Shown: piece by piece, positions 1-64,000 of the stretch
Layout of the letters: each line of letters begins with the position of its first letter
How positions within the stretch are numbered: position 1 is the stretch's first letter
Program-made: the position numbers and the translations under genes
The notes under the pieces: generated by a model
What the model saw: the letters and a program-made list of their open reading frames with translations, nothing else
Told to the model about the DNA's origin: nothing
Databases searched by the model: none
DNA from: a virus
Virus record (IMG/VR): IMGVR_UViG_3300043427_001988
Location: 4,927 to 68,926 of that record
Reading direction: 5' to 3' (one strand)
Length of the DNA stretch: 64,000 nt

Positions 1-162
1 AAATTCCTGCTGTGAGTAGTGATTTGAATATTGATTATCCGCCGCAAGGTCACGCATATCTTCAACGCACAGCCAAAACGCGTCTGTGTCGTTTTGTGGT
101 AACTCAATAAGGATTTTGTACGTTGCCCAAAACATCACGGTATAGTTAGTCCACTTGTTCAT
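1..162 (-). CDS. small early protein, partial (runs off window)
   Basis: ATG at 162 (MNKWTNYTVMF...), AAGGAG RBS and TTGACA-17-TATACT promoter upstream; not in ORF track. Confidence 0.7.
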   Translation of the reverse strand, partial: MNKWTNYTVMFWATYKILIELPQNDTDAFWLCVEDMRDLAADNQYSNHYSQQEF

Positions 163-193
163 ACGTCGCTCTCCTTAACTTGCTTACATAGTA

Positions 194-248
194 AGTATAC
201 ACGATAAACAAACCGGTGTCAATAGCAGTTTTATGAGAAATCTCTCAT
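194..248 (-). promoter_or_regulatory. sigma70-type promoter with upstream ATGAGA-N4-TCTCAT palindrome
   Basis: TTGACA (222-217), 17 bp, TATACT (199-194); palindrome at 233-248. Confidence 0.9.
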
Positions 249-322
249 AATCGGGGCTTGGGGCACCCCCTACCCCCTAAAACCCCTTACACTTTCGTGC
301 AAGGGGCTAGAGGTGTAAGTGA

Positions 323-1045
323 TTAGTGATACTTGAAACCGATTACACGGGGCGTTGTAAGGCTTGGTAATGCGCTAGGAGCGCACAAGCGACACGCTAC
401 ACATTTTACAGTACCCTGTGTAATCTGATTTGGGCAAATAACTAACTTTGCCCCGCCTAACATATCCGGTGTAGGAATATTTTTTACATTTACCGCCAAC
501 GTCGTAAGCCATCCTAATGCACGGGCAAGCCGTACTTCGTCTGCTGTATCACATGAAGCCATAAACCATTTTTTGAGCGGTTGCAATTCATCTAACATCC
601 AGCCGTGAGTGTATCCGATACTTTTTACACCGATTGCATCTAATTGTTCACACGCCCACACTTGTGCATCAATATACTCTTTACTTGGCTTATCGTTCTC
701 AAACACATCACCGCTAACATGCCAGCGTACCATTTGTACACGTTTAGCCGCAGTTACGCCCTTGCCTTTATCAGCGTTGCGTAGCGTCATAAACTTTGAC
801 ACTTCTACCCGTAACTTAAGAGCATCTACCATACCCGATTTTGCCTGCTGTAAATTAGTGCGCCCTTTTTTGGTGTAACAGATAGTCATACGCCCGAATG
901 CTTGACGTTTTGCCTCACCGTACTCGTTAGGCTCGGGGTGATACATACACGACGACGGGCAAGAATCACCGGTACGGTTGTATGTTACTGCTACTGATTT
1001 GTCGGTTGACAGTTTCGCATCGCCACTATTTACTACAAACTTCAT
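323..1045 (-). CDS. Cys-rich phage protein, GP88-like (possible Fe-S protein)
   Basis: SCPSSC..CY, RWHVSGD, YTHGW, ASCD, CPNQ..CVACRLC motifs resemble the GP88-like phage family; AGGAG RBS. Confidence 0.6.
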   Translation of the reverse strand: MKFVVNSGDAKLSTDKSVAVTYNRTGDSCPSSCMYHPEPNEYGEAKRQAFGRMTICYTKKGRTNLQQAKSGMVDALKLRVEVSKFMTLRNADKGKGVTAAKRVQMVRWHVSGDVFENDKPSKEYIDAQVWACEQLDAIGVKSIGYTHGWMLDELQPLKKWFMASCDTADEVRLARALGWLTTLAVNVKNIPTPDMLGGAKLVICPNQITQGTVKCVACRLCAPSALPSLTTPRVIGFKYH

Positions 1046-1244
1046 AATCGTTACTCCTCAATCACTTACATATATAGTATAACATACAAATACCCAAAGT
1101 AAAATGAGAGAATGATGAGAAGCAACACTTTACACCCTTACACCGGCCAGGGCTTTGTGATGCGGTGTTGGCCCTGGGTGGTGTAAGGGGGCCTGTGGGC
1201 GACCCCCTACCCCCTAATTCAAAGTGAATTGGGGGCTGTGGTGA

Positions 1245-1499
1245 CTAGTCGTCGTATGCAGGGTCTGTACCGTCTTGATGAAAAGTCATTCCTACTCGAT
1301 TGTAGTTACCGTTAACAAACTCAATGTGTTGAGTAATACGAAAATCAGCGGTTTGTAGCCACTTATCTGAAAATGGTATCAGCAGAAACTCGTAACCATC
1401 CTCATCCAAAAATCGAATACCATCCTCAACGACAACCAAGCGGTAATCGTGGGTATGTTCCTGCCGACTTACTAAGTCACCTCGGTTAAAGAATGTCAT
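1245..1499 (-). CDS. hypothetical early protein
   Basis: ORF with GAGG RBS directly behind cassette promoter 1529-1557. Confidence 0.75.
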   Translation of the reverse strand: MTFFNRGDLVSRQEHTHDYRLVVVEDGIRFLDEDGYEFLLIPFSDKWLQTADFRITQHIEFVNGNYNRVGMTFHQDGTDPAYDD

Positions 1500-1528
1500 A
1501 ACAACCTCGCTTACTAACTTATGTATTA

Positions 1529-1583
1529 AGTATACCGCAAACTAGTGTATCTGTCAACAACAAGTTTATGAGAGTTTTCTCAT
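1529..1583 (-). promoter_or_regulatory. sigma70-type promoter with palindromic box
   Basis: TTGACA 1557-1552, 17 bp, TATACT 1534-1529; ATGAGAGTTTTCTCAT at 1568-1583. Confidence 0.9.
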
Positions 1584-1622
1584 TTGACGTGCTGCACGGC
1601 CTGGGGCACCCCCTACCCCCTA

Positions 1623-1844
1623 CTACGCTGGATTACCCAGGTAGTAGTGGACTTCATATACATCTATCAATTCCCCGTTTTCGTCGAGTGCCTCAAAGTG
1701 ACCGTCTACACGCTCTAGTTCATTTTCATAACAATAATCCGCACAATACATATCCGAACGCAATATAAAATCATCCATATCATTAATAGTAAAATCATCC
1801 ACCAACATCAAATCTTCACCCATATACGCACGTACTGTAATCAT
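1623..1844 (-). CDS. acidic hypothetical early protein
   Basis: ORF; AAAGGA RBS before MITVRAY; stop abuts the G-box repeat. Confidence 0.7.
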   Translation of the reverse strand: MITVRAYMGEDLMLVDDFTINDMDDFILRSDMYCADYCYENELERVDGHFEALDENGELIDVYEVHYYLGNPA

Positions 1845-1857
1845 CTGCTTATCCTTT

Positions 1858-2226
1858 CTACCATACCTCATTATTCCAGCGTGGATAGGTTAACCATCGA
1901 CGAGGCTCAAAACGCTCATCCAGTAATTCCTTCCCAAATACTGCTATTGAATCAATAACATCTTCATCTTCTTCCCCAAAGTATGCACAAGCGACTACCT
2001 TATTCCACTCTTCGGCGTAATAGTGATTCTTCCCTACAATCAGTTCGTATACATCGGGAAATTGTGCATACTCATAACCATGCACGAAAAACTTAATATT
2101 ACCTACATGACGCACAAGATGACGAACACGCCCACCGAGTACCATACGTGCGGCTTCAATTCGCTCTTCCACGCTCATCTGCTGTACCAAACGCATCACA
2201 TTCTCTAGGCTCATTGTGTACTCCAT
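1858..2226 (-). CDS. hypothetical early protein
   Basis: ORF behind TGnTATAAT promoter at 2244-2252. Confidence 0.75.
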   Translation of the reverse strand: MEYTMSLENVMRLVQQMSVEERIEAARMVLGGRVRHLVRHVGNIKFFVHGYEYAQFPDVYELIVGKNHYYAEEWNKVVACAYFGEEDEDVIDSIAVFGKELLDERFEPRRWLTYPRWNNEVW

Positions 2227-2371
2227 TTCTTGATTACATAGGTATTATAACACACTTTTGATAACTGAATTATGAGAACAAGATTAGAAAAACGGATTTT
2301 CAGTTTTCAGTTTTCAATTTTCAATTTTACTTGACTTTTTTCGATTTTCGGGTTACCCCCTACCCCCTACG

Positions 2372-2404
2372 CAAAAAGCCCCCGCTGATTACTCAACGAG
2401 GGCT
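2372..2404 (-). terminator. probable intrinsic terminator
   Basis: Minus strand AGCCCTCG...CGGGGGCT followed by TTTTT, downstream of ORF 2421-2837. Confidence 0.55.
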
Positions 2405-2420
2405 ATATACATTGTACACA

Positions 2421-2837
2421 CTAGGGAATAGCAAACCGAGAGCGATACCCTTCAATACCTAACTGCTCCGGCACACCTTTACTAATCAGTTCCTCAAACG
2501 AAACCGAGTGAGAGTATTGTACCTTCTCTGCTTCCGCATGGTAATGGTATATCTCTACCGTCTGCGTTGACCATGTGATTACAGGCAATTCACGGTACTC
2601 TGATTCGGGTAGAAACCGACCATACAACGACACACCACCGCCGAGCGTTGATTCATAACTGTTGATGATAGCATTCAACGCAATACGATTTGCATATGAA
2701 TAATCACTCCATCGCCCACTAGCCTGCACAACGGCGTTTTGTGCATCTACCATAGGATGCTTGCCCCAATGTGCATACACAAACATGATAGGCGACATCT
2801 GCGTATCACGAATACCCACTACTACACGATTACCCAC
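2421..2837 (-). CDS. conserved-type phage hypothetical protein
   Basis: MGNR...YAHWG N-terminus typical of a widespread phage family; GAGG RBS. Confidence 0.75.
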   Translation of the reverse strand: MGNRVVVGIRDTQMSPIMFVYAHWGKHPMVDAQNAVVQASGRWSDYSYANRIALNAIINSYESTLGGGVSLYGRFLPESEYRELPVITWSTQTVEIYHYHAEAEKVQYSHSVSFEELISKGVPEQLGIEGYRSRFAIP

Positions 2838-2880
2838 TAGCGCACCTCTTTCTATCTCTTACACAAGTATTATACCACAA

Positions 2881-3147
2881 TTAAAAATAGCGGTCAATCA
2901 TATCTTCGTAATCTTCCCCACGCTCATACTCCGAGATACGGTACTTAATACCCTCTGATTCAGCACGGTTAAGAAACTCCGGCGCATCACAATCCTCTTC
3001 GAGATACCACGTACTACCGACACAAACACTAAAACGAGTAGGCTTGAAACTGACACGCTCAACGAGAAACGTGGGCACTTCCAAATACCCGTGACGTGGC
3101 GTGCTTGAGAATACTAGACCGTAGATTACTTGTTGTGTGTTGCTCAT
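2881..3147 (-). CDS. phage hypothetical protein (STPxHG...LEEDCD type)
   Basis: Motifs STPRHGYLEV and WYLEEDCDA; AAGGAG RBS. Confidence 0.75.
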   Translation of the reverse strand: MSNTQQVIYGLVFSSTPRHGYLEVPTFLVERVSFKPTRFSVCVGSTWYLEEDCDAPEFLNRAESEGIKYRISEYERGEDYEDMIDRYF

Positions 3148-3353
3148 TTGGCAATTACTCCTTAACTTGACTACATAATTATTATACCAGACTTTTATGA
3201 GAATGGGGTGAGAGAATTTTGGGTTCCTGGACCAGGACCAAGGTAGTGCAGCGACGGCCTCACAAATGCCCCTAGAAATTTATTAGAGCGACGATAGCCC
3301 CAAAGTAGGGGGGCTGGGGGGTACGCCCCGAAGGGCTTGTTGTCAAGTGGTTT

Positions 3354-3587
3354 TTAGAGCAAATCTACCTCATTTGAACTAATCCAGTGCCCAACGTTAT
3401 TACGGTAATCCACCACGGCTATAAGCATTTCTTGAAGGTCGTTTAATGTGTATGTAAACTTTTCTACTGTTTTATACCATTCCAGCACATCGTTTGATGT
3501 AATTTCCAAAAAACAATGATTTTGAGTAATTTCGATGGTCAATGTGTATGCTTTGTACTCGGTAGTGACTTTATTAGTCCACATCAT
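3354..3587 (-). CDS. hypothetical early protein, paralog A
   Basis: GAGG RBS; similar to 3717-3965 (MWT...Y.L.I.ITQ...VVD....WI.SN.VD.L). Confidence 0.8.
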   Translation of the reverse strand: MMWTNKVTTEYKAYTLTIEITQNHCFLEITSNDVLEWYKTVEKFTYTLNDLQEMLIAVVDYRNNVGHWISSNEVDLL

Positions 3588-3618
3588 AACGCACCTCACT
3601 TAACTTGATTACATTAGT

Positions 3619-3673
3619 ATTATAGCGCAGGTAATAACCCGTGTCAAGAGGAAGTAGATGAGAGTTTTCTCAT
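3619..3673 (-). promoter_or_regulatory. sigma70-type promoter with palindromic box
   Basis: TTGACA 3647-3642, 17 bp, TATAAT 3624-3619; box at 3658-3673. Confidence 0.9.
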
Positions 3674-3716
3674 TTGACAAACGCCCCGGTCTGGGGCACC
3701 CCCTACCCCCTATCGC

Positions 3717-3965
3717 TTACAACGTGTCTACATCATTTGAATGAATCCATACCTTGAAGTTGAGGTAGTTATCAACTACCTTCATTAATAGTGCTTGTGC
3801 ATCTTCTAAGGATGCATCGCCACGGTTAATTATATGTGAAAATACCGGCGGGCTATCATATTGATTTGGTGCATCAATGAATAGGATATAATCCCGCTGA
3901 GTAATCACAATTTCCAAATTATACAACTCATAATCCCGCGATGCTCTCACTGTCCACATGTCCAT
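3717..3965 (-). CDS. hypothetical early protein, paralog B
   Basis: GAGG RBS, own promoter near 3998-4025; similar to 3354-3587. Confidence 0.8.
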   Translation of the reverse strand: MDMWTVRASRDYELYNLEIVITQRDYILFIDAPNQYDSPPVFSHIINRGDASLEDAQALLMKVVDNYLNFKVWIHSNDVDTL

Positions 3966-4021
3966 GATGTACCTCACTTAATTTGATTACACTAGTAGTA
4001 TACCATGAACCTAAACCAATG

Positions 4022-4234
4022 TCAATAAGTTTGTGAAATCCGCTGTAATTGACCGTCTGCATCAACGGTAAAATCAAAAGCGTGGGAATCTAAATCAATA
4101 AAATCATCACCAAAATCTGTGGGCGTGTAGGTTATTGAACTTAACACTGCACCATCTTGAGCATAGGCAGTTACGTCAAAGGTATCAAATCCACGAATAT
4201 GAACTTGGATGCGAACTTGTTGAATCTGGCTCAT
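4022..4234 (-). CDS. hypothetical early protein
   Basis: Start revised to MSQIQQ, behind GGAG RBS and promoter 4271-4299. Confidence 0.7.
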   Translation of the reverse strand: MSQIQQVRIQVHIRGFDTFDVTAYAQDGAVLSSITYTPTDFGDDFIDLDSHAFDFTVDADGQLQRISQTY

Positions 4235-4270
4235 GTCATTAACTCCGTTACTTAACTTGATTACATTAGT

Positions 4271-4325
4271 AGTATAAACGATATTCATACTGTTGTCAAG
4301 AGCAGTTTTATGAGAGTTTTCTCAT
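4271..4325 (-). promoter_or_regulatory. sigma70-type promoter with palindromic box
   Basis: TTGACA 4299-4294, 17 bp, TATACT 4276-4271; box at 4310-4325. Confidence 0.9.
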
Positions 4326-4389
4326 TTGACAAACGCCCCGGCCTGGGGCACCCCCTACCCCCTACGCAACGAAAAAAGACCCGCCCTGA

Positions 4390-4557
4390 TTACCAGGGCA
4401 GGTCTGACAAGTCAACAATCGGACTAGTATCAGCAGGGATAATTACATCTTGCTCATCAATCCACTGCTCCCACACTTGCTCAAAGTCGGGGGCGATTTC
4501 GTCAACTTGCTCATCCATCATGAAGTCGGTGAGGAAGATAAGTGGTAAGTTTGGCAT
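4390..4557 (-). CDS. small, highly acidic protein
   Basis: Start revised to MPNLPL behind AAGGAG; D/E-rich; own promoter near 4588-4616. Confidence 0.7.
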   Translation of the reverse strand: MPNLPLIFLTDFMMDEQVDEIAPDFEQVWEQWIDEQDVIIPADTSPIVDLSDLPW

Positions 4558-4612
4558 TTCGCATCTCCTTAACTTGATTACATACGTAGTATAGCACACA
4601 TTGAAACCGGTG

Positions 4613-4858
4613 TCAAGTGAGTATTTTTTCAATTACCACATACGGGGCAATAAACATACATACATCACTTGGTAACATAAGATGTAATGAAACAGTATCT
4701 TTATTTTGCACATATGCAACCATCTCGGCAATCTCACGGGCACGCTCTTCTGTAATCGTAGCCGCAATACGCTCATCTTCGGTTAATTCAATACGCCCGA
4801 CAATCTCGCCGTTGTGAGTGATTTTGATGTGTGTCCACGGTGCAAGTGTGTTGCTCAT
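4613..4858 (-). CDS. hypothetical early protein
   Basis: Start revised to MSNTLAPW behind AAGGAG. Confidence 0.75.
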   Translation of the reverse strand: MSNTLAPWTHIKITHNGEIVGRIELTEDERIAATITEERAREIAEMVAYVQNKDTVSLHLMLPSDVCMFIAPYVVIEKILT

Positions 4859-4888
4859 TTCGCATCTCCTTAACTTGATTACATTAGT

Positions 4889-4943
4889 AGTATAAACGAT
4901 ATTCATACTGTTGTCAAGAGTAGTTTTATGAGAGTTTTCTCAT
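4889..4943 (-). promoter_or_regulatory. sigma70-type promoter with palindromic box
   Basis: TTGACA 4917-4912, 17 bp, TATACT 4894-4889; box at 4928-4943. Confidence 0.9.
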
Positions 4944-4979
4944 TTGACAAACGCCCCGGCCTGGGGCACCCCCTACCCC

Positions 4980-5081
4980 CTAGTCCTCGTCGAAAAGTTC
5001 TGATTTAATCCGCCCGCTAATTACTAAAACAAAACCCACAATACTTACATAACCCATATAAACCAAAATCATCTCTAACAT
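4980..5081 (-). CDS. 33-aa single-pass membrane peptide
   Basis: MLEMILVYMGYVSIVGFVLVISGRIKSELFDED*; AAAGGG RBS; stop abuts G-box; not in ORF track. Confidence 0.6.
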   Translation of the reverse strand: MLEMILVYMGYVSIVGFVLVISGRIKSELFDED

Positions 5082-5101
5082 AGTACACACCCTTTCTATA
5101 A

Positions 5102-5234
5102 TGGTGGAGATGTCGGGAATCGAACCCGAGTCCAAAATGCTTTACACCATTGAAGGTAGGCGGTTTTCGCGTCTTACCGTGGGCAGTTATCACTACTCAC
5201 CGCCAAAACACCCTGTCAATACCGTGTCATCCCC
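5102..5234 (-). ncRNA. ssrA: miniature tmRNA (tRNA-like domain with very short insert)
   Basis: 5' GGGGATGACACGGTATTGAC...GGACTCGGGTTCGATTCCCGACATCTCCACCA 3'; acceptor stem with G3-U70, no D stem, P2-like helix, T arm, encoded CCA; only 133 nt. Confidence 0.85.
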
Positions 5235-5471
5235 TTATTGCAAATCCAGCGTATTCGTCACAGGATTAAAGTAGCGCACCGTTTTTGAGCCTTTAGCAAA
5301 CAACGGGTTACGAATTGGGGCACTAATTAACCACCGCCCATCATCCTGTGCAATAATCGAAAAATCCTCTAATCGTTGACCGCACATCTTCATCTCACGG
5401 TGTGAGAAAAACAGAGGATGATTCTCTTTGGTCAATCGCTTAATCTCGTGAATCGTTGGTCGCTTGTTCAT
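5235..5471 (-). CDS. phage hypothetical protein
   Basis: ORF with GAGG RBS behind promoter 5503-5531; stop directly abuts the tmRNA 5' end. Confidence 0.8.
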   Translation of the reverse strand: MNKRPTIHEIKRLTKENHPLFFSHREMKMCGQRLEDFSIIAQDDGRWLISAPIRNPLFAKGSKTVRYFNPVTNTLDLQ

Positions 5472-5502
5472 CGTGTCACCTCTTATCTAACCTTATGTAT
5501 TA

Positions 5503-5557
5503 AGTATACAGCACAAATACCAGCGTGTCAAGAGCAATTTTATGAGAGTTTTCTCAT
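5503..5557 (-). promoter_or_regulatory. sigma70-type promoter with palindromic box
   Basis: TTGACA 5531-5526, 17 bp, TATACT 5508-5503; box at 5542-5557. Confidence 0.9.
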
Positions 5558-5593
5558 TTGACAAACCCCGCGGCCTGGGGCACCCCCTACCCC

Positions 5594-5809
5594 CTATCGC
5601 TGAATATGCTCATATTTTGCTTCACATTGTTTACAAATATGTTTCACCCCGACGTTACCATCATAGAAACAATATTCATAAAAGGTATAAAAGCCTGCTG
5701 GGAAAGTAAACACCCGCAAATTATACTCTTCTTTACCACACGCCTGACAATGCGTATCAAAATATCGCTCAAGCCGACCATCATCACCGATACGTAGTTT
5801 AGCCTCCAT
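5594..5809 (-). CDS. small zinc-finger protein
   Basis: CQAC...CKQC; AAGGAG RBS. Confidence 0.75.
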   Translation of the reverse strand: MEAKLRIGDDGRLERYFDTHCQACGKEEYNLRVFTFPAGFYTFYEYCFYDGNVGVKHICKQCEAKYEHIQR

Positions 5810-5991
5810 AGCACACTCCTTAACTAACTTACAAGTACATTATAACACACATTCATACTGAGTTTTATGAGCGCAAGATTAGAAAATCAAATTTTGAATT
5901 TTAGATTTTGAATTTTCAATTTTAAATTTTAATTTTTCTTTTAATTTGACATTTTTTGAAATTCGGGCTACCCCCTACCCCCTGAACGCCA

Positions 5992-6168
5992 CTACGAGTA
6001 GTAGCGTTCGACCAACTCTTCACCATTTGCCCCGATGAAGTAGAGCAGGAACATAGTTTTCGGCATCATGACTTTGAGCAGTTGAATAGTCAACAGTGCC
6101 TTATCCAAGCCCTCTACATCCATTGAGCCGTTCCCGTGAGCGTATTCCATCTTGATGCGGTATGTCAT
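5992..6168 (-). CDS. 58-aa hypothetical protein
   Basis: MTYRIKMEYAHG...ERYYS*; AAGGAG RBS, TATAAT at 6203-6198; not in ORF track. Confidence 0.7.
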   Translation of the reverse strand: MTYRIKMEYAHGNGSMDVEGLDKALLTIQLLKVMMPKTMFLLYFIGANGEELVERYYS

Positions 6169-6300
6169 ATCAGACTCCTTACTTAACTTATGTATCTATT
6201 ATACACCAAAAAAGTACGCTGTGCGCGACTTTTCATGAGAATTAGATGAGAAAACAGGGGGGCTGGGGGGTGCGCCCCGAGGGGCTTTTTGTCAAGCGGG

Positions 6301-6714
6301 CTACTCTTTTGGTATTGGATACCAGCCAAGTAGTTTACCTGATTCATCACAAGTAAACATGTAACCATCAGCGGATAGTCTATCCAAATCACTTGCGATT
6401 TCTTTCCAAAGTGATACCCAATCTTCTTGAGAGATTTGCTCTACATCGGTTACATCATTCTCAAGATACGTAAAAACCCGCCCCAACATATTATCTGACA
6501 AATACCTACATGAAATATCCACCAAATCAGGAATAGGCAAGTCAATAGGCGCAAACATACGATTAGCAAACATAGCACTCTGCTCCTTTTTTACTGAATC
6601 TGTAGCCTTTGATGATACTGAACATTTCACAAGTACCGGTTGCTTTGGTACAAAAGAATCCCGCACATCGTTATTCAACCACTCTTGCAATTCACTAATC
6701 GTCATATCACTCAT
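6301..6714 (-). CDS. hypothetical early protein
   Basis: Start revised to MSDMTI behind AAGGAG; TTGACT/TATACT promoter near 6740-6768. Confidence 0.75.
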   Translation of the reverse strand: MSDMTISELQEWLNNDVRDSFVPKQPVLVKCSVSSKATDSVKKEQSAMFANRMFAPIDLPIPDLVDISCRYLSDNMLGRVFTYLENDVTDVEQISQEDWVSLWKEIASDLDRLSADGYMFTCDESGKLLGWYPIPKE

Positions 6715-6904
6715 AACATACTCCTTACTTACATACATAAGTATACACGAAATGCAGAAAAAAGTCAAACGCAAAAAAAAAAACTCCCCGACGCTGGGCC
6801 GGTGTAGTGGGGAAATGGCCTATACAGGAAATCTCTCGGAGCTGGACCGGAGTAGTGGCCCCTGCGGTTATCTATACGACCTTCAAAAAAAAAAGGGCGT
6901 TTTT

Positions 6905-7035
6905 CGGGGGCGGGGGCGCGCGCGTTATGTCAAGTTGTCGGGGCGTGTAGCGGGGCGGGGCGTGTAGCGGGGCGGGGCGTGTAGGGGCGTTTGGGGGCGT
7001 GTAGCGGGGCGGGGTAGGGGTAGGGGCGGGCGGGT
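6905..7035 (+). repeat. G-rich tandem repeat (GGGGCGTGTAGC/GGGGC units), G-quadruplex-prone
   Basis: More than ten G3-G5 runs in about 130 bp. Confidence 0.85.
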
Positions 7036-7587
7036 TTACCATGATGTGACGTAGTGATACCCTACACAACAATCAATACACGAACCACAATATGCACATG
7101 TTTCACCCGTCAAACAATCGAAACAATCAGTACATGTACAATGATAGCGGGTATCGTTGCATCGTTTGCATTGTAATTCACTACGGTATACATCTGTTAT
7201 GTATTGCGGGGTTTGACGGTATGCAATTACATCGTCTACTACGTAGTGAACCAATTCATTTACGATAAACGCTATAGACGGTTTACGGTGTGTACGAACG
7301 GGGGCGTAATTCATATGTAAACCCGTTTGGTAGTATTTGGTATTTAACGCCCGTACATATCCAAACGTATCATAGTGAACCGTTGCATAAATATGCGTTC
7401 GTTCAATTATGCCAGGTATCGTATACAGCGTATGTAACGCCCCGTTATGGTACGTATGTGCGGGTAAATCAATATTGATAGATAACGCCCCGTTCGTATC
7501 ACGGTGAACCCCTACGCTATACCCCGCAACAATCGTATTAATATAATCACCCCAAACCGTTCGTTTGATAGAATAATTCCTATTCAT
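7036..7587 (-). CDS. hypothetical protein with Cys-rich C-terminus
   Basis: CKRC..HCTCTDCFDC..CAYCGSCIDCC. Confidence 0.75.
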   Translation of the reverse strand: MNRNYSIKRTVWGDYINTIVAGYSVGVHRDTNGALSINIDLPAHTYHNGALHTLYTIPGIIERTHIYATVHYDTFGYVRALNTKYYQTGLHMNYAPVRTHRKPSIAFIVNELVHYVVDDVIAYRQTPQYITDVYRSELQCKRCNDTRYHCTCTDCFDCLTGETCAYCGSCIDCCVGYHYVTSW

Positions 7588-8068
7588 GATTAACCCCCGA
7601 TACAGTATTAATAAACTTACGAATTGAATTGATAGATAAATCCACGTTCACAGAGTAGGGTAGTAACAGTAGTATTTGCTGCGGGGTTAATACATCACGT
7701 TGCAACGAATTACATTTACTACAATCTACATACAAATTGAACGGGGTTAAATTACCCCCGAATATTCGGGGTATCTTATGACATATTGCAAGTTTATCAC
7801 CCCCGCAATTTATGCATTTGGGGCGTTCGGGTAAATCCAAACCGAACCGTTTGCAATTATCGTACACGCCCCTATGTGGTAAATGTTTAAATGATGTATC
7901 ACCCCCGATACTACCCGCTATCAAACCGTTATGCTCTAATAGGATTACATCATGATAGCGTTTATTAAAATCGGTAATTATTGCATCTGTAAGATACATA
8001 GATAATGCATCAAACGCCCCGCCCCCGTTTAATAAACGGTTCACTAGAATTAGTGGTATTTTCATCAC
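7580..8068 (-). CDS. HNH endonuclease-like protein
   Basis: CINC...ICHKIPRIFGG...NLYVDCSKCN matches the zinc-bound HNH pattern. Confidence 0.7.
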   Translation of the reverse strand: MMKIPLILVNRLLNGGGAFDALSMYLTDAIITDFNKRYHDVILLEHNGLIAGSIGGDTSFKHLPHRGVYDNCKRFGLDLPERPKCINCGGDKLAICHKIPRIFGGNLTPFNLYVDCSKCNSLQRDVLTPQQILLLLPYSVNVDLSINSIRKFINTVSGVNHE

Positions 8069-8658
8069 TCACCCCGCAAATTATCTGTATGAACGCCCCG
8101 TTTGATATATTCATAACGCCCCGAACCAAACGCCCCCGCTACATATTCGGTATGTTTGAATAATCGTAAATCGGGTATACGTAAACGAACCGCTACGCTA
8201 TCACTATTCACAAACGCATTATCAATATAGATGTAATCAATAACGGTATTTGTATCGTCTACCATATCCAAACGTAAACGATTTAACGCCCCGCTATTCA
8301 ATTCAATATTAATAATGCATTCATTCGGTAATAGATGATTTACGGGGTTATATTCATACCCGTAAAATATCACCCGATTATGATTATTAAATCGAACCCG
8401 TTCGTTAAATTGTTCTATTGCATCGTGTAGCGTGTAGTGGTTCGTTGTATCGTATAAATACCCCCCGTCGTTTACTACGCTAGTATGAAACAAATCACTA
8501 TAAGAGTAGCAGATGATTTGTAGTGTAGCGGTTTGGGTTTGTGCTACTGCAATAGCATTAACGTCAATACCCCCGTATGTTGTAACAATACGATATGTAA
8601 TACTTGAATAATCTACCCGTTCACCATTTGCATAAATATGCGTTCGTTTGTTAATCAC
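8065..8658 (-). CDS. hypothetical protein
   Basis: Start revised to GTG 8658 behind AGGGG RBS; the ORF-track extension is repeat DNA. Confidence 0.7.
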   Translation of the reverse strand: MINKRTHIYANGERVDYSSITYRIVTTYGGIDVNAIAVAQTQTATLQIICYSYSDLFHTSVVNDGGYLYDTTNHYTLHDAIEQFNERVRFNNHNRVIFYGYEYNPVNHLLPNECIINIELNSGALNRLRLDMVDDTNTVIDYIYIDNAFVNSDSVAVRLRIPDLRLFKHTEYVAGAFGSGRYEYIKRGVHTDNLRGE

Positions 8659-8727
8659 TACGATACCCCTATCAATATAATAGCGGGGGCGTATATCACC
8701 CCCGCAACGAACCCGCTGCAAACCGAT

Positions 8728-8743
8728 TGTTTCACGTGAAACA
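8728..8743. promoter_or_regulatory. parS: parS site (chromosomal consensus)
   Basis: Exact TGTTTCACGTGAAACA. Confidence 0.85.
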
Positions 8744-9124
8744 TTAACCCCGTTTGATTGTTGTAATCAATACGTCTAATGCATCACGGGTATTTTTTGC
8801 ATCATTCGAATATGTTTGTAGACGTGCTACTAATGCATTATTACGTTGAATTAACCCCCGCAACGTTTGTTTGTATGAACGTCGTAATTCTATATCGTAC
8901 CATTTGGTATCAATAAGTAGACCGCTGATAATAGTAATTTGTTTCGTTACATCGTTCAATTCTACGGTGTCAACATGGGTAAACCGTTCGATAGTTTGTA
9001 GCACGTCTAGTGTAGTACCAAATGTTGCAATTTGTAGCGGGTTCATATTCTTAACCCGTTCGTTCAATACCCGCTTATATTCGCTAGAATTAACCGGTTT
9101 ACGTTGCGTTTGTTTGTTATCCAT
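8744..9124 (-). CDS. hypothetical coiled-coil protein
   Basis: ORF with AGGGG RBS; stop abuts parS. Confidence 0.75.
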   Translation of the reverse strand: MDNKQTQRKPVNSSEYKRVLNERVKNMNPLQIATFGTTLDVLQTIERFTHVDTVELNDVTKQITIISGLLIDTKWYDIELRRSYKQTLRGLIQRNNALVARLQTYSNDAKNTRDALDVLITTIKRG

Positions 9125-9138
9125 TGTGAACCCCTATT

Positions 9139-9225
9139 CTATACTAATGCTAAAAATACAAATACTGCTATCACCCAAACATACACCCATACACAAACCC
9201 AAAAAATAAACGTCAAATTATCCAT
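9139..9225 (-). CDS. 28-aa hydrophobic membrane peptide
   Basis: MDNLTFIFWVCVWVYVWVIAVFVFLALV*; same AGGGGTTCACAATGGA start context as neighbours; not in ORF track. Confidence 0.7.
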   Translation of the reverse strand: MDNLTFIFWVCVWVYVWVIAVFVFLALV

Positions 9226-9293
9226 TGTGAACCCCTATCAATATAATAGCGGGGGCGTTTATCACCCCCGCAACGAACCCGCTGCAAACCGAT

Positions 9294-9309
9294 TGTTTCA
9301 CGTGAAACA
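9294..9309. promoter_or_regulatory. parS: parS site
   Basis: Exact TGTTTCACGTGAAACA. Confidence 0.85.
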
Positions 9310-9310
9310 A

Positions 9311-9595
9311 TCACCCACGGTGTCCAAATGTGAACCGGTGTATGTACACCCCGTCGTATTTACCATGTTTGATTAACTTGCGTACACGGTGTATTAACTT
9401 ACGTGCTACCAAATCATCACCCCGTAACAATGCGTTATATGCATCATCTAACAATCTACGTAATCTACCATAATAATCGTATACGTACACCTCATTTACC
9501 CCCAAATTGTAATCATCACATGCACGTTGTAGCATGATACCCGTTGTAACATGTAAGAGAAACAAACGTTTACCTAATTCACTAATGCTATTCAT
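9311..9595 (-). CDS. hypothetical protein
   Basis: ORF between repeat copies; AGGGG RBS. Confidence 0.75.
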   Translation of the reverse strand: MNSISELGKRLFLLHVTTGIMLQRACDDYNLGVNEVYVYDYYGRLRRLLDDAYNALLRGDDLVARKLIHRVRKLIKHGKYDGVYIHRFTFGHRG

Positions 9596-9663
9596 TCGAT
9601 ACCCCTATCAATATAATAGCGGGGGCGTTTATCACCCCCGCAACGAACCCGAACCGAACCCAT

Positions 9664-9679
9664 TGTTTCACGTGAAACA
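9664..9679. promoter_or_regulatory. parS: parS site
   Basis: Exact TGTTTCACGTGAAACA. Confidence 0.85.
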
Positions 9680-9680
9680 T

Positions 9681-9860
9681 TTACACCATTGACCATTGCA
9701 TAAACGCAACATAGCGGGGCGTATCGTATACACCCGCCCGTACATACCGAACGTATGGAACGCTATCACCCATGTACCATGTAGCAGTACCGACAATCAC
9801 CCCGCCCCGTACCAATTGAATGATGTATGCATCGCTATACATCGTATGTTTGTAATCCAT
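9681..9860 (-). CDS. 59-aa hypothetical protein
   Basis: MDYKHTMYSDAYIIQLVRGG...WSMV*; AGGGG RBS; fills the gap between repeats; not in ORF track. Confidence 0.7.
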   Translation of the reverse strand: MDYKHTMYSDAYIIQLVRGGVIVGTATWYMGDSVPYVRYVRAGVYDTPRYVAFMQWSMV

Positions 9861-9928
9861 TGTGAACCCCTATCAATATAATAGCGGGGGCGTATATCAC
9901 CCCCGCAACGAACCCGAACCGAACCCAT

Positions 9929-9944
9929 TGTTTCACGTGAAACA
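9929..9944. promoter_or_regulatory. parS: parS site
   Basis: Exact TGTTTCACGTGAAACA. Confidence 0.85.
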
Positions 9945-9946
9945 AT

Positions 9947-10219
9947 CTATAACCCGTTGCGTTTGTCGGTATGGTATATCATTGTTTGAATGTATACCAA
10001 ATCTAGAATTGACGGTTTACGCTTGTTTTCAATAATGCGTTCACCGTAGCACGTCGTAATAGCGTATGGGTTATGTACCGTTTTGTATACCGTGATGTAA
10101 TAATCACGAACGTACACGAATGTGTAGATTGTTTCATTGCCGTTCACGTCGTTAACCGTTAACGTCGTTGCGGGTGAACCGTCAAACGTCGTATTACCCC
10201 AAATCAAACCATGCTCCAT
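9947..10219 (-). CDS. hypothetical protein
   Basis: ORF between repeat copies; AGGG RBS. Confidence 0.75.
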   Translation of the reverse strand: MEHGLIWGNTTFDGSPATTLTVNDVNGNETIYTFVYVRDYYITVYKTVHNPYAITTCYGERIIENKRKPSILDLVYIQTMIYHTDKRNGL

Positions 10220-10286
10220 TGTAAACCCCTATTCATAATAGCGGGGGCGTTTATCACCCCCGCAACGAACCCAAACCCGAACCGAT

Positions 10287-10302
10287 TGTTTCACGTGAAA
10301 CA
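10287..10302. promoter_or_regulatory. parS: parS site
   Basis: Exact TGTTTCACGTGAAACA. Confidence 0.85.
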
Positions 10303-10323
10303 TTTACCCGAACCCGAACCCAT

Positions 10324-10339
10324 TGTTTCACGTGAAACA
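10324..10339. promoter_or_regulatory. parS: parS site
   Basis: Exact TGTTTCACGTGAAACA. Confidence 0.85.
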
Positions 10340-10567
10340 TTTTCACGTATTGACGGGCGGCATTTACCGATACAATCGGGTATTACGCCCCCCCCGTCTA
10401 TTGAATTGTCAATGTACCGTGATAGCGGGGGTTCGTTTACGCTACGTTTACCGTATGGGGGCGTTCGCAGTAGCCAAACCGTGAACCCCCCCGAACCCAT
10501 ATCACCCGCCCGTATCGGCGTGGACACCCGCCCGTATGGGGGCGGGGCGTAATTTAACGCTACGGGT

Positions 10568-10632
10568 ATTGTAACAAATCCAATACCCCCGTGCCAAAAA
10601 ATAGATTAACGTTTGATGAGAGAATTATGAGA
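10568..10632 (-). promoter_or_regulatory. probable promoter of the island operon, with TCTCAT direct repeat
   Basis: TTGGCA-18-TACAAT with extended TG; ATGAGA at 10616 and 10627. Confidence 0.6.
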
Positions 10633-10769
10633 AAAAACACTTAAAACCGTTTTTATTCATATTTTCTTAACAATCCAGGGGTAGAACAAATGTGCTACTT
10701 TTTGGGGTACGGACTATACACAGACCCTCAAAAATTTTTAAAAGCCTCCCCTTCCTTTTTACCCCCAGG

Positions 10770-10845
10770 AACCCCACATAAACCCCACATAAACCACCAA
10801 GAACCACCAGAGAACCACCAGAGAACCACACATAAACCACACAAT
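10770..10845 (+). repeat. about 11-bp tandem repeat (AACC(C/A)C..., 7 copies)
   Basis: aaccccacata x2, aaccaccaag, aaccaccagag x2, aaccacacata, aaccacacaata. Confidence 0.85.
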
Positions 10846-10864
10846 AAAAAAGAAGAGGAGCATG

Positions 10865-11218
10865 TTACTGCTCCTCCTCCGTGCTATTATTCGTATGTCT
10901 GCTCATGCGCAACCGCCGCTCTTCTACCGGCCTGGATAAATATTCTTCTCGCACATATTCATAGGGAACGTAATCAAGTAATCCCTTCGGGTCATCAAAC
11001 GACGTAGGGCTATTCAGGTGTTTGCGTACATACCATTTCAAATCGCGAGATGGTTTGAGATTAAGCACGGTCATCGTAGGGCCGTAGTGTACGCGTACTT
11101 CTTTATCATCCCAGGCCATGAAATACCCTGCACCCCATCCTTCTTTTGGTTTATAGAATTCTATCCAGCGTTCTTCAATACTCCCGCCGATAACAACGAC
11201 TTTACGAAATAAACTCAT
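10865..11218 (-). CDS. hypothetical protein
   Basis: Start revised to MSLFRKV behind GAGGAG. Confidence 0.7.
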   Translation of the reverse strand: MSLFRKVVVIGGSIEERWIEFYKPKEGWGAGYFMAWDDKEVRVHYGPTMTVLNLKPSRDLKWYVRKHLNSPTSFDDPKGLLDYVPYEYVREEYLSRPVEERRLRMSRHTNNSTEEEQ

Positions 11219-11468
11219 CGCGCGGTGCTCCTCGGTAATTGACGACGATAGTGTCGATAAAGAGATACCAGAAGTATATGGCAGTAACCTCGGCGGGAAG
11301 GAAGCCGGTGGTATCAAAAAAGGCCAGGACGATACTCGCCGACCAGGTGTACCGCCAGAGCAAAAAGGGGATTTGTAAGAGAAAGATAGGGCTCGCCAAA
11401 TCGGGCAACCAGTCATAGGCTACGGCAAGGGCACTAGACCCGAGCGCAAGAAGTAGGGTTGCCACCAT
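11202..11468 (-). CDS. small membrane protein
   Basis: Hydrophobic segments from MVATLLLALG; start uncertain. Confidence 0.55.
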   Translation of the reverse strand: MVATLLLALGSSALAVAYDWLPDLASPIFLLQIPFLLWRYTWSASIVLAFFDTTGFLPAEVTAIYFWYLFIDTIVVNYRGAPRDEFIS

Positions 11469-11977
11469 GAAGCCTGTACGATAAACGAGTCTGGTTTCAT
11501 CTCCAGCTGCATCGTAATAAAAAACGAACTTGTATTGGTAATCCGCAAGTCTTGCTCTTGCGTTGCTGAGCCATCCATGTTCCATATTGATACGTTGTCC
11601 TGTCGTTCTACCTCTAAGAGAGGAGTGGAATGAAGGGGAAACTCACGTTCCAGGCCAAATACCCGCGCGAGTTCTGCGTAGCGTGATGCTAAATCACACC
11701 ACCCACCGCCATAGACTCCCCCAGCGGTGATGAGTGGGTACATATCGGGATGACCGACCGTACCGTTAAAAGACCAGGTTTCTCCTGGCGCAATCGTGAC
11801 TGTTTCCAAGGGAGGAACAATCAGCGCAATATTGGTATCTCGCTCATGTCCACGCAGGATTGGCGTGGCCGTATAGACCACCTGGCGCGGAATGAGGGAG
11901 AGGATAAAAATAAGAAAAAATGTAATAAAGCTAGAGACGGCGTGCGTCGGTGACATAGACTTCCACGTCATTTTCAT
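11420..11977 (-). CDS. VanW-family membrane-anchored protein
   Basis: N-terminal TM; IAPGETWSFNGTVG and GGGWCDLAS match VanW motifs. Confidence 0.75.
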   Translation of the reverse strand: MKMTWKSMSPTHAVSSFITFFLIFILSLIPRQVVYTATPILRGHERDTNIALIVPPLETVTIAPGETWSFNGTVGHPDMYPLITAGGVYGGGWCDLASRYAELARVFGLEREFPLHSTPLLEVERQDNVSIWNMDGSATQEQDLRITNTSSFFITMQLEMKPDSFIVQASWWQPYFLRSGLVPLP

Positions 11978-12206
11978 CTTCGATACGTTTCCACAGGTCC
12001 ACGTCGAGGTGTTTCACAAAGAGCTGCAGTACATATGCCTTATCGGTGCGATTCGTAAACACCGGTACTTTTGCTTCTTTTTCAATGTGTTGGGTAAAGG
12101 CGCGAATTGCGGCGGGGTTTACCCAGTCTTGTAATTTAAGGGTAATCGTAATTACGTGATATGGTTTAATTTCCTTTCCTCGTTCATCTAGGAGCCGTGG
12201 TTTCAT
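11931..12206 (-). CDS. hypothetical protein
   Basis: Start revised to MKPRLL behind GGAGG. Confidence 0.65.
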   Translation of the reverse strand: MKPRLLDERGKEIKPYHVITITLKLQDWVNPAAIRAFTQHIEKEAKVPVFTNRTDKAYVLQLFVKHLDVDLWKRIEDENDVEVYVTDARRL

Positions 12207-12448
12207 AAAGCCTCCTTTGTATATTTTGGGTGTACCTGGTCTAATGCAACAACTTCCAGGCATGTTTCATTTTCATAAAATTCAATTAAATAGATAAATG
12301 GGTTTTCGGGTTTGCCCATGAGATAAAATCCGCCGTATCGTACTCCTACGCGTCCTTCCTGGGCGGGTAACTCTACAATACCGCGGAGTGCCCCATGGGC
12401 TTCCAGTTCATAGCGGTCGGTACATTGAAAGATATGGTTGGTGTTCAT
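12203..12448 (-). CDS. hypothetical protein
   Basis: ATGA-coupled ORF in operon. Confidence 0.7.
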   Translation of the reverse strand: MNTNHIFQCTDRYELEAHGALRGIVELPAQEGRVGVRYGGFYLMGKPENPFIYLIEFYENETCLEVVALDQVHPKYTKEAL

Positions 12449-12702
12449 AACTCCTCTACCTGTGTAATAATAATCCCTCGCCCGGGAAATGTCCGGTAGG
12501 TAATTAAGAACTTCCCGTCGCTATCTTCAAAAACGGTAGTATACTCATCTGGATACTTCGTGGAGATTTCGTATTGTATCCACATGCCGTCTGCTACAGG
12601 CTTAAAATCCCGATGCCAACCGGTTTCCTTAATATCGGATACGGTTCCGTATTCACGCAGTTCATCAAGGCTATTCACATGCATAATGATTCCTAGGTTC
12701 AT
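12445..12702 (-). CDS. hypothetical protein
   Basis: ATGA-coupled; weak similarity to 12699-12989 (S..EL..YG...LI.Y..F.G..II...VE). Confidence 0.7.
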   Translation of the reverse strand: MNLGIIMHVNSLDELREYGTVSDIKETGWHRDFKPVADGMWIQYEISTKYPDEYTTVFEDSDGKFLITYRTFPGRGIIITQVEEL

Positions 12703-12989
12703 GCTTTCTCCACATGTTCAACAATAATTCGATTTCCGGCGAATTCTTTATAGTAGATAAGAAGCTCCACGTCCCCTTGTAGTAAGTTCACAGTACCTTC
12801 GCCCATGAATCTATACAAGAACCCAAAGATACTATCGCTTAAGCCCATTCCATTAGGTTCAACGGGTCTTGAGTAAAGTCCTTCGTTAAAGAGATGGCCG
12901 TACCGTGCGAGTTCTTCCATACTCCTACATTTGCGAATAGCCGTTAGGTCTAAGTCATAAAATTGATTAGTGTCCAAGTTTTGCGACAA
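12699..12989 (-). CDS. hypothetical protein
   Basis: ORF in operon; AAGGAG RBS. Confidence 0.7.
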   Translation of the reverse strand: MSQNLDTNQFYDLDLTAIRKCRSMEELARYGHLFNEGLYSRPVEPNGMGLSDSIFGFLYRFMGEGTVNLLQGDVELLIYYKEFAGNRIIVEHVEKA

Positions 12990-13371
12990 TCTCCTTTCGT
13001 TTCACAGTGTAATAGTGAAACCCCTTAAAGCGTTCAAGACGCTCTCTAATTCTGCCGGTCAGGTAGGTAAACACCTCATTCGTGTGTAGTTCTCCCTTCC
13101 AGTTTCCCTCAACGCGTTTTCCTATCATCTTTGGTACGAGGGTATTATCCCCGTAGATTTCGATAAAGAAATCGCTTGTATCCTCGTAGTGAATATGCAA
13201 CCGGCGGAGCATTCTCAGGAGCATTGTAAACTCGCCCTGGTTACTGTCGCCAATTCCGTCCATATCAAACTTGTGGTGGTATAAAATAGTTTTTGGGGAT
13301 ACGTTATCAACATAGATAACATAGCTACCATGTTGCGTACCCCCATCAAAATAACAGATTAACTTCGTCAC
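12967..13371 (-). CDS. RNase H-like protein
   Basis: YFDGG, SNQGEF, IYGDN acidic triad typical of RNase HI. Confidence 0.7.
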   Translation of the reverse strand: MTKLICYFDGGTQHGSYVIYVDNVSPKTILYHHKFDMDGIGDSNQGEFTMLLRMLRRLHIHYEDTSDFFIEIYGDNTLVPKMIGKRVEGNWKGELHTNEVFTYLTGRIRERLERFKGFHYYTVKRKEIVAKLGH

Positions 13372-14525
13372 TCAGACTTGCCGGTAATACCGGAGAGCAA
13401 TTTCTTTTGATACCAGATTTGCTGTGTTGATGCAACCACCCCTGCATCAAGGAACGGCGTGCCATCCTGGTATACAAGTGGTCCCTTCCAAAGGGTTTTA
13501 CCACTAGCCAGCATCGCAATAAACTGGTCTAATGCAGCGTTTTCCGTAAAGGCCTCTCCGCGAGTAAAGCCGATACCATTTGTGTCCATACTGTCAAAGT
13601 CGTCCCAGTTTGGTGCAAACCATACAAAGTCTGGTTGGTATGCGCGGTTCTTTTGTGCGTCGGCAAGGCGCATGTACTCTGGGTACCAGTTAAAGTACGG
13701 AACACCAAGACATGCTTCAGGACCTTTCTCACAGGCTTCTGGGTGGTCATAGGGCAGTGAGTACACGTCCTTTCCATCAGCACGGTGCTTTGCGACTTGT
13801 ACCGCAACGTCTGGGGTGTCAATACCGCCCATGATAACATCGTGACCGGTAGATACAAAGTCCCCCACAATCGTTACGGGGTCAAGCGTAACACCTGGGA
13901 TATTAAACCAGAATCCTACCCATACGACATTAAACGAAAGTGGTTCGGTTTGCCCGCGGAGTGCAGTCCAGCAGTAGTTCGCGCCCAGGTAGGCCGAGTT
14001 GACAAGACGGCGGGTTTCGTCGTTAATGAGTGGCCCGACGTAGCCAATCTTACCGGTCTTCGTGGAAAGGGCTGCTGCACAACCGGCAATCATCTTGCCG
14101 TATTCCATCTGACCCATCACGTTCCCGAGGTTATCTGGAGCCTTTCCTGTGATACGGTCATCGCCTGATGCGTGAACAAACTTGATTTGGGGATGGGCAA
14201 GAGCCGCGTTGCGGGTGCCGTCCTTAAAGTCATCCGAGTTGGTGATAATCATGGTAGCACCCTGACCAATCAACTCCTCAATTACTTGCTCTACCTTAAC
14301 ATTGGGTCGGTCAGCTGGGTTAACCTTGTCTACATAGACGTACTTAATTCCCGCATCTTTCTCCACACGAAGCATGGCATCGTGGTGTGCTTGGCTCCAC
14401 CCGCCGTCGTTAATTGGCCCGACCAACACCATACCAATCGTGGTGGTCTGGGTTTCTGCGGGACTTGCCCCACAGGCCATGAGCATTACGGCGATAATCG
14501 CCATCAGTACTGTTCGCAAAATCAT
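13368..14525 (-). CDS. BMP-family (PnrA/Med-like) ABC substrate-binding lipoprotein
   Basis: Lipobox LMAC; VGPINDGGWSQAH, GKIGYVG, VWVGFWF motifs. Confidence 0.9.
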   Translation of the reverse strand: MILRTVLMAIIAVMLMACGASPAETQTTTIGMVLVGPINDGGWSQAHHDAMLRVEKDAGIKYVYVDKVNPADRPNVKVEQVIEELIGQGATMIITNSDDFKDGTRNAALAHPQIKFVHASGDDRITGKAPDNLGNVMGQMEYGKMIAGCAAALSTKTGKIGYVGPLINDETRRLVNSAYLGANYCWTALRGQTEPLSFNVVWVGFWFNIPGVTLDPVTIVGDFVSTGHDVIMGGIDTPDVAVQVAKHRADGKDVYSLPYDHPEACEKGPEACLGVPYFNWYPEYMRLADAQKNRAYQPDFVWFAPNWDDFDSMDTNGIGFTRGEAFTENAALDQFIAMLASGKTLWKGPLVYQDGTPFLDAGVVASTQQIWYQKKLLSGITGKSE

Positions 14526-14540
14526 TTCTCCTCAAAAATA

Positions 14541-14680
14541 TGGTACGGCAAAGTGCGTAGTAGCCCGCCGTGGGCCGTTCACAGGTGCCACCTGTAGGTT
14601 CTTCTAGCTACGTTTTCATAAAGTCATGATAGTACTCGTATGGCTAGTACTTCGCTATCATGTGCACTTCGGCCGTGCCA
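14541..14680 (-). ncRNA. candidate structured RNA (leader or sRNA)
   Basis: Closing helix TGGCACGGC..AAGTGC / GCACTT.GCCGTACCA with three internal hairpins; promoter at 14722-14750. Confidence 0.55.
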
Positions 14681-14721
14681 AAGCTACCAAGAATAGTAGA
14701 AACTACGCTTAACCTATAGAT

Positions 14722-14750
14722 AGTATAGCAGGTTTTGTTTCCCTTGTCAA
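14722..14750 (-). promoter_or_regulatory. sigma70-type promoter
   Basis: TTGACA-17-TATACT with extended TG. Confidence 0.85.
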
Positions 14751-14754
14751 GAGA

Positions 14755-15954
14755 TTAAAGGTTCATTGGGTTCTGTGCTTGCCAATGTGCAATACGTTTC
14801 TCGGCGATTTCTTTATATTCCTCGCTAAGTTCAATTCCAATAAACTGCATCCCCTCTAATACAGCCGCACATCCCGTACTTCCACTCCCCATAAACGGGT
14901 CTAATACAACTCCATTTGGTGGCGTGACGAGGCGCACGAGGTAGCGCATGAGGGCAATAGGTTTGACGGTGGGGTGGTGGTTGGCTCGTGCATCGCTCGC
15001 ATCCAGCCCAGCCTCCCGCTCAGCCTTCGACGCTTTGGCGGTGTAGAAAAAGCGTGACGGCGTTGCATCACTCTGCTCGTCCAATGCCTCGCCTGCGCTC
15101 TCGTCGAGGATGACGTTGGCAGGCCAGCGGCCGGAGGGTTGCACGAATTGGCCCGCTCCACCTGGCTTTTTACCATTGAAGTACTGGTCTACTTCTCGTG
15201 TGGTATTTCCATATGAACCACCATTCAAATCATCATCCGTCGCCACCCTGCACCCATCAATGTTGAGCGCACCGGTGCCCCACGTCAAAACATTGTCGGC
15301 AACGGTGCCGGTCAGTGGTTTGCGGGCAAGCACGGCAGGCTCATGAGCTGGCTTGATGGCAGTGCCCCAACCGTGCCACTGCTTTGCGAGGTCGGTGGCG
15401 GGAGTGTTTCCAGCGTGTTCGTGATAGCCAACTTCTCTTGCTTTAGTTAGCCGGGGTCTTTCGTCAAGTTCATTTGATAAACCTTTTCCGGCTGTACTTT
15501 TTGGAGTAATTGGAGTTCTTATTAACTCCCTCTCCGCACCTGCCTGCTTATCCAACGCCTTGCTGACATCGTGCGACTTCGGAAACCCCGAGCCATACAG
15601 CCACATAATTGTATCTCTAATTTCAAAGCCTGCTAAACGAAGTGATATAGTCATCAAATCAACAGTACGTGTCCCTGCGAAACAAATAAGATGTCCGCCG
15701 GGTTTTAATACACGAAATACTTCAGACCAAATAGCAGGTGGGGGTACAAAGCCATCCCAGTCTTTCCCCATAAACCCTTTTCCTTCAGGAATGTAGGCTG
15801 GGTCATTTGTTAGCCATGTAGTAAGCGTTGTGCGGATTTTCTTTTCATCAAAAGAACTTAACCCGTAGGGTGGGTCAGTTACTATTGAATCAACACTGTT
15901 ATCCGGAAACTCTTTTAGCACTTCTAGGCTATTTCCTACTCGTAAATCAATCAT
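14755..15954 (-). CDS. DNA N6-adenine/N4-cytosine methyltransferase (beta class)
   Basis: TDPPY at the N-terminus; HPTVKP and VLDPFMGSGST near the C-terminus. Confidence 0.92.
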   Translation of the reverse strand: MIDLRVGNSLEVLKEFPDNSVDSIVTDPPYGLSSFDEKKIRTTLTTWLTNDPAYIPEGKGFMGKDWDGFVPPPAIWSEVFRVLKPGGHLICFAGTRTVDLMTISLRLAGFEIRDTIMWLYGSGFPKSHDVSKALDKQAGAERELIRTPITPKSTAGKGLSNELDERPRLTKAREVGYHEHAGNTPATDLAKQWHGWGTAIKPAHEPAVLARKPLTGTVADNVLTWGTGALNIDGCRVATDDDLNGGSYGNTTREVDQYFNGKKPGGAGQFVQPSGRWPANVILDESAGEALDEQSDATPSRFFYTAKASKAEREAGLDASDARANHHPTVKPIALMRYLVRLVTPPNGVVLDPFMGSGSTGCAAVLEGMQFIGIELSEEYKEIAEKRIAHWQAQNPMNL

Positions 15955-15968
15955 ATAACTCCTTAAAA

Positions 15969-16000
15969 TAAAAAGAGAACGCCCCCGAAGGGGCGTTTCT
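15969..16000 (-). terminator. intrinsic terminator
   Basis: AACGCCCC-TTCG-GGGGCGTT followed by T-rich tail on the minus strand. Confidence 0.8.
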
Positions 16001-16428
16001 TAACCCTCCGCTTTCTGAATGCCAATCTCGACAACGAGTTGTTCAGGCTTGTCTTGCCGAAGAATATTCTCGGCAATTTCCTTTGTTAACACGGGTTCCA
16101 TGTTCTCTACAGCGAGTTGTTTTGCGTGGCTCGCTACCACGTCCTGGGGATAGATAAACCAATGCAGGTTTAGTGCCTTAAAGAACGTTTGATATACACC
16201 CTGACTAATCGTAAAGATAGTCAGGAAGTTTGCGGTAAGCGATGTGGGGGTTAATTGCCCTTCAATATACGCGGTAAGTGTCGCGAGTACAACCGAAAGA
16301 GCCACCGCTAAACCGAACTTATAGTGACTCGGCCAGCTCAAACGCTTTAGCCACAGGATAACAATAGGGATAACGGTACCACTCAACACCATACTAATCG
16401 TTTGGGCGAGTTGCATTTCTGGGTTCAT
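16000..16428 (-). CDS. holin-like membrane protein
   Basis: Two to three TM segments, downstream of the amidase. Confidence 0.6.
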   Translation of the reverse strand: MNPEMQLAQTISMVLSGTVIPIVILWLKRLSWPSHYKFGLAVALSVVLATLTAYIEGQLTPTSLTANFLTIFTISQGVYQTFFKALNLHWFIYPQDVVASHAKQLAVENMEPVLTKEIAENILRQDKPEQLVVEIGIQKAEG

Positions 16429-16745
16429 AGATGCTCCATTTTCTCGCTCATTTCGGCGAGTTTCTTTTCTAAATGTTCTACTCGTGCAATCAAGGCCTGC
16501 CGCTCAGCGGTAAGTTGGGCGTTTAATTGCACAAGCTCTTGATTACGCTCAGAGAGTCTGCGATTATCTTCTTCTAGAGCACTGATGCGTTCGCTGTGTT
16601 GTTTAATAAGTTGGAGAAGGTCATCTCGAAAGTTTGTTTCGGCGGAATTTTTATTCCCTTTAAAGGCAACAAGAGAACCGACTGCTCCAACAATAAGACT
16701 GACAAGGGCGGTGAGCGCATCGCTTAAATTAAAGTTTTCTGACAC
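16425..16745 (-). CDS. TM plus coiled-coil lysis-cassette protein
   Basis: N-terminal TM and heptad coiled coil, between amidase and holin. Confidence 0.6.
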   Translation of the reverse strand: MSENFNLSDALTALVSLIVGAVGSLVAFKGNKNSAETNFRDDLLQLIKQHSERISALEEDNRRLSERNQELVQLNAQLTAERQALIARVEHLEKKLAEMSEKMEHL

Positions 16746-16748
16746 AAG

Positions 16749-17465
16749 TTACTCCACAGTGTGATGATGAGATAAAAGTGGCTCAAAGATATAGCCGAGG
16801 CCAAGTGCGTATCGCCACCGGTTATTTCCGGTAATCTCCTCACCAAAAACTACATCACCACCAAAAGAAAACACTGAGGAATTCTCTGGGAGTGTTGTAA
16901 TTACTTGGGAATTTCGTGTAGGACTTTTTCGTACATTCGTGCGTGTGTTAGTTTTATAGATAGTATATGGGCGTAAAAAGTGCTTCGACCAGTATGTAAA
17001 AAATTCGTCAGTAACCCCAGATGGGTCAATCTTTCTCCCTGGTGGAGTAGCGATGTAGCGGTGGGTAACTCTTTCTAAAAGAGGGAACTTACGCGCTAGC
17101 GTGGTGATACCCATCCACATCTCTCCAGTCCAAAACCCCTCGCCTGGCGTAAAGTGAACCTCTACACCAACTGCATGAGGATTTCCATATTTATTTAAGT
17201 CTCTGGTGCGTCCTGTATGCCACGCCATGTAGTTTGCAGGGTCAAGCATCTGTACTACCTCACCTTGTTTTGAAACAAGATAGTGTGCAGATACATCGGG
17301 GGAGTTTAAAAGAAAATTAAGCTCATTCTCAAACTTCGTTCCTACTCGTCCGTTCGTAGTATGGATAACAAGGCTTCGATATGGAATTGCGTTACTCCTC
17401 TGGCTGTACCCCGTCCCTGGCGGGAGGCGATTGTTCTTCTGGAACTCGGGGCGAACTATTATCAT
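16749..17465 (-). CDS. endolysin, N-acetylmuramoyl-L-alanine amidase with SH3-like domain
   Basis: VIHTT, VSAHYLV, AWHTG, GVEV, THR...RKIDP; C-terminal NVRKSP; start revised to MIIVRP. Confidence 0.9.
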   Translation of the reverse strand: MIIVRPEFQKNNRLPPGTGYSQRSNAIPYRSLVIHTTNGRVGTKFENELNFLLNSPDVSAHYLVSKQGEVVQMLDPANYMAWHTGRTRDLNKYGNPHAVGVEVHFTPGEGFWTGEMWMGITTLARKFPLLERVTHRYIATPPGRKIDPSGVTDEFFTYWSKHFLRPYTIYKTNTRTNVRKSPTRNSQVITTLPENSSVFSFGGDVVFGEEITGNNRWRYALGLGYIFEPLLSHHHTVE

Positions 17466-18831
17466 TTTCGGTTGGCACCTCCTGTACGACTTCGGTATCA
17501 ATTTTCTCCTGCTCATCCTCATAGGTAGTACCGTAAAGTTGAGCAATTGTGTCTTTACTGATAGCCCCAATCTGCTGTGCTTGTATCGCCAGCTGAGTGA
17601 GCGCAGTAATATCTTGAATGGGTATTGGACTAAAGAATGGCTTTGGGTACCAAGAAAAGTTATTGGCTTCTGCAAGCTCTTTGTATGCGTGTTCAACCCA
17701 TAGAAGAATCGCTTCGCGTAGGTCATTGAGTGTGGAAATTGGTCCAAGACTTGCGGTCTTATTATCAGTTGAATTACTGCGTAACGTTTCCCCCACGGCT
17801 AGGATTCGCGGGAACCCGAGGGCGAGGAAGATGTCCGCATTTGGTTCTACGTACTTAGCCTCATTTAACAGGGCTTCCATTGGCGGAAATACCCAGCTGA
17901 TTTCTACCGTATGATTCGTGAAGAGGTTAAACACCCTATCACCAGTCACTGCGGCGTTTGCTAGGACCGTCTCGGTTGCATTGATGTCATCATCCGTTGC
18001 GGGGAATGTGTCGCTACCAATCTTTACATGGCGCAAAAGCTCACTCGCTCTTGCAGCAATACTGCGGTCCATTTGTTTCAAATAGTACTTATGCTGGAGT
18101 GCGTAGAGTGCATTTTGAAGAAATGGCTTTGGATAATCGTCGTAAGAACGGAGCTTTCGGTAAATTGGGCGCACATTTTCCAGCGGGAAAAGGCGTTGCC
18201 CTTTTTCTACTGCACGGACAAATGCAGGGAATTCGCGCACGAGTTCTTGATACCCTTGCTTATCGCTGGTACCGTCTCTGCGCTTTCCCTTGGTCAGAAT
18301 AAAGTCTACCTCAGCGTCTGGTACTTTGAAGAATACCAGGCGAGACGTACCGATAGGGCGACGCTTCAGCTCAATAAACTCAGGATTACGCACCCAGAAC
18401 TCATTCGGGAACTGTACACGCTTTCGCCCCAGCGTAGAATCAACTTTATTTCCCATGATAGACTGCGTGGTCATTTCAGGAACACTCATTCCATGAATGA
18501 AGTAATCCAACGCAACAATCTTGAGATACGGCTGAAGAAACTCTGCGACCGCATCGAAGTACTTTACACCCTCTTGAGGATTATCTTTATCACGGCGATT
18601 GCGAAGTTGCGTCATCGACATATCTACCATGCGGTCAATCACGGTACCGACAATGGTATCGTTATCGTAGTAAAACCGGCAGAACTTAATTAACTCGTGG
18701 TAGGTGTACTTTTTAGAATTATCAAAAGGCAACGTTGTGGGGTCATAATACCCAGCAACGAATTGGTTATTTACGAAGAATGGAGACGGCATATATGCCG
18801 CTACACTTCGTTTAGGTTGCGCTAAAGTCAT
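17392..18831 (-). CDS. portal protein
   Basis: 479 aa directly after terminase; helical portal-like pattern (GAISKDT near the C-terminus). Confidence 0.75.
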   Translation of the reverse strand: MTLAQPKRSVAAYMPSPFFVNNQFVAGYYDPTTLPFDNSKKYTYHELIKFCRFYYDNDTIVGTVIDRMVDMSMTQLRNRRDKDNPQEGVKYFDAVAEFLQPYLKIVALDYFIHGMSVPEMTTQSIMGNKVDSTLGRKRVQFPNEFWVRNPEFIELKRRPIGTSRLVFFKVPDAEVDFILTKGKRRDGTSDKQGYQELVREFPAFVRAVEKGQRLFPLENVRPIYRKLRSYDDYPKPFLQNALYALQHKYYLKQMDRSIAARASELLRHVKIGSDTFPATDDDINATETVLANAAVTGDRVFNLFTNHTVEISWVFPPMEALLNEAKYVEPNADIFLALGFPRILAVGETLRSNSTDNKTASLGPISTLNDLREAILLWVEHAYKELAEANNFSWYPKPFFSPIPIQDITALTQLAIQAQQIGAISKDTIAQLYGTTYEDEQEKIDTEVVQEVPTENDNSSPRVPEEQSPPARDGVQPEE

Positions 18832-18832
18832 G

Positions 18833-21436
18833 TTACCTCTCTGTAGTCTTTGCGGATGGTCTGCCTAGGGCGACCGATTGTGCGATGTTATCAATTTTTC
18901 CACGAAGTGCGTAAATAAAACACAAGTAACTTGCAAAGATGTGGTCATCATCAGCAGCCCCGCTTCCACGGTCGCTCATAATGAAGTAGTGGTCGTTTCC
19001 AGTAATTCTACGCTGTCGGGTTAATCGCTCGAGTTGCGAAATACCCTCCACATCAATTTCCGAAAATACCACGCGCCCTTCTGTAACCATTCTGGCAAGC
19101 TCCTTACCACCCCATGAACGGAAAACTTCAGTGAGTTCAGTATCGTCCTCGGTTCGCCCAACTGGCACACGCTCGTTAAATAGTACGCTAACCACTCGTT
19201 CAGAATATTTATTATTTGCATATTCAGGCCTTGTTGTTAAAGATTGGATAATGCCAGGACCTCCACCACCAGCACCTACGTCAATAGCGATGCGACTGGG
19301 GTTATAGTGTTTTGTAAGATAGTGAATAATACGTTCTTGCTCTGGATAGTCAATCTTGGTAAGTCGGTATCGCACAAATGTTCTATACGTATTTTCGTAC
19401 AATCCAATAACTTGAATAATCGTCGGGTCGGTAAACCCTGTGTCAATAGACAGAATGATTGTTTCTTGGTTCTTGACGTTGTGTAGTTTTAGCACTTCTT
19501 CGTAGCTTTTTCCCTTCATCTTATCGTTGTTACTAAAGCGATAACTGTAAAAGTCAAACGCTTCGGTTACAAACGCATCGCGAGGGATTACCTGGAAGCT
19601 TGCACTACCGTGTTTACCAAGTACGAGTTGTTGGAAAATGTCTTCCTCAATACCACCGTATTTCCGTAAAGAATCGTTCCAGTCATCTAGCGTGAAGTAC
19701 GGATTGTTCGGAGAAGGGATGCGGTACTTCTTGTACTTCGCTCTTCGCATATCTAAGTCGTATAGTGCTGAATTTCTGAGGCCGTTTGGCACGCCGCAGT
19801 ACACTTCCTGTACCTTTGGTTCCCAGGTATTCAACGTGGGTTGAAGCTGATTAAACGCGGTCATTGGGAATAACTGCATCTCATCACCAGCAATCTTAGG
19901 GATATGCAGACCGACCAAGTTGTTCGATTCCTTTGTACCCGCAATACGCGCGTAGAAGCGATGATTCCGCCCACCAAACTTAAAGTCAAGCGTACCTTTT
20001 GACCTATTCACATTATTCCCTAAGAACTCACGTAATAGCGGTGACGTAGTGAATTTGAGAATTACGCGGTCGAGAAGCGGTGTTAACTGGTTTGTGTTTG
20101 GCGTGACTAGTAATTGTTCTGCTGTTTTTGGAAACTCGATGTCATTGTTTACAATCTGGTACGTGAGTAAATCTTCAATAATTACCGAGTTATGCACAAT
20201 GACGTACTCAGAAATATAGGTTTCATCAGTATAGACAGACACTGCATACGTAGCGACTTTGTACGGACGCTGTGTGCGTTTTTGAAGCGGTTCCCAGCGC
20301 ACTAATGGCGGTGGGTCAATGTCGTCATAGTTGGCTTCAACTCTAACCCCAGGGATTTTAAACGTCTGCCAGAACCGTGTTGCAAACTCTTTGCTGATTG
20401 TTTCTACGCGCCACATATCGCGATTGTACCGTAAGTTTCGCGCGCTATACTCATCATGCATTCCGATGTGTACCAGCTTAGTCGCTACGCCAAAGTAGGA
20501 CAGTACTTCTTGGAAGTCTTTTGCGTATCGTGTGTTAAACACAGGGATGCTGACTTTTTCAAGACTAAGTGTTCCATACTGGGCGAATACCGCCTCAAGA
20601 AAGATTTTAATATTATCAAGTTTTTCTTTCTTTAACCAGTCCAAAGTAGCCGACCGGCGGTATCTTCTCTTTAATGTACCAATCTCTTGCTGAATTTGAA
20701 AAAGGTAGTGCCTCGATTGCCCCGTGTTATAACGGTCGAAGTAATAATACCCATCCTCAATACGCAGTTTTGTAAAGATGTTATCGTTAATAAACTTTAA
20801 CTCTTCTGCAATCTGCTTGTACTTCGGCTTGATTTTTAAATGACTCTTTAGCCGCATACGAGAGAGGGCATCATACCCCAAAAGGCGTAACTCAAACCAG
20901 CTGTACGAATCGTTTACGCAGTGGTCAGTAGGGAGGTAATTTGCAATACCGACTAAGTCGCCGAGTTTTAAGTCACCAGCCAGTACAAATCCATGCGGAG
21001 TGAGTACGGGGTGATTTTCAGTACATTCTAGCTCGTGTCCAGTAGGAAACTCATATGTGTACGTGTATGTCCATTTGTCAGGAGTTACTACCCCTCGACG
21101 CTGACGAAACTTCCCGTCAGTTGTGTACGCGTAGGTAATAAAGGAGCCTTTCTGCTCAAGTTGTCGGATAGACTTAAATCCATCAATCGTGTAGATTTTC
21201 GCGTTGAGTGGTTGGCACTTACCGATGGAACGCCCGCCAGTAATAATAATGTGCTTGTTTTGGTCGGTGAGGATTTCTTTTTGATATGGTCGGTGTTTGA
21301 ATTCTTCCGCAGGCCAGTTATTCTTGTTCATGTCCCCGTTATTTGTAGAACGGAGAAACTCATTAAGCCAGATAGGGTCTTCCATAATCTCAAGGAGAGC
21401 TAACTCTGGCTCTTCAATCTTTTTCTGGAGTGGCAT
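18833..21436 (-). CDS. terL: terminase large subunit (intein-containing)
   Basis: RPYQ, GGRSIGK/S Walker A, GDEMQ Walker B, IDTG and DDH nuclease residues. Confidence 0.9.
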   Translation of the reverse strand: MPLQKKIEEPELALLEIMEDPIWLNEFLRSTNNGDMNKNNWPAEEFKHRPYQKEILTDQNKHIIITGGRSIGKCQPLNAKIYTIDGFKSIRQLEQKGSFITYAYTTDGKFRQRRGVVTPDKWTYTYTYEFPTGHELECTENHPVLTPHGFVLAGDLKLGDLVGIANYLPTDHCVNDSYSWFELRLLGYDALSRMRLKSHLKIKPKYKQIAEELKFINDNIFTKLRIEDGYYYFDRYNTGQSRHYLFQIQQEIGTLKRRYRRSATLDWLKKEKLDNIKIFLEAVFAQYGTLSLEKVSIPVFNTRYAKDFQEVLSYFGVATKLVHIGMHDEYSARNLRYNRDMWRVETISKEFATRFWQTFKIPGVRVEANYDDIDPPPLVRWEPLQKRTQRPYKVATYAVSVYTDETYISEYVIVHNSVIIEDLLTYQIVNNDIEFPKTAEQLLVTPNTNQLTPLLDRVILKFTTSPLLREFLGNNVNRSKGTLDFKFGGRNHRFYARIAGTKESNNLVGLHIPKIAGDEMQLFPMTAFNQLQPTLNTWEPKVQEVYCGVPNGLRNSALYDLDMRRAKYKKYRIPSPNNPYFTLDDWNDSLRKYGGIEEDIFQQLVLGKHGSASFQVIPRDAFVTEAFDFYSYRFSNNDKMKGKSYEEVLKLHNVKNQETIILSIDTGFTDPTIIQVIGLYENTYRTFVRYRLTKIDYPEQERIIHYLTKHYNPSRIAIDVGAGGGGPGIIQSLTTRPEYANNKYSERVVSVLFNERVPVGRTEDDTELTEVFRSWGGKELARMVTEGRVVFSEIDVEGISQLERLTRQRRITGNDHYFIMSDRGSGAADDDHIFASYLCFIYALRGKIDNIAQSVALGRPSAKTTER
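20189..21217 (-). mobile_element. intein (343 aa) in terminase Walker A
   Basis: K|CQPLNAKI...CTENHPVLT...VIVHN|S; central degenerate LAGLIDADG-like region. Confidence 0.92.
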
Positions 21437-22052
21437 CGCTCAGAATTACCTCCTCATCAGTTTCTGGAATTAGCTTATCTTCGCTAGTTTCGGGCTGAAT
21501 TACCTCGTACAAATACTGCTTGCGCCATTTGTAGTCCTTAATATCAAAAAGCACCCCTTCCGAAGCCGCTTTCCGCGAGGCCGTAACGCGCTTGCTGCAC
21601 TGACTGCATTGACACTCGAAGTGAAACGCTGTGTGGTCCATTACTGGAGAAAACCGCGCCAACAGTATTTTACAATCTGGGCAGTACACTTTAATCAACC
21701 GTTTCTCAAGAAAGTTCTGCGCGTTTACTTTTAAGTCAGTAATGTACGTAGCAAGGCTATCTGTGTTTTCCGACTTGCGTGTCTTACGGTCAAGCGCAAG
21801 TGCACGTTCAATTTGCAGGTTTCTTTCAATCAAATCGCGCATCGCATTACCGATTTGCTTTACTTCCTCAATGTTATCAACGGCGGATACCTCTGTGACC
21901 GCAAGCATCTCTGCTTGAAGTCGTTCAATAATTACTTGATTATTGATAAGCATGGTGAGATTTGCCTTGTCGTTGGGTGAATCTAACGTTTCAATATCGT
22001 ATTTCTGCCCATACTCCTGCAAAATCTCATCAAATCTCTTCTTTTTCGCCAT
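21414..22052 (-). CDS. probable terminase small subunit with zinc ribbon
   Basis: Helical protein overlapping the terL start; CPDC..CSQC. Confidence 0.5.
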   Translation of the reverse strand: MAKKKRFDEILQEYGQKYDIETLDSPNDKANLTMLINNQVIIERLQAEMLAVTEVSAVDNIEEVKQIGNAMRDLIERNLQIERALALDRKTRKSENTDSLATYITDLKVNAQNFLEKRLIKVYCPDCKILLARFSPVMDHTAFHFECQCSQCSKRVTASRKAASEGVLFDIKDYKWRKQYLYEVIQPETSEDKLIPETDEEVILSDATPEKD

Positions 22053-22129
22053 AAAAACCCCTTTTAGGGAGGGTAAGTCTCCAAAACTAGAGAAAAACCC
22101 TCCCTAACCTTATAACAAGTTTTTATACA

Positions 22130-24274
22130 CTACCGTACTGGACAGGCACCGCCAACACAGTCAGCATCCAACTCATCCTCATCAAACATAATAAACTCGC
22201 GCTGTGACAATTCCTGCACAATACGCTCCCAGGTTACATGCTCAACTTCATTCTTACGCTTCGTATATTCCTTCTCGGTAATCTCCTCATAGGGCATGAG
22301 AGGATATGCGCCGGTGTTCTTTGGAAGGAACGATACGCCAATGTAACTATCCCACCGCTCAAGAATCAAGTCGATAATCGCATCAACTTCCTCAGGAGCA
22401 AACGTCACTGTAATTGACGTGTTGTGGTCGGTATAGTTGTTCTGCAAAATGAAATAGCGATTGAGCTGGTCAATTGCTGACTCCGTGTTTGCTGAACGTG
22501 GTGCTGAGGTCTTAATTGGGAACTCAATTACCCACGTCTGCGCACTATCGAGTACCTTCATGCGCTCGAAGTTTGAGAGCTTAATAAACTCTTCAGGGCG
22601 CATGGTCGTGGCCTCTGGATAGACTGGATAGCCAACGGCCAACATCGTCTTAGCCAATGGGTCAAACGACGAAATACGAACACGGCGGATGTAGTATGGC
22701 GCGTATGAGCTATGTGCCCCTGACGACACAGTTGGGAGTTGGCTAATCGTACCCGATGGCTTCACAGCGGTAACGAGCAAAGGCGTTTGGATACGCATTT
22801 CTGATGCGTACACCTGTGCAGTTGTATTTGCGCCACTACTCAACTCAGCCAAGAACTCATAAAGCGTAATGTCTGAATCGTAACCGCCCCAAAGTACTGG
22901 TACTCGTGAAAGTTCTTCAGTACTATCCACACCAACCGCATCCATAGCCTCCACATACCCAGTAAGAGAAACGCCCGTCAGACGGTCACGCTTCTGAACC
23001 TTATCCCAGTGAGGAAGTTCAAGAGTTACATTAGTCATGCGCAACCCAATACGGGTTGCAGTCTCCACAGCCCAGCCAAGTGCATCGAGGTCAATGACCT
23101 TCTTACCGTTATGCATCTTCACAAATGCCGCAACATTGACTTCGGACAAGTTACAGACCCCGTTGTCAGCGAGCAAAATCTCGGCACAGGGGTTCGTACC
23201 AGCATACCACGGGCGACGACGGCTTGCGGCTTCGGCATTAATAAAACCTGGCTCACCATTGTTCAGCACGCGGTTAAAGATGTCTACCAACTGCTCTCGC
23301 GTAGGCTTTTCAGTGAAGTACACCGAATTGTTACTCATACCACGATAGAAATACTTTTCCTTCGCACGGTCAATCCACAGGTCAACCTTCGCGTCCATAA
23401 CCTCTGTGTCGTTAATATCAAAAAGGGTAATCTCTGATGAACGACGCACACCACCAACAACAACGCATGAGCCAATAATGTTCATGATGTCCATGGCTTG
23501 GACTGTTGAAAGTTTTGTACCACCACGGCAGACTACTTCGTGAATTTGCTTGAACATAGTACGAAGTGCGGTATGCCCTGAGGCACGCCCACCGAAAGTC
23601 TTCAAGATTTCGCCTTGAGGACGGACGTTGTCGTAGCTAATGATAATTGATTCAACATGTGCATCACCAGTCAACAGCTCGAAATAGATTTCAAGGGCAC
23701 GAACCCAGCCTTCTTTTGAGTCCCCAACTACGATGTACTTGTCTCCTGCGTCCTCAAACAACTGAGTGTCCTCGTAACGCTCGCTCTTGGCTTTTTGGTG
23801 GTAAGGCTTATGCGCAACCACAACGTTATTTTTAATTTCCGGAAGCTCCGCAACATCGCTTGGAAGCACACGGAATCCTACACCAGTACCGAGCATCATC
23901 AAGTAGAACGCATCCACAAACGATTGAAATGAATCTACAACTGTGAATGAACAGTTGAAGTTAGCTAGCGGGAATTTCTTTGCGGCTTCAGTACCGCCAA
24001 TCCACATGGTACGCCCCGCGGGGAAAATACGCAAGTGGAACATATTATCGAAAAAGGACTCAGCGTCAACGCGCAGTGTTGTAATATCCGCCGGACCGTT
24101 ATACAATGACATGCTATATTCTACAACACGCTGGCAGGTCTCTTTCCAGTGCTCACGACGCTTTGCCTCGTTGTTCCAGCGTGAATAGGTGCGCAAGTAG
24201 ACAAATTGCCCCAGTAGAGAATTCCACTGGGGATTGTCAGGATACTTCGCAAGAAACGATTCGCTCAAATACAT
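22130..24274 (-). CDS. nrdJ: class II (B12-dependent) ribonucleotide reductase
   Basis: RTYSR, PAGR, FNC, GGVRRS, TNPCAE, KPSGT, C-terminal CVGGACPVR. Confidence 0.95.
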   Translation of the reverse strand: MYLSESFLAKYPDNPQWNSLLGQFVYLRTYSRWNNEAKRREHWKETCQRVVEYSMSLYNGPADITTLRVDAESFFDNMFHLRIFPAGRTMWIGGTEAAKKFPLANFNCSFTVVDSFQSFVDAFYLMMLGTGVGFRVLPSDVAELPEIKNNVVVAHKPYHQKAKSERYEDTQLFEDAGDKYIVVGDSKEGWVRALEIYFELLTGDAHVESIIISYDNVRPQGEILKTFGGRASGHTALRTMFKQIHEVVCRGGTKLSTVQAMDIMNIIGSCVVVGGVRRSSEITLFDINDTEVMDAKVDLWIDRAKEKYFYRGMSNNSVYFTEKPTREQLVDIFNRVLNNGEPGFINAEAASRRRPWYAGTNPCAEILLADNGVCNLSEVNVAAFVKMHNGKKVIDLDALGWAVETATRIGLRMTNVTLELPHWDKVQKRDRLTGVSLTGYVEAMDAVGVDSTEELSRVPVLWGGYDSDITLYEFLAELSSGANTTAQVYASEMRIQTPLLVTAVKPSGTISQLPTVSSGAHSSYAPYYIRRVRISSFDPLAKTMLAVGYPVYPEATTMRPEEFIKLSNFERMKVLDSAQTWVIEFPIKTSAPRSANTESAIDQLNRYFILQNNYTDHNTSITVTFAPEEVDAIIDLILERWDSYIGVSFLPKNTGAYPLMPYEEITEKEYTKRKNEVEHVTWERIVQELSQREFIMFDEDELDADCVGGACPVR

Positions 24275-24283
24275 AACTCTTAT

Positions 24284-24577
24284 TTACTCCTGTGTGTTAT
24301 TTATATCAATGAAACTCGCTTGAACGTCGGTTGTCCACGTTAAGTCCATGAGTTTCATTTTCGTTACTTGTAGTCGCCGTAGGTTCATAATGTACATCGT
24401 AATAACCGACTGTACTTTTTGTGCGAATTCATACGGGTCTTCAAACGTATACTGAATAGGAACTTTATGAAATTCGACATGCTCAGTCTCCTGGTTCGCA
24501 ACGCAAAAGGCCACGGTGAACGTACTTGTCGTGCTATCGTAGGTCCAGTGAGTAACTGAAAACTTATGTCGGCTCAT
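24284..24577 (-). CDS. hypothetical protein
   Basis: Coupled ORF in operon. Confidence 0.7.
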   Translation of the reverse strand: MSRHKFSVTHWTYDSTTSTFTVAFCVANQETEHVEFHKVPIQYTFEDPYEFAQKVQSVITMYIMNLRRLQVTKMKLMDLTWTTDVQASFIDINNTQE

Positions 24578-24927
24578 TAGCGATTATCCCCGCTTCCCTT
24601 GAGCACACCGCGTGCTTGTCGGCTTTGTAACTTCATGTAGTTATCATAGAAAATATCGCTAATCTGTACACCAAGGTCGTCTGCGGTTGCAGTAACGTAC
24701 CAGAGAACATCCCCAAGCTCAGCAATCAACGATTCAAAGCTTTCCTGACTCAACTGACCATCCTCGTCGCGCATAATCTTCTTGAGCTTACCAGCGACTT
24801 CTCCTGCCTCGTTTGCAAGACCGAGAATAGGATAAACCAGCTCGTACTCCTTGTCGTATACTTTGGTTGACTTCACAAACCGCTGGTAATCTTCCAGACT
24901 CTTAAACTCATTTGGTAACTCTTCCAT
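24577..24927 (-). CDS. MazG-like nucleotide pyrophosphohydrolase
   Basis: LGLANEAGEV...AELGDVLWY. Confidence 0.9.
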   Translation of the reverse strand: MEELPNEFKSLEDYQRFVKSTKVYDKEYELVYPILGLANEAGEVAGKLKKIMRDEDGQLSQESFESLIAELGDVLWYVTATADDLGVQISDIFYDNYMKLQSRQARGVLKGSGDNR

Positions 24928-25253
24928 TACTTCCCCCACTTTCCTCGTTGTAATACTAATGCAATTATAGCATAATTCGCCAGGTCAAGCAAGTTATCCT
25001 CAATACTTTCATTCTTTGGCGAACGTTTACCCTTGAATTCCCCCGTCGTAATATCGAATCCATAAAGATTCATTAGGCGGGCTGTTTTATCCCAGATGCG
25101 AACGACCGCACCAACTTCTCCAGTGCCCAGCATATTGTAGGGCGAGTAGTCAATGTTTTTGACGGTGAGAATATGACGAAGTGTTTCAATAATCTCGTCA
25201 ATCTCAGCCTCTTGTTCTGGGAACGGTGCATACGCAGTCTTCTTCTCGCTCAT
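24927..25253 (-). CDS. DUF1599/nucleotide-modification-associated domain (Nmad1-like) protein
   Basis: KNIDY...VRIWDKTARL...ESIEDNLLDLANYAII. Confidence 0.8.
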   Translation of the reverse strand: MSEKKTAYAPFPEQEAEIDEIIETLRHILTVKNIDYSPYNMLGTGEVGAVVRIWDKTARLMNLYGFDITTGEFKGKRSPKNESIEDNLLDLANYAIIALVLQRGKWGK

Positions 25254-25311
25254 AATACCTCCATAAAGTTTGTGAAGTTATGCCCCTCAACACAACTTAA
25301 CAACATGACTA

Positions 25312-25547
25312 AGTATACCACAGATACTTTTGCGTGTCAAGTACTTTCAAAAAAAAAATCCCCCTATATACCCCCTAGTAATATAACTAGAATAATAATT
25401 ATAATAATATAAATAAAACAATAGTAATATAACTATATTAATAACTAGGGTTAATAGCCCCGGGGGCTTATCCAGATTATATCACATCTTGAAAGTTTTG
25501 TCAAGTACTTTTGTACACTTGACTTTTTTTCAATTGCGTAGTATAAT
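25312..25547. promoter_or_regulatory. divergent promoter region, AT-rich
   Basis: Minus: TTGACA-17-TATACT (25340-25312) and TTGACA-17-TATAAT (25504-25476); plus: TTGACT-17-TATAAT (25519-25547). Confidence 0.85.
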
Positions 25548-25591
25548 TTTAGTGGGGTAATATTATACCCTCTATTTATACAGGAGTTATT

Positions 25592-25966
25592 ATGAAAAAA
25601 TGTATTATTTGCGATAATTTTGTAGTACGGAATACGCAATTCTGTAGCGAGTGTAGTATATTATATCAGGGGATGGAACAAGAACAATGGTTTAAAGACC
25701 TCGCAACAATGATGAAAAAGCAGCGTTATATTGATGATATGGAACGATTTAGTCTACACAATGTAGAAAATGGTCGTAGGGTTAAAGCACGGAGAGCGAA
25801 GATAGGAAGACCCCCAGTTCCTTTGATTGTAAAAGAATTAATTTTATCTATTTACAGAGGAGACCATGTATTATCCTTACGCGAAATTGAAAAGATTTGT
25901 AAGAACAGCGGTGTGTCGGTTTCTATAGGAACTATCCGCAAAATACTTCTTGAGTATAAAGAATAA
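25592..25966 (+). CDS. zinc finger plus HTH DNA-binding protein
   Basis: CIIC..CSEC; GRPP...LSLREIEK...VSIGTIRKIL. Confidence 0.7.
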   Translation: MKKCIICDNFVVRNTQFCSECSILYQGMEQEQWFKDLATMMKKQRYIDDMERFSLHNVENGRRVKARRAKIGRPPVPLIVKELILSIYRGDHVLSLREIEKICKNSGVSVSIGTIRKILLEYKE

Positions 25967-26658
25967 TGTTCCGCAAATATTACTATTACTATCTCAGAGA
26001 CCCAGGTACAGAAGAAATTCGGTACATAGGAATTACACTACGTCCTAAAGATAGGTATTACGACCACATACATGATGCAAAAACAGGTAAAGAGAAAAAT
26101 ACATGGAAAGCAAACTGGATAAAAAGTTTACTTGCGCAGAATAAAAAACCGCGCATGGATATTTTTCGCGTATTTATAACGAATACTGCTGATGAGGCAT
26201 ATAACCTAGAGCAGGATTTACTTGAAGAGCATTTTAAAAACGGACACAATCTTGTAAATGTTTTAAAAGTCCCCTATTCAGGCAGTAATCCAGGCAGTGT
26301 ACGCAAGAAAGTTTATCAGTACGATGGGGTTACTGGTGAATTTATACAAGAGTTTCCTAGTGTAAGTGACGCATCAAGAGCAGTTAATGCAAAGATTGAC
26401 GGTAGCGTTCGTCGTCCTGGTAAAAGTATAGCAGGCGGTTACTGCTGGTCTTTTGATAAAAAGGAGCGTATCGTTATTTCCATTATACCACGCGGGAGAC
26501 CCTCAATGCCGGATATTGTAAGAAATTCAATCCAAGATTTATACAGAGAAAATCCTTCGCTATCCGTTAGACAGTTATGGAGGCTTTGTAAATCGAAGGG
26601 GTTTAATGTATCTCGAGAAACTGTAAGAAGTTTAATGAATGCTGTAAAATTAACATAA
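25966..26658 (+). CDS. GIY-YIG homing endonuclease with NUMOD1 and HTH
   Basis: YYYLRDP..IRYIG..R..H; KVYQYD..GEFIQEFPSVSDASR. Confidence 0.85.
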   Translation: MFRKYYYYYLRDPGTEEIRYIGITLRPKDRYYDHIHDAKTGKEKNTWKANWIKSLLAQNKKPRMDIFRVFITNTADEAYNLEQDLLEEHFKNGHNLVNVLKVPYSGSNPGSVRKKVYQYDGVTGEFIQEFPSVSDASRAVNAKIDGSVRRPGKSIAGGYCWSFDKKERIVISIIPRGRPSMPDIVRNSIQDLYRENPSLSVRQLWRLCKSKGFNVSRETVRSLMNAVKLT

Positions 26659-26720
26659 ACTTAACCTGCTGTATAAAAACAGAGTAGAAGAGTGTAGAGA
26701 TATTTTTTTTAGGAGGTTCC

Positions 26721-27506
26721 ATGGGAATTAATGTTCCGAGTTCAACGCCCATTACTATTTCTGCTGTACAGGCGAATGATGAGTATTATCAAACGTTTAC
26801 AATTGCAAATAGTGTCGGCGAGTTAATTACCGAAGCAACGCCACTTCCTGTGGCCGTATCCGTTTCAGGATACTCAGGAACAGCTTCAACGTATCAGGGA
26901 ACGGTTGTTCCTATTGGCGGTGTCTACATCAACGATATGGCTGGTGGCGATTTTGTGGAAATGCTTGACGGTGAGGTAGGCACTGTGCGTGTAAATTCAC
27001 GCAGAGCTATGCTTACTGCCTCAGATGGGCAAGTAACAATTTTAAATAATTCCGCCATCACTAACTTTCACGACACAGTAGTAGCTTCTGGTACATTTGA
27101 TGGTAATGTAGTTCCTGCATACGCAGGTTTCTTTACGTACACAAATAGTAATTCAGAGCGGCATGTCTACATCCCAATTTCCCGCGCTGGATTTCGGCGA
27201 TTAAACTTGTTTTTCCGACACACGCTACTTAATGACTCAACGAGTACTGGGGCAGTTGTTCCAATTAGTGTGTATTTAGACTTTGGGCAATTTGATACTG
27301 ACTTCCCTGTGTATTACGGCACTGTTAGTGGTGTTGCTGGTGATTCAGTAAGTCGTGCGTTTCTCAGCTATCAGCCAACAACTTCTGGTGTAAACTACCA
27401 GTACATGCCTGAGTTTGATAGCCCAGTAGCAGGGATTATTTTTACACTTGCACCAAGTGAGTCAGTTACTGGAGCCTTTGAATTATACGCGAGTAAGTCA
27501 GCATAG
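26721..27506 (+). CDS. probable virion structural protein
   Basis: Beta-rich S/T/G composition; AGGAGG RBS; first gene of head region. Confidence 0.5.
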   Translation: MGINVPSSTPITISAVQANDEYYQTFTIANSVGELITEATPLPVAVSVSGYSGTASTYQGTVVPIGGVYINDMAGGDFVEMLDGEVGTVRVNSRRAMLTASDGQVTILNNSAITNFHDTVVASGTFDGNVVPAYAGFFTYTNSNSERHVYIPISRAGFRRLNLFFRHTLLNDSTSTGAVVPISVYLDFGQFDTDFPVYYGTVSGVAGDSVSRAFLSYQPTTSGVNYQYMPEFDSPVAGIIFTLAPSESVTGAFELYASKSA

Positions 27507-27514
27507 GAGTTTCA

Positions 27515-28075
27515 ATGAGAGTTGGACAGTTTGTAGAATGGGATTCCTCGGGAGGTACAGCCCGCGGGAAAATTACCCAAATTATCCGTAATGGAACTGT
27601 ACCAAACATTGACGCTAAGATTACAGGCACGAAAGAAGCCCCCGCTGCGCGTATTCAAGTATACCGAGAAGATTCAGATGGTAACTATGAAGCAACAGAT
27701 ACATTTGTAGGGCATAAGCTCACAGAACTTCGAGGCATTAAATCACTCGCTGAGGATGAGATGCTTAATAACAGACAGCGCATGTTAATCGAATCGTATA
27801 TTACTACAGTAGAATATATGGGTATGTTTAACAAGGGCGTTGGTGCTGATGGAGCGCATTACATCCCAGCAGAAAAGAATGTGTTTGCATCTGAAGGTAT
27901 TGCCTGTAAGAACTGTGTATTCTACGCAGAGGACTCTGGTTCATGTTCCATCGTTAGTGGCGAGATTGAAGAAAACGCCGCATGTAAACTTTGGGTTATT
28001 GAAGAGGAATACTTAGGCACAGGTATGCCTGAGGAAGAAGACAATGAGGAGGACGACGATGAGCAAGTACTCTAA
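27515..28075 (+). CDS. head-region protein with HiPIP-like Cys domain
   Basis: N-terminal GQFVEWDSSGG..G.I; C-terminal CKNCVFY..CSIVSGEI....CKLW. Confidence 0.65.
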   Translation: MRVGQFVEWDSSGGTARGKITQIIRNGTVPNIDAKITGTKEAPAARIQVYREDSDGNYEATDTFVGHKLTELRGIKSLAEDEMLNNRQRMLIESYITTVEYMGMFNKGVGADGAHYIPAEKNVFASEGIACKNCVFYAEDSGSCSIVSGEIEENAACKLWVIEEEYLGTGMPEEEDNEEDDDEQVL

Positions 28076-29276
28076 CATTAACTTTAATCCTCCAGAGGGT
28101 GTTCGCAGTGCCGCAAAACGCGGATTAGAGTTGCACGAGAAAGGCCTAAGTGGTGGTGGGTTAGAAGCCGCAACCGTTGCTTGGGCGAGAAAATACGTTA
28201 GTGGTGACAATGTCAGCCCAGAACGCGCTCGTATGGGTAACCGATTCTTTGGGAGAAATGCACGGTTTGCGAAAGCACCGAAAGATTCTCCGGCATGGGT
28301 CAGTTGGCTTTTATGGGGTGGCGGTGCTGGTAGAGCATGGTTCGCCAGTTTAGTGAGGCAAATGGATAACGCAGACAAAGCAAAATCAAGTGCGTCAACG
28401 ACAGTCAACGGATACCTTCGCTTGGCTGAGGATTATACGCACCCACTTCATAAAGTTGTAGAGATGATTCTGACCGACTTTGAGGTAAACGCAAACAACG
28501 AGGCAATTCCTCAATCCGAGACGGTCAACATTATTCGCACCGCGAAGTACTCACCAATTAAGATTGCAGCTTCAAAGGCTTCTTATGGTGGACACGACGG
28601 TGCAATTCCTATCGGGCCTATTATTGATGTGTACGAAGGTACATATAAAGACAAGCTCGTAATTATGGCGAAAGCCCTTATCTGGAGTGATGAATTCTCA
28701 GATATATATTCGCTCCTCAAATCAGAAGCAGGGGAGCGTGAATATATAGGTACTTCTTGGGAGTTATACCATCAAGGTTCGGAAGAGATTGACGGCGTAA
28801 CGTGGCTCAAGAATGTAACCTTTGCGGGAACGTGTATTGTAAACAGCCCTGCATATGGTGAACGTACTAAATTATTAAAGGTTGCAGAAAACAAGAAAAT
28901 GGAAGAATTACAAAAAGAACTGGAGCTTATTAAAGCTTCACTTGCCGAGAAGGAGGCAGAATTAGATGGCTTACGGAAAGAAAACGAAACCTTCAAAGAA
29001 GCCGATGAGCGGCGGAAGCAAGCCGAAAAGAAGCAGAGCGTAGTCACGCGTCTGGCTCAAGCAGGTTTTAGTGAGGCTGAGATTCAAGAAAAACTTGATT
29101 TTTACCTTACACTCAACGATGAAACCCTTGACGTTATTGTAAAGGATTTCTCGAAAATCAAACGCAGTGAATCAAGTCAAAAACCTGATGTAGCAATTCC
29201 GGAGCCTCGTGAGCCCGATGCCGTGTTGGACCCTGCTACAATCGCTCGAGAACTTAAGAAGATTATTCGTAAGTAA
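28059..29276 (+). CDS. prohead protease/scaffold protein
   Basis: H...PIG, TSWE, G..IVNSPAY protease pattern; coiled-coil C-terminus; N-terminal SWLLWGG domain. Confidence 0.7.
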   Translation: MSKYSNINFNPPEGVRSAAKRGLELHEKGLSGGGLEAATVAWARKYVSGDNVSPERARMGNRFFGRNARFAKAPKDSPAWVSWLLWGGGAGRAWFASLVRQMDNADKAKSSASTTVNGYLRLAEDYTHPLHKVVEMILTDFEVNANNEAIPQSETVNIIRTAKYSPIKIAASKASYGGHDGAIPIGPIIDVYEGTYKDKLVIMAKALIWSDEFSDIYSLLKSEAGEREYIGTSWELYHQGSEEIDGVTWLKNVTFAGTCIVNSPAYGERTKLLKVAENKKMEELQKELELIKASLAEKEAELDGLRKENETFKEADERRKQAEKKQSVVTRLAQAGFSEAEIQEKLDFYLTLNDETLDVIVKDFSKIKRSESSQKPDVAIPEPREPDAVLDPATIARELKKIIRK

Positions 29277-29503
29277 TGCCTTACGATTACCGAGAGAACG
29301 AGGGAAGGATTTTTGATTACTGCGTGTACCGCCAGGGAGATGAGAAACCGATGCAGTGTTTTGAAACTGCGGAGGAAGCCCAGGCGTACTGGATGGCTCT
29401 GACAATTGCAGATGCTACGTCTTCTGAAGCTGGTACAAAAGAGTACTCTCCAAAAGAACTCGCCGCATTTATTAAGGAATCGCTAAAAAATAAATGGCGG
29501 TAA
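29276..29503 (+). CDS. hypothetical protein
   Basis: Coupled ORF; C-terminus resembles the scaffold end. Confidence 0.6.
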   Translation: MPYDYRENEGRIFDYCVYRQGDEKPMQCFETAEEAQAYWMALTIADATSSEAGTKEYSPKELAAFIKESLKNKWR

Positions 29504-30030
29504 TTGTATCCGCACGGTATACAACGCAAGCGGTTGCAGGTAAGCATTCTGTAATTGAGGGACGAGCAGTGGTACTCACGAACGCCTATGCTGTAGGTGA
29601 CTTACCTGGTGTGGAATATCCAGACCACGTAAACCCAACGCGCGTATGGGTTGCGATGATGCCATCAGACAACTTCCCGCTACCAACTCCGCACGATTTA
29701 TTCACTGCACCATCCACGCGAAGTTACCGAGTTACTGACCCTGCGATTTACACAAACCCAATACTAACGGGAGAGGATTGGTTAATCCCTCATTCAGCAA
29801 TAGCTGTTCCTGTTATTCACCATTATGAGAAAGTTGCGCTAGTACGAGGAGTTGTTGGTATTACTATTGAATGTTACCAAGAAAGCGTAGAAGTAGAAAC
29901 TCCGGGAGCTTTACTCGCAATCAATCCAAATGGGTTGTTTAGAAAATCAGATAAAAATCATCCCATTGTTGTAGCGCAGACCGTGTATTATTCACACAGT
30001 ACTGGAATGCTTTACATCAACGTATTTTAA
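29494..30030 (+). CDS. capsid decoration-like protein, paralog 1
   Basis: Alignable with 30078-30605 (EGRAVV, DLP.V.Y, P.DNFP.PT). Confidence 0.6.
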   Translation: MAVIVSARYTTQAVAGKHSVIEGRAVVLTNAYAVGDLPGVEYPDHVNPTRVWVAMMPSDNFPLPTPHDLFTAPSTRSYRVTDPAIYTNPILTGEDWLIPHSAIAVPVIHHYEKVALVRGVVGITIECYQESVEVETPGALLAINPNGLFRKSDKNHPIVVAQTVYYSHSTGMLYINVF

Positions 30031-30077
30031 CCCGTAGGCTACGGTTTAGCCAAACTTTAAAAGAGGTATTAATAAAA

Positions 30078-30605
30078 ATGGCTGTACTTGTTACAAGTCT
30101 CCGCTCACGTCAAGGCGTGGCTGCCGCTACGATTGTAGAAGGCCGTGCTGTAGTGGTAGGTGCTTCGGGTGTCCGAAACGACCTGCCAAATGTGACGTAT
30201 GCGACGGCAAACACTGAGAAGGGCGTTTACGTGGCCTTCTTTCCCCCAGACAATTTCCCGCGCCCAACTATTGCGGATTACTACACCGCTCCGTTTATTC
30301 AAAGCTACAATTTGAATAACGCTGCATTGTACGGCGACCCAACTTTGACCCAGACGCAGTACCTTGTCCCACGTTCACAGTGGCGCGAGCCGATGGTTTA
30401 CAGCGGTGAGTTGGTTGGCTTGCATCATGGCAAGATTGGTATTACCAGCGGTTGTTTCATCGCCTCTGCCGATATTCGCGTACCTGGAAACAAGATTAAG
30501 GTTGCCGCCAGCGGTCTTTTTGAGTACACCTCAGGCACCTACGCCGTTGGTGAAATTGACCGTTACGATGCCCAGACCGACACGTTGTACATTATCCTTT
30601 ACTAA
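30078..30605 (+). CDS. capsid decoration-like protein, paralog 2
   Basis: Directly upstream of the major capsid gene. Confidence 0.65.
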   Translation: MAVLVTSLRSRQGVAAATIVEGRAVVVGASGVRNDLPNVTYATANTEKGVYVAFFPPDNFPRPTIADYYTAPFIQSYNLNNAALYGDPTLTQTQYLVPRSQWREPMVYSGELVGLHHGKIGITSGCFIASADIRVPGNKIKVAASGLFEYTSGTYAVGEIDRYDAQTDTLYIILY

Positions 30606-30628
30606 CTTTGGAGAATATAAAAGAAAAA

Positions 30629-31579
30629 ATGGAAAAGAACGATACTTTGAAGGCATTGGCAGAGATGGCTAAGACTGCGGGTCAAAGTCCCTTTGGTAAG
30701 TCAGCCTTCGCAGAAACAATTATTCAGTTGGTAGAGCCGAACCACTTGTCACTTGACTTGTTCAGCACCTTCATGCCAACTCGACAGGCCGCTCTTGGCG
30801 ATACGATTATTAAGCGTGTTCGTCGCGGTCGTTATGGTGTGCAGACGATGGTTCCTGGCACCAATCACTTGGTGTCGCAACCAACCGATGTACAAGATTA
30901 CCACACTTACGTATTTGACCGCCTTATTGGTGGTGTACGTGAGTCAACGTGGAATCTTCGTAATGGCGACTTGACCACGATTGATGGTATGCGTCAGCAG
31001 TTGCAGTTTGACCTTACGGACAACTTGATTGCAAAGGTGTTCAATCTCTTGACCTCGGTCTGGAACACAACTGACACCCCATCAAACTACGTTGAGACCG
31101 CTTCACTTACGTACCCAACTTTGGATACGATGATTGAGAACATTCTTGACTTCTCGGGCGATGTACGGGCCATTATCGGTACTCGTAGAGCTTTGCTCCC
31201 AATCTATCAGTTCGCTGGCTGGCGTGAGTATCAGTACATGGATAACACCATCAGTGATATTGCCTATCCAGTAACTCCTAAGTTGCTCGAGTACCTCAAC
31301 ACCAACCGCGTTTCAACCTACAAGGGTATTACGCTTGTTGAGCTGCCACAGGTGTTCAAGAACCAGCTTCCAAACATGCGCGAGCGTTTGATTCCTGACG
31401 ACAAGATTCTTGTTGTTGGTGGAAACGCTGGTGAGATTCTCATGTACGGTGGCGTGGAGTTCCAGGATTACACCGACATGACCATTCAACCCGCCGACTA
31501 TATCCTCAACGCGTGGATGTCATACGGTATGATTGTTGATATGCCAGAGAATTTGGGTGTCATTAAGTTGACTGCTTAG
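30629..31579 (+). CDS. major capsid protein
   Basis: Position, size, HK97-like C-terminus (YKGITLV...GVIKLT), terminator after it. Confidence 0.8.
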   Translation: MEKNDTLKALAEMAKTAGQSPFGKSAFAETIIQLVEPNHLSLDLFSTFMPTRQAALGDTIIKRVRRGRYGVQTMVPGTNHLVSQPTDVQDYHTYVFDRLIGGVRESTWNLRNGDLTTIDGMRQQLQFDLTDNLIAKVFNLLTSVWNTTDTPSNYVETASLTYPTLDTMIENILDFSGDVRAIIGTRRALLPIYQFAGWREYQYMDNTISDIAYPVTPKLLEYLNTNRVSTYKGITLVELPQVFKNQLPNMRERLIPDDKILVVGGNAGEILMYGGVEFQDYTDMTIQPADYILNAWMSYGMIVDMPENLGVIKLTA

Positions 31580-31593
31580 TATAAAGAAAAGGA

Positions 31594-31617
31594 GTGGGGG
31601 AGCTTTGCTCCCCTTTA
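31594..31617 (+). terminator. hairpin after capsid gene
   Basis: GGGGAGC-TTT-GCTCCCC-TTT. Confidence 0.65.
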
Positions 31618-31623
31618 AAGGAT

Positions 31624-32133
31624 ATGTCTAAAGAAAATATTTATCCAGAACTTGCTGATAAAGTGGTAAAACGGTACGCAAAGGTACCAGTGCATATGGT
31701 CTCAGGCTTCCGCATTGACCCGTATGATACCCGTAAACAAGTCGCGTGGTTGCTCGCAACACGACCTGAGAACTACGATGTGAAGACAAAAGCCCGCACG
31801 TTTGAATACGAGGACGAGGTTATTGAACTCTATAGTGAGTTTGAGGCTGAGGCGTTTATCCGTCTTAATCGAAAATTGATTGCGCAAGGACTTCTCAAAG
31901 TTTATGAAGGTGTGAATAATCAAGTGAATGAAGTAAATACCATGAGTGATACACAGGTACTTGAGATTATTAATATCCGCGCAAATACTGATTTTCAGAA
32001 CGAGCTTGAAAAGATTACAAGCCCACTCACTCTTATTCGCATGAAACATATGGCAACCGATGCGGGAAAGTCAATCAAGCGTATTCAAATGATTGATTCT
32101 CGTATTGAGGTGCTTGACAATGGCAATAATTAA
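31624..32133 (+). CDS. hypothetical protein (head region)
   Basis: Start revised to MSKENI. Confidence 0.7.
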   Translation: MSKENIYPELADKVVKRYAKVPVHMVSGFRIDPYDTRKQVAWLLATRPENYDVKTKARTFEYEDEVIELYSEFEAEAFIRLNRKLIAQGLLKVYEGVNNQVNEVNTMSDTQVLEIINIRANTDFQNELEKITSPLTLIRMKHMATDAGKSIKRIQMIDSRIEVLDNGNN

Positions 32134-32500
32134 CCCAAACGATATTTTACTTATTCGGCAGAAAGCAGAGGAGTTTCTTTTAAGCACTGCTGAACTTTAC
32201 CGCTATCAAGGTACCACCGCCGTAGATGGTGAAATTACCGTAGCATATAGCGAGCCTGAAGCTATTCAATGTAGAATTATTAATCGCTCAGGTGACGTGA
32301 CCAGTTCCGTGGCTGCTCAGTTTAGAGCACTTCAACAATCAACCGCCCGCCAACTATACCGATTACAGATTCCATATTCATTAACGGTAAATATTAAAGA
32401 TAGAATTAAATACAATGGGCGGTTTTACGATATTAAATATGTTCCCATCAAACATGAAATGATGGGCGCACAAATACTCTTCATTGAGGAGCTTGACTAA
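32120..32500 (+). CDS. head closure/head-tail adaptor
   Basis: IKDRIKYNGRFYDI pattern; position. Confidence 0.7.
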   Translation: MAIINPNDILLIRQKAEEFLLSTAELYRYQGTTAVDGEITVAYSEPEAIQCRIINRSGDVTSSVAAQFRALQQSTARQLYRLQIPYSLTVNIKDRIKYNGRFYDIKYVPIKHEMMGAQILFIEELD

Positions 32501-33567
32501 TGGCACAGGCGTTTAATCTCCAGATTCAACCAACGCTGAAAACAAAAAATATGGGAATTATCAACGGTATTGCCCAGTTTGTAGAAAATAGTGAAATTAT
32601 GCGGTATGAGTTGGAGAAACGTTCTTTGCGAGCTGCAAAAGAGGTTGCTCCTGAACGGGCTGGCGGTCTTAAGAAAGCAATTGAAATTTCTAAGTCCACT
32701 CCAAATGGGTTTACTTTAGGTGTTAGCAATAGCATTAGTTCAGGTAAAGCCGCGGTACGCACCACAAAAACTTATACAGGAGTACTTAACTACAGCTCAA
32801 CTCCTGAAAAATATCGCCCGAAGTTTTTAAAAAGACGTAAAATAGAAAAGCCTAGTAGGTATAAAGATGACCCGGATGACTTTTTTAATGTCCTTGAAAA
32901 ATCATCTGAAGAGTACGCAAAAGACATGGACTCGTATAATCAGGCGGTGAAGGAAGAGGATGACCGCGTAAACGCACTTTTGAGCAAAGGATACTTAAAA
33001 AAGTATAAAGTTACTAAATCGTTTCAACGCGGTAAAAACTATAACCCATATAGAGACGGCGGTGGTAAAATTCGTGCGAATATGCAAGAGTTTGGGTATC
33101 CATATAAAACAACGTACTGGGGTCCGTATAAACCAAACCCAAATGCTAAAAAGGGTCCTGAAGGTAAAGGTTATCTACGCTTAGGACAAGTACTTGCAGC
33201 GAAATCCCTAACGAAGGACTCGGTAAACTACAATGTTAATGTTACAGACGCGGAAGTAGTCCGTTACGAGAAAACAATTGAAGCCGAGATGGTAAAAGCC
33301 TACACTAAGCTTCTTGCAAAATATTTACGCGGGCAAAAACTCCCCGCGTACTACAAAGGAATTGATAAATTAAAGCAGAAAGCACCAATTCCAGACAGAG
33401 CTTTGGCTTATGGTAATGTTACAAACATTAACATTGACTTACCATTACAATTCCCTGAAAACCCCTACTCGTGGATGAATCTCGGAAATAAACTTAAAGG
33501 CGTGACTACGTCGCTCAATCAAAATCGTCCATTTGAGCCTGGCTTTAGTTTTTTAATTGATGAGTAA
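32500..33567 (+). CDS. neck protein (HK97 gp10-like, with insertions)
   Basis: AKEVAPERAGGLKKAI...QEFG motifs. Confidence 0.55.
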   Translation: MAQAFNLQIQPTLKTKNMGIINGIAQFVENSEIMRYELEKRSLRAAKEVAPERAGGLKKAIEISKSTPNGFTLGVSNSISSGKAAVRTTKTYTGVLNYSSTPEKYRPKFLKRRKIEKPSRYKDDPDDFFNVLEKSSEEYAKDMDSYNQAVKEEDDRVNALLSKGYLKKYKVTKSFQRGKNYNPYRDGGGKIRANMQEFGYPYKTTYWGPYKPNPNAKKGPEGKGYLRLGQVLAAKSLTKDSVNYNVNVTDAEVVRYEKTIEAEMVKAYTKLLAKYLRGQKLPAYYKGIDKLKQKAPIPDRALAYGNVTNINIDLPLQFPENPYSWMNLGNKLKGVTTSLNQNRPFEPGFSFLIDE

Positions 33568-33575
33568 GGAGATTT

Positions 33576-34007
33576 ATGCACGACCCCGTTCTTTACGCGA
33601 ATGTCTGGAGAATAATTGGCCGCAGTTTATCAGGCATTTTACCTACGTATAGTGGGCGTGTATATTATCAAGCGGCCCCATTAAATACAACATTTCCCAT
33701 TCTAGTCTATCAGCCGGTAGTTAATCAAGCCTACGCAAACTTAATGCTAAATGATAGTTACTGGGAAGGTGCTGTTATTTTTCGCAGTATTGCGCCGAGC
33801 TTTGTTGAAGCGCAAGAACTTTTAGGTACGGTAGCTGTGTATCTCGACGGAGTAGTAAAACCCGTTACAATTAGCGGATTAAATCCTTACACAGTGCAGT
33901 ATACGATACGCGAAACCCCGAGTTTCCCTGTAGAGCGATTGACCGACGGGTATATATACACCGCCGCAATTACTACGGAAACAGTTATATTTCCAACCGA
34001 TTATTAG
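33576..34007 (+). CDS. tail terminator protein
   Basis: GRVYYQAAP...FPILVY; precedes the tail tube gene. Confidence 0.7.
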   Translation: MHDPVLYANVWRIIGRSLSGILPTYSGRVYYQAAPLNTTFPILVYQPVVNQAYANLMLNDSYWEGAVIFRSIAPSFVEAQELLGTVAVYLDGVVKPVTISGLNPYTVQYTIRETPSFPVERLTDGYIYTAAITTETVIFPTDY

Positions 34008-34016
34008 GAGAAAAGA

Positions 34017-34463
34017 ATGACCATTATTAGAGGTCTTGACGGCTGGTTGAAGGTACGCACCAGCGCAAGCGGTTATGAGAACGTTCGCTTTGTGAGTTCA
34101 TGGAACGCCTCGTTGCAGACCGCACAGGTGGACCAAGGTCCTTTCTTGAACGATGAGGGTAAAATCTACACGTTCACGACTTCAAAGCGAATCACTGGCT
34201 CGTTTGATGTGACCTTGCCGATTAACCGTACTGATGTACACACGGCCTTGATTAATGCCGCGAACAGCGGTATTGAAGTAGGCCTTCGCCTGATTTCAAA
34301 GGGTGGGTACACTTGGACTGTTCCAAGCGGTATCCTTACAAACTATAACGTCACGAATAGTGCGGGGGACGCTGTTACCATGAGCTTTGACTTTACGGAT
34401 AACGGCGGATTTGTGGTGGAGAACTCAACGACTACCAACAGTAATACTGAGTACCCATCGTAG
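34017..34463 (+). CDS. major tail tube protein
   Basis: RGLDG..., SSWN, VTMSFDF pattern; terminator after it. Confidence 0.75.
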   Translation: MTIIRGLDGWLKVRTSASGYENVRFVSSWNASLQTAQVDQGPFLNDEGKIYTFTTSKRITGSFDVTLPINRTDVHTALINAANSGIEVGLRLISKGGYTWTVPSGILTNYNVTNSAGDAVTMSFDFTDNGGFVVENSTTTNSNTEYPS

Positions 34464-34475
34464 GTAAAACAAAAA

Positions 34476-34505
34476 TCCCCCCAGAGTATTCTGGGGGGTT
34501 AATTT
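34476..34505 (+). terminator. hairpin terminator
   Basis: CCCCCAGA-GTAT-TCTGGGGG. Confidence 0.7.
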
Positions 34506-34530
34506 ACATAGATAAAAAAGGAGTGTACAA

Positions 34531-34929
34531 ATGGTATTAGATTACGTAGTAGGGCAAGGTGAATATTACGAGGATATTGATGATTTTTTGAAGGACGACC
34601 CTACACTTGAAGTAGACGTAAAGGCGACCGGGATGCGAAAGCGACTACGTATTCGAGCATTGACGTTTGCACAGATGGAGCGAATTAACAAGGCATCCAT
34701 TGTAGACAACAAGGTAGATAACACTGAGTTTGTTCTTAACACGCTCGTTGAAGGTATTGTTCGCCCGAAGTTAAATACAGCACAAGCACGAAGGCTCCTG
34801 GATGCCCACGGAGAAACGGTGAAGGAAATTGCAGACTCAATCTGGCAACTTGGAAGAGTATCACGCGGTGCTTTTGAGCAGTACATCAAAGCACTACAAG
34901 AGTCCAGCGACCTACCTACCGACGAGTAG
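34531..34929 (+). CDS. tail assembly chaperone
   Basis: LRIRALT...EGIVRPKL; between tube and tape measure. Confidence 0.75.
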   Translation: MVLDYVVGQGEYYEDIDDFLKDDPTLEVDVKATGMRKRLRIRALTFAQMERINKASIVDNKVDNTEFVLNTLVEGIVRPKLNTAQARRLLDAHGETVKEIADSIWQLGRVSRGAFEQYIKALQESSDLPTDE

Positions 34930-35203
34930 TTATAATGGGCTACATCATACAATTACAAAAGCGTTACTTATTTACGAAGAAACCGCCCAATGGGTATATT
35001 CGTTTATACCATCAGATAAAATAAACATTCTCCATATTAAAAGGATAAGAGACATATCAGTCGTTGACATCGGTATTTTGCTAAAACTACGCACTATCGA
35101 CAAAGAGGCTGAGATTGCACGAAAGCGCAAAAAACTTGCGGAGAAGGAGAAACAAGAAATACTTGAAGAGGAGGCAGTCGTCCGTATGATTAACGGAGGC
35201 TAA
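34829..35203 (+). CDS. chaperone extension ORF (probably frameshift-expressed)
   Basis: Overlaps the chaperone in the +1 frame, lacks an ATG/RBS start, ends 5 nt before the tape measure. Confidence 0.55.
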   Translation: MQTQSGNLEEYHAVLLSSTSKHYKSPATYLPTSSYNGLHHTITKALLIYEETAQWVYSFIPSDKINILHIKRIRDISVVDIGILLKLRTIDKEAEIARKRKKLAEKEKQEILEEEAVVRMINGG

Positions 35204-35208
35204 GAAAG

Positions 35209-38200
35209 ATGACTACACCATCACCCAGAATTAGTATTCTGTTTGACTCAAACGCAAAGTCAGTTGCGAAGCAAGTTAAGGATTTGGAGAATGTCCTTAG
35301 CGATATTAATAGAAAAGGCTCCGGAAGAAGAAGAGCTGTGTCAGGTCAATCGCGCACGGCTATTGGGGCTGTAGCTGAGCAGATTAACCGTGCGGATATG
35401 ACACGACCTGGCTCACAGAACGTCATTAGAGCTGCAAGTCAGGCTGGCTTAGGAACACAACTGGAAGCCACAGCCACGATGGCCGGGACTATGATTGGCG
35501 GTGTACTTGGAAAAGAACTCCAACAAGGTATTGGGTATCTCGTCAATGAAAACATGCGCCCCATTAAACAGGCTATCGCTCGTTTACGAGAGCAAGCCGC
35601 ATCATCAACAAGCCCTGCAATAGCTGCGAACATAACACAGACTGCCGACGATTTACAGGCGCAATTATCTGCGTATCAAGAACTAGCAGTCTCAAGAAAA
35701 TCCGCACTTCAATCCTTACAAGAACCAAAAGTTCTTGAAAATCTAGAGAGAGTCCGTTCCCAATACAACCGATTAGGTTTAGACGTTGGTTCAATAGGTG
35801 ACTTAGGGAAGTTTGCTTCTCAGTTATCAACGATTAGTCCTGGAGTTGCTGGGTCTATTTCAATGCTTACAGCTAATGTAGAGAACTTAGACCCGCAGGA
35901 GTATACAAAACAATTTCAAAGAATCGCAAGTGAAGGTTTAAAACAAGTTGATTCTCAGAAAAGAGAATTAGAAGCGGCTATCCAACGGCAAACCAGCAGG
36001 TCTGACCGCAGAATGGGGACTTCATTTACAAGAGTTTTTGAAGACCGCTTCGGTAAAATTGCGGACTTTTTAAGTGGCGCGGCTACTTTTGATAAAAGCT
36101 CCTTACCCAATCAAATGGCGATGTCTGTGTTTAGAGACCAGATTAAGGCAACCGCACCAAGCTCTATCCGAAGTCAATTAGACGCGCGGAATATTTCGCA
36201 GTTACAAGCCTTAGCCAGTGCTCGTGCTGGAGGAGACCCTGCACAAGTAGCGACCGCATTAGTAGCCGCAGAAAAGGCAATCCAACGCAGAATAAGGGCT
36301 GTACAGGAAGACTTAACAAAGCTTACAAAAATAGCTGAGGCTAGTGGAGACAACGACTTAAAAGCGGCGATTAATCAGTTGCGTGTAACTGCTAACGAGG
36401 CGCAACAAAAGCTTCTAAATCAGGTAACTGGCGCACAGCGTTCTATTCAAACCGGCATGATGCGTCAGCTGGACGCATCTCTTAAAACCTTCACCGACTC
36501 TGTATCAGGGGCTGGTGGAGATAGGGCCGGAATAACAACCCGCCAAGGATTACTTGAATACAACAATCGCCTTACTGGGTATATTGGAGACTTATTTCAA
36601 GCTACTAATAAATCGTTTGCAAATGTGCAATTTCAGTCCTTAGGTGGGCAGAGCCTTGCACAACTGTTTCCCGGTAAGGGCGGTGGTCTTGGTGCAAAAG
36701 CGAACTTCCTAACCAATCAGGTTCTTGCTCCAACAGGATTTTTTAAAGAAGCTACTGCGGAGGGTAGAATATCCGCATTAGGCCAGGCAGTAGACCAGGT
36801 AGAGCCGAAGTTAAAAGCACTCGGTCTAAGTGGGCAGGAGCTTGCTGATGCGTCAGAGCAGTTACGTGCTGTTCTTTTGCGGGTAATGAAGTCGTATGAG
36901 CCAGTCATCTCTACAGCAAACCGTCTTAACGCGGTGCAGTTTGAAGCTGCAAGAGCTAGAGCAGAGAGAGCTATTGCAACAGGTGACTACGCAGGTGCTC
37001 GCGCAGCAATTACTGATTTACAGAACTATACTACAACAACAGTACCTACAAGTAGAAAAGCCCCGCTTACTACTGAAGCACAAATGACTGCTCAGGTAGC
37101 GGGTGATTTATCTCCTAAAGGCTTAATTAACTACGAAGAAAACATTGATAGAATTGAGCGTGATATTGAACGTGCTCAAAATCGTGCAAATCGAGATGGA
37201 TTATTTACTCGACTCGGCCGTTTTGCGGGCCGTGCGCTGTCTATCTTCGGTGGTTTGCAGTTTGCTATTGGCGGTACGGCTCAAGCTATCGGAACTTTAG
37301 TTGAACAAGCTAACGCGCTAGATAGAGCAGCAGCTACGGTTAATGCATTGTCAGGTTCTTTTAAAGGATTTAATCAGGTTCTGACGCTTGCGGCTACTCA
37401 ACAAGCAAAGTTTGGTGGTACGCTAGAGCAGAACTTGCAGGGTTTTAACAGTCTTATTCCTATCTCAAAAAGATACGGCGCAGACTTACTGCAATTAGAT
37501 AATATCGCTCGGCGTTTAGCTGTGATTGACCCTTTGCAAGGGTTTGCAGGTGCTTCTATTGCGCTTAAAGAATTCTTTTCTGGCGACATCACTTCACTTT
37601 CACGGCGTTTTGAAATTGACCGTAAGACTCTTAACAGCATTAAAGACGCGGGTGGTCAGTTAGAACAGCTCCAGAAGCTTGACGAAGTACTTGCTGATTT
37701 GGGTATTTCCAATGCGGTGCTTGAGGCGAGAACCCAAACAACAGCGGCAACCTATGACCAATTCGGCGCGACACTTAGCAATTTTACGACACTGGTTGGT
37801 AAACGATTACAAGGTGGTTTTGAGGGGCTAGTTCTTGCGATGACTAACAGTTTAGATGTGACCAATACACTAAATGAAGCACTTGCAAACGAGCAAGCCT
37901 ATATTAACTTATCTACAAATATTGAACGAGTCTCTCGTAAAATTAACATGCTGCAAACAGAAACAGAAAAAATTGAAAACCCATTAACTAAGTACACAGG
38001 CGACTTTGTAAACTTAGATGCACTAGTAGATAAAAATGCGAAGTCAGTTTCTGAGTTAGTAGATGAGTGGAACAGCTTAATTATAGAATTAAATAGACTA
38101 CGCGCTTTAGAGGGTAAGCCACTGCTCGCCTTGTTTAGTCAGCAAGATACACAACTCATCCAAGACTTAGTTGCATTAAGCAATCGTACTGGAATATCTG

Positions 38201-40782
38201 TAATGAGTTTGCTTGAGGGTCGTGACCCTATTACAGGTCAGATGCTCTCTACAGAGCAGACCTTTCAACAAGCTTCTGGGCAAGTCGCGTGGTGGGAAGA
38301 GGCTCTTGCAAACTTGTTTGCGTATGAAACGGAGAATGTACGGCGCAGAAATGATATTGCAGCTCTCGCTGGTAGACCTGGAGGTCAAGGTGGTCTTGCA
38401 GGTATTCGTCAGTTTACAGACCCATTATTTTTAGCGGAAAAGTATTTTTCAGAACAGTCCATGAATCGTGTACAAGAAGACTACGGTATCTTTGGCGGAC
38501 TAATTCCTATGGTTGGATTTGATTTACAAAAGAACTTGGATAAGGTCGCCCCTGCATACTTAGAGCAACTACAAGCACAAACAAAGGCACTAGATACTAA
38601 TACAGGATTTTATGAAGCACAAGCAAGAGTTCTGGAAGAGCAAACAGGGATTAATTATGCAGAAACCGCAGCTGAGTACCAACGACAACTTCAATCCGGT
38701 GAGTTGTCACAAGAAGAAGCGAATGCAATTGTCCTTAAACTTATTGAGTTAAACAAAAAACTTCTAGAAGTAACAGAGGAGCGAGTTCGCTACGAGTCGG
38801 ACTACATTACACAGAATCTAGCTACAGCGTCTTCTTTCGGCGGTCAAGCTCTTAATGAAAGTTTGGTTGGAAGAATCAACCAGATTACTCAAGACAATGC
38901 ATCAGTCGCTCAGCAGATTATATCACAAATGTACTTAGGCCTTGGTGGTGGTGCGTCCGCGGCAGGTATGTCCCCTCAACTACGCGCACTAGTCAAATCT
39001 GCGGAGGAAATGTATGGATTAACGCGCGAGCAGTTATACTATATGTCTCAATTAGAACGTAGACAAGCTAAGCTTACGTTAGAGGCGAACAAAAGCGTTT
39101 CTGCATACGGTGCCTTGAATGCCCAGATGTCTGGAATGCAGATTACCCTTCAGGACGCGGTTAGGCTTGCCATGGAATTTAACGAGGGTGTTCAAGGGAT
39201 TGTATCAGGTACAATGCTTGGGCAACTTTCTTTAGATGACCGATTGCGATTCTTCCAAGGTGAGTATTCTAATCCGATGTCAATGCAGAATCAAAGTGAC
39301 GTACTTGGTAATTTAGATTCTATTCTAGGATTAATACTCGAAAAAGAGCAGGAACGTTTAGACCTTGCGGCTGAAGAAAAAAATCTCGCGCAAGAAAGAG
39401 CCGAGGAGGCACGCAAGGCAGACGAAGACCGCGTTGAATACGAGAAAGACCGTAATGACTTAATTAAAGACGCTGAAAAAGACCGTGTAGATTTACAAAA
39501 AGATTATGAGGATAAGAAGTTAAAACTTCTTGAGGACTACGAGGAAAAGAAAACTGACCTTGTAGAAGATTTTGAAAAGAAGAAACTCCAAGCAATTCTT
39601 GATGCACAACTGTCGGTAAAAGAAAACCGCACAGACTTTTTTAGTGCATTAATAGGTGCTGAAACTTTAACCGAGGCTGATAGAAATAGGTTTACTGGTG
39701 AATATGATAAACTAGTAGAAGAGGCTGCAAGATTGCGTGAGGGTGGTAGCTTTGAAGCTGCTGAACAAGTGTTACGGTCAGGCCTTGAATTACTAACAAA
39801 TCAAATTAATCTTTTGGACCAGCTTAATCAAAGTCAAGAAGAGTTAGCGGAAACCAGCAAGCAACTTACCGAGATTACAAAAACCTCGCAGTCAGGTATT
39901 TTTGGTACTGGTTTATCAAAAGAAAAAGACAAACTGGAAGAAGATTCTAAAAATCTTCAAGAAGAAATTGCACGTCTTGAACAGCGTATTAAAGACTTGA
40001 AAGTACTTCAACAACTGCAATATGACGAGGACCTTACTCGTTTAGAGCAGGCTCGTAAACTACGGGATAAAGAAAAGACTGAGTTCAAAGACATGCTTGA
40101 CGAAATGAATGACGACTATAAGAAAAGTCTTGGAGAGATGGATGAGGATTATAAAAAATCGTTAACTGAGCGTGAGGCAGACTTCAAGGAGTCGTTAACT
40201 ACTCTGGATGATGAGTTTCAAAAGAATCTTAATAAACAAAAAGACGCAACTATAGAGGCTGAAAAAGCGCAGATTATATCCTTTGACGATATGATGAAGT
40301 TTAGACAAGCTGGTTATATTGCGATGGAGGCTGCTAGACTTGCAGCCGAGGGTGGTAATCGAGAGGATATTCAAAAACAATTGAGCGGGCAGTTATCATC
40401 AGTTAAAGATTATTTTTCACAGAGAAACACACCTGCGGCCAGAGCTATTCTTGAAGCCTTAACAAAGCTTGAAACATTACCTCCAGGAATACAACAAGGC
40501 TTTAATCCAGCGATAGCGAGTGCAATCGGGACTAGTACTCAAAATAACCCATATCTAGAGGAGATGCTCCGTGCTGGAGTTTCTAAAGAAGATATGATGG
40601 CTGCACCAGCAATTGCACCGTTCCAAGCAGCTCTTATTTCTAATACGGGCGAGTTGGAGACTAACACGAGTGCTATCAAAAAGTCTACAGAGGCTATAAA
40701 ACGTTTAGGAGATATTCTAGAAAAGCGTCCTGCGCCACCATTAAATCGTCCTATACAACCAGGAAGTTCAGCAGTTGGTTAA
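35209..40782 (+). CDS. tape measure protein
   Basis: 1857 aa, A/Q/L-rich helical, position. Confidence 0.9.
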   Translation: MTTPSPRISILFDSNAKSVAKQVKDLENVLSDINRKGSGRRRAVSGQSRTAIGAVAEQINRADMTRPGSQNVIRAASQAGLGTQLEATATMAGTMIGGVLGKELQQGIGYLVNENMRPIKQAIARLREQAASSTSPAIAANITQTADDLQAQLSAYQELAVSRKSALQSLQEPKVLENLERVRSQYNRLGLDVGSIGDLGKFASQLSTISPGVAGSISMLTANVENLDPQEYTKQFQRIASEGLKQVDSQKRELEAAIQRQTSRSDRRMGTSFTRVFEDRFGKIADFLSGAATFDKSSLPNQMAMSVFRDQIKATAPSSIRSQLDARNISQLQALASARAGGDPAQVATALVAAEKAIQRRIRAVQEDLTKLTKIAEASGDNDLKAAINQLRVTANEAQQKLLNQVTGAQRSIQTGMMRQLDASLKTFTDSVSGAGGDRAGITTRQGLLEYNNRLTGYIGDLFQATNKSFANVQFQSLGGQSLAQLFPGKGGGLGAKANFLTNQVLAPTGFFKEATAEGRISALGQAVDQVEPKLKALGLSGQELADASEQLRAVLLRVMKSYEPVISTANRLNAVQFEAARARAERAIATGDYAGARAAITDLQNYTTTTVPTSRKAPLTTEAQMTAQVAGDLSPKGLINYEENIDRIERDIERAQNRANRDGLFTRLGRFAGRALSIFGGLQFAIGGTAQAIGTLVEQANALDRAAATVNALSGSFKGFNQVLTLAATQQAKFGGTLEQNLQGFNSLIPISKRYGADLLQLDNIARRLAVIDPLQGFAGASIALKEFFSGDITSLSRRFEIDRKTLNSIKDAGGQLEQLQKLDEVLADLGISNAVLEARTQTTAATYDQFGATLSNFTTLVGKRLQGGFEGLVLAMTNSLDVTNTLNEALANEQAYINLSTNIERVSRKINMLQTETEKIENPLTKYTGDFVNLDALVDKNAKSVSELVDEWNSLIIELNRLRALEGKPLLALFSQQDTQLIQDLVALSNRTGISVMSLLEGRDPITGQMLSTEQTFQQASGQVAWWEEALANLFAYETENVRRRNDIAALAGRPGGQGGLAGIRQFTDPLFLAEKYFSEQSMNRVQEDYGIFGGLIPMVGFDLQKNLDKVAPAYLEQLQAQTKALDTNTGFYEAQARVLEEQTGINYAETAAEYQRQLQSGELSQEEANAIVLKLIELNKKLLEVTEERVRYESDYITQNLATASSFGGQALNESLVGRINQITQDNASVAQQIISQMYLGLGGGASAAGMSPQLRALVKSAEEMYGLTREQLYYMSQLERRQAKLTLEANKSVSAYGALNAQMSGMQITLQDAVRLAMEFNEGVQGIVSGTMLGQLSLDDRLRFFQGEYSNPMSMQNQSDVLGNLDSILGLILEKEQERLDLAAEEKNLAQERAEEARKADEDRVEYEKDRNDLIKDAEKDRVDLQKDYEDKKLKLLEDYEEKKTDLVEDFEKKKLQAILDAQLSVKENRTDFFSALIGAETLTEADRNRFTGEYDKLVEEAARLREGGSFEAAEQVLRSGLELLTNQINLLDQLNQSQEELAETSKQLTEITKTSQSGIFGTGLSKEKDKLEEDSKNLQEEIARLEQRIKDLKVLQQLQYDEDLTRLEQARKLRDKEKTEFKDMLDEMNDDYKKSLGEMDEDYKKSLTEREADFKESLTTLDDEFQKNLNKQKDATIEAEKAQIISFDDMMKFRQAGYIAMEAARLAAEGGNREDIQKQLSGQLSSVKDYFSQRNTPAARAILEALTKLETLPPGIQQGFNPAIASAIGTSTQNNPYLEEMLRAGVSKEDMMAAPAIAPFQAALISNTGELETNTSAIKKSTEAIKRLGDILEKRPAPPLNRPIQPGSSAVG

Positions 40783-40791
40783 GGAGAACTT

Positions 40792-41166
40792 ATGCCACAA
40801 ATATTTATTAGCGGGTACTACTCCGGTAGTACCCCTTTTCACTACGAAATTAAACCCAACAGTATAAACATGTCCATAGAAAACTTTGGGGATGATGTAC
40901 GCGCTTTAGACGGTACTAATCATCGCTATCACCGCGCCTATAAGCGTAAGTGGAGTTTGTCTTTTCAAAATGTTTCTTCAGGAATTGCGAATACATTAGA
41001 CCGAATCTTCACCACGCCTGACGAGTTTGTGTTTCAGGACATAGAAGGTAATACATATAGTGTATTTACCGACGCAAATACATTCCGCCGGACTATTTCG
41101 GCAACGACCGTGTCTCTACAAGGGGTAAGATTGTACACCGTTACATTCGACTTATGTGAAGTATGA
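40792..41166 (+). CDS. distal tail-like protein
   Basis: RALDGT...KRKWSLSF; follows the tape measure. Confidence 0.65.
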   Translation: MPQIFISGYYSGSTPFHYEIKPNSINMSIENFGDDVRALDGTNHRYHRAYKRKWSLSFQNVSSGIANTLDRIFTTPDEFVFQDIEGNTYSVFTDANTFRRTISATTVSLQGVRLYTVTFDLCEV

Positions 41167-42860
41167 TTAAAAATTCGCGACAGTACTTAAAGATTACATA
41201 CAACGACGGAGTAACATCACTCGTTATTCCACCCAGGTACATCGCAGATGTGCAAGGAAGTTTTTCAGCTGAGTTTAATCCAAACACGGAGTTAATGACG
41301 GGGATTGCTCCTCCAAGCACCGCACAGGTACGTATCTTGCGTCCAAGTGATTTTCCTCAACTAACTGCATTTCTTTCACGCTCGTTTGACTGGCGTATGA
41401 CCAAGGTTGAAATGTTTTACAGTGATAATAGTGGTCAAAACTTTTTTAAAGTAAACGAGGGTTTAATATTTGTTCGACAAGAGACTAACGTTGATGTAAC
41501 TTTTACTATCCGTGGTTATCTTGATTTATTCAATATTACATTAGTAGAAAGTCCACTATTCCGCAATCGTCAAGTTGCCACAACAATCCCCACCGGCTCT
41601 ACTGACGCGGAAAAAGCAGGTTTACTACAAACACAAAATCCGTACATTTTAGCAGGCGCAGGAGTTGGGGTATTAAATGCACTTCTCTGGGCAATTGGCG
41701 GCCGTCCTTATAACTACAAGTCACTGTATGATAATCAGTACACAACTGTTTCAGGTGAGTACCCTAAGTTTTACTTTGACATGGATGCATCAGTACTAAA
41801 CCCTGAATGGGTTTGGTTTAATTATGAAAATTTACTTGAGGATATTAATTCACTCTGTAAAGCTTCAGGGGGTATTTTACGCCAAGACGGGAACGGAGTT
41901 ATTCGTTTTGAAAACATACTTAACTTTAGAAAACAATTTAGTGGAATAACGTTAACGGATGCTCATTACTCTACGCTGGCTATTGAAGAACTTGGTACAG
42001 AACCATATAATCGAATTGTAGGAACGTATACACCAAGGTATCTTAGTGGTTCTCAAATAGTATACTCAGAAGCCTTACGCGATAATTTATCGTACAACTC
42101 AAGCCTTACTAGACAGATTAGTTTTGAAAAACCCGTCTGGAAAATTTTAAACACTACGGTTTCTGGACAACTTAGTGATACCGTAGTAAGTAGTTCTTAC
42201 CGAGTAGTTAATGACTCTGAGCAAATTGAGTCATTAGATTACGTCGGAACAACTCGTCCAATTTCCTTTAGAATACTTCCCCATACTACTTTTTGTGTTA
42301 CTAAGTACGTAGCTTCTGGAACTGCTGGTAATTTTGCGTTAGTTCAGGATTTAAATGTAGTGTCCAGTCAAGCAACGACCCTAGATATACTAAACAATCA
42401 AGTAAGTGATTTTTCAAGTTTATACATAGGTGAAGTTAAGCTATATGGCCGTTCGCTAGAGTCTGCTACACAACAGCGGTATATCCTTCCAATAAGACAG
42501 TATGCAACAATCAGTGGATTTAAAGAACTAACTCTCCCTGATAACCCATACGTTCAATCATCGAACCACATACAAAGACTTGCGGTTGTTTCAAAGTACC
42601 TTATGGAAAATAATCGTATGCGCGTCGGTCTTGGGGATGTTCCGTTTATAAGCGGTCTTGTTCTTGGGAGTGTGGTACGTATCAATAGTGCGCTAAATGA
42701 GTTAGATGATTATTTTAAAGTAACGCAGATAACACACACAGATGCATTTAGTCGTATGGACCTAGAGGTAATTTCTGTTTCAGGCTTATACATGCAGGAT
42801 GATTTGTTCATTGTAGGTAATTCTTATACAAACACCGATGTAAAGGTACTTTCTTTTTAG
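41163..42860 (+). CDS. tail hub/baseplate protein
   Basis: GILRQDGNGVIRF, DNPYVQ, FKVTQIT; position. Confidence 0.65.
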   Translation: MIKNSRQYLKITYNDGVTSLVIPPRYIADVQGSFSAEFNPNTELMTGIAPPSTAQVRILRPSDFPQLTAFLSRSFDWRMTKVEMFYSDNSGQNFFKVNEGLIFVRQETNVDVTFTIRGYLDLFNITLVESPLFRNRQVATTIPTGSTDAEKAGLLQTQNPYILAGAGVGVLNALLWAIGGRPYNYKSLYDNQYTTVSGEYPKFYFDMDASVLNPEWVWFNYENLLEDINSLCKASGGILRQDGNGVIRFENILNFRKQFSGITLTDAHYSTLAIEELGTEPYNRIVGTYTPRYLSGSQIVYSEALRDNLSYNSSLTRQISFEKPVWKILNTTVSGQLSDTVVSSSYRVVNDSEQIESLDYVGTTRPISFRILPHTTFCVTKYVASGTAGNFALVQDLNVVSSQATTLDILNNQVSDFSSLYIGEVKLYGRSLESATQQRYILPIRQYATISGFKELTLPDNPYVQSSNHIQRLAVVSKYLMENNRMRVGLGDVPFISGLVLGSVVRINSALNELDDYFKVTQITHTDAFSRMDLEVISVSGLYMQDDLFIVGNSYTNTDVKVLSF

Positions 42861-42868
42861 GGGGTTAA

Positions 42869-45277
42869 ATGATTACTGATTTTCAAGCAGTACCGCAGTT
42901 TAATAACGGACAGGCAATTTCAGCGTCTGATTTAAACGCCCTGCTATATAACAACTCGCTAATCGAGCGAATTGCAAACTCAAATCAACCTTTGTTTATG
43001 ATGAGTCACGCATACTCGCCGACGTTTCTTCCTGCGTCTTGGCTTGATTCTGACTACAACTTCTGGGAAGGGTCGTTTTTGTACCGCGAGGGTATGCGAT
43101 ACGCGTACATTGGGTTTTGGTATAAATTGGAAAACGCATTAGACATTACAAATGAGTTTGCATTGGGTAACTTGCGAGGAGACCCCTCGCCAACCCAGAT
43201 GGCTTTGCATATCTGTGCTTCTTTAAATTCAAAGGAGCGTCCTGTGAGCTACAGCAACACCGGCGTGCAGTACTTTGCATTTGCAGACGCTTCTCGTGCA
43301 TTGACCACTAACACTACGGGAACCACTACGGAGGGGAAGGAGTTTCAACACACGATTACTATTCGTGAAGGTGCGGGTTCTGGTTCACAGAGTACGCAAG
43401 TTAATGCTGGACAAACGTACATTACACCAAATTCTCGTGTATCAACCGTGCGCATGGATATTGGTAATATGGGATTTTCTGATGGTGAGATTGTTACTGT
43501 TCGGTTATGGATAGGCACATACTCAAGGTATGCAACATATTTCGACCAATTTGCGTCTATACGAGACGTTTTAAGAAGTAACACAACTAATCCTGGGTCG
43601 ATTCCTGGTTTTTTCGATACATACTTTATCAACTACGGGGTTTTGTACGCACAAACCGACGGTGACTTATCATATACAGCTAACTGGCCTAGTACTAATT
43701 ATTCAGGAACATTATCCCAGAATGATTTAGGTATAATTACAAAAAAACAATCTTATATCAAGGAACGCATACAGCAAAGACCTAGACCGCTTACAGGTTC
43801 CATTGTGTACATAGGTACTAGAGGTGGAACTGCTTCTTTATTTTACCCAAAGGGAGACCATAACCTTGGAGACCCTGACTACACTAAAGAAAATTACTGG
43901 ATGCCAAGAAGTTCTACAACGTTTGAACCGATGTACGCAGATTCTGTAAACATGGTAACCGGCTATAATATTAACTCTTGTTTAGCTTCTTTTTCATGGA
44001 ATCCCTATTTATCTAAATACGATACTATTTATTTTGATATGCGGTTCTTTGGTAGAGGAAATACACGACAAGTACTATTAGCAGATTTAGCAGAACAACC
44101 AACGGGGTTGTCATCGTTTAGGCGTGTCCGCAGGGCAGACGACGCTAGTAAATTGTATCCTTATATACTTGGAGATGTTATCTCAAGTGATGCAAACAGT
44201 TCTTTTTACGGGGCTTATGGTTCAGCAAGTGCGTTATCCGCGGGTGTTGAGGAGCCTTATAATGCGGCTAGGTTTAAAACTTATTTAAATAAAGCGTTTA
44301 ACGTGCGTATACCGTCGCCATACACACCGGTATATTCACCAGAGTTACAAGTTTATTCAAACCAAAATAACGCACGCACTAATTACTATCTAGCAAGCGG
44401 ATTATGGGAAGACTCTATACCTATACGCTTCACTGAAGACGTTGTTGACGGTATATACACTTCGTGGGGTTTATTTAAATCTGATAATCAAACAGTGCAG
44501 TTTGGTTTTCGCAGTGACCTTGACCCTGCTATTATTAATAGCACGTTCCCTTTAGAAATTCCCGTACCCAATGGTGAAAGATTTTATGCTCACTCGTACC
44601 AGGCTATCTATAACGGCCCTACTTGGAAGTGGGTTACTGCAAATGGTGTTCGTGGATATGCCCCTGTATTTATTAATTTATACGACCACTCAGGTACTGA
44701 TAACGTTAATAAAGAAAATTATACAAGCTTTATACATGTTTTTGGTATGAGTACTGGTTCTCCAGAGTATAGAGATTATGCAACCCCTGTGGACTACAGT
44801 GCGGAACAACAACTAACCTATAGTGGTTTAGTTAACGAGTTAACCAGTATTCACACAGAGTTAAATACGTATTATACAGAACTGTTTTCAGTGAATCCTT
44901 ACTTTTCTCGGTACGACATGTTCTGGGGTGCTCCAAAATCACCCACTGACTACATGCCATTACTAACGGAGTACAAAGAAAAATTTTTCTATTTTAGTGG
45001 GCAACGGCAAGGTAACTACTTGATTCTAAGAGGAAAAGATGTTACAATGTATTGGGGAGAGGTAGAAGAAGTAAATCTTACTGACGAGATTAAAGGAAGT
45101 CTTTACCCAGCTTCATCGGTAAACCTCACGTTTAGTGATAGTACAGGACTTATTAGCGGGGACACAGAGGAAACGGTCATTGTAAATCTAGACGCTTTAG
45201 GCATACCGCTAGGTTCACGCTATCATCTACAAGGAGAGGTAATTTATGCGGCAGAGTTTTTTGAGGAGCCACTATGA
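42869..45277 (+). CDS. minor tail protein
   Basis: GQAISASDLN N-terminus; beta-rich. Confidence 0.6.
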   Translation: MITDFQAVPQFNNGQAISASDLNALLYNNSLIERIANSNQPLFMMSHAYSPTFLPASWLDSDYNFWEGSFLYREGMRYAYIGFWYKLENALDITNEFALGNLRGDPSPTQMALHICASLNSKERPVSYSNTGVQYFAFADASRALTTNTTGTTTEGKEFQHTITIREGAGSGSQSTQVNAGQTYITPNSRVSTVRMDIGNMGFSDGEIVTVRLWIGTYSRYATYFDQFASIRDVLRSNTTNPGSIPGFFDTYFINYGVLYAQTDGDLSYTANWPSTNYSGTLSQNDLGIITKKQSYIKERIQQRPRPLTGSIVYIGTRGGTASLFYPKGDHNLGDPDYTKENYWMPRSSTTFEPMYADSVNMVTGYNINSCLASFSWNPYLSKYDTIYFDMRFFGRGNTRQVLLADLAEQPTGLSSFRRVRRADDASKLYPYILGDVISSDANSSFYGAYGSASALSAGVEEPYNAARFKTYLNKAFNVRIPSPYTPVYSPELQVYSNQNNARTNYYLASGLWEDSIPIRFTEDVVDGIYTSWGLFKSDNQTVQFGFRSDLDPAIINSTFPLEIPVPNGERFYAHSYQAIYNGPTWKWVTANGVRGYAPVFINLYDHSGTDNVNKENYTSFIHVFGMSTGSPEYRDYATPVDYSAEQQLTYSGLVNELTSIHTELNTYYTELFSVNPYFSRYDMFWGAPKSPTDYMPLLTEYKEKFFYFSGQRQGNYLILRGKDVTMYWGEVEEVNLTDEIKGSLYPASSVNLTFSDSTGLISGDTEETVIVNLDALGIPLGSRYHLQGEVIYAAEFFEEPL

Positions 45278-47115
45278 CGAATAAGAATAGTCCAGTTCGT
45301 ATTATTGACCAGAAGGGAACGCCCCTTGTAAAAAACCCCCCTGCAACTACTGCTAAATTCAATCCATACACAGGCTCACTTATTAAACAAGGTGAGGCCA
45401 AATCATATGGCGTTTGGCTACGTAGTACAGGGGGTGGATTAACCCGCACTATCCCTGTTACAATTTCAGCAACAGACACTAGACTAGTCTTTATTCGTAT
45501 CGCTATCCCAAACGTCGTTGTGCGGTTAGATAACCCTAATTACACTCTAGAAAAACTAAAGTTCTTCTTTACGTTCTCGCCTGAAGTTTTTAATCAATAT
45601 CTTGAATCACAGTACTTTCTTGGGAATGATGACAACCTAGATAAAATAGTTACACTTGATAGTACTTCAGTACTTTCTCTTAGAAATACAAGTGGTCAAG
45701 GTGCGTTAGAGATAAGTGCACACATCGCACGGTTATTCCGAAAATACACGCTAGCTGATTTAGTAATTTTAGTAGGAGCTGCTTCAACAACAGAGGGCTT
45801 AAGCTCAGATGACTTGTTGAGATTATTTAAAGCGAATGAATCTCGTCTTGTGCTACATTGTCAAGTAGGTTTTCAAGACCTTGTACCCCTTAAAGCCGGT
45901 AGAAAAGTACCCTATGTAAAACGAACAAATACAACAGTCCAATTTACTTTTAGTGATGAGCGTTTACAAGAGGATAGCTTAGGTGATATAAATTTTTCTG
46001 TAGAAGGCACCGAAAAAATAATTCAGTTTACAAAAAAGAATATCTCGCGTATTGAATACAGTGTTTATTCTATATCTTTTGGAGCGCGTGTAAAGGTACT
46101 TACAGGATTTATTGGCCCGCTACGTGCTGAACAAGACCAGTTTAAAGAAAGTATAAAGTACACACCGTCTATTACCGACTTTAGCTGGATTAATAATCTT
46201 GCTGGAAGCGAGCAGCAACTTGTGGAGTTTTTACATAGGTATAGTAGAAATCTACAATTGTCTATTGACCGCGTAGTAACTGCAAAAAATGTATCTTATA
46301 CAGGGACTACACTACGTGAGCGGTATGGCCTGGATGAATTCTACACCGCGGATACTACTCAAGAAAGTTTCGTAAAACCATCTATGCGTTATAGTATGAA
46401 ATATTCTTTTACAAAAGGTACTCGTACTTTTGTTGTTGACACTGGAGGACCTACTCAGGACGTTGTAGGTTTTGCTATTATATACACAGGTGCATCTTCT
46501 GACGGTGGTATAACATACCCTTCTTTTTCAAGAGTAATTCCTAAAAAAACACAGGCTATGTCTGACGAAACGCGGTACGTTATCGTTGATGGACTAACCT
46601 CTAAATTTTACCCTATCCCACAAGCAAACTTGAGGATTACAATCTATACACTATTAAGTAACGCGCACGTTGGTAGTGTGGTTGTGCAGTTTAACTCCCC
46701 GCCACGTATTCGTTTACAAAAACTGATACCAACTCAAACACAGAATGTGGGGTATTTTAATCAAACAATTAAATTGAGCACCGATAAAAACTCAATAGTA
46801 TTCAATGAGTTCGGTAAGAGGGGTAATGCTTTAGAGGCAATTACGGATTTTAATTTAGTTGTCCAGCGACTTGTTGGTACTAGATGGGTCACATTGACAA
46901 ATGGGATTATTCAATGTACAATGGAGTATAACCCTGATTATACTGGGGTACGCATTTTTAACGCACAGGGAAATCAGATTAGTAGTATCTCTATCGCTAG
47001 ATTAACTAGCGCGCGGGGAACTTATCGAGTACTTGCCGAGCCGAAAATTAATGCGGCGTATTCTCTATACTATGAATCAACCACAAGTCTTACCAGAATA
47101 CAATTTACTAGATAG
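45274..47115 (+). CDS. putative tail protein
   Basis: Coupled ORF in tail operon. Confidence 0.5.
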   Translation: MTNKNSPVRIIDQKGTPLVKNPPATTAKFNPYTGSLIKQGEAKSYGVWLRSTGGGLTRTIPVTISATDTRLVFIRIAIPNVVVRLDNPNYTLEKLKFFFTFSPEVFNQYLESQYFLGNDDNLDKIVTLDSTSVLSLRNTSGQGALEISAHIARLFRKYTLADLVILVGAASTTEGLSSDDLLRLFKANESRLVLHCQVGFQDLVPLKAGRKVPYVKRTNTTVQFTFSDERLQEDSLGDINFSVEGTEKIIQFTKKNISRIEYSVYSISFGARVKVLTGFIGPLRAEQDQFKESIKYTPSITDFSWINNLAGSEQQLVEFLHRYSRNLQLSIDRVVTAKNVSYTGTTLRERYGLDEFYTADTTQESFVKPSMRYSMKYSFTKGTRTFVVDTGGPTQDVVGFAIIYTGASSDGGITYPSFSRVIPKKTQAMSDETRYVIVDGLTSKFYPIPQANLRITIYTLLSNAHVGSVVVQFNSPPRIRLQKLIPTQTQNVGYFNQTIKLSTDKNSIVFNEFGKRGNALEAITDFNLVVQRLVGTRWVTLTNGIIQCTMEYNPDYTGVRIFNAQGNQISSISIARLTSARGTYRVLAEPKINAAYSLYYESTTSLTRIQFTR

Positions 47116-47123
47116 GAGATTTA

Positions 47124-49184
47124 ATGGAACCTGATGCTTTAAGCCCTGGCTCTAGTCCGTATTACGACTTCGTGTATAACAACGAATCCGATGTAGAACC
47201 TACATACTGGCCGTTGATTATATCGCAAATGCAGACAAAAAGAGCCGCGAACGAATTATACACGGATGACCCCTCTCAGTATATTACATACAGTGGGTCC
47301 TGGCAATCTCTTTTAGTGGCACGAGAAAAAGAGGGGCGTTATAGAAACTTTAGTATCCGAGCGTACTCTGGGGATTCTTTTAACTTTTATATCAGTATTC
47401 CTTCTGGCGAGCTATCTACGTATTATTCTGGTCCCGTTACCAGCTCGGGGGCATACTCGGTACTCACCGCTTATGACCTAGAAACTGACGCGCAGCAAAC
47501 TCCCGTAGTCTTTCAAGCTCCCGATGATAACATACGCGTTTATACACTACCCTCTATTCAAGCAGTTGACTGGGTACGGTTACATCATGAATCAGTAGTA
47601 AGCGGACAAGCCTATCGTATCTATCAATTTCTACCGCGCACACTTATTCAAGTAGACGACCTAGAAGCTGACGTAATCGACGCGGTGACTATTCGTGTAT
47701 CGGATAGTATTGTAGTAAGTGCTGATGATTTAGCCCCCGGAAGTATTACTGGTGAAAAAATTCTTGCGGGTACTATATCGGGAGTGTTAATAACCCCGGG
47801 CACTATTACCGCAAACGAAATTAACGTAACTCAGTTGGATGCTTTAGCGTCTAATATGGGTACTTTAACAGTCAACAGTGGTCTTACTTTGGGTCAAGAT
47901 GGATTTCTGTGGACTGGTTATAGTAAAAGCGGTGAGTATACACTCTCAAAAAAGGGAGTTAGAGTAGTAAATTCTTTTACTGTTGGTGCAGAGGCTTACT
48001 TCCCTGGTGGTGGTAGTGTTGTAAGCTTTGGTGACTTGGATGACGCTGCCAAAACAGTTGCCTATCCCCCTACTTATTTTACTACTCCTAGTGGTACACT
48101 TTCAAATCCTTTGTATACTCTTAGTCCTTATTCCGGTGAACTTAACTACTTTCAAATAGTTGCTAATCAGTTCGGTAAAATAAATCAATCACAGTCAGCG
48201 TTTAATGGATACAACGCCGATATTAGATTAGGATTCTCACCAGACATAGTTGATGACTTTAATAGTAATTATAGTTCTTTTAAAATAGGGGTGATAGCTT
48301 CTGGGTACTCTCTACTAAGCTTGTACAGTAGAGGTTACTATACAGGTTTAACCCCCGAGTCCTCTAGTATAAACTTAGAAAACGGCGAGACTTACATAAC
48401 CAGCACTCACAGAATACAATTAAACAGCCCGATAATACGCTCTGTTGATAGCTTTAAAGTCTCGAAAGATATTTCTCAGTCTTTCCCTTACATAGAAATG
48501 TACTCAGATGTGCTTTCTGTAGACAGTACAAACTTTGTCTACAGTAAACCAAGTGCCGGTTTAGGCTCGCCTGCGGTAGAGAGATTACGTATTACAGCCG
48601 AGGGTCAGGTGTCAATTAGCGGTGCTTTAACTGTTAGCGGTAACATTGTTGGTACGGGTGTACTTCAAGTATCTGATGGTTCTGTTTCAGCTCCTACACT
48701 TTCCTTTAGAAACGACACAGATACCGGATTCTACAAAGCAGAGGACAATGCTATAAGAATTGCTACAGGTGGTAACTTCACCGGACTGTTTGCTACAAAT
48801 CAAATTCAAATGGCATCAGGAACAGAAGCATTACCCTCCTATACATTTGTAAATGATAACGATACTGGTATGTTCCGGAGTGCGGCTAACGCTGTAGCTT
48901 TATCAGCAGGTGGTAATCAGATTCTCACTGCGGCCGCAGCTGGGCAAGTACTAATTTCCACAACTAACAGTAATGGTCAGCTAACTATTGAAGTACCAAA
49001 TGGAACTGCTCGAAACTTAACTACATGGAGACAGTTTAATGATGCAAGCGCGTATATTAATTTTGTCTCTAATACCATCACAGCGACTACACCCATACAA
49101 ACGTCGGCACTAGGAACTTACTACGGAAAGGCAAGAGTACAGGTAAACGGCACAGTTCGCTGGATTGCCTTGTACAATACTTAA
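47124..49184 (+). CDS. tail fibre/receptor-binding protein
   Basis: GSITGEKILAGTI repeats; duplicated G(S/T)..AP(T/S).(S/T)F.ND.DTG fibre motifs. Confidence 0.8.
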   Translation: MEPDALSPGSSPYYDFVYNNESDVEPTYWPLIISQMQTKRAANELYTDDPSQYITYSGSWQSLLVAREKEGRYRNFSIRAYSGDSFNFYISIPSGELSTYYSGPVTSSGAYSVLTAYDLETDAQQTPVVFQAPDDNIRVYTLPSIQAVDWVRLHHESVVSGQAYRIYQFLPRTLIQVDDLEADVIDAVTIRVSDSIVVSADDLAPGSITGEKILAGTISGVLITPGTITANEINVTQLDALASNMGTLTVNSGLTLGQDGFLWTGYSKSGEYTLSKKGVRVVNSFTVGAEAYFPGGGSVVSFGDLDDAAKTVAYPPTYFTTPSGTLSNPLYTLSPYSGELNYFQIVANQFGKINQSQSAFNGYNADIRLGFSPDIVDDFNSNYSSFKIGVIASGYSLLSLYSRGYYTGLTPESSSINLENGETYITSTHRIQLNSPIIRSVDSFKVSKDISQSFPYIEMYSDVLSVDSTNFVYSKPSAGLGSPAVERLRITAEGQVSISGALTVSGNIVGTGVLQVSDGSVSAPTLSFRNDTDTGFYKAEDNAIRIATGGNFTGLFATNQIQMASGTEALPSYTFVNDNDTGMFRSAANAVALSAGGNQILTAAAAGQVLISTTNSNGQLTIEVPNGTARNLTTWRQFNDASAYINFVSNTITATTPIQTSALGTYYGKARVQVNGTVRWIALYNT

Positions 49185-49193
49185 GGAGGACTT

Positions 49194-49472
49194 ATGGCTT
49201 TAGCTAAAACAAAATCTACTAATTTTGGTGTTGATACCACGTATCATAAGCTAGGTACAATTAATATCTCGTGGCACTTCAGGACTTGTTTTGTTGACGT
49301 TTTTAGTTACTTAAATCAAGATACGAGGGAGCAAGAAAAATCACCGCTATCTACTTCCTATCACGAGTTTACAGAAGATAACTTCACGTTTGATATTACT
49401 GGTAACATTAGCGAACAAGTTTACGAAAAATTAAAACGATTACCGGAGTGGCAAGATGCAACAGACTGCTAA
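49194..49472 (+). CDS. tail fibre-associated chaperone-like protein
   Basis: C-terminal YEKLKRLPEWQDATDC pattern. Confidence 0.65.
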   Translation: MALAKTKSTNFGVDTTYHKLGTINISWHFRTCFVDVFSYLNQDTREQEKSPLSTSYHEFTEDNFTFDITGNISEQVYEKLKRLPEWQDATDC

Positions 49473-49656
49473 TAATATGACAGTAGAACAAGCTCTCACT
49501 CTCTTACAACAGGCTACGAGTCAGTTTAAAGGTACGCTACAAGACCACCAGCTTATTCTACAAGCGTATCAAGTAATTATCGCGGCAATTAACGAGCCAA
49601 AAATTAATATCCAAGCAGAAGCGGTAGAGGTGGCCCAGGACTTGACAGGGAGATAA
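49456..49656 (+). CDS. hypothetical protein
   Basis: Small ORF after fibre genes. Confidence 0.6.
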   Translation: MQQTANNMTVEQALTLLQQATSQFKGTLQDHQLILQAYQVIIAAINEPKINIQAEAVEVAQDLTGR

Positions 49657-49670
49657 AAATCTGGTACAAT
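49642..49670 (+). promoter_or_regulatory. sigma70-type promoter
   Basis: TTGACA-17-TACAAT with extended TG. Confidence 0.8.
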
Positions 49671-49680
49671 CAGGAGAAGC

Positions 49681-50259
49681 ATGATTACAACACCCACAAA
49701 CATTGATTACATGATTGACCAAGTGCGCTTGCGTCTTGGTGATTTTGATGGCACGGTTTACTCAGACACGCTAGTACGCACTGCGTTAGTTTCGGCAATC
49801 AAGTACTTGCAAAAACGATGGAGAAGTAAGTACCAGGTAGTCACCTCGGGAACGTACACAGGGAACAATGAGCTAGCCCCAAGTGGATTTGCGCAAGCGA
49901 ATACTATTGACGGTATGGCCTACATTCCAGACGGACTCGTAAATAACGACGTATTCCGTAATCCGTACATTACGTTTAATTCTACACAACCACCAGTTAT
50001 TGAACAGAACGACGAGGACGCAATCGTACTGGCTACTGCGTACATTGTACATTTGGCTAAGCTTACAAATAGCTCAAGTACATTTGTATCCTGGTCTACT
50101 GAAGATATTCGCTACACAAACACAACCGCCGCAAATACTATGCGTGCAGTTTTAGAAACATTACAAACGGAGCTGAACACTGTATTCGCTACACGTATTG
50201 CACAACCAGTAGTGAGTCGTCAGCCTGTTAATATTATTACCGGAACGAAGGTATACTAA
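49681..50259 (+). CDS. probable head-tail connector/adaptor
   Basis: IDQVRLRLGD...YSD..V adaptor-like N-terminus. Confidence 0.55.
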   Translation: MITTPTNIDYMIDQVRLRLGDFDGTVYSDTLVRTALVSAIKYLQKRWRSKYQVVTSGTYTGNNELAPSGFAQANTIDGMAYIPDGLVNNDVFRNPYITFNSTQPPVIEQNDEDAIVLATAYIVHLAKLTNSSSTFVSWSTEDIRYTNTTAANTMRAVLETLQTELNTVFATRIAQPVVSRQPVNIITGTKVY

Positions 50260-50269
50260 AGGAGAAAGT

Positions 50270-51466
50270 ATGGCAAGGGAATTACCAAAGATGCTGTATG
50301 TTGGAGACTTTCCAGCACCTACAGGGTTCGGCATCGTATCGCGAAATTTGATTAAAACGTTTCGTAAGCACTACGATATGTACATCGTGGGAATTAATTA
50401 CTATGGTGATTATGACCCGTTGTGTGAGGGTTTAAAGGTCTATCCGGCTTCGGCGGGTACTGGTGATGTGTATGGCGGACCGAAACTTCAAGATTTATTG
50501 TTTACAATTAAACCAGACGTTGTGTTTGTTCTTAACGACGTTTGGATTGCGATGGACTATTCACGTATTATTACAATGTATCGAGAAAAGTTTCCAGACG
50601 CAAAAACTAAATTTATTCTTTACACTCCTATTGATGCAGAGAACATTAAGAAGATGTTTCTTGATGGAATTGTTCAATATGACCACGTAATTACGTACAC
50701 TGAATTTGGGCGAGACCAGATTAAGCACGCAATCTCCGCAGAAAAACTCCACGTTATTCCACATGGAGTTGACTTGAAGAACTTCCGCAAATTGGATAAA
50801 GCTAAACTACGGAAGACCATGGGAGTTGGTGTTGATGATTTTCTTGTACTTAATGTAAGTCGTAATCAACCACGCAAACGTCTTGACCTTTACTTCTACA
50901 TCTTTGCAGAATGGGTAAAACGGTACAATCTTCCGAAGACTGTTCGCGTCTATTATCACGGCGCGTTGCAGGATGTTGGTATTGATATTATTCAATGGTG
51001 TCAGTATCTTCAGATTGAAGACCGTCTGGCAATTACGTCAACCGACCTCACGCCGGATAAAGGTATCACTGATGAACAGATGAATATGGTGTACAATGCG
51101 GCGGATGTATTTCTCACAACCGCACAAGCAGAAGGCTGGGGTCTTCCAGTTGCAGAAGCGATGGCTGTAGGACTTCCGACAATTGTACCTCGCCACTCAG
51201 CTCTTGCAGAATGGCCTGAAGGGAACGCAATTGAAGTTGATTGCGTAAAGTTCCCTATTCTTACCGACCGTGGCTTGAATACAATTCACCATTTGATTGA
51301 TGTGGAGGCGGCTATCCAAGCGTTACAGTATCTCTACGAAAATGAGTCTGTGCGTAAGGTGTACAGTGAGCGTGCTGAGAAGCACATGAAAAATAAAAAG
51401 TTTGACTGGGAGCGCATTGGTTCGCAGTTCTTGGAGATTATGAAAAATGGAAAAGTCAGTGATTGA
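50270..51466 (+). CDS. glycosyltransferase family 4 (GT-B)
   Basis: PTGFG, VIPHGVD, RNQPRK, EGWGLPVAEAMAVG. Confidence 0.92.
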   Translation: MARELPKMLYVGDFPAPTGFGIVSRNLIKTFRKHYDMYIVGINYYGDYDPLCEGLKVYPASAGTGDVYGGPKLQDLLFTIKPDVVFVLNDVWIAMDYSRIITMYREKFPDAKTKFILYTPIDAENIKKMFLDGIVQYDHVITYTEFGRDQIKHAISAEKLHVIPHGVDLKNFRKLDKAKLRKTMGVGVDDFLVLNVSRNQPRKRLDLYFYIFAEWVKRYNLPKTVRVYYHGALQDVGIDIIQWCQYLQIEDRLAITSTDLTPDKGITDEQMNMVYNAADVFLTTAQAEGWGLPVAEAMAVGLPTIVPRHSALAEWPEGNAIEVDCVKFPILTDRGLNTIHHLIDVEAAIQALQYLYENESVRKVYSERAEKHMKNKKFDWERIGSQFLEIMKNGKVSD

Positions 51467-51608
51467 GGGGCTCGCGAAAAAATACGCGCGCAGACTCTTG
51501 ACAAAGTTGGAAGAACTTGGTATACTTAATCCTGTCGTGAGGAAATACGTTCTAGACGAGATGAATAATCTTGCCCGAGAGTTATCCAATACCGATAAGA
51601 CTAAATAA
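51447..51608 (+). CDS. 53-aa hypothetical protein
   Basis: MEKSVIEGLAKKYARRLL...; fills the gap; not in ORF track. Confidence 0.6.
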   Translation: MEKSVIEGLAKKYARRLLTKLEELGILNPVVRKYVLDEMNNLARELSNTDKTK

Positions 51609-51636
51609 AATCTTTTGAAGGAGAGTTGTGAACCGT

Positions 51637-52506
51637 ATGGGATTCGGAAGTATGCTTGATGTTGCGAAGAGTGCAGTGAAAGAGTCGATGGGTGATGGTG
51701 TTCGTATGCCGAATGCGTTTTTGGATGTGCGTGAGGGGAAGCGAACGTTCCGCTTTATCCCTGACCCAAAGAATCCTGGGGAGCCATTACAGGGCGAAAT
51801 CGTGTTGAGCGTGTGGATTCCTGTGATGAAGGATGGGAAACTCGTAGAGCGTCGTGTGTTTATTGATGAGCAGGGTCGTCGCTTGTTGAACGAAGCAGAC
51901 AAGGCGGCTGGACGTGATGGTGATACCGCGTGGGCTAGTAAGATTAAGCGTCGCTTCTTCCTGAATGTCTACGACCGCACTCGTGTTATCAAGTTGCCTG
52001 AGGGTACGATTGTGTACCCGAACTTGAAGAACGAGTACTGGCAGAAGAGTGCTGAAGGCAAGATGAATCAGATTGCTGGTACTCCACAACCAAACAACAC
52101 GGTAATGGTTTTGGAGGGCTCTGTCTCACTCCGCGCTGACCGTCGTGGTGGCTTGCTTAATGACCTGGACGACTTGTCGAAGATGATTTACGATGAGAGT
52201 GGTACCAAGTTGGTTCCAATTACTCATGTAGACATTGAGATGGTTACGAAAGGTACTGGCCTTGCAACCAGCCGGACCGTACACCCTGGAATGAACCGTG
52301 AGGCATTCCCTGCTGACCCAGCCACGTTGCCGGTGTACGACCTTAAGGCTTTCACGAAGGCATGGCCGATTGACGCAATTGGCTTGTTGTTGAACGGTAC
52401 TGAGTACACCGAGGTTGTGAAGAACTTCGGCTTGTCAATGGTACCGCAGATGACTCAAACTGATTCTAAGACGGCTGTTGCTGACTCGGATGACCTGCCA
52501 TTCTAG
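51637..52506 (+). CDS. single-stranded DNA-binding protein (gp32-like)
   Basis: RTFRFIP, RFFLNVYDR, KGTGL, acidic DSDDLPF tail. Confidence 0.75.
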   Translation: MGFGSMLDVAKSAVKESMGDGVRMPNAFLDVREGKRTFRFIPDPKNPGEPLQGEIVLSVWIPVMKDGKLVERRVFIDEQGRRLLNEADKAAGRDGDTAWASKIKRRFFLNVYDRTRVIKLPEGTIVYPNLKNEYWQKSAEGKMNQIAGTPQPNNTVMVLEGSVSLRADRRGGLLNDLDDLSKMIYDESGTKLVPITHVDIEMVTKGTGLATSRTVHPGMNREAFPADPATLPVYDLKAFTKAWPIDAIGLLLNGTEYTEVVKNFGLSMVPQMTQTDSKTAVADSDDLPF

Positions 52507-52520
52507 GATACAATGGAACA

Positions 52521-52556
52521 AGGGGCGTACTAATACTACGCCCCACTTATTTTTAT
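52521..52556 (+). terminator. intrinsic terminator
   Basis: GGGGCGTA...TACGCCCC followed by T-rich tail. Confidence 0.75.
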
Positions 52557-52568
52557 TAGAGGTGTGCT

Positions 52569-53444
52569 ATGAATTATAAAACAACCTGCCCACGCTGTGG
52601 CGGAAATGACTTCTACGTAACACCGCATAATGGGATGGGTTATTGTTTCCATTGTACGTACTTAGAGAAGAGTGGAGAATCTCGCGAGGTTACACAGTTA
52701 ACGTATTCTATCGAAGCGGTTCGTGGGGCGTATAAATATCTCGCCGACTACTACCACTCATCGCTTACAGAAACTGCACGCATTTATCTTAACAGCAGAG
52801 GATTTGATGACACAACAATCCAACGCCTTAAGTTAGGATATATTACCGAAGAGTGTCCGAAGATGTTTGATAAAGCCCTAGCGCGAGATACTGGGCTTTT
52901 TGTAGATGGTAAGTCTGTACTTGCTGGGCGTATCTCGTTTCCCTATCTGGTAAAGGACGCGGTTACGGATATTCGAGGACGGTCTCTTGATAAGACCCAT
53001 CCAGTTAAGTACAAGTCACCGCTTGGTTCTTCTGAGGTACGTGGCGCGATATTCCCCTACAACTTTGATGACGCACATACAACACACGTAGTGACTGAGG
53101 GTGAGATTAAGGCTGCAATCTCTAGCCAGGCTGGCGTTCCGGCAGTGGCACTGCCTGGAATTGTTTCATGGAGACCCCGATTACGGTGCGGAGAAAAGCA
53201 GGTTATTGTGTTTGACTCCACCACAAACCGTAGTACGCGCGAGATTACACTCCGTGCAATCGACTCGCTTGCAAGTAAGCTCGTAAATCCATATGTAGCT
53301 ATGCTTCCCCTACGCGGGAATGAGAAGATGGATATTGATACCTACATCCTAACTTACGGTGAATCTGAATACCGTTTGATTATACAAAATGCCCTACCGT
53401 ACAACGAGTGGGCTACACTACAAAGGAGACCAAATGTACACTGA
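52569..53444 (+). CDS. DNA primase (zinc ribbon plus TOPRIM)
   Basis: CPRC..CFHC, YLNSRG, RISFP, GR, KYKSP, TEGE, FDS, DID. Confidence 0.9.
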   Translation: MNYKTTCPRCGGNDFYVTPHNGMGYCFHCTYLEKSGESREVTQLTYSIEAVRGAYKYLADYYHSSLTETARIYLNSRGFDDTTIQRLKLGYITEECPKMFDKALARDTGLFVDGKSVLAGRISFPYLVKDAVTDIRGRSLDKTHPVKYKSPLGSSEVRGAIFPYNFDDAHTTHVVTEGEIKAAISSQAGVPAVALPGIVSWRPRLRCGEKQVIVFDSTTNRSTREITLRAIDSLASKLVNPYVAMLPLRGNEKMDIDTYILTYGESEYRLIIQNALPYNEWATLQRRPNVH

Positions 53445-54621
53445 CACAACAGCAGAATGGCGACTACTTTCTACACTGATGGACAGCCCTGCGATGCTCC
53501 ATAAACTCACAAGGGAGATTTTCACGGAGGAGCGTCAGGATATTTTAGAGGCCATGCGCGGTGCCTACATTAAGTACGGCGAGCTGACATACGAAAGTGT
53601 ACGCTTGGCTTTACACGGAAATATTCCGCCCCAACTTACTAGTGGAGTTGTGGCAAATCAACAAGCACTCGTAGACGAATTAGTACTTATTGCACGCCGT
53701 CGTCAATTATACCGTGCGGCGCAAAAGCTTGAGGAGCAGAGCCGTTTGTTTGTACCCGATGAGGTAGAGATTGAACGTAGTCTTACCTTTGAGCCACTCG
53801 CATCAACGGCTGATACAACCATTGTACCAGGTGCGCAAAAGATGCTTGGAGATTTGTTTCAAAAGACCAACGGACAGTATCAATTCCTACGCACTGGTCT
53901 AAAGTTTCTGGATTCTATGATGGGCGGTGAGTGGATGCCAAAGACGCTTACGGTAATCATGGCAAAGCCAGGGACTGGTAAGACTGCACTTGTGGGGCAG
54001 TCAATGATTGAGATGGCTCGTCAATACAACGTACCGTCTATGTTGATTAGTCTTGAGATGGCAAAAGAGCAGTTGGTACTTCGATGGGTATCGTATATGC
54101 TCGAGATTGATTCAAGCAACTTGCTTGTAGGGCGTATCACAAAGGACCAACGTGACCAGGTTGAAGAGGCTGTGCTTGAGTTACAGCAACTTCCCATCCA
54201 TGTCATTGATACACCAACACTCCGTCTTGACCAAATCAAGAAAGAGATTAAAGAGTTCGCACAGCGTGGTGGGCGTGTGGTTTTTCTGGACTATGTGCAG
54301 ATTGTGAACCACATGAACACTGGGATTAAAAACTATGACCTCGGTGAGGTTGCACAGGCATTAAAGGAAAGTGCGAAAGAAAACAACATCGCAGTTGTTG
54401 CGTTATCACAGATGAATAAAGGTGAAGGTCTTGACGCTATTCGAGACTCAGGAGAAATCGCACAAATTGCCGACACCGTTATTCAACTCTCGCCAATTGA
54501 CGAGTTTGCTGATGACCATGGTATCCGTGGTATCAGTATTGACTTTCACAAAAATCGTAATGGGAGACTTGGAAAGAGTTCCGTTGCTTTTAATGGAGCC
54601 TTCCAAAAGTTTATTTCATGA
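53434..54621 (+). CDS. dnaB: replicative DNA helicase, DnaB family
   Basis: AKPGTGKT, SLEM, DYVQ, LSQMN, DSGEI.Q.AD, KNRNG. Confidence 0.95.
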   Translation: MYTDTTAEWRLLSTLMDSPAMLHKLTREIFTEERQDILEAMRGAYIKYGELTYESVRLALHGNIPPQLTSGVVANQQALVDELVLIARRRQLYRAAQKLEEQSRLFVPDEVEIERSLTFEPLASTADTTIVPGAQKMLGDLFQKTNGQYQFLRTGLKFLDSMMGGEWMPKTLTVIMAKPGTGKTALVGQSMIEMARQYNVPSMLISLEMAKEQLVLRWVSYMLEIDSSNLLVGRITKDQRDQVEEAVLELQQLPIHVIDTPTLRLDQIKKEIKEFAQRGGRVVFLDYVQIVNHMNTGIKNYDLGEVAQALKESAKENNIAVVALSQMNKGEGLDAIRDSGEIAQIADTVIQLSPIDEFADDHGIRGISIDFHKNRNGRLGKSSVAFNGAFQKFIS

Positions 54622-55220
54622 CCGTTAACCGAATCGTAAAGCCTGTGCCAATCACAAGCAAAAGGAGATTTGCACAGTTGGAAAAGAACCGCAAAGAAAT
54701 TAATCGCCTGAATCGACAGCGAGCGAAAGCTATGGAAAAGCGAGTAGCTCGCTACCTGGATGGTACGCAAACACCACAGTCCGGGGCTGGCTCTGCAAAG
54801 GGAGATATTCTTATTGACTTTGTAAACCGCCCCGGAAAATACATGATTGAATGTAAGATGTCCTCAGAGACTACTGATGGAGAGGCTTCAATCACTGCAT
54901 ATAAACTGTGGTTTGATAAGATGTATAAAGATGCAAGGGCTATGCGTGCGCTGTTTCCTATTTTGGTAATTCACTACCACAATCGCCAAGGCGACTATGT
55001 AGTTGCGCCAAAGGAAGGGCTGCTTAAGTTAGGCATTACGTTTGATGAAGTTGGGGCATTCGTCAAAACATATAATACAACGGCAAAGTCGTTTAAAATC
55101 CATTCACGACATGCGGATACCACAAAGAAACCGCCCTACTATATTGTAATTATCATTAATGATGTGGTATACTATTGTATGACGTTAGAATACTTTAGGG
55201 ATATAATGAAGGAGATTTAG
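54618..55220 (+). CDS. Holliday junction resolvase-like PD-(D/E)XK nuclease
   Basis: EKRVA..L.G...PQSGAG..KGD...IECK. Confidence 0.8.
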   Translation: MTVNRIVKPVPITSKRRFAQLEKNRKEINRLNRQRAKAMEKRVARYLDGTQTPQSGAGSAKGDILIDFVNRPGKYMIECKMSSETTDGEASITAYKLWFDKMYKDARAMRALFPILVIHYHNRQGDYVVAPKEGLLKLGITFDEVGAFVKTYNTTAKSFKIHSRHADTTKKPPYYIVIIINDVVYYCMTLEYFRDIMKEI

Positions 55221-55221
55221 T

Positions 55222-55569
55222 ATGGACACTATGAACGAGAAGGTATTGCTTCCTGTGTGGTCGATTATTGAGCAAGAGCCTGGAGTAATTCGAGATGACT
55301 GGCCTGGAGATATTGATGCGGATGCGGCTATTCAGTCCGTAACGTTCTTTGACCGCTGGACATTTGAGGCTTACTATAGCAAAGACCAGACTTCTATTTA
55401 CATGCTTCAGTTTGATGACCAGCTGGATATGGAAGTGGTCTGTGTTGCAGAGTTTAACGATGCACGAATTAATAATCCAACAAATTTCAAGGCGTTTGCC
55501 ATGTATTATTTCTTGGAGTTCGTGAAGTCTGAGGGTATTACTAAGATTGTAGAACCGGAGCAGGAGTAA
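55222..55569 (+). CDS. hypothetical protein
   Basis: AAGGAG RBS, in operon. Confidence 0.7.
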   Translation: MDTMNEKVLLPVWSIIEQEPGVIRDDWPGDIDADAAIQSVTFFDRWTFEAYYSKDQTSIYMLQFDDQLDMEVVCVAEFNDARINNPTNFKAFAMYYFLEFVKSEGITKIVEPEQE

Positions 55570-55572
55570 ACA

Positions 55573-55905
55573 ATGCAAAAGTTACTGATTGATAACGGAT
55601 TGTTTGAATCATTACAAGGGAAGTCAGTATCTATTAGTATTAAACAGGGCGACGTTGTTTCGCATGTCCTCGGTCCGATTGTGTTTCTTGGTGTAGAAAA
55701 GCAGAAGCTTACCGGTATGAAGAATGCGCCTGAGAAGCGTACTGCAAACGACAAGTCCTATACCCCAGGTTGTTTCGCGTTGTTATTTGAAAATAACGCC
55801 CGCCTTGTATTCGTAGAAGAGGATACAAAAATCCTTGCACGGCATCAAGGTGTACGTCTAGTACTTGACAATACTACAGTAGATGTGGTAGAATATACAG
55901 TATGA
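55573..55905 (+). CDS. hypothetical protein
   Basis: AGGAG RBS, in operon. Confidence 0.7.
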   Translation: MQKLLIDNGLFESLQGKSVSISIKQGDVVSHVLGPIVFLGVEKQKLTGMKNAPEKRTANDKSYTPGCFALLFENNARLVFVEEDTKILARHQGVRLVLDNTTVDVVEYTV

Positions 55906-57839
55906 ACACATACACTATTTTACGAACAACTACCGAGATTTCCTCGGTAGTTCACTCCCTCCGCAATCGCCCTATTCTGTACCTTGATACAGAGACCACT
56001 CACCTGGACCCACATCGAGCACGCTTACTTACAGTGCAGGTATACGACGGTGAGGAAGCCTATGTAATCGACTGCACGTCCTTGTCAGATATTTCGGTAA
56101 TTTCTCCGCTGTTCACAGGAACTGCCCTGAAGGTATTTCACAATGCGGCGTATGACCTAAAGATTATCTACAAGAACTTTGATTATCTTATCCGTGATGT
56201 GTATGATACCATGATTACCGAGCGTATGCTTACCGCAGGATTTCCTAGCGCACTGTACTCGTCGGCCTTAGGAGCAGTCGCTGAGCGTCGTCTGCAAATC
56301 AAGCTGGATAAATCGGTACGAAGTACCTTTACAACCAGCGAGATTTCAGTCTTAAGTCAGGAGCAACTTGACTATGCAGTCAACGACGTATTTGTGCTTA
56401 AGCCTATCCATGAACAACAGATGCGCGAGGTTCAGGAGCACAGCCTGCAGAAAGTACACGAGTTAGAAATGCGCTTGTGTCCTGTAACAGCGATGATTGA
56501 GTACACAGGTATGCCATTTGACGATGAGCATCTGAAAGAACTCGCCCCGACGTTTATTCGTCTTATTGAAGAATCTGATAAAGTACTTCAAGACGTATTC
56601 ATCAGTGCAGGGGTTTGTGACCAGATTGTATTTAGTCGAGACGGCTATCGTGCAATCAACCCTGGGTCATCCCAACAAATGGTAGAGATATTCAATAAGG
56701 TAGGTATCAACGTAACGAGTCTTAATGCTCGTGTCGTTATGCAGTGGGATTTTAAGAACAAGAAGAAGGCAAAAGATTTCACAGTGGACTTTGCTGAGTT
56801 ATCACAGGATGCTGACCTGGGTGAGGCGATGGATAGGTTCGGTAGCTTTGAGAACAAATACCTACAAGCGTATGCGTTCTACACTGCGGCTAAGAAGATT
56901 TATTCCACGTATATCAAGGCTCTTCCTGAATTGCGGAATCCTGTAACAAAACGGATTCATTGTTCGTTTAATCAGTATGGTGCGGCTACCGGTCGTTTCT
57001 CAAGCTCATCTCCAAATCTGCAAAACATTCCGTCAGACCAGAAGATGAAAAACTTGGGAATCTCATCAAGTATCCGTCATGCGTTCAAGGTGTCATCTCC
57101 AGGGCGTAAGTTAATCATCGCCGACTACTCAACTATTGAGCTGGTCATTATTGCAGATGCAAGTGGTGATGAAGGTCTGATTAAGAATCTAGATGACTTG
57201 CATACGTTTGTTGCTCGTGAAGTTCTTGGCGTTAAAGATATTAACAATAAGAATAAGAAAGAGCATCCCTATAAACTCTGGCGCGATGTAGCCAAGATGG
57301 TGAACTACTCAATCGCCTACAACGTCGGCGGTGATAGTCTTGGTAAGCAGATGTCGATTGCCCTATCCCCTCTGGGTGAGAAGATTTCTGCGGAACGTGC
57401 TGAGAAGATTATTGAGGATTGGAAGGGACGCTTCCCCCAGGCCGCACAGTGGCTTCGTAATAGTGCACGGTCAGTGATGCTTTACGGATGGGTAGCAGAT
57501 AGTTATGGGCGCAAACGCTTCTGGGACCGAAGCGAGTTTGGTAATAAGTGGCGACGACTGGCCGCGGAGCGAGAAGCGATGAACTTCCCAATCCAAGCGT
57601 TGTCAGCGTCAATGGTTAAGTTAGCATTGGTTGGTACGTTTGACCGCCTTGACCCCTCACGAGGTCGTATTGTGTCAACGGTGCATGACGAAATCATTCT
57701 CGAAACCACGAAGAGCTACGCAGAAGATGCGGCGCAAATACTCAAGGAAGAAATGGAGAAAGCGGCGCAAGCTGTACTACCGAACCTTGGTCCAACGGTA
57801 GAAGTAACGCCCGCAATATCAGACAAATATGACAAATAG
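55902..57839 (+). CDS. polA: DNA polymerase family A with 3'-5' exonuclease
   Basis: DTET, HNAAYD, YAVND; TGRFSSSSPNLQNIP, ADYSTIE, R..AK.VNY, VHDE. Confidence 0.96.
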   Translation: MNTYTILRTTTEISSVVHSLRNRPILYLDTETTHLDPHRARLLTVQVYDGEEAYVIDCTSLSDISVISPLFTGTALKVFHNAAYDLKIIYKNFDYLIRDVYDTMITERMLTAGFPSALYSSALGAVAERRLQIKLDKSVRSTFTTSEISVLSQEQLDYAVNDVFVLKPIHEQQMREVQEHSLQKVHELEMRLCPVTAMIEYTGMPFDDEHLKELAPTFIRLIEESDKVLQDVFISAGVCDQIVFSRDGYRAINPGSSQQMVEIFNKVGINVTSLNARVVMQWDFKNKKKAKDFTVDFAELSQDADLGEAMDRFGSFENKYLQAYAFYTAAKKIYSTYIKALPELRNPVTKRIHCSFNQYGAATGRFSSSSPNLQNIPSDQKMKNLGISSSIRHAFKVSSPGRKLIIADYSTIELVIIADASGDEGLIKNLDDLHTFVAREVLGVKDINNKNKKEHPYKLWRDVAKMVNYSIAYNVGGDSLGKQMSIALSPLGEKISAERAEKIIEDWKGRFPQAAQWLRNSARSVMLYGWVADSYGRKRFWDRSEFGNKWRRLAAEREAMNFPIQALSASMVKLALVGTFDRLDPSRGRIVSTVHDEIILETTKSYAEDAAQILKEEMEKAAQAVLPNLGPTVEVTPAISDKYDK

Positions 57840-58050
57840 GGAGCAGTATGAAATCTCAATACACGGATACGAACATGAAGGTAGTTATAATTACGATATT
57901 ATTTTTTATTGTTACACCACTGATACTGTGGTTTTTCGGGAAAGACTATCTGGAAGAAATCGCGCAGAATCTGGAATAAAGCTTAGCACAGCACTACGTG
58001 CATATTTAGGAGGGGTAGAATGGCAAAAAGTGTTAGCTTCGAGGGAATGA
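57829..58050 (+). CDS. hypothetical protein
   Basis: Overlapping ORF in operon. Confidence 0.55.
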   Translation: MTNREQYEISIHGYEHEGSYNYDIIFYCYTTDTVVFRERLSGRNRAESGIKLSTALRAYLGGVEWQKVLASRE

Positions 58051-58985
58051 GTATGGCTGAGACAGTGCGGGAACACTTGTGGTTCCCCTCTAGTCTCCCA
58101 AGTGTGAATTACGCGCTGGGTGATATGCGCGGTATTCAAGGTGGTAGTATTGTGATGCTACTCGCTGAGCCTGGGCATGGCAAAACAACCATGGCCTTAG
58201 ACCTTATCGCACAAGCACAGCAAAAAGGCGAGCTTAAGGAAATAGAGGTTAAAATTGATAAGGGTATGCGCATAATTAATGCGCTGTTCGTTGATTTAGA
58301 GCGAACGTTTGATGCAGAGTACGCTAGTCGTATAGGTGTGGATGTGAACAAGCTCGCCGTGTACAAGCCGAACTATGCAGAACAAGCCCTTCCAGTTATT
58401 GAGCACTTACTTGAGCAGGGACTTCAGCTTGTGGTATTTGATAGTGTACCTGCGATGATTACGAAGGATGAATTTGACAAAGATGTTGATGAGCCAGCTC
58501 GTATGGCTGGTTCTGCAAATCTGCTTGCGCGTTGGCTTGTTCGTCTACTGGGTTTAGTTGATAATGCAGACGCACTGTTTGTATTCATCAATCAATACCG
58601 CGCAAATATTTCACCAATGGCCCGCTCTGAGAAAAAGCCATACGGTACACGAGCACTGCGGTACTTCTCTAAGATTATCCTGGAGCTAGTGAAGATTAAA
58701 AATGAGGAAGACCGCTCTACTATTCAAATGACTGTGAGCAAAAACAAACAAGCTCCGGAAGGTCAGAAAGTAGAGTACCTCATGCGCAAGGGTCAGGGCA
58801 TGTCTGCGGCGCACGACGTGTTTGCCTGTGCTGTAGATGCTGGGCTTATTCGTAAGAGTGGTAGTTGGTTTGAGTATGACGGGCACAAAGCCCAAGGCGC
58901 AGATTCTGCAATTGCCCAGTTCCCAATGGCTGAAATTAGAATGAAAGTGGAGGCTGAACTATCCAATGACCTCACGCGTAAGTGA
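58020..58985 (+). CDS. recA: RecA-family recombinase
   Basis: AEPGHGKTT, FVDLE, VFDSV, FINQYR, KNK, KSGSWF. Confidence 0.92.
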   Translation: MAKSVSFEGMSMAETVREHLWFPSSLPSVNYALGDMRGIQGGSIVMLLAEPGHGKTTMALDLIAQAQQKGELKEIEVKIDKGMRIINALFVDLERTFDAEYASRIGVDVNKLAVYKPNYAEQALPVIEHLLEQGLQLVVFDSVPAMITKDEFDKDVDEPARMAGSANLLARWLVRLLGLVDNADALFVFINQYRANISPMARSEKKPYGTRALRYFSKIILELVKIKNEEDRSTIQMTVSKNKQAPEGQKVEYLMRKGQGMSAAHDVFACAVDAGLIRKSGSWFEYDGHKAQGADSAIAQFPMAEIRMKVEAELSNDLTRK

Positions 58986-59313
58986 CTGGTTAGAAAACCC
59001 GCCGGATTATTACGACATGACCACCGCCTATCAACGCCTTGGTGAACTTCGGGCAAAAGTCATCAAATTAAAGCGGGAGATAGAACGCATTGAAGAACAA
59101 GTGTCCATCGAAGCGGAACGCCCACGCTCGAACGAGGCCAGGAGTCGGCGTTTACAAGCAACGTCAGTACTCAAGGACTCACTATCAGATTTTGAGGCAG
59201 AAACAGCAATACAAGAGGCCCTAGTCAAGTCCCTTGAATACCGTAAATCTATGTATGCGTCAATTGCATACACGACTAAATTACGATTAGAGGTCATAGA
59301 AGCGAATGAATAA
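58966..59313 (+). CDS. coiled-coil protein (possible recombination mediator)
   Basis: Helical ORF right after recA. Confidence 0.55.
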   Translation: MTSRVSDWLENPPDYYDMTTAYQRLGELRAKVIKLKREIERIEEQVSIEAERPRSNEARSRRLQATSVLKDSLSDFEAETAIQEALVKSLEYRKSMYASIAYTTKLRLEVIEANE

Positions 59314-60046
59314 AGGGGAGTTTAGTGCTTCCCGCATCAATACGTATATGACGTGCCCTCGGCTCTTTTACTACAATTATGTGGAGAAAGCAGAAGAGCC
59401 GAGGCATGTCCTCACACTGATGGGAAGCGCACTACATAAGGCTATTGAACATTTTTACGAGGATGGGAAAGACCCTCAGGCTACATTTAACCGTGAGTTT
59501 TTTAACCAGGTAAGTTACGCCCAGGGTACACTACTCGGTATCAAAGGGAAGGAGAGTCCAGTACAAGTAGCTGTTCTTGGTAAGTCTATTATCGAAGCGA
59601 TGGACTGGTCGTTTAAGCCTATCGCATTAGAACAATCGTTCTCACTTCCATTTCCAAATAAAGAAAACCCCGTGTGTACTATGCGCGGTATCATTGATAT
59701 GATTATCGGTGATGATATTATCATAGACCACAAGTCGAGTAAAGTCAAGCCAAGTAAAAAGAAGTTGGCAGAGAACTACCAGTTCTCAATCTACGCCTGG
59801 GCCTACCGAGAAATTCACGGACACTTACCAAGTAAGGTATACTGGCATCATCTACGCACACAAGAACTTATTGAAGCGGATGTACTAACTGATTTAGATG
59901 CACGTATTGCACGAATTACTGAAGATGTGAAAACTATTATTGCTGATGAGCAATATGATAAAATAGAGAAGAATGGATTCTGTACAAACGTTTGTCATTT
60001 CCATGACAAGTGTTGGGGTGGTGAAAATGTCGAAAGCAATAGTTAG
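59306..60046 (+). CDS. PD-(D/E)XK exonuclease (RecB/Cas4-like)
   Basis: SASRI..Y.TCP, GSALH, GIID, DHKS, Q..IY, C...C.F...C. Confidence 0.88.
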   Translation: MNKGEFSASRINTYMTCPRLFYYNYVEKAEEPRHVLTLMGSALHKAIEHFYEDGKDPQATFNREFFNQVSYAQGTLLGIKGKESPVQVAVLGKSIIEAMDWSFKPIALEQSFSLPFPNKENPVCTMRGIIDMIIGDDIIIDHKSSKVKPSKKKLAENYQFSIYAWAYREIHGHLPSKVYWHHLRTQELIEADVLTDLDARIARITEDVKTIIADEQYDKIEKNGFCTNVCHFHDKCWGGENVESNS

Positions 60047-60389
60047 AGAAAAGTTGCGCGATTATTTTAAAGAAGGTTTATCTTCTGAGGAGCGTCTAGA
60101 GATAAAGGATGCACTTGGTTCATTGTACGGGGTCTTTGTTGACCACAATGCGTTTGCGCCTGCGTACTTGTATCGGTACAGTATCGGATACTCCTGTGAG
60201 GAGATTGCAGACCTGTACGGCCACACTGTAGATGAGGTGCAACGAACCCTGCATTACTGCTACGCGTTGCTTGGAGAAGTGCTTCAACTTGATGATGAAA
60301 TGCTTATCCGCAAGGTGCAGAAACCTTTAAAAGAAGTCGCTGAAGATATTCTTAATAGAATTTACACAAACTTTACGGAGGTAGAATGA
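60027..60389 (+). CDS. hypothetical protein with sigma-4-like HTH
   Basis: GYSCEEIADLYGHTVDEV; start revised to MSKAIV. Confidence 0.55.
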   Translation: MSKAIVREKLRDYFKEGLSSEERLEIKDALGSLYGVFVDHNAFAPAYLYRYSIGYSCEEIADLYGHTVDEVQRTLHYCYALLGEVLQLDDEMLIRKVQKPLKEVAEDILNRIYTNFTEVE

Positions 60390-61348
60390 TTACAGAAGAG
60401 ATTATCCAGGAAGCCCTGCGACTTCGTGCAGAGAATCCTCGCATGACGTTTCGTCAAGTCGCAGAACAACTTCTTGGAGATGGGGATTTTGCGACTGCTC
60501 TGCGTAAGAGCATCACAGACCAGCAACGGGATTCTGAAAATAGTGTATTGAAAAATGAACGCCGCCGAGTTATTCCACAAGAGCTTCCAGAGATTACGGA
60601 ACTTCCAGAACAGTACAAGATGCACTTACCAAAACCATTACAGGCTAATGTAACAAGCGCAATTATCTTTGGAGACCTGCACTGTCCGCACGTTGACCGA
60701 GGACTCGTACAGCAAGTCCTTCGCGAAAGTCTGACCTGTAATATTGACACGGTAGTTCTCGCAGGTGACATTATCGACGGGCAGTTTACCGGCCGTCATA
60801 AGAATCCCCCTGAGTATGTAGCTCCGGCAATTCATGAGTTAGAATATATGCAGTACTATCTAGATTATCTAGAGCGTGAATTTGCCGAGGTCTATGTATT
60901 GCCGGGTAATCATGATGGCTGGGTCACTGATTACTTTGATATGGATTTTACTACACTCATCAATACAATGCTCCCAAACAATAACCTACATATTTCTAAG
61001 TACGGTTACATGTATATCAATGATAACATTGTAGTGGGGCATCTGGAAGAATGGAATGAAACTCCGGGGTATCTGGCGTGGAAAATTGCCCAGCAGTTTA
61101 AACGTCACGCGATTGTGAATCATGACCATATCCGAGGAGTCTACTCAGAGCGCGATAATAAATACTACGGTGTTTCTGTAGGGGCTTCACTGGTTCCTGC
61201 AAATATTTACTACAAGAACGCATCCTTTAACTCATACCCAGCAATTGACCGCGGGTATGCAGTCCTCCAGAACAAAACAACGTTGCGACTTATGGCCTGG
61301 GATGGCGAATCTGCAAGCGTTGATAAAATTATTCACTTAGGAGATTAA
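60386..61348 (+). CDS. metallophosphoesterase (calcineurin-like)
   Basis: GDLH, GDIID, GNHD, H.H motifs. Confidence 0.9.
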   Translation: MITEEIIQEALRLRAENPRMTFRQVAEQLLGDGDFATALRKSITDQQRDSENSVLKNERRRVIPQELPEITELPEQYKMHLPKPLQANVTSAIIFGDLHCPHVDRGLVQQVLRESLTCNIDTVVLAGDIIDGQFTGRHKNPPEYVAPAIHELEYMQYYLDYLEREFAEVYVLPGNHDGWVTDYFDMDFTTLINTMLPNNNLHISKYGYMYINDNIVVGHLEEWNETPGYLAWKIAQQFKRHAIVNHDHIRGVYSERDNKYYGVSVGASLVPANIYYKNASFNSYPAIDRGYAVLQNKTTLRLMAWDGESASVDKIIHLGD

Positions 61349-61349
61349 C

Positions 61350-61901
61350 ATGTATTCACTCCAAAACATTATCTACGGGCCTCAGGTATCGCCGCTTGTG
61401 TTAGCACAGGCGGTAAAGGCTCTCAACAAGAAAGTTGCCCGCCTAGACGAAATTGTAGAAGCTTACACAGTGTATGGTAAACTCACACGTATCGGGAACC
61501 TCATGCCATTTGCACAGGCCATACACGAGACAGGCTGGTTTAGTTCCTGGCGTTGGACTAAGAACTTTAATCCAGCAGGTATCGGAGCCACCAACGACGG
61601 TGCTGTTGGAAATGATTGGAAAAATCCCGCCGAAGGTATTATTGCGCAGTACGCACACTTAATCGCTTACGCAGTAGACCCCGCAGACTATACTGCTACG
61701 CAAAGAGTATTGGTAAACTTATCGCCACGGTATCGAATTTTACTGCAGAAAAATTTACTAGGCAGTGCTCCTCGTTGGGTAGACCTCAATGGAAAATGGG
61801 CCTGGCCTGGCACAACATATGCACAACGTATTGAAAAAATCGCAGAGACCATTATGAACTTGTCCGAGAATCCAAGACTACTTGACATGGAGCTTTTGTA
61901 G
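61350..61901 (+). CDS. glucosaminidase-like (GH73) cell-wall hydrolase
   Basis: AQAIHETG, NPAGIG, LNGKWA..Y. Confidence 0.8.
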   Translation: MYSLQNIIYGPQVSPLVLAQAVKALNKKVARLDEIVEAYTVYGKLTRIGNLMPFAQAIHETGWFSSWRWTKNFNPAGIGATNDGAVGNDWKNPAEGIIAQYAHLIAYAVDPADYTATQRVLVNLSPRYRILLQKNLLGSAPRWVDLNGKWAWPGTTYAQRIEKIAETIMNLSENPRLLDMELL

Positions 61902-61910
61902 TGGTATACT
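61882..61910 (+). promoter_or_regulatory. sigma70-type promoter
   Basis: TTGACA-17-TATACT with extended TG. Confidence 0.85.
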
Positions 61911-61935
61911 GTACAACAGAAGGGAGTATTGATTA

Positions 61936-62310
61936 TTGATTAGTGTAATGAGTGTGTTTCTTAGTCTTTATTTGCGTGTTTGTGACTTTGGGTACTGTAA
62001 GTTAACCCCTGTGGATACAGCGGTGATTGCAATCACATCTTGTGAATCTGGTGATGGGCACCACTTCGGTACAATTAAGTGGGATGCGGTAAGTGCAACA
62101 AACGATACAGGTGCATTTCAATTTAATGACCGGACTTGGCAGTGGTTAACAGGACGCACTGACAGGGCGATTGATGCACCGCATTCAGCACAACTTGCGG
62201 CGTTTTACAAACTTTGGAATGATGGGTATGGACACACCCATTGGTCAGCATCACAACCCTGCTGGAGTCAATGGTTAGAAATTAAAGATGGGAGAGCAGT
62301 CGCGAAATGA
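61936..62310 (+). CDS. lysozyme-fold transglycosylase (Rpf/SLT-like)
   Basis: CESG...GAFQF...TW...Q...W. Confidence 0.8.
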   Translation: MISVMSVFLSLYLRVCDFGYCKLTPVDTAVIAITSCESGDGHHFGTIKWDAVSATNDTGAFQFNDRTWQWLTGRTDRAIDAPHSAQLAAFYKLWNDGYGHTHWSASQPCWSQWLEIKDGRAVAK

Positions 62311-62564
62311 AAACATTATTGTATTTTACCGCAGAGTGGTGTACACCGTGTAGACGAGTGAAGCCGTTGTTGCAAGAAGTTTTGCCGGAGTTTCCTGATG
62401 TAAACGTCGTGTTTATCGACGCTGACGAGCATCGCGAGATGCTTCACGAGTACAATGTAATGTCAGTGCCTACACTACTTAATCCAGAAACAAAGAAGAT
62501 GGTAAACCCTCAAGCAAATAAAGAAGCGTTGCGCTACTTACTGAAGGAGATGTCGAATGTCTGA
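62307..62564 (+). CDS. thioredoxin
   Basis: FTAEWCTPC, VMSVPT. Confidence 0.92.
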   Translation: MKTLLYFTAEWCTPCRRVKPLLQEVLPEFPDVNVVFIDADEHREMLHEYNVMSVPTLLNPETKKMVNPQANKEALRYLLKEMSNV

Positions 62565-62766
62565 TGACGCATTAAGTCCATTTGGTAAACCCTGTACCGT
62601 GTGTGGTACTGATAATACTGATGGTAAAGAAGATGGTGATGGTGTGTACTGGGTATATGGGTATATTGGAATTCTTCCAATTACTTTGTGTGGTATCTGT
62701 TATAATGGGGTTGTGCAGATGGTACGCACATTAGAAGGAGACTATGAGGATGACGCAGAAGCGTAA
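62557..62766 (+). CDS. small zinc-finger protein
   Basis: CTVC...CGIC; AAGGAG RBS. Confidence 0.7.
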   Translation: MSDDALSPFGKPCTVCGTDNTDGKEDGDGVYWVYGYIGILPITLCGICYNGVVQMVRTLEGDYEDDAEA

Positions 62767-63052
62767 GTACGAAAAGAAAACCGGCCGACTTATCCACACG
62801 ATTGATGTACTCAAAGTAATCCGCTTTGAATTAATCCTAGAGGATAATGAAACAGAGTGTTGTGTGTACTTCTCAATGTTGAGAACGAAGGGTAAACTAA
62901 AGGGCCAGTATACACCACGCCTGCGGGACTACTGGTTTCCTTACCGTAAGGACGATGACGCTGCAATCCAGCAGTTCAAGAAATTTGTAACTGCCTATCA
63001 CGAAACCTGGGAGCAACGACTGGGTAAAAAGAAAAAAGCAAAGATTGCCTAG
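62750..63052 (+). CDS. hypothetical protein
   Basis: ORF in operon. Confidence 0.65.
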   Translation: MTQKRKYEKKTGRLIHTIDVLKVIRFELILEDNETECCVYFSMLRTKGKLKGQYTPRLRDYWFPYRKDDDAAIQQFKKFVTAYHETWEQRLGKKKKAKIA

Positions 63053-63081
63053 ACTACGGGGTGTAGAAATACACCCCATGC

Positions 63082-63157
63082 GCCGATATAGTTTAAGGGA
63101 TAAAACAGCAACCTTCTAAGTTGCATAGTGGGGGTTCAAGTCCCTCTATCGGTACCA
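63082..63157 (+). tRNA. tRNA-Arg(TCT)
   Basis: GCCGATA/TATCGGT acceptor, GTTT/AAAC D stem, GCAAC-CTTCTAA-GTTGC anticodon arm, TTCAAGT loop, ACCA end. Confidence 0.95.
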
Positions 63158-63168
63158 AAAGGAGGATT

Positions 63169-63780
63169 ATGCACACACCACTCATTACTGTAGTTGCCGT
63201 CGACTATGACGGCTGGGTTAAACGTCTCGGCGCAAAGAAAGGTATGAAAAGTCTGGAAGCACAAACAATGCAGGACTTTGAGGTGCTTTTCTTTCACGAT
63301 GGACCACGCACACGCGATGTCAAAGCAGACCTAGACCTAACGCACACCAAGATGGACATTCGTTACATTAGCACCCATCAACGATTTAATCTTTGGGGAC
63401 ATCCGCAAAGGCACCTCGGAGTACAGATGGCTCGCGGTGATTACATTTTTCATTTTAACTGCGATAACTACTTAGAACCAAATGCGTTTGAAATAATCCG
63501 CGACGCAATCACTCCGGATAGACCGCCTGCAATTGTGTGTAGCATTCGCTGGGATGGAAAATATTTTCCAGGAATTCCTGTGAAGCCTTGGAACATCGAC
63601 TGTATGCAGATGATTGCGAAAAAAGAAGTTTGGGACGCTATTGGCGGGTGGTATCGGTACGAGCCGGACAGTGACGGATATATATACGAAGAAATAGCCC
63701 GTCGCTATCCTATTAAGCACGTTGATACAATTATCGGAGATAACTACGTAACCACGGGCGGTAGTGGTACCCCGGAGTAA
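63169..63780 (+). CDS. glycosyltransferase family 2
   Basis: QTMQDFEV..HDG, G...R..G...ARGDYI..FNCDN; start revised to ATG behind GGAGG. Confidence 0.88.
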   Translation: MHTPLITVVAVDYDGWVKRLGAKKGMKSLEAQTMQDFEVLFFHDGPRTRDVKADLDLTHTKMDIRYISTHQRFNLWGHPQRHLGVQMARGDYIFHFNCDNYLEPNAFEIIRDAITPDRPPAIVCSIRWDGKYFPGIPVKPWNIDCMQMIAKKEVWDAIGGWYRYEPDSDGYIYEEIARRYPIKHVDTIIGDNYVTTGGSGTPE

Positions 63781-63789
63781 GGAGTTTTA

Positions 63790-63967
63790 TATGATTCTTA
63801 ATTGTCTTTGCACTCAATGCCGAATGGCTCGCCGTCGTCACCAAGAGTACCTCGCGCAAACGAGAAAAGTCCGCCGGAAAGTTACTCAACAACTAAACTA
63901 CTACACCTCTCGAGGAATAGTAGAATTTGAAATACCAGAAAAATACGCCGGAGTTTATGCGGCGTAA
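63790..63967 (+). CDS. small basic Cys-containing protein
   Basis: MILNCLCTQC; AAGGAG RBS. Confidence 0.6.
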
Positions 63968-64000
63968 AGGAGCTCTATGAAATTTATCGACATCACTAAG

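Follow-up and report, generated by a model that had tools for sequence, protein, structure and literature searches.

The window analysed here comprises 64,000 nucleotides of IMG/VR virus record IMGVR_UViG_3300043427_001988, and all coordinates refer to it. A 133-nt gene for a miniature tmRNA (mini-tmRNA) lies on its minus strand between two small open reading frames (ORFs). The putative transcription unit comprises, from 5' to 3':

5503 to 5531, minus strand: sigma-70-like promoter of the unit (TTGACA, 17-nt spacer, TATACT; 11/12 hexamer matches)
5235 to 5471, minus strand: ORF of 78 aa, with base 1 of the RNA directly behind its stop codon
5102 to 5234, minus strand: whole mini-tmRNA gene, 133 nt (RF00023 72.6 bits, R1 139.4 bits)
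4980 to 5081, minus strand: small hydrophobic ORF, 33 aa from the ATG at 5081, 21 nt 3' of the CCA end
4869 to 4982, strand not assigned: copy of a 114-nt repeated intergenic cassette (repeat family D1; G-rich element and next promoter), which closes the unit

A reading made from the sequence alone had placed the RNA in an early cassette, and the surroundings agree with this: the RNA is enclosed by strong sigma-70-like promoters and repeated intergenic cassettes. Eight sigma-70-like sites were found in 4500–6000, against 3.5 +/- 1.9 in shuffles, and repeat family D1 has six copies in 1–13000, with a promoter at 4917–4889. No Pfam family was detected for either flanking ORF, and the 78-aa ORF has no relative in the viral contigs searched. 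The window's genome was found to contain neither an integrase nor an RF-1-domain (ArfB-like) or peptidyl-tRNA hydrolase gene. SmpB (PF01668) was absent from all five records searched (the window's genome and four other carriers), while the control was positive in 10 bacterial genomes. Since the DNA polymerase of the window shares less than 30% identity with each of the best 25 records of the phage collection and less than 60% with all 3,829 records that have a match, the phage has no cultured relative there. Among cultured phages there is no near DNA match to 3500–7500, and distant matches are confined to the T arm of full-length phage tmRNAs. The 32 nucleotides at the 3' end of the RNA match nine MAG contigs assigned to Chloroflexota, Ignavibacteria, Campylobacteraceae and Paceibacterota, which indicates no single host. 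None of the runs on record as RNA contains the mini-tmRNA stretch.

The Rfam tmRNA model (RF00023) matches exactly the coordinates and strand proposed by the sequence-only reading for a one-piece tmRNA, and the score of 72.6 bits exceeds the gathering score of 47 (E 2.8e-26). The alignment spans model positions 1–374 of 374, with 54 nt standing for 292 model positions, and is the sole RF00023 match in the whole 68.9-kb virus record. The family model R1 likewise has no second match in the window. That reading had also pointed to automated tmRNA finders, and here the outcome is divided, because ARAGORN does not call the window's copy; on nine loci it called one tmRNA. The reading had further proposed a search for same-length homologs with covariation, and these exist: 13 distinct copies were found in related uncultured phages and metagenome contigs, every one of 132–133 nt. 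The relatives scanned with RF00023 score 61.3–79 bits; L063, L065 and L066 were scored with R1 only.

The comparative structure from the 13-copy alignment (A3) consists of a tRNA-like domain (TLD), a small hairpin and a single long arm in which P2, P3, the AGUA/GAA internal loop and a 3-bp helix lead to a 19-nt end loop. Subtracting an RNA position from 5235 gives its window coordinate. The elements are, with the evidence for each:

5228 to 5234, minus strand: acceptor stem, 5' strand (RNA 1–7, including G3); 7/7 pairs standard in 13/13 copies
5216 to 5227, minus strand: stemless D-loop region (RNA 8–19); aligns with D-loop/GAC of the tmRNA model
5205 to 5215, minus strand: P2, 5' strand (RNA 20–30), partner 5133–5143; covariation, also RNAalifold
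5199 to 5204, minus strand: P3, 5' strand (RNA 31–36), partner 5159–5164; covariation
5191 to 5197, minus strand: AGUA (RNA 38–41) and GYG (42–44), 5' side of the internal-loop/3-bp-helix module; AGUA invariant in 13/13
5172 to 5190, minus strand: 19-nt end loop (RNA 45–63); alignment A3
5166 to 5171, minus strand: CRY (RNA 64–66) and invariant GAA (67–69), 3' side of the internal-loop/3-bp-helix module; alignment
5159 to 5164, minus strand: P3, 3' strand (RNA 71–76); covariation
5145 to 5158, minus strand: P4 hairpin (RNA 77–90), 4-bp stem, 6-nt loop UUNRRU; covariation
5133 to 5143, minus strand: P2, 3' strand (RNA 92–102); covariation, RNAalifold
5113 to 5129, minus strand: T arm (RNA 106–122), with GGAC (RNA 102–105) directly before; covariation
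5102 to 5112, minus strand: acceptor stem, 3' strand (RNA 123–129), and encoded ACCA (130–133); ACCA invariant in 13/13

Standard pairs occupy 95.9% of the 468 pair cells, and compensatory changes occur at 20 of the 36 pairs; slid controls are paired in 38.7–46.6%. In 500 shuffles the observed value was never reached for four of five measures and once for the fifth. The same architecture is recovered by RNAalifold without prompting. Folded alone, the window RNA gives no significant result (z -1.49), and it is the comparison that supports the structure. An all-against-all covariation scan of the 13 sequences gave mostly noise but flagged the pair 43:65. The scan also flagged a double change at 49:62, which is confined to the paralog L068b.

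All elements listed in the sequence-only reading are present, and most are backed by the 13 copies. The tRNA-like domain has a 7-bp acceptor stem with G3:U, a discriminator A followed by CCA, a stemless D loop and a T arm in 13/13. In the window the acceptor stem reads GGGGAUG/CAUCUCC, followed by ACCA; G3:U127 occurs in every copy, and the pairs 5:125 and 6:124 change jointly in L019. G12, G13, U14, U16, G18 and A19 are invariant in the D loop, and the invariant GAC (RNA 18–20) stands at its 3' end, with the C already belonging to P2. Both-side changes were found at 5/11 pairs of P2 (95.1% of cells paired), 6/6 of P3 (85.9%; GGCGGU/ACCGCC in the window), 2/4 of P4 (98.1%) and 4/5 of the T arm (100%). 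The helix G42:Y66, Y43:R65, G44:C64 is paired in 39/39 cells. The distant member L221 retains the AGUA/GAA module, there with a newly formed A43-U65 pair, and the distant member L197 has it as GUA-GCGG/CCGC-GAA. The pseudoknots PK1–PK4 of tmRNA are absent: the comparative structure contains two nested hairpins and no crossing pairs. An alternative helix of 55–60 with 71–76, which looked switch-like by eye, was rejected with 51.4% paired in register.

Two other identities were considered for the locus and rejected. For a two-piece (permuted) tmRNA (RF04321/RF01850), RF04321 gives 36.7 bits, under its cut-off of 47, and the gene order is that of a one-piece tmRNA; this sub-threshold match runs from the P4 hairpin and the 3' strand of P2 over the T arm and the 3' strand of the acceptor stem into the downstream ORF. 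As for an ordinary tRNA (RF00005), ARAGORN calls none at the locus, and within the Rfam tRNA clan the best overlapping match is the tmRNA model. The position of the anticodon arm is taken by an arm of roughly 24 layers.

The conservation of the RNA differs strongly from that of its neighbourhood. In a relative of about 91% identity (contigs of run X1, used for sequence conservation only), three changes fall in the 133 nt of the RNA, whereas 144 nt of the neighbouring ORF hold at least 21 substitutions and four indels; one of the three turns U43:G65 to U43-A65. No full-length tmRNA was found in the records of 12 relatives; the relatives carry same-length copies instead, contrary to the recent deletion that the sequence-only reading had named as grounds for giving up its claim. 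As judged by these comparisons, the window RNA is a real, selected, phage-encoded miniature one-piece tmRNA and not a decayed gene.

In some relatives the RNA looks like a stand-alone gene. A promoter-like site ends 11 nt 5' of it in L020 and in L065, two of the four loci scanned, and in L065 a terminator-like hairpin of 14 pairs begins 4 nt 3' of it. No such site was found in the other two, L060 and L061; weaker TTGCAT-type boxes are visible there by eye. A tRNA adjoins the RNA in L022 and L019. Two long contigs with the common 3' 32-mer, L004 and L006, carry two-piece tmRNAs and were not counted as relatives because they lack a homolog of the window polymerase.

The end loop begins with AUAACUGCC (RNA 45–53; invariant in 12/13 copies), followed by seven variable nucleotides and AGA. 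It includes a resume-like UAACU-GCC (RNA 46–53, window 5182–5189). According to PMC8363625, a resume codon is preceded by a pyrimidine at -5 and a purine at -4, and U(-5) and A(-4) before GCC match this rule. A search of 185,579 species genomes for the end-loop motif gave no match, so at that stringency nothing points to an origin in bacteria or prophages. L197 does not share the end-loop sequence, which means that not every member of the wider family has the resume-like motif. A role of the loop as antisense was rejected, since its 10-mer occurs four times in the window versus 3.34 expected, always in the same sense. The loop is sealed by a helix, which may keep it from being threaded into the mRNA channel.

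Three tandem stops (UAG UGA UAA) had been proposed in this arm. They do occur at RNA 40–48 of the window's copy, but the middle triplet is UGA in only 3/13 copies and CGA in 10/13. The stretch is better read as part of the internal-loop-plus-helix module, given the complete pairing of 42–44 with 64–66. Likewise, the proposed GCC frame without a stop before the CCA holds for the window, where the frame stays open up to the 3' end, but not for the family: Y66-G67-A68 is a UGA/CGA site, and UGA at 66–68 closes the frame in 7/13 copies, while CGA leaves it without a stop in 6/13, including the window's. In the paralog L068b, ARAGORN lets the tag frame start at position 51 (tag AFNAT*, coding part 51–68), and in the distant L221 the frame reads GGC CUA GCG AAG ACU UGA. 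Across the 13 copies there is neither a conserved tail nor a conserved stop, and the resume-like context alone is kept. A ribosome that resumed at GCC would run off in 6/13 copies, which argues against productive translation of the loop. A stop at a defined codon is not, as far as the alignment tells, under selection in the mini-tmRNA.

Reduced tmRNAs are not restricted to this family. TLD-only tmRNA-like genes of 67–90 nt were found in at least 120 stretches of viral contigs, and 20/20 sampled pass the Rfam cut-off. Their P2 is capped after 5–7 pairs by a small loop, they have no message-like part, and they often adjoin tRNAs. Their termini, D loop, GAC/GGAC and T arm are the same as in the window RNA; an 81-nt form (L002) has 32 3'-terminal bases in common with it. 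Further reduced classes of about 110 nt and of 127–153 nt were seen, and in the family of about 110 nt the presence of a stop is likewise erratic. A weak 86-nt match to the tmRNA model in G008 proved to be an ordinary tRNA. With at least 120 short forms and the additional classes, reduced tmRNAs appear to be a common feature of phages, and tRNA/tmRNA finders appear to miss most of them. The literature searched contains a single remark on reduced phage tmRNAs, on the 'TLD only' tmRNA of mycobacteriophage DS6A, and no description of the 67–90-nt set was found there; the supplements of PMC9004378 (phage tmRNAs called by ARAGORN) may include reduced forms.

The window RNA shares with the canonical one-piece tmRNA (SsrA; RF00023) the G3:U acceptor, ACCA, the D loop that lacks a stem and carries GAC, the T arm preceded by GGAC, the P2 helix that starts from the tRNA-like domain, and the resume-like context U(-5)A(-4)NNN-GCN. 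It differs in its length of 133 nt versus 374 model positions, in the lack of pseudoknots and of a conserved tag frame, stop codon or degradation-type tail, in a body made of just one arm, which holds the AGUA/GAA internal loop and is capped by a closed end loop of 19 nt, and in that its phage encodes no SmpB. Message-less tmRNAs of jakobid mitochondria are also natural tmRNAs cut down to the tRNA-like part; they are organellar and two-piece, and tag-free rescue or another role has been discussed for them. Full-length phage tmRNAs, such as those of mycobacteriophage Kumao (one-piece) and of Stenotrophomonas phage Marzo, Acinetobacter phage BUCT628 and OM43 phage Melnitz (two-piece; PMC9004378), are also phage genes, often in tRNA clusters or early regions, and some of the two-piece ones have a T arm and acceptor nearly identical to those of the window RNA. 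Unlike it, they keep pseudoknots and a tag frame with a degradation-type tail (215–409 nt by Rfam). The DS6A 'TLD only' tmRNA (PMC4131195) is likewise phage-encoded and one-piece with little beyond the tRNA-like domain. We located it at JN698994 28478–28560 (83 nt, 43.2 bits, under the Rfam cut-off). The long arm, the conserved end loop and the P4 hairpin are all missing from it, and DS6A is temperate (integrase annotated) whereas the window's phage has no integrase. Compared with the DS6A type and the 67–90-nt forms, the window RNA adds about 50 conserved nucleotides (P3, AGUA/GAA module, end loop, P4). The 133-nt RNA is best regarded as a distinct and larger class.

The predicted determinants for alanylation and for SmpB and EF-Tu binding (G3:U, ACCA, GAC/GGAC) are all seen in the window RNA. 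A decoy for SmpB and tag-free ribosome rescue, both named by the sequence-only reading, are in our view the two best candidate functions. The link to defences that cleave tRNA or mRNA, which that reading suggested, is speculative. We are about half convinced that the mini-tmRNA is charged with alanine, relies on the SmpB of the host and rivals host tmRNA at ribosomes that have stalled, without adding a tag. Host RNA polymerase would transcribe it early, and tRNA-like trimming would follow: RNase P would cut at G1, immediately 3' of the stop of the 78-aa ORF, while the gene itself supplies the CCA end. Host alanyl-tRNA synthetase would add alanine via G3:U, and the charged RNA would bind host SmpB and EF-Tu and contend for stalled ribosomes with the tmRNA of the host. 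The phage RNA could accept the nascent chain; as no proteolysis tag is encoded, trans-translation would thereby be diverted and ribosomes would be engaged or freed without host-style tagging. The end loop may be offered to SmpB and the decoding centre like a normal resume site, as suggested by the fixed arm length and the invariant UAACU-GCC loop. A TLD-only tmRNA accepts peptidyl transfer in vitro, according to PMC3895274, which cites Shimizu and Ueda 2006.

The main rival is a pure SmpB sponge, in which host SmpB is bound off the ribosome and host trans-translation is shut down, so that charging and ribosome entry are irrelevant. We consider it possible, although not probable. PMC4131195 already proposes SmpB titration for the DS6A tmRNA and, citing Mao et al. 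2009, states that a TLD-like molecule inhibits tmRNA strongly whether chargeable or not. Moreover, the message-less forms of 67–90 nt are so common that the core selected function may need only the TLD, and the stop codon is not conserved (7/13). A sponge, however, leaves unexplained why G3:U and ACCA are invariant in 13/13 copies, why the arm length is strictly fixed (132–133 nt in 13/13) and why the resume-like loop is invariant while every surrounding helix has drifted.

It is unlikely that the RNA is a true minimal tagging tmRNA, with resumption at GCC (RNA 51–53), a tail Ala-x-x-x-Thr and UGA at 66–68, which would be the shortest known tag. Such a reading is favoured by the frame that ARAGORN reads in L068b, by the UGA of 7/13 copies, which also occurs in L221, and by the fit of U(-5)A(-4) before a GCN codon to the rule of PMC8363625. 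Against it, 6/13 copies including the window's have CGA and no stop, U and C are swapped between close relatives (L068a U, L066 C), and the pair G42:Y66 fully explains this choice. The invariant part shows no synonymous-type variation, and stop presence is equally erratic in the second family of about 110 nt. Known degradation tags end in hydrophobic residues, and the tails lack such ends.

We also regard as improbable a tRNA-like RNA acting outside trans-translation, be it as a decoy or trigger of defence, as a protein scaffold via the AGUA/GAA module or as RNase P 'punctuation' of the early transcript. Internal-loop modules of the AGUA/GAA kind, here tentatively assigned as loop-E-like, often bind proteins, and since the window RNA sits between two ORFs its processing would cut the early mRNA. 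In addition, PMC11090510 describes predicted host defence systems with SmpB-like domains. Conversely, sites complementary or identical to the loop show no excess in the window (4 versus 3.34 expected), and punctuation is not needed in L065 and L020, because both have a promoter-like site at the RNA and L065 has the terminator-like hairpin as well. That the RNA has no function and is what a recent deletion left of a full-length phage tmRNA, or a piece of an attachment site, is scarcely credible and is refuted as far as sequence comparison can do so: the sub-threshold permuted-tmRNA match (36.7 versus 47) does extend past the CCA end, but 13 same-length copies have compensatory changes in every helix, the records of 12 relatives lack a full-length tmRNA, there is no integrase, both acceptor-stem halves are present and conservation is far higher in the RNA than in the ORF next to it.

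Coming back to an alanine-charged competitor of host tmRNA, we tentatively propose a wider version of it, which we think possible but rather doubtful. Alanine-charged 'headless' tmRNAs may be a widespread counter-measure of phages in the contest for stalled ribosomes. Among them, the 133-nt class would stand out as the most elaborate, its rigid arm (P2-P3-AGUA/GAA-helix) serving as a ruler that places the resume-like loop at SmpB and the decoding centre. Once the peptide had been transferred, the phage RNA would prevail over host tmRNA, and the chain, set free for instance through drop-off and hydrolysis, would bear a single added alanine but no degradation tag. If true, this would be a natural tag-free pathway of ribosome rescue and a minimal system for the setting of the resume codon.

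The tmRNA-SmpB system is the main bacterial ribosome-rescue system and a drug target. In the 133-nt RNA, a conserved natural tmRNA, pseudoknots and tag are gone, but the domain for charging and SmpB binding remains, together with a resume-like loop. Studies of the structure and kinetics of A-site entry, and of how the resume codon is placed, could use it as a ready minimal substrate. The RNA also hints at a manipulation of ribosome rescue by phages: tagging would be blocked, or ribosomes would be recycled faster while the host is being shut off or abortive infection attacks mRNA and tRNA. The common occurrence of reduced tmRNAs in viral contigs may matter more than the 133-nt RNA itself.

The Rfam tmRNA model (RF00023, gathering score 47 bits) matches the minus strand of the window at 5102-5234 with 72.6 bits (E 2.8e-26). 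This bears out the miniature tmRNA proposed in the sequence-only reading, and every sequence element listed there can be read in the window. The alignment spans model positions 1-374, with just the two model ends aligned and 54 nt in place of 292 internal positions. No other tmRNA-model match occurs in the whole 68.9-kb IMG/VR record (CheckV completeness about 90%), of which the window covers bases 4927-68926. ARAGORN, in contrast to the Rfam model, did not call the 133-nt RNA; its only call in the window is a tRNA-Arg(tct) at 63082-63157. Folded on its own, the sequence scored no better than shuffles (z -1.49); its minimum-energy structure departs from the comparative one. It is thus homology and comparison that make the case for the mini-tmRNA.

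A polymerase with 55-71% identity to that of the window is present on twelve IMG/VR contigs, the complete records of which were searched with RF00023. A match of 132-133 nt above the cut-off (66.3-79 bits) was found in four of the five records at 67-71% identity, while the fifth is a fragment (58% complete). No match above the cut-off came from the seven records at 55-56% identity; the one weak 86-nt match among them was rejected as an ordinary tRNA. Full-length tmRNAs in relatives, which the sequence-only reading had named as the opposing outcome, were not detected by RF00023 in the 12 records, four of which have the 132-133-nt copies. In viral contigs, a scan with the loop motif that is invariant in the RNA returned 29 stretches, 24 of them chance matches and five mini-tmRNAs, namely the four already known and one on L048, an 87.9-kb contig with terminal repeats. 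Since the L048 record has no detectable homolog of the window's polymerase, the mini-tmRNA extends beyond a single phage lineage. A longer loop motif found nine metagenome contigs, all with mini-tmRNAs, and had no match in one genome each from 185,579 species. ARAGORN exposed a second, diverged copy in the metagenome contig L068, about 2 kb from the first:

L068:5295-5427, minus strand, paralog of the 133-nt class
L068:7473-7605, minus strand, paralog of the 133-nt class

The second paralog departs from the otherwise invariant loop by C49G combined with G62C. In total, 13 distinct sequences were collected, each 132 or 133 nt long. The family model R1, built on this class, adds two more distant members, L221 (127 nt, 81.7 bits) and L197 (132 nt, 76.6 bits).

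The same-length homologs with covariation that had been suggested as a check thus exist. In the 13-sequence alignment (A3), six helices are present:

Helices of the 133-nt RNA (RNA positions; paired cells; pairs changed on both sides)
1-7 with 123-129: P1 (acceptor), 100% paired, 2/7
20-30 with 92-102: P2, 95.1% paired, 5/11
31-36 with 71-76: P3, 85.9% paired, 6/6
42-44 with 64-66: short helix, 100% (39/39) paired, 1/3
77-80 with 87-90: P4 hairpin, 98.1% paired, 2/4
106-110 with 118-122: T arm, 100% paired, 4/5

Standard pairs occupy 95.9% of 468 cells, and 20 of 36 pairs are changed on both sides. The observed value was reached by 0/500 shuffles for four of five measures and by 1/500 for the fifth, and pairing falls to 38.7-46.6% when the 3' partners are slid by 1-3 columns. 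RNAalifold, given nothing but the alignment, arrived at this architecture too, with the 3-bp helix among its 34 pairs (19 compensatory). Overall, comparative support for the six-helix structure is strong. Amid drifting helices, AGUA 38-41, G42, G44, AUAA 45-48, UGCC 50-53, A63, C64 and GAA 67-69 are invariant in the 13 copies, as are the G3:U pair and the ACCA end; C49, A61 and G62 vary solely in the second L068 paralog. AGUA faces GAA between Watson-Crick pairs, an arrangement that resembles a loop-E or bulged-G module. GUA, the short helix and GAA are retained in both distant members, with a new compensatory A43-U65 pair in L221 and a 4-bp GCGG/CCGC helix in L197, the end loop of which differs in sequence. 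A relative of about 91% identity (423-nt contig, sequencing run X1) has three changes within the RNA, A71G (pair with U36 kept), G65A (U43:G65 to U43-A65) and A55U (variable loop), while the adjoining 144 nt of ORF contain at least 21 substitutions and four indels.

The permuted tmRNA model RF04321 gave a sub-threshold match at 5035-5152, minus strand (36.7 bits, cut-off 47). It begins in the P4 hairpin, takes in the 3' strands of P2 and of the acceptor as well as the T arm, and continues into the small ORF downstream. Since the sequence at that place is unrelated in relatives, this match is probably due to chance.

In the end loop, U46 A47 A48 C49 U50 directly precede G51 C52 C53. According to the available text of Guyomar et al. 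2021 (PMC8363625), SmpB stacks on the four bases ahead of the resume codon, and position -5 in tmRNAs is preferentially a pyrimidine, position -4 a purine. The resume-like TAACT-GCC noted earlier is present and agrees with this rule, and for L068b, the diverged paralog, ARAGORN places the tag start at position 51 with the tag AFNAT*. The stop-free frame is true of the window's copy but not of the whole class: UGA 66-68 ends the GCC frame after five codons in seven of 13 copies (L019, L020, L063, L060, L065, L068a, L068b), while the other six (window, L022, L062, L048, L061, L066) have CGA and no stop before the 3' end. Close relatives alternate between U and C at this site, exactly the choice that the G42:Y66 pair permits. 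The three tandem stops of the sequence-only reading occur as triplets in the window, but the middle one (43-45) is UGA in just 3/13 copies. From this pattern we conclude that the "stops" are parts of a structural module and that selection does not maintain a fixed termination point in the 133-nt class. A degradation-type tail is not encoded in the 133-nt RNA.

Around the mini-tmRNA, the minus strand has small ORFs without assigned function, separated by repeated intergenic cassettes. Its transcription unit runs from promoter through 78-aa ORF, mini-tmRNA and 33-aa hydrophobic ORF to the next cassette; two further promoters of the region close the list:

5531-5503, minus strand, near-consensus sigma-70-like promoter (TTGACA, 17-nt spacer, TATACT)
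5471-5235, minus strand, 78-aa ORF, stop codon touching G1 of the RNA
20 nt downstream of the RNA, minus strand, 33-aa hydrophobic ORF
4917-4889, minus strand, near-consensus sigma-70-like promoter (TTGACA, 17-nt spacer, TATACT)
4616-4588, minus strand, near-consensus sigma-70-like promoter (TTGACA, 17-nt spacer, TATACT)

Window 4500-6000 contains eight sigma-70-like sites versus 3.5 +/- 1.9 in shuffles. Neither ORF has a Pfam family. The layout of promoters and cassettes suggests an early region. The stop codon of the 78-aa ORF (5235-5237) abuts G1 (5234); RNase P maturation would leave its mRNA ending exactly at the stop codon, possibly tying the fate of this message to RNA processing. In some relatives, the mini-tmRNA appears to be an RNA gene in its own right. 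Promoter-like sites end 11 nt before G1 in L020 (10/12 matches, extended -10) and in L065, where a 14-pair terminator-like hairpin starts 4 nt past CCA; the same scan found none in L060 or L061. A tRNA gene lies 10-170 nt away in L022 and L019.

Between 160 and 5940, each small ORF is preceded by a cassette that combines a near-consensus sigma-70-like promoter with a G-rich element (repeat family D1, six copies of 114 nt; promoter-bearing D3, D4 and D7, 6-8 copies each). Between early ORFs at 6923-7030, a G-rich unit of 17-20 nt (GGGGCGTGTAGCGGGGCGGG-like) occurs five times in tandem. At 8654-10342, a 93-nt repeat with a GC hairpin and the palindrome TTGTTTCACGTGAAACA recurs in 4-6 copies, 265-566 nt apart; these look like operators or another regulatory array. 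The phage encodes a family-A DNA polymerase, ribonucleotide reductase, methyltransferase and terminase, and no integrase was found in its genome. Polymerase comparison revealed no close cultured relative, with identity below 30% to each of the best 25 of 3,829 phage-collection records that gave a match and below 60% to all 3,829. An 867-aa ORF (18833-21436, minus strand) with Terminase_6C (terminase RNaseH-like domain) near its C-terminus and a weak intein splicing domain match at residues 126-416 may be an intein-containing large terminase. A 1857-aa ORF (35209-40782, plus strand) matched neither PHROG nor Pfam at the thresholds applied.

Reduced tmRNAs appear to be common in viral contigs. 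A generic pattern of one-piece tmRNA termini with a short body occurs in at least 120 of them, with about 100 distinct sequences of 67-90 nt among the matches listed. These genes, which retain the tRNA-like domain (TLD) only (loci L077-L195, e.g. L078:3031-3110 and L126:2015-2081), often lie beside tRNA genes, and all 20 sampled exceed the Rfam tmRNA cut-off (56.1-74.5 bits). Matches above Rfam cut-offs on some of these contigs further include RAGATH-24 RNAs, one Pistol ribozyme and one type II hammerhead ribozyme (L136:5205-5312, L126:871-1073, L077:5029-5100, L106:3130-3201, L085:974-1038). Intermediate bodies gave 23 stretches (103-130 nt) and longer bodies 19 (129-153 nt), five of the latter belonging to the 133-nt family. 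A separate family of about 110 nt (109-112 nt; L210, L215-L219, L222, L223, L225-L228, L230, e.g. L223:6385-6495) has a GAUUAnnGCC loop. A stop (UGA or UAA) follows after three codons in some of its members and is absent in others, mirroring the erratic stop of the 133-nt family.

The window's RNA is tmRNA-derived, and its reduced design has a one-line precedent in the available text of PMC4131195, the "TLD only" gene of mycobacteriophage DS6A. That gene has 83 nt and scores 43.2 bits with RF00023, whereas the window's RNA has 133 nt and scores 72.6. Cultured phages with a T arm like that of the window have full two-piece tmRNAs, annotated or found here. The literature searched (few subscription journals, supplements outside) contained only the DS6A remark on reduced phage tmRNAs and no description of the 67-90-nt set; the conserved arm and loop of the 133-nt RNA appear to be features of its own, not described there.

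Comparison identifies the RNA as a conserved tmRNA homolog with all sequence determinants of the TLD kept and pseudoknots and tag absent. The invariant G3:U pair and ACCA end, an arm length fixed to the nucleotide and the invariant resume-like loop favour a charged competitor of host tmRNA; a pure SmpB sponge, the main rival and a tentative possibility, would need none of them. In favour of the sponge, much shorter loop-less forms are abundant in viral contigs, and the available text of PMC4131195 (citing Mao et al. 2009) states that a TLD-like molecule, chargeable or not, strongly inhibits tmRNA in cells. For the DS6A gene, titration of SmpB was proposed there by Hudson, Lau and Williams. A tagging mini-tmRNA with a real five-codon tag is unlikely, given six of 13 copies without a stop. 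A role outside trans-translation is improbable as well: host defence systems with SmpB-like domains are predicted (available text of PMC11090510), but nothing ties them to the mini-tmRNA. As explanations, a decaying relic and an attachment-site fragment are in effect ruled out. The sequence-only reading is supported in part: its identification of the RNA stands, and an SmpB decoy or tag-free rescue RNA is a proposal for the function.

Neither an RF-1-domain protein nor a peptidyl-tRNA hydrolase was found in the window's genome. A search of five records, those of the window's genome and of four other carriers, found no SmpB gene, so that any SmpB-dependent action must use the host protein. Nascent peptide transfer to a TLD-only tmRNA is possible in vitro, as the available text of PMC3895274 states (citing Shimizu and Ueda 2006). 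For the charged competitor, to which we give about an even chance, the mini-tmRNA would be charged, would then bind host SmpB and EF-Tu, and would compete with host tmRNA on the stalled ribosome.

Follow-up and report, generated by a model that had tools for sequence, protein, structure and literature searches.

A cluster of host-type parS sites in the early operon of a freshwater phage with a probable long terminal repeat

Six perfect 16 bp palindromes of the chromosomal parS type punctuate a leftward operon of small genes in the genome of an uncultured freshwater tailed phage, which we estimate to be approximately 70-85 kb in length with a probable terminal repeat of at least 10 kb. The window analysed, to which all coordinates refer, is a 64,000 nt stretch of the IMG/VR record IMGVR_UViG_3300043427_001988 (positions 4,927 to 68,926). 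The best explanation we can offer, to which we give roughly an even chance, is that an early operon specific to this lineage occupies the promoter-proximal edge of a long direct terminal repeat and carries an array that loads host ParB and allows the phage to hitch-hike in the manner of phi29, within DNA purged of the words AG and CT as a means of defence avoidance.

The parS array and its operon

The features of the region, with their coordinates, strand and, where applicable, the analysis that identified them, are as follows.

194..6768, minus: ten sigma-70 promoters close to consensus, each accompanied by AAGGAG and one or two small genes (promoter search)
6900..7035, no strand: G-rich block, including a 17 bp unit at 6939-7014 in 4.3 copies (repeat search)
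6900..10600, no strand: AG/CT-purged DNA, coextensive with the transcription unit (word counts)
7036-10597, minus: leftward operon of eight ORFs, including its promoter (ORF list)
7036-7587, minus: ORF of 183 aa with a Cys-rich C-terminus
7580-8068, minus: ORF of 162 aa, HNH-like
8065-8661, minus: ORF of 198 aa
8744-9124, minus: ORF of 126 aa
9139-9225, minus: ORF of 28 aa, hydrophobic
9311-9595, minus: ORF of 94 aa
9681-9860, minus: ORF of 59 aa
9947-10219, minus: ORF of 90 aa
8683-8705, 9249-9271, 9619-9641, 9884-9906 and 10241-10263, minus: five intergenic 9 bp GC hairpins (repeat and terminator analysis)
8728..10339, no strand: array of six perfect 16 bp parS palindromes (motif search)
10562-10220, minus: structured 343 nt leader with two parS 37 bp apart and the first hairpin and Shine-Dalgarno cassette (folding)
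10597-10568, minus: promoter of the operon, a TG-extended TTGGCA-18-TACAAT, 10/12 consensus positions (promoter search)
10717..10762, minus: conserved non-coding element with core CTTTTAAAAATTTnTnAGGGTCTGTG (alignment of relatives)
10770-10848, no strand: 11 bp phased tandem repeats, 7.2 copies (repeat search)
10880-10851, minus: intrinsic terminator of the upstream operon, a 12 bp stem followed by a T-run (terminator search)

All six palindromes (starting at 8728, 9294, 9664, 9929, 10287 and 10324) are perfect copies of TGTTTCACGTGAAACA, and match at 16/16 positions the chromosomal-type palindrome tGTTNCACGTGAAACa, which we take to be the near-universal chromosomal parS consensus. They span 1.6 kb, at spacings of 566, 370, 265, 358 and 37 bp. 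The clustering noted in the preliminary description is far beyond chance: 0.17 matches were expected, none of 100 shuffles reached the observed count, and no seventh site with three or fewer mismatches was found across the whole 68,926 bp genome. The copies are embedded in repeated 93 nt intergenic cassettes, 87-100% alike, in which parS is followed by approximately 22 nt, a GC hairpin, a further 13 nt or so, an AGGGG Shine-Dalgarno sequence and the start codon; four of the five hairpins were flagged as terminator-like. The leader folds with an energy of -149 kcal/mol (z = -4.27), a stability matched by 0/100 shuffles and owed in part to its two palindromic parS pairing with one another, and a search of Rfam matched no family to it.

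Every credible ORF lies on the minus strand, and the operon's products are orphans, with Pfam and PHROG assigning no family apart from a weak HNH match and no HTH_ParB or other DNA-binding family being found among them. Among 5.8 billion proteins, the 198 aa, 183 aa and HNH-like products have two, zero and two clusters of homologues respectively. The 162 aa protein matches HNH_5 with E = 2.3e-4 and 21.5 bits, under the 27.5-bit cut-off; when the zinc-finger nuclease pattern CxxC ... H ... N ... CxxC-N was sought, residues C85, C88, H97, N111, C116, C119 and N120 proved invariant in all four aligned sequences, including that of the syntenic gene in G001. Structure prediction was uninformative (pLDDT 50). 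The G-rich block, C-rich in the transcript, is a candidate Rho-type (rut-like) end for the operon, and its copy number differs between samples, with insertions at 6961-6992 and joints at 7036->6972 and 7019->6972. Beyond it, nine minus-strand promoters matching 11-12 of 12 consensus positions lie at 222-5531 and a tenth at 6768, forming an array that resembles an early 'host-takeover' region. The 11 bp repeats, promoter, structured leader, parS operon, G-rich boundary and leftward promoter array noted previously were all confirmed, at a level that chance would not produce.

The 68.9 kb record, approximately 90% complete, contains no match to ParB_N (PF02195), HTH_ParB (PF17762) or the ParA-type AAA_31 (PF13614). 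As neither ParB nor ParA is encoded in this record, although the missing part might hold a gene for either, the phage's sites are predicted from sequence to have host ParB as their probable natural partner, and the absence of these domains supports the earlier idea of such a partner. The only hint as to the host, which is probably not a Bacillus, is an auxiliary phage gene closest to Chloroflexota (57-58% identity). Chloroflexota genomes of 4-5 Mb carry between zero and one parS, with one site in three of the five examined, and the single parS of a Chloroflexus genome is exactly the same word as the phage sites. Among the IMG/VR matches listed, at least three parS are present in 8 of the 80 parS-bearing loci; ParB_N was detected in none of ten multi-site records tested, and a protein-primed polymerase in three of five. 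Other viral contigs in IMG/VR without ParB carry 3-5 perfect parS, and metagenomic phi29-like genomes of 12-18 kb have 3-4, with ParB_N again absent.

The AG/CT purge and the distribution of the module

Every 300 bp window with an AG+CT fraction below 0.07, relative to a genome mean of 0.113 (sd 0.025), starts within 6875-10475, making this the sole such stretch in the genome. Its edges, at approximately 6900 and 10600, are sharp, and the depletion is seen on both strands, in every codon phase and in non-coding DNA alike. The motif depletion described previously is therefore real, but it begins at the promoter (10600) rather than at the repeats: in the outer 250 bp (10600-10850), AG+CT is a near normal 0.092. 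The restriction-site poverty attributed to the 3.7 kb block was also borne out, as 406 of 617 restriction specificities have no site within it, compared with 185 +/- 23 in 32 control windows. Sites of restriction type containing AG or CT number 51, against 587 +/- 95 in controls (approximately 90% removed), whereas those without AG or CT are not avoided (3022 against 2763). As palindromes free of AG and CT are unavoided, and ACGT is enriched 2.8-fold, this is not classical palindrome avoidance. The lineage practises site avoidance across its whole genome, in which GATC is found 0 times against 219 expected. The operon's proteins are skewed in composition, with Glu at 3.0% against 7.0% and Tyr at 7.7% against 4.3%.

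Relatives show a purge of the same kind, but weaker, in syntenic DNA. In G001 and G003 this region contains the AG/CT minimum of the respective genome (z about -3), and its trimer bias runs in the same direction (rho of 0.41 and 0.55, compared with controls of -0.06 +/- 0.24 and -0.03 +/- 0.23). The module is absent from all five relatives, with its HNH-like gene the one piece kept at the same position, in G001 and G002. None of the five has a parS, and the group can therefore do without the array. A diverged form of the module, with 105 differences over 1545 aligned bases (approximately 7%), is carried by X5, and X7 holds the module in pieces.

A candidate terminus

In runs X1, X2 and X5, from three studies, contigs to the left of 10243 have approximately twice the depth of those to the right, these figures being depths per contig rather than copy numbers. 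In X1, seven contigs over 259-9249 have depths of 25.3-42.3, against 16.1 for a 53 kb contig from 10243; in X2 the corresponding depths are 35.2-49.2 against 22.8, and in X5 they are 24.9 and 28.4 against 14.1-16.1. The 194..6768 promoter array is likewise at roughly double depth. This pattern suggests a long, collapsed terminal repeat with a boundary between 9.25 and 10.81 kb.

The sequence outside the operon promoter is consistent with such a boundary. Of 15 relative loci, 5 carry the CTTTTAAAAATTTnTnAGGGTCTGTG element after phased repeats, and G002 has a diverged form; the element is a candidate terminase, packaging or repeat-boundary signal. Arrays with a 10-11 bp period occupy the syntenic position in G001 and G003, and the copy number of the 11 bp array varies in a relative (the X5 joint 10840->10811). 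The terminator beyond it closes an operon encoding TerS-like, TerL and portal proteins and, further along, VanW-like and 183 aa proteins, giving a gene order running from the TerL and portal operon through the junction to the early promoters. The T7 concatemer has a matching order. A genome end had been placed near 10.7-10.85 kb; the doubled depth and the conserved element following phased repeats make a structural boundary there plausible, and a terminus at this boundary is what we infer from them.

Possible functions of the array

The lytic phage phi29 has five host-type sites, described as parS, and Spo0J helps to place its infecting genome in the prespore and spore, according to the accessible part of PMC2731898. 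Like phi29, the phage described here lacks a ParB of its own and carries several such sites, six in this case; it differs in its much larger genome, its probable long direct terminal repeat, its family-A rather than protein-primed polymerase, its freshwater source and the packing of its parS into the repeated intergenic cassettes of one AG/CT-purged early operon. Spo0A boxes (TGTCGAA) number zero in 6780-10860 and five in the whole genome.

In T5 and BF23, the available text of two sources describes a direct terminal repeat of approximately 9.7-10 kb whose pre-early genes are transcribed by the host RNA polymerase and which has a repeat-rich non-coding region with eight DnaA boxes; restriction-modification and CRISPR act only on sites within the first-entering DNA, and the first-step-transfer repeats have to be free of recognition sites (PMC10644984; 10.1101/866236). 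Early genes in a long, here probable, terminal repeat and a cluster of sites for a host chromosomal protein are common to these phages and the present one. However, the sites here are parS rather than DnaA boxes and are found within an operon, not an untranslated region, the purge is general and at the level of dinucleotides, and the T5-like freedom from restriction sites holds for 3.7 kb only. The segment contains no DnaA boxes with one or fewer mismatches, against 1.6 expected from its length.

SPO1 is a myovirus of more than 130 kb with hydroxymethyluracil DNA. Its long terminal redundancy houses a cluster of small early genes that have strong host-type promoters, as outlined in the accessible parts of PMC10531801 and PMC6873191, an arrangement similar to that found here; neither a parS array nor a local word purge is described for SPO1 in the literature searched. 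T7 has terminase genes followed by a terminal repeat bordered by arrays of short repeats, and then strong host promoters directed inward and an anti-restriction early gene; its leading end enters first, and transcription helps to internalise the DNA. Its repeat, though, is 160 bp long and lies ahead of the promoters, whereas here the early genes themselves appear to be duplicated, and no Ocr-like protein is recognisable. ParABS centromeres likewise have clustered 16 bp parS identical to the chromosomal consensus, but in this case there is no adjoining cognate parA or parB and the carrier is a virus. The earlier statement that no described system combines these parts therefore holds for the combination, but not for the parts, which are known from phi29, from T5 and BF23, and from SPO1.

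By analogy with phi29, hitch-hiking would be the most likely use of the array. The mechanism we infer, from the terminus and polarity of entry to the binding and purpose of ParB, would begin with host RNA polymerase starting at 10597-10568, running leftward through the leader and eight small orphan genes, and halting at the repeat block that is C-rich in RNA. The six parS of the leader and four intergenic spacers could then form a centromere-like loading site for host ParB, with two copies of the repeat giving 12 parS per virion DNA and placing one array 0.5-2.1 kb from the physical end. An incoming or idle genome might thereby be tethered to host ParABS and SMC, and be positioned or inherited with the chromosome, while the purge would protect DNA exposed before the phage's counter-measures exist. 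The array's end would be the leading one because the purge is read, by analogy with T7 and T5, as a sign of early exposure.

A number of points weigh against this explanation. A co-occurring mosaic phage sharing the early region alone could yield the doubled depth; the purge ends at the promoter, 250 bp inside the proposed end, extends over 3.7 kb where the repeat measures at least 10 kb, so that it follows the transcription unit no less than distance from an end, and differs, with its enrichment of ACGT, from classical palindrome avoidance; the five relatives have no parS; and the one Chloroflexota-like gene is the sole hint of a host. ParB clamps can slide off free DNA ends, making a stable coat close to an end less likely. 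These clamps, the unpurged outermost 250 bp and the relatives that manage without parS also tell against an improbable alternative, in which the parS end is the first to enter and ParB, alone or together with SMC, is loaded on entry to coat, protect or pull in the DNA or mark it as chromosome-like. To our knowledge ParB has no motor role, and the idea that the DNA is pulled in or disguised is speculative. Entry of this end first would nevertheless fit the array's distance from the candidate end, a promoter reading inward from it, a purge suited to first-exposed DNA, and the depth and conserved element that support an end here; the DnaA boxes of the T5 terminal repeat have similarly been proposed, in the accessible text of 10.1101/866236, to act during injection. 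An extended form, which we also regard as improbable, is an establishment device at the leading end, where ParB-CTP clamps and then SMC shield the end, anchor the genome at the origin or pole region, or label it as 'self' against SMC-family and nuclease defences, with the purge hiding the first DNA from sequence-reading defences and clusters of host-protein sites being general in long-terminal-repeat phages, as with the DnaA boxes of T5 and the parS here.

The position of parS just upstream of hairpin and Shine-Dalgarno sequence at five consecutive cistrons, with two copies in the leader, looks regulatory, and it is possible, if unlikely, that the sites are a sink for ParB, whose titration as phage DNA multiplies would disturb segregation, SMC loading or ParA-linked controls, or that bound ParB serves as roadblock or repressor, silencing the early operon after a short burst. 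Twelve sites per genome, against approximately one per candidate-host-like chromosome, would suit this, as would the repression by Pseudomonas ParB of promoters adjoining parS, described in the accessible part of PMC5521831; the regular spacing, on the other hand, may stem merely from duplication of the hairpin and Shine-Dalgarno cassette. We think it unlikely that the module is a recently acquired selfish or foreign cassette of an HNH nuclease and orphans, whose composition and parS reflect a donor and have no role here. The absence of the module from the relatives, its near-orphan proteins and the HNH motif all accord with that origin, but G001 and G002 retain the HNH-like gene at this position, relatives show a similar purge at the same place, six identical sites, cassettes and intact ORFs have been maintained, and the module recurs, diverged, in X5 and, in pieces, in X7. 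Lastly, seven to eight uncharacterised proteins encoded on the spot might include one that binds the palindromes, their identity to parS then being convergence. This is very improbable given the 16/16 identity of all six copies to the chromosomal consensus, the occurrence of the same word as the single Chloroflexus site and the failure to detect a DNA-binding family.

On the preferred reading, in which host ParB is loaded for hitch-hiking, phage exploitation of host parS, so far a peculiarity of phi29 tied to sporulation, would extend to an unrelated and much larger freshwater phage, in which the sites form part of an early operon at a probable terminal repeat and are accompanied by the most extreme local word purge measured in this phage group. 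The array, at approximately 1.6-1.7 kb, would be a compact, ready-made centromere for synthetic use. It can now be tested how far selection on DNA words reshapes proteins, as in the shifts in Glu and Tyr; whether clusters of sites for host chromosomal proteins are general in first-entering DNA, as the DnaA boxes of T5 and the parS here may indicate; and whether, as the other IMG/VR contigs lacking ParB could imply, ParB hijacking is a widespread phage strategy.

Organisation of the phage and of its parS-bearing operon

The virus record, of which the window represents bases 4927-68926, is 68,926 bp in length, is classed as linear by IMG/VR and is approximately 90% complete according to CheckV; the sequencing runs in which it occurs derive from freshwater metagenomes. 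Genes are directed leftward to the left of ~25.25 kb and rightward to the right of ~25.6 kb. This is a novel, uncultured tailed phage: the top identity of its class II ribonucleotide reductase to any phage record was 40%. Its TerL protein had no tblastn match in 50,697 phage records. The unannotated 1857-aa ORF of the right arm is, judging by its size, probably the tape measure gene.

Features of the two arms (window coordinates)
Left arm: class II ribonucleotide reductase (phrog_367, E = 2.6e-172)
18833-21436, minus, left arm: large terminase with an intein-like insert (Terminase_6C)
Left arm: portal
14755-15954, minus, left arm: C5 DNA methyltransferase
13368-14525, minus, left arm: Bmp/PnrA-like nucleoside-binding lipoprotein, an auxiliary gene
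Left arm: VanW-like protein
25966-26658, plus: GIY-YIG/NUMOD1 homing-endonuclease-like gene at the divergence point of both arms
Right arm: structural genes, including the 1857-aa ORF
Right arm: replication genes (primase-like, DnaB, family-A polymerase, RecA, Cas4-like nuclease)
63082-63157, plus: tRNA-Arg, anticodon TCT (reads AGA)

The methyltransferase gene is cleanly absent from a relative assembled in run X5, in which a joint from 14754 to 15970 skips 1215 bases.

The preliminary description had read the segment at 6780-10860 as a genome-entry module comprising tandem repeats, a promoter, a structured leader, a parS-punctuated operon in motif-depleted DNA, a G-rich block and a promoter array. 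Every one of these features was borne out, and the interpretation drawn from them is supported in part.

Features of the segment and the adjoining promoter array
10880-10851, minus: strong terminator closing the terminase/portal operon
10848-10770: 11-bp repeat, 7.2 copies
10597-10568, minus: promoter TTGGCA-18-TACAAT with a TG extension
Leader, 343 nt: z = -4.27, none of 100 shuffles equally stable
8728-10339: six perfect TGTTTCACGTGAAACA parS sites (0.17 matches in shuffles)
Between leader and G-rich block, minus: eight ORFs
6939-7014: 17-bp G-rich repeat block
Left of the operon: ten arrayed sigma-70 promoters close to consensus, every one accompanied by AAGGAG and by one or two small genes
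2296-2328 and 5889-5947 (also 6001-6047 and 7130-7163 of the IMG/VR locus L018): 7-bp A/T phased repeats

Each parS site is housed in a repeated cassette which, on the coding strand, runs from parS through ~22 nt, a 9-bp GC hairpin (GCGGGGG-loop-CCCCCGC), a U-rich run and AGGGG to the start codon. Two sites lie in the leader and one ahead of each of four later cistrons; there is no seventh in the genome, even allowing three mismatches. By eye, one full parS/hairpin/Shine-Dalgarno cassette precedes a 28-codon ORF (9139-9225, minus) encoding a very hydrophobic peptide. The G-rich block gave no sign of Watson-Crick folding (z = +2.95), and no Rfam family was found in 6700-10900 at E values up to 1. 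Within the early promoter array, a tmRNA match (Rfam, 72.6 bits, E = 2.8e-26) at 5102-5234 on the minus strand coincides with a depth spike in all runs, with ~30 nt common to contigs of other organisms. The early array of the related phage G003 has, by eye, tRNA-like elements seemingly behind strong promoters, and the 7-bp phased repeats (AAATTTT / AAAATTC) lie inside the early arrays of both this phage and a second relative, G001.

Searches for homologues of the segment returned little. Its DNA had no match among the 50,697 phage records, and the exact cassette pattern had none in either viral_contigs or genome_contigs. The 198-aa protein had no relative in viral_contigs and one weak match in metagenome_contigs (31% identity over 106 aa); an AlphaFold model from three sequences reached a pLDDT of 50. 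A sub-threshold HNH match was the sole result for the operon proteins against Pfam and PHROGs, nothing usable was obtained from the ESM Atlas, and G001 was the sole match to the HNH profile in viral_contigs. Logan contigs carry homologues at 65-72%.

A dinucleotide purge coextensive with the transcription unit

The summed frequency of AG and CT was 0.013-0.067 in all 300-bp windows starting at 6875-10475, bar that at 8875, and was that low in no such window elsewhere (genome mean 0.113 ± 0.025). Both edges are sharp, with values of 0.023 in 10340-10600 versus 0.092 in 10600-10850 on the right, and 0.052 in 6900-7035 versus 0.104 in 6650-6900 on the left; in extent, the purged block is the transcription unit. 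Dinucleotide odds ratios in the block were 0.36 for AG, 0.32 for CT, 0.62 for GA, 0.68 for TC and 1.69 for CG. Trimers were counted on both strands, and TAG/CTA escapes the depletion.

Depleted trimers in the block (observed versus expected)
GAG/CTC: 7 versus 96
AAG/CTT: 14 versus 145
GGA/TCC: 14 versus 86
CAG/CTG: 18 versus 102
AGG/CCT: 18 versus 87

The depletion is symmetric between strands, occurs in all three codon phases and extends to the 956 nt of non-coding DNA in the block (15 AG and 16 CT, versus ~54 expected of each). It is therefore a constraint on double-stranded DNA, under which the operon ORFs live as real genes. Their protein composition is shifted (Glu 3.0% versus 7.0%, Pro 2.5% versus 5.1%, Tyr 7.7% versus 4.3%), and codon choice is bent by the purge too. 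AGA and AGG account for four of the 63 Arg codons in the operon, despite the phage tRNA-Arg that reads AGA.

On the same three grounds (strand symmetry, presence in every codon phase, presence outside coding DNA) we rejected mRNA-level causes such as Shine-Dalgarno avoidance, toxin RNases or tRNA depletion. Avoidance of type I-E CRISPR PAMs, a set consisting of AAG, AGG and GAG, would leave the depletion of GGA, CAG, GGC and AGT unexplained and was dropped. Orientation of the Chi-like AGCGG to stop AddAB from the right end was dropped because the skew in the segment (13 plus-strand versus 8 minus-strand copies) is too small. Avoidance of base-modification motifs, an idea taken from PMC13229309, was likewise dropped, as no hydroxymethylase, dioxygenase or transglycosylase was found among 50 proteins scanned.

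The effect on restriction sites is large. Across the 617 REBASE specificities held in Biopython, 406 have no site in the 3.7-kb block, versus 185 ± 23 (maximum 240) in 32 control windows. There were 51 sites with AG or CT in their sequence, versus 587 ± 95 in controls, and sites with neither were unchanged (3022 versus 2763 ± 180).

A conserved junction and a probable terminal repeat

A portal search returned 15 related IMG/VR loci, from which five records (76.1, 77.8, 72.2, 53.6 and 31.5 kb) were examined. These retain synteny on both flanks and lack the operon; none has a parS site with up to one mismatch, and the parS core CACGTG is absent from G001 and G003 too. Through its HNH motif alone, the 162-aa protein could be matched to an equivalently placed counterpart in G001 and in a third relative, G002. 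In G001 and G003, 10-bp phased repeats lie immediately behind the gene that ends the terminase/portal operon. A conserved non-coding element, ...AAAACCAAAGGG-ACCTTTTAAAAATTTGTGAGGGTCTGTG, comes after these repeats; it was found in five of the 15 loci and additionally, in diverged form, in G002, and the other loci may not reach this spot. Its conservation between genomes whose proteins are 50-75% identical argues that the junction is functional, and the element is an obvious candidate for a terminase or repeat-boundary signal.

The genome-wide AG/CT minima of G001 and G003 lie downstream of this element (z about -3), as do seven of the eight lowest 1-kb windows in G001. Trimer bias there runs in the same direction as in the phage, with rho of 0.41 in G001 (controls -0.06 ± 0.24, maximum 0.46) and 0.55 in G003 (controls -0.03 ± 0.23, maximum 0.44); the purge is marginal in three further loci, and the G002 contig is broken at the spot. 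GATC is absent from the whole phage genome (~219 expected), and the relatives purge different tetramers: GATC (0 versus 180 expected), GGCC (1 versus 96) and AGCT (64 versus 186) in G003, and CGCG (3 versus 94) and GATC (31 versus 238) in G001. Site avoidance is thus a general practice of the lineage. Since relatives are also purged at the same spot, the purge represents position-linked selection, extreme in this phage, rather than merely imported foreign DNA.

Contig depth distinguishes this part of the genome. Run X1, which may represent the source sample, has seven contigs over 259-9249 with depths of 32.1, 26.6, 33.1, 42.3, 36.4, 28.6 and 25.3, versus 16.1 for a 53,387-bp contig starting at 10243. 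Corresponding values are 43, 35.2, 39.6, 45.5, 49.2, 40.3 and 37.4 versus 22.8 in X2, from another sample and study, and 24.9 and 28.4 versus 14.1, 16.1 and 14.6 in X5, from a third study, in which the relative has 105 differences in 1545 aligned module bases. The ratio of ~1.6-2.2, a comparison of per-contig depths and not a copy number, recurs in three studies, so a collapsed long direct terminal repeat, as its best explanation, is probable. A mosaic second phage sharing only the early part could also double the depth. Neither X1 nor X2 contains a second contig set at ≥80% identity over 10.7-14.7 kb. The right boundary of the terminal repeat would fall within 9249 to ~10811, and is placed no more finely since contigs break at repeats. 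An end near 10.7-10.85 kb, as put forward in the preliminary description, is compatible with the junction conserved among relatives and with the doubling of depth, which by itself brackets only the wider interval.

The independently assembled contigs of the phage (genome bases 1-270, left of the window) and G003 (1-160) begin within ~110 bp of each other, both at the convergence point of rightward and leftward arms. This point may mark the opposite limit of the terminal repeat, or an assembly obstacle common to both. Within 9120-10343, contig joints from 10174 to 9120 in X5 and from 10343 to 9928 in a further run, X7, have low likeness or depth and are possibly repeat artefacts; they hint at relatives with fewer cassettes or genes, possibly through inter-cassette recombination.

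Host ParB and the proposed working of the module

No ParB N-domain, ParB HTH or ParA-type ATPase was found in the ~90%-complete record, using searches that recovered these domains in 11, 12 and 14 of 14 positive-control genomes respectively. The Bmp/PnrA-like lipoprotein, 84-85% identical in G001 and G002 and 59% in G003, has its closest cellular homologues in Chloroflexota (57-58% identity), a weak hint as to the possible host. Three of five Chloroflexota genomes have exactly one parS site (up to one mismatch) in 4.2-5.3 Mb; compared with such chromosomes, six sites in 1.6 kb constitute a very strong putative centromere, and a genuine repeat would raise the number to twelve in each virion DNA.

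A scan of IMG/VR found the exact parS word in at least 119 stretches. Among the 80 listed, 17 have two or more sites and eight have three or more; no listed locus shares a protein with the operon. None of the 17 multi-site loci is AG/CT-purged at its sites. ParB_N was absent from all ten multi-site records tested (the eight listed with at least three sites, plus two with two). Three of five multi-site records tested encode a protein-primed polymerase, two of them, at 15-16 kb, also with inverted terminal repeats, and these three are phi29-like. Loci L165, L171 and L114 (records G015, G018 and G016), small viral genomes of 15-18 kb, each combine a protein-primed DNA polymerase with three perfect parS sites and lack ParB_N. 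Such ParB-less loci fit the literature on phi29, whose genome, according to PMC2731898, has five parS sites and is brought into the prespore with the help of Spo0J, and suggest that this style of parS use is common among uncultured relatives.

The module resembles the parS centromere and phi29 hitch-hiking in its proposed manner of working, and the terminal-repeat early regions of T5 and SPO1 in its organisation. Unlike plasmid and phage partition cassettes it lacks parAB, and unlike the T5 injection-stop design its segment contains no DnaA boxes, so it is neither of these. Neither a parS array within the terminal repeat of a phage nor a local dinucleotide purge was described in the largely open-access literature searched.

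In T7 concatemers the terminase operon is followed by the junction and by inward-reading early promoters, and the promoter-bearing end leads. By analogy with this gene order, there is an even chance that the present end enters first. As to what ParB does there, the preliminary description had it pulling, coating or disguising the DNA, which is quite improbable, its basis being the geometry of the sites. Titration of ParB, or its use as a roadblock or repressor of the operon, fits the placement of parS ahead of each cistron and, while still unlikely, is a more credible reading. It is improbable that the operon is selfish HNH cargo, and very improbable that the palindrome is bound by a phage protein.

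In the most likely reading, hitch-hiking of the phi29 kind, host RNA polymerase would transcribe the operon once this DNA is inside, with cassette hairpins perhaps acting as partial terminators or 5' stabilisers and the C-rich repeat RNA as a Rho entry site. Host ParB would bind the six sites and spread as a CTP clamp, a mechanism summarised in PMC12704722, and the phage genome would thereby be tied to the host segregation apparatus. In T5 and BF23, according to PMC10644984, restriction-modification and CRISPR are effective only with sites in the first-step-transfer repeat; the purge may similarly shield DNA that is exposed ahead of counter-defence production.

What the first reader, a model, noticed from the sequence alone, without database searches (positions are those of the whole stretch)
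6940..10670. Sharply bounded island depleted in AAG/CAG/GAG and their complements
Seen by eye: the six trinucleotides AAG, CAG, GAG, CTT, CTG and CTC are rare here. I found none in 8101-8460, versus about 7 per 60-nt line in sampled flanking lines at 6421 and 10861. TAG/CTA is kept, GGA/TCC is scarce, I saw no GGCC or GCGC, and even the RBS changes from AAGGAG to AGGGG. The effect is on both strands and in non-coding DNA, so codon bias alone does not explain it. Known: many Type IIG, Type III and BREX motifs end in ...AG (CTGAAG, CAGCAG, TAGGAG, GGTAAG). Inference: a generically restriction-proof leader that enters first. Alternatively, the region is kept free of a phage base-modification context so host proteins can read it.
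Basis: partly seen in the sequence, partly recalled or inferred. Interest (0 to 1): 0.78.

Follow-up and report, generated by a model that had tools for sequence, protein, structure and literature searches.

The report
Phage gene island purged of short words
A 3.7-kb block of small genes in an uncultured freshwater phage almost completely lacks a few three- and four-letter DNA words on both strands, most likely so that this early-acting DNA gives host defences nothing to recognise.

Summary
Window 6933-10617 has 38 AAG/CAG/GAG/CTT/CTG/CTC. 579 other windows of the same length have 344 +/- 34 (minimum 266). The depletion exceeds codon bias, is equal on both strands, holds in non-coding DNA, and reshapes the ribosome-binding sites. 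CGCG, GCGC, GGCC, AGCT, GATC and GANTC are absent too.

The island is a leftward-transcribed cassette of eight small genes with its own promoter and repeated intergenic modules. It is joined to the phage backbone in independent assemblies of two strains. A third strain lacks it, and its contigs diverge at the island's edges.

In three runs the island has about 1.3-2 times the depth of its flanks (1.8 in the two best). This suggests a collapsed terminal repeat.

Best reading (confidence 0.45): a T5/T7-style leader or pre-early segment purged of words that defences recognise, namely PAM-like trinucleotides and restriction-site cores. First entry, the terminal repeat and the selecting agent are all inferred, not shown.

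Rivals are avoidance of a phage-encoded enzyme's own target word, a donor compositional signature, and hypermutation. A mis-join is rejected for the right junction only.

The parts
6933..10617 (.). The depleted island as a whole: 38 VAG/CTB words, 6-mer vocabulary 857
   Evidence: for the counts and edges. for vocabulary: 857 distinct 6-mers against 1462-1648 in 39 control windows.
6939..7035 (+). G-rich tandem array (17-nt unit CGGGGCGTGTAGCGGGG, about 4 copies, then GGGGTA repeats) at the left edge, just downstream of the last island gene. It is C-rich on the transcript.
   Evidence: (family D4). Its length varies between assemblies (tables 4, 5c, 7).
7036..7587 (-). 183-aa protein with a C-terminal domain holding 11 invariant cysteines and a GYH motif. 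No known family.
   Evidence: Homologues P0005-P0008 and their alignment A2.
7580..8068 (-). 162-aa HNH-like protein (CxxC...H...N...CxxC). It is the least depleted island gene, with 12 of the 38 residual sites.
   Evidence: Pfam HNH_5 E=2e-4 at 21.5 bits, below the 27.5-bit cut-off. PHROG HNH families E=2e-4 to 9e-3. Site positions.
8065..8658 (-). 197-aa orphan protein. The true start is taken as the GTG near 8658, from alignment with homologues; the ORF list gives 8065-8721.
   Evidence: P0002 is 71% and P0003 65% identical, both 203 aa. The AF2 model is unusable, pLDDT 33.5.
8744..9124 (-). 126-aa orphan protein
9139..9225 (-). 28-aa hydrophobic peptide ORF preceded by the module's ribosome-binding site
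   Evidence: That it is coding is inferred only.
9311..9595 (-). 94-aa orphan protein
9681..9860 (-). 59-aa orphan protein
9947..10219 (-). 90-aa orphan protein; first gene of the cassette
8654..8746 (-). Intergenic module, copy 1. On the minus strand it reads: 16-nt palindrome TGTTTCACGTGAAACA, a GGTTCG-rich spacer, a 9-bp GC hairpin, then TATTATATTGATAGGGG and the start codon.
   Evidence: families D1-D3; terminator-like hairpin; fold of the 9855-9950 copy, -30.8 kcal/mol, z -2.06
9220..9312 (-). Intergenic module, copy 2
9590..9682 (-). Intergenic module, copy 3
9855..9947 (-). Intergenic module, copy 4
10220..10617 (-). Non-coding head of the cassette. It holds module copy 5 with two palindromes (10235-10342), repeated CACCCGCCCGTAT boxes (read by eye), and the best sigma-70-like promoter of the region (TTGGCA, 18 nt, TG-TACAAT, 10597 to 10568), which reads into the island.

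Best explanation
The island is a self-contained, leftward-transcribed cassette of eight small genes. It is the phage's leader or pre-early ('host take-over') segment. It is probably present twice per genome as a terminal repeat that the assembly collapsed into one copy.

Its DNA has to work in the cell before the phage has any protection. Continuing selection on the DNA itself has therefore purged it of the short words that DNA-targeting defences need. These are the three-letter words VAG/CTB (plus AGG and GGA), which resemble type I CRISPR PAMs and form the common ...AG core of adenine-methylase-type RM/BREX sites, and the 4-5-bp Type II sites CGCG, GCGC, GGCC, CCGG, AGCT, GATC and GANTC.

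The purge is strong enough to change codon choice, amino-acid composition and the Shine-Dalgarno sequence, which becomes a G-run that would have to pair with a G-U wobble.

Shown: the depletion, that it acts at DNA level and is still selected, and that the island is a swappable unit joined to this backbone.

Inferred: first entry, the terminal repeat, and which defence is the agent.
For: 1. Size and nature of the depletion.
- 38 sites against 344 +/- 34 in other windows.
- It goes beyond codon usage: 34 observed against 85 +/- 7.6 when the island's own codons are shuffled.
- Non-coding DNA has 4 sites in 943 nt.
- It is equal on both strands and uniform over all 12 V-AG-N contexts.

2. A second, independent class of words is missing.
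- CGCG 0, GCGC 0, GGCC 0, AGCT 0, GATC 0, CCGG 2, against pooled island-Markov expectations that come to about 3-17 per site once halved for double-counted palindromes.
- GANTC 0 against 9.8 expected.

3. Functional read-out. The island has sites for 1 of 10 RM/BREX systems listed in PMC10644984. 59 control windows have a mean of 5.0, range 2-8.

4. Ongoing selection.
- Run X5 holds a strain that differs by 7-16% in the island. I used the 37 differences listed (314 more were not shown).
- With those 37 applied, the count stays at 6. Random placement of the same changes gives 12.8 +/- 2.6 (P=0.006).
- 36 nucleotide differences give only 10 amino-acid changes, so the proteins are conserved. Protein homologues exist at 65-71% identity.

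5. The island behaves as a unit.
- It has its own promoter about 20 nt inside the right edge.
- Its module words occur nowhere else in the genome.
- The right junction is bridged by Logan contigs in X1, X2 and the diverged X5 (table 8).
- Strain X7 has both flanks, but its contigs run on into unlike sequence from 6937 and from 10679.
- The conserved gene block of 4 related phage records ends at about window 11202, and a variable region follows.

6. Depth (table 8). Long island contigs against flank contigs: 28.6 against 16.1 (X1), 40.3 against 22.8 (X2), 28.4 against 14.1-18.3 (X5). The shorter island contigs range from 18.4 to 44.7.

7. Precedent.
- In T5-like phages, RM, CRISPR and Ssp systems act only on sites in the first-injected terminal repeat (passages of PMC10644984 and PMC5389539).
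- In Murciavirus, motifs in the first-injected region decide Type I RM sensitivity (abstract of PMC12455610).
- In E. coli type I-E, the interfering PAMs beside AAG are CAG, GAG, TAG, AGG and ATG (passage of PMC6568314). AAG, GAG, CAG and AGG are four of the five most depleted trinucleotides here.
Against: - Termini were not mapped. Only contigs were available, not reads, so neither first entry nor a terminal repeat is shown. Double depth could have other causes.
- The left junction near 6933 was not bridged by any contig in X1, X2 or X5.
- The backbone itself completely avoids GATC (0 against 209 expected), CATTGC (0 against 30), GACGCC, GATATC, CGTACG and TTCGAA. So the backbone is also exposed to restriction. 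The island holds 2 CATTGC (both on the + strand) and 1 TTCGAA.
- 6-bp palindromes are not reduced: 21 against 22.8.
- TAG and ATG are interfering PAMs in E. coli type I-E, yet here they are enriched (1.26 and 1.36 times).
- 38 VAG/CTB sites remain.
- No island protein matches a known anti-defence or take-over family.
- The syntenic regions of 4 related phage records are not depleted (G002-G004) or only weakly depleted (G001, AG/CT 0.6).
- The host and its defences are unknown.
Confidence: 0.45

Rival explanations
1. Self-inflicted agent. The island lacks the target word of an enzyme that the phage itself makes. There are three candidates:
- A frequent-cutting nuclease or nickase that destroys host DNA while only this segment is in the cell. 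The island's own HNH-like protein is a candidate.
- The phage's beta-class DNA methyltransferase.
- The phage's zinc-ribbon DnaG-type primase. A primase-site-free terminal repeat would stay single-stranded after replication and could anneal to form concatemers.
For: - The depletion is at three-letter level and uniform over flanking contexts. This fits enzymes that read three letters. From memory, not from a call: primases read template trinucleotides, and chlorovirus nickases and methylases read RAG and CCD.
- An HNH-like gene lies in the island.
- The primase has an N-terminal CxxC...CxxC ribbon (the DnaG match is).
- The methyltransferase is present.
- The T5 literature says it is unclear how first-step DNA escapes the phage's own host-DNA degradation (passage of PMC10644984).
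- Symmetry on both strands is expected under all three versions.
Against: - None of the three explains the loss of CGCG, GCGC, GGCC, CCGG, AGCT, GATC and GANTC.
- The HNH gene carries 12 of the 38 residual sites.
- The HNH assignment is below Pfam's cut-off.
- No enzyme specificity could be predicted.
- No hypermodification pathway was found among the 43 proteins scanned. ORFs under about 100 aa and the first 4.9 kb of the genome were not scanned.
Confidence: 0.2
2. Donor signature. The cassette was acquired from another phage lineage whose whole genome has this odd composition. The island's composition then reflects its history, not its role at this locus.
For: - The island is a replaceable unit, absent from strain X7. 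It lies in the hypervariable region of the phage family.
- Between strains it is more diverged (7-16%) than its flanks (about 3%).
- It holds CATTGC twice and TTCGAA once, words that the backbone lacks entirely.
- Its regulatory words occur nowhere else in the genome.
Against: - No donor was found. There was no DNA or protein match in 50,697 phage records, none in IMG/VR by protein or module pattern, and none in genome contigs.
- Of the 119 foreign loci fetched by the palindrome pattern, none has such an island.
- Selection against VAG is still acting during strain divergence. A purely historical signature would decay.
- A donor with genome-wide VAG loss would itself need one of the other explanations.
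Confidence: 0.12
3. Early-gene codon adaptation only. Genes expressed before the phage tRNA-Arg(UCU) accumulates avoid AGA/AGG and other codons that are rare in the host. This shifts k-mer content, as seen in the leading regions of plasmids.
For: - Island Arg codons are 94% CGN, against 21% AGR in the backbone. The phage's only tRNA reads AGA.
- The T5 first-step region and the weak G001 island show a correlated shift that is poor in AGA/GAG and rich in CG. Spearman correlation is 0.82 between those two, and 0.50 and 0.40 with this island.
- Codon adaptation of leading regions is reported for plasmids (abstract of PMC13478746).
Against: It cannot explain the depletion out of frame, on the antisense strand, in non-coding DNA or in the ribosome-binding sites. 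It also cannot explain the missing palindromes. It is probably a contributing layer, not the cause.
Confidence: 0.05
4. Hypermutation, for example A-to-G at VAG, which would turn AAG and GAG into GGG and would never create a stop codon. The ORFs would then be relics.
For: - GGG/CCC, CGG/CCG, GGGG and CCCC are 1.7-5.7 times enriched.
- By reasoning rather than a call, A>G and T>C changes cannot create stop codons.
Against: - GC content is not raised: 42.8% against 44.0%.
- AGG and TGG are depleted, not enriched.
- The substitution spectrum between strains is balanced: A>G 46, G>A 53, C>T 47, T>C 49.
- The proteins are conserved: 65-71% identical homologues, and 10 amino-acid changes per 36 nucleotide changes.
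- The ORFs tile the minus strand although stop trinucleotides are enriched.
Confidence: 0.03
5. Assembly chimera or mis-join.
For: - The edges are sharp.
- The left junction (6374-6934) has no Logan cover in X1, X2 or X5.
Against: - The right junction is bridged by a 53-kb contig (X1), an 8.3-kb contig (X2) and a 2.8-kb contig of the diverged strain (X5, another study) (table 8).
- The island genes share strand and direction with both flanks.
- GATC avoidance is shared by the island and the backbone.
Confidence: 0.02

Closest known systems
Phage T5 first-step-transfer (FST) DNA: the left terminal repeat with the pre-early genes
   Same: - A block of small genes, mostly of unknown function, that includes an HNH endonuclease and has a repeat-rich non-coding stretch at one boundary (T5 annotation).
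- In T5, host RM, CRISPR and Ssp systems matter only if their targets lie in this segment (passages of PMC10644984 and PMC5389539).
- T5's FST also shows a milder shift in the same direction: AGA 0.49, GAG 0.53, AGAG 0.19. Its Spearman correlation with this island is 0.50.
- Double depth here is compatible with a terminal repeat.
   Different: - No homology to dmp, A1 or A2: no family hits at all.
- 3.7 kb against 10.2 kb.
- T5's 6-mer vocabulary is barely reduced: 1387-1423 against a mean of 1486 for the rest. Here it is 857 against 1563.
- The terminal position and two-step injection are not shown here.
- The backbone here also avoids restriction sites, unlike the T5 picture of a protected second-step DNA.
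Leading (first-injected) region of T7-like phages such as Murciavirus, where absence of a motif there gives escape from Type I RM
   Same: - A variable early region in which the position of a motif decides sensitivity (abstract of PMC12455610).
- The promoter lies close to the presumed end and reads inward, with the genes in one direction.
   Different: There, single specific motifs are lost. Here whole trinucleotides and several 4-mers are purged. No Ocr-like or other known anti-restriction gene was detected.
Genome-wide restriction-site and PAM avoidance in phages
   Same: - The same logic of avoiding targets.
- This genome also shows it globally: GATC 0 against 209 expected, CATTGC 0 against 30.
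- PAM depletion in phages has been reported. I saw only the search listings of PMC4246573 and PMC12174588.
   Different: - Here the purge is local and sharply bounded.
- It is about ten-fold at trinucleotide level.
- It rewrites the ribosome-binding sites and the amino-acid composition: Cys 4.3, His 3.0 and Tyr 1.7 times up; Glu, Met, Gln, Ala, Ser and Pro 0.48-0.60 of the backbone value.
Leading regions of conjugative plasmids
   Same: The first DNA to enter, enriched in anti-defence genes, with a distinct composition.
   Different: For 1,751 plasmids the leading region was 'not consistently depleted' in 4-8-bp palindromes but was codon-adapted (abstract of PMC13478746). Here the target depletion is extreme.

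Membership tests
T5-type first-step-transfer terminal repeat | The segment is a direct terminal repeat (two copies per virion genome) | tested here: inconclusive
   Long island contigs have 1.55-2.0 times the depth of the flanks in X1, X2 and X5; the shorter island pieces range from 1.0 to 2.2 times. No reads were available to show termini, and IMG/VR classes the record as linear without end repeats.
T5-type first-step-transfer terminal repeat | Enters the cell first, with a pause before the rest of the genome | not testable with these tools
   Needs an isolate, or time-resolved data.
T5-type first-step-transfer terminal repeat | Encodes homologues of the pre-early proteins A1, A2 and dmp | tested here: not met
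   No Pfam, PHROG or NCBIfam hit for 6 of the 7 island proteins scanned. Only a weak HNH hit for the seventh.
Restriction-site avoidance | Words under-represented against a composition-controlled expectation | tested here: met
   CGCG, GCGC, GGCC, AGCT and GATC are 0 and CCGG is 2, against island trinucleotide-Markov expectations. GANTC is 0 against 9.8. The panel gives 1 of 10 against a control mean of 5.0.
Restriction-site avoidance | The avoided words are recognition sites of the host's own systems | not testable with these tools
   The host is unknown. The nearest cultured phages have 28% PolA identity and there is no portal match.
CRISPR PAM depletion | The depleted word equals the PAM of a CRISPR type in the host, on both strands | tested here: inconclusive
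   The depletion is symmetric. Of the six E. coli type I-E interfering PAMs (passage of PMC6568314), AAG, GAG, CAG and AGG are at 0.07-0.21 of expectation, but TAG is at 1.26 and ATG at 1.36. The host's CRISPR type is unknown.
Horizontally acquired island with a donor signature | A donor lineage with the same composition exists | tested here: not met
   No match in the phage records, IMG/VR or genome contigs. The DNA of the three protein homologues' contigs could not be fetched.
HNH endonuclease (for the 162-aa protein) | Score above the Pfam gathering threshold | tested here: not met
   HNH_5 scores 21.5 bits against a 27.5-bit cut-off, and HNH scores 13.8 against 21.4. The CxxC...H...N...CxxC motif is visible by eye.

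The most novel reading that the evidence does not exclude
The island is a terminally redundant first-step segment that has been purged of a three-letter word because something that reads three letters acts while this DNA is alone in the cell.

That agent would be one of two things. It could be the host's type I CRISPR system: a leader with almost no PAMs leaves few sites from which a spacer can be acquired or used. Or it could be the phage's own frequent-cutting host-DNA nuclease, in which case the segment protects itself by avoiding the word rather than by modification.

Either way, the sequence alone would mark which DNA enters first and which word the agent reads.
Probability: 0.2. Interest if true: 0.85.

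Novelty: new variant of a known kind. Interest (0 to 1): 0.72.

Why it matters
Target avoidance in first-entering DNA is known for single motifs in T5 and T7-like phages. It was looked for in plasmid leading regions and not consistently found.

This island would be the clearest natural case so far. Selection on the DNA has removed about 90% of six trinucleotides and all copies of several 4-mers from a bounded 3.7-kb segment. It has shifted amino-acid composition and replaced the canonical Shine-Dalgarno sequence.

If the reading holds, three things follow:
- Such islands could be used to locate leader or pre-early DNA in uncultured phage genomes.
- They could be used to infer which words the host's defences read.
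- The remaining islands of vulnerability in a phage genome could be measured.

If a phage enzyme turns out to be the agent, the island would show a way in which first-step DNA escapes the phage's own attack on host DNA. The T5 literature I read calls that question unresolved.

Tried and rejected
Searches for relatives of the island
- DNA search of the island and of a 20-kb backbone piece against 50,697 phage records: no match.
- tblastn of two island proteins and of the portal against the same records: no match.
- PolA gave only matches of 29% identity or less, so the host could not be inferred.
- The palindrome TGTTTCACGTGAAACA in IMG/VR gave 119 loci. None has a depleted island; only L022 had 2 windows at or below 12.
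- The hairpin pattern gave 0 hits in IMG/VR.
- The search for related loci with island or flank proteins, or with alignment A2, found nothing in IMG/VR and nothing in genome contigs.
- In metagenome contigs there was one weak hit, L123, at 31% identity and with normal composition.

Function of the island proteins
- The AlphaFold model of the 218-aa ORF has pLDDT 33.5 and is unusable, so I ran no fold search.
- The ESM Atlas gave no usable lead for two island proteins.
- Rfam found no family in 6600-10900.
- NCBIfam found nothing for the 7 island proteins scanned.

Tools not available
The DNA around P0002, P0003 and P0005 therefore stayed out of reach.

Parts without cover in the laid runs
- 6374-6934 has no cover in X1, X2 and X5. 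The tool says this proves nothing.

Comparisons that gave nothing
- SPO1's terminal redundancy shows no comparable shift: lowest ratio 0.81, vocabulary unchanged.

Readings considered and set aside
- Avoidance of Shine-Dalgarno-like sequences or of RNase sites. The depletion is no stronger on the mRNA strand: 21 sense VAG against 17 sense CTB.
- Type I-F, I-C, II-A, V-A and I-D PAMs. CC/GG, GAA/TTC, TTT, GTT and GTA are not depleted.
- Chi-like function of the G-rich words. This was speculation only and was not tested.

Full report
**What is there**

The window is 4927-68926 of a 68,926-bp IMG/VR virus record, classed as linear and about 90% complete. Runs that hold it are labelled freshwater or aquatic metagenomes.

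The phage backbone carries:
- a portal and a large terminase, the terminase with an intein-like insert;
- a ribonucleotide reductase, a PolA-type polymerase and a GT4 glycosyltransferase;
- a DnaB helicase, a DnaG-type primase, a RecA-like protein, a Cas4-like nuclease and a GT2 glycosyltransferase;
- a beta-class N6A/N4C methyltransferase;
- one tRNA, Arg(TCT).

It is far from every cultured phage. The portal has no match and the best PolA match is 28-29% identical.

**The observation**

- AAG, CAG, GAG, CTT, CTG and CTC together occur 38 times between 6933 and 10617.
- 579 other windows of the same length have 344 +/- 34, minimum 266.
- The edges are abrupt. The last dense site is at 6932 and the next dense site is at 10618. 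The longest empty stretch is 8085-8502.
- Of the 73 AG dinucleotides on the + strand, 56 are TAG. All 12 V-AG-N contexts are depleted 4-fold or more, while T-AG-N is not.
- Also scarce: GGA/TCC (0.16 of expectation), AGG/CCT (0.21) and GAC/GTC (0.40).
- Absent: CGCG, GCGC, GGCC, AGCT, GATC and GANTC. CCGG occurs twice.
- Enriched 3-7 fold: CCCC, CCCG, ACCC, GGGG, CGGG and CGTT.
- GC content is unchanged.
- The island uses 857 of the 2,080 strand-pooled 6-mers. 39 control windows use 1462-1648.
- 6-bp palindromes are not fewer: 21 against 22.8.

**It is not codon bias**

- The seven larger ORFs hold 34 sites.
- Recoding the same proteins with backbone codon usage gives 185 +/- 10.
- Shuffling the island's own synonymous codons gives 85 +/- 7.6, with a minimum of 58 in 1,000 trials.
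- Out-of-frame sites number 16 against about 67 expected.
- The 943 nt of non-coding island DNA hold 4 sites (all).
- Counts are equal on the two strands.
- Codon choice follows the rule: CAA is 96% of Gln codons, CTA/TTR 93% of Leu, CGN 94% of Arg.
- Amino-acid composition shifts as well. Cys, His and Tyr rise. Glu, Met, Gln, Ala, Ser and Pro fall to 0.48-0.60 of their backbone values, and Lys to 0.69.
- The ribosome-binding sites are G-runs (TAGGGG). Four of the eight flanking genes printed show GAGGAG, AAGGAG or similar.

**Anatomy**

All genes are on the minus strand. From right to left:
- a 400-nt non-coding head (10220-10617), with the region's best sigma-70-like promoter at 10597-10568;
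- genes of 90, 59, 94, 28, 126, 197, 162 and 183 codons;
- a G-rich 17-nt tandem array at 6939-7035.

Five copies of an intergenic module precede genes. Each has the palindrome TGTTTCACGTGAAACA, a GGTTCG-rich spacer and a 9-bp GC hairpin, and each ends with the ribosome-binding site. These words occur nowhere else in the genome.

Only the 162-aa protein has a family hint, HNH, and that is below the Pfam cut-off. The 183-aa protein ends in a domain with 11 invariant cysteines, shared with four database proteins. The 197-aa protein has two homologues at 65-71% identity.

**Real, linked and swappable**

I laid Logan contigs of four runs on 6000-11600.
- The right junction is bridged in X1 (53-kb contig), in X2 (8.3 kb) and in X5 (2.8 kb). 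X5 comes from another study and holds a strain whose island differs by 7-16% and whose flanks differ by about 3%.
- The left junction (6374-6934) had no cover in X1, X2 or X5, so it is not bridged.
- X7 holds a relative with both flanks, but its contigs continue into unlike sequence from 6937 and from 10679.
- In four related phage records found through the portal, the conserved gene block ends at about window 11202 and a variable region follows.
- None of the 15 portal loci has a 500-nt window with 15 or fewer of the six words. None of the 4 whole records has a window below 19, against medians of 44-51.
- G001 has a weak syntenic island with AG/CT at 0.6 of expectation.

**Selection is continuing**

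One search printed 37 X5 differences in 7087-7631; 314 further rows were not shown.
- With these 37 applied, the variant still has 6 sites. Random placement of the same changes gives 12.8 +/- 2.6 (P=0.006).
None of the 26 observed synonymous differences does (binomial P=5e-4).
- Only 10 amino acids differ for 36 nucleotide differences.

This argues against relic ORFs and against a signature that is purely historical.

**Why here**

In the three runs that hold the island, its long contigs have 1.55-2.0 times the k-mer depth of the flank contigs: 28.6 against 16.1, 40.3 against 22.8, and 28.4 against 14.1-18.3. The shorter island pieces range from 18.4 to 44.7 (table 8).

GC content is the same, so the simplest reading is two copies per genome, a direct terminal repeat collapsed by assembly. 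Together with the promoter about 20 nt inside the right edge that reads inward, this resembles the leader of T7-like phages and the first-step-transfer repeat of T5.

For T5-like phages, the passages I read say that RM types I-III, type I and II CRISPR and Ssp systems act only when their targets lie in that repeat (PMC10644984), and that only pre-early protospacers give type I-E interference (PMC5389539). The abstract of PMC12455610 reports the same logic for Type I RM in Murciavirus.

A panel of ten motifs printed in PMC10644984 finds a site for one system in the island, a single EcoPI site. Control windows have a mean of 5.0.

**Which agent**

The uniform three-letter depletion suggests a reader of three letters.
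- In E. coli type I-E, the interfering PAMs beside AAG are CAG, GAG, TAG, AGG and ATG (passage of PMC6568314). AAG, GAG, CAG and AGG are four of the five most depleted trinucleotides here. TAG and ATG are not depleted.
- The missing 4-5-mers fit Type II systems.
- Other three-letter readers cannot be excluded: the phage's own zinc-ribbon primase, a frequent-cutting nuclease such as the island's HNH-like protein, or the methyltransferase.

**Points against the leader reading**

- The backbone itself has no GATC (209 expected), no CATTGC (30 expected), and no GACGCC, GATATC, CGTACG or TTCGAA. So the backbone is exposed to restriction too.
- The island carries two CATTGC, both on the + strand, and one TTCGAA.
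- Termini are unmapped, the host is unknown, and no anti-defence homologue was found.

**A layer of codon adaptation**

The trinucleotide shifts of T5's first-step DNA and of G001's weak island correlate strongly with each other (Spearman 0.82). They correlate moderately with this island (0.50 and 0.40). SPO1's terminal redundancy does not correlate with it. The shared direction, poor in AGA/GAG and rich in CG, fits early genes that avoid codons needing phage tRNAs, as reported for plasmid leading regions (abstract of PMC13478746). This is a background trend. The extreme VAG purge sits on top of it.

**Literature**

Six full-text searches found no description of a bounded, trinucleotide-level purge in a phage. 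Genome-wide PAM or site avoidance and position-dependent single motifs are in print.

**Verdict**

- It is a new, extreme variant of target avoidance in early-acting DNA.
- Confidence in the leader reading is 0.45.

Noticed in passing
whole genome outside 6933-10617: The 65-kb backbone has no GATC (209 expected), no CATTGC/GCAATG (30 expected), and no GACGCC, GATATC, CGTACG, RGCGCY or TTCGAA. GCAGC occurs at half its expected number. Several portal relatives also lack GATC, while others have 7-57 copies.
   Followed up: partly
window 8731-8746, 9297-9312, 9667-9682, 9932-9947, 10290-10305, 10327-10342; loci L009, L016, L023, L024, L063, L067, L073, L075: The perfect 16-nt palindrome TGTTTCACGTGAAACA occurs in at least 119 unrelated IMG/VR contigs. 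It often appears in 3-5 intergenic copies just upstream of a ribosome-binding site, and in L024 and L063 it lies next to GGGGTAG-type G-runs like those here. It looks like a widespread phage operator or RNA element of unknown partner.
   Followed up: partly
window 10770-10848: An 11-nt tandem array (AACCACACATA / AACCACCAGAG, about 7 copies) lies just outside the island's right edge, after the terminator of the conserved block. G001 has a similar array at the syntenic spot.
   Followed up: no
window 18833-21436 (-): The large terminase is 867 aa, with an Intein_splicing hit over residues 126-416 (E=1.3e-4, below the cut-off). It is probably an intein-containing terminase.
   Followed up: no
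window 25966-26658 (+): GIY-YIG / NUMOD1 homing-endonuclease-like gene at the point where the two transcription arms diverge.
   Followed up: no
window 63082-63157 (+): The only tRNA is Arg(TCT). The backbone uses AGA for 16% of Arg codons, the island for 3%.
   Followed up: partly
window 13368-14525 (-): A 385-aa Bmp/PnrA-like substrate-binding lipoprotein gene in a phage, 84-85% identical in relatives G001 and G002.
   Followed up: no
G001 44751-47250 (locus L142 4751-7250); T5 1-9140 (L124): The weak island of relative G001 and T5's first-step DNA share almost the same trinucleotide shift: Spearman 0.82, with AGA, GAG and ACT down and CGC, ACG and GCC up. This may be a general signature of pre-early regions.
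   Followed up: partly
G002 both contig ends (L144 start, L147 end): The 77.8-kb relative's contig begins and ends inside a long TTGACCCC tandem array. The array lies in the variable region that is syntenic with the island.
   Followed up: no
window 6939-7035 in runs X1, X2, X5: The G-rich array at the island's left edge differs in length and sequence between assemblies, and a hairpin-terminator variant adjoins it (tables 4, 5c, 7).
   Followed up: no
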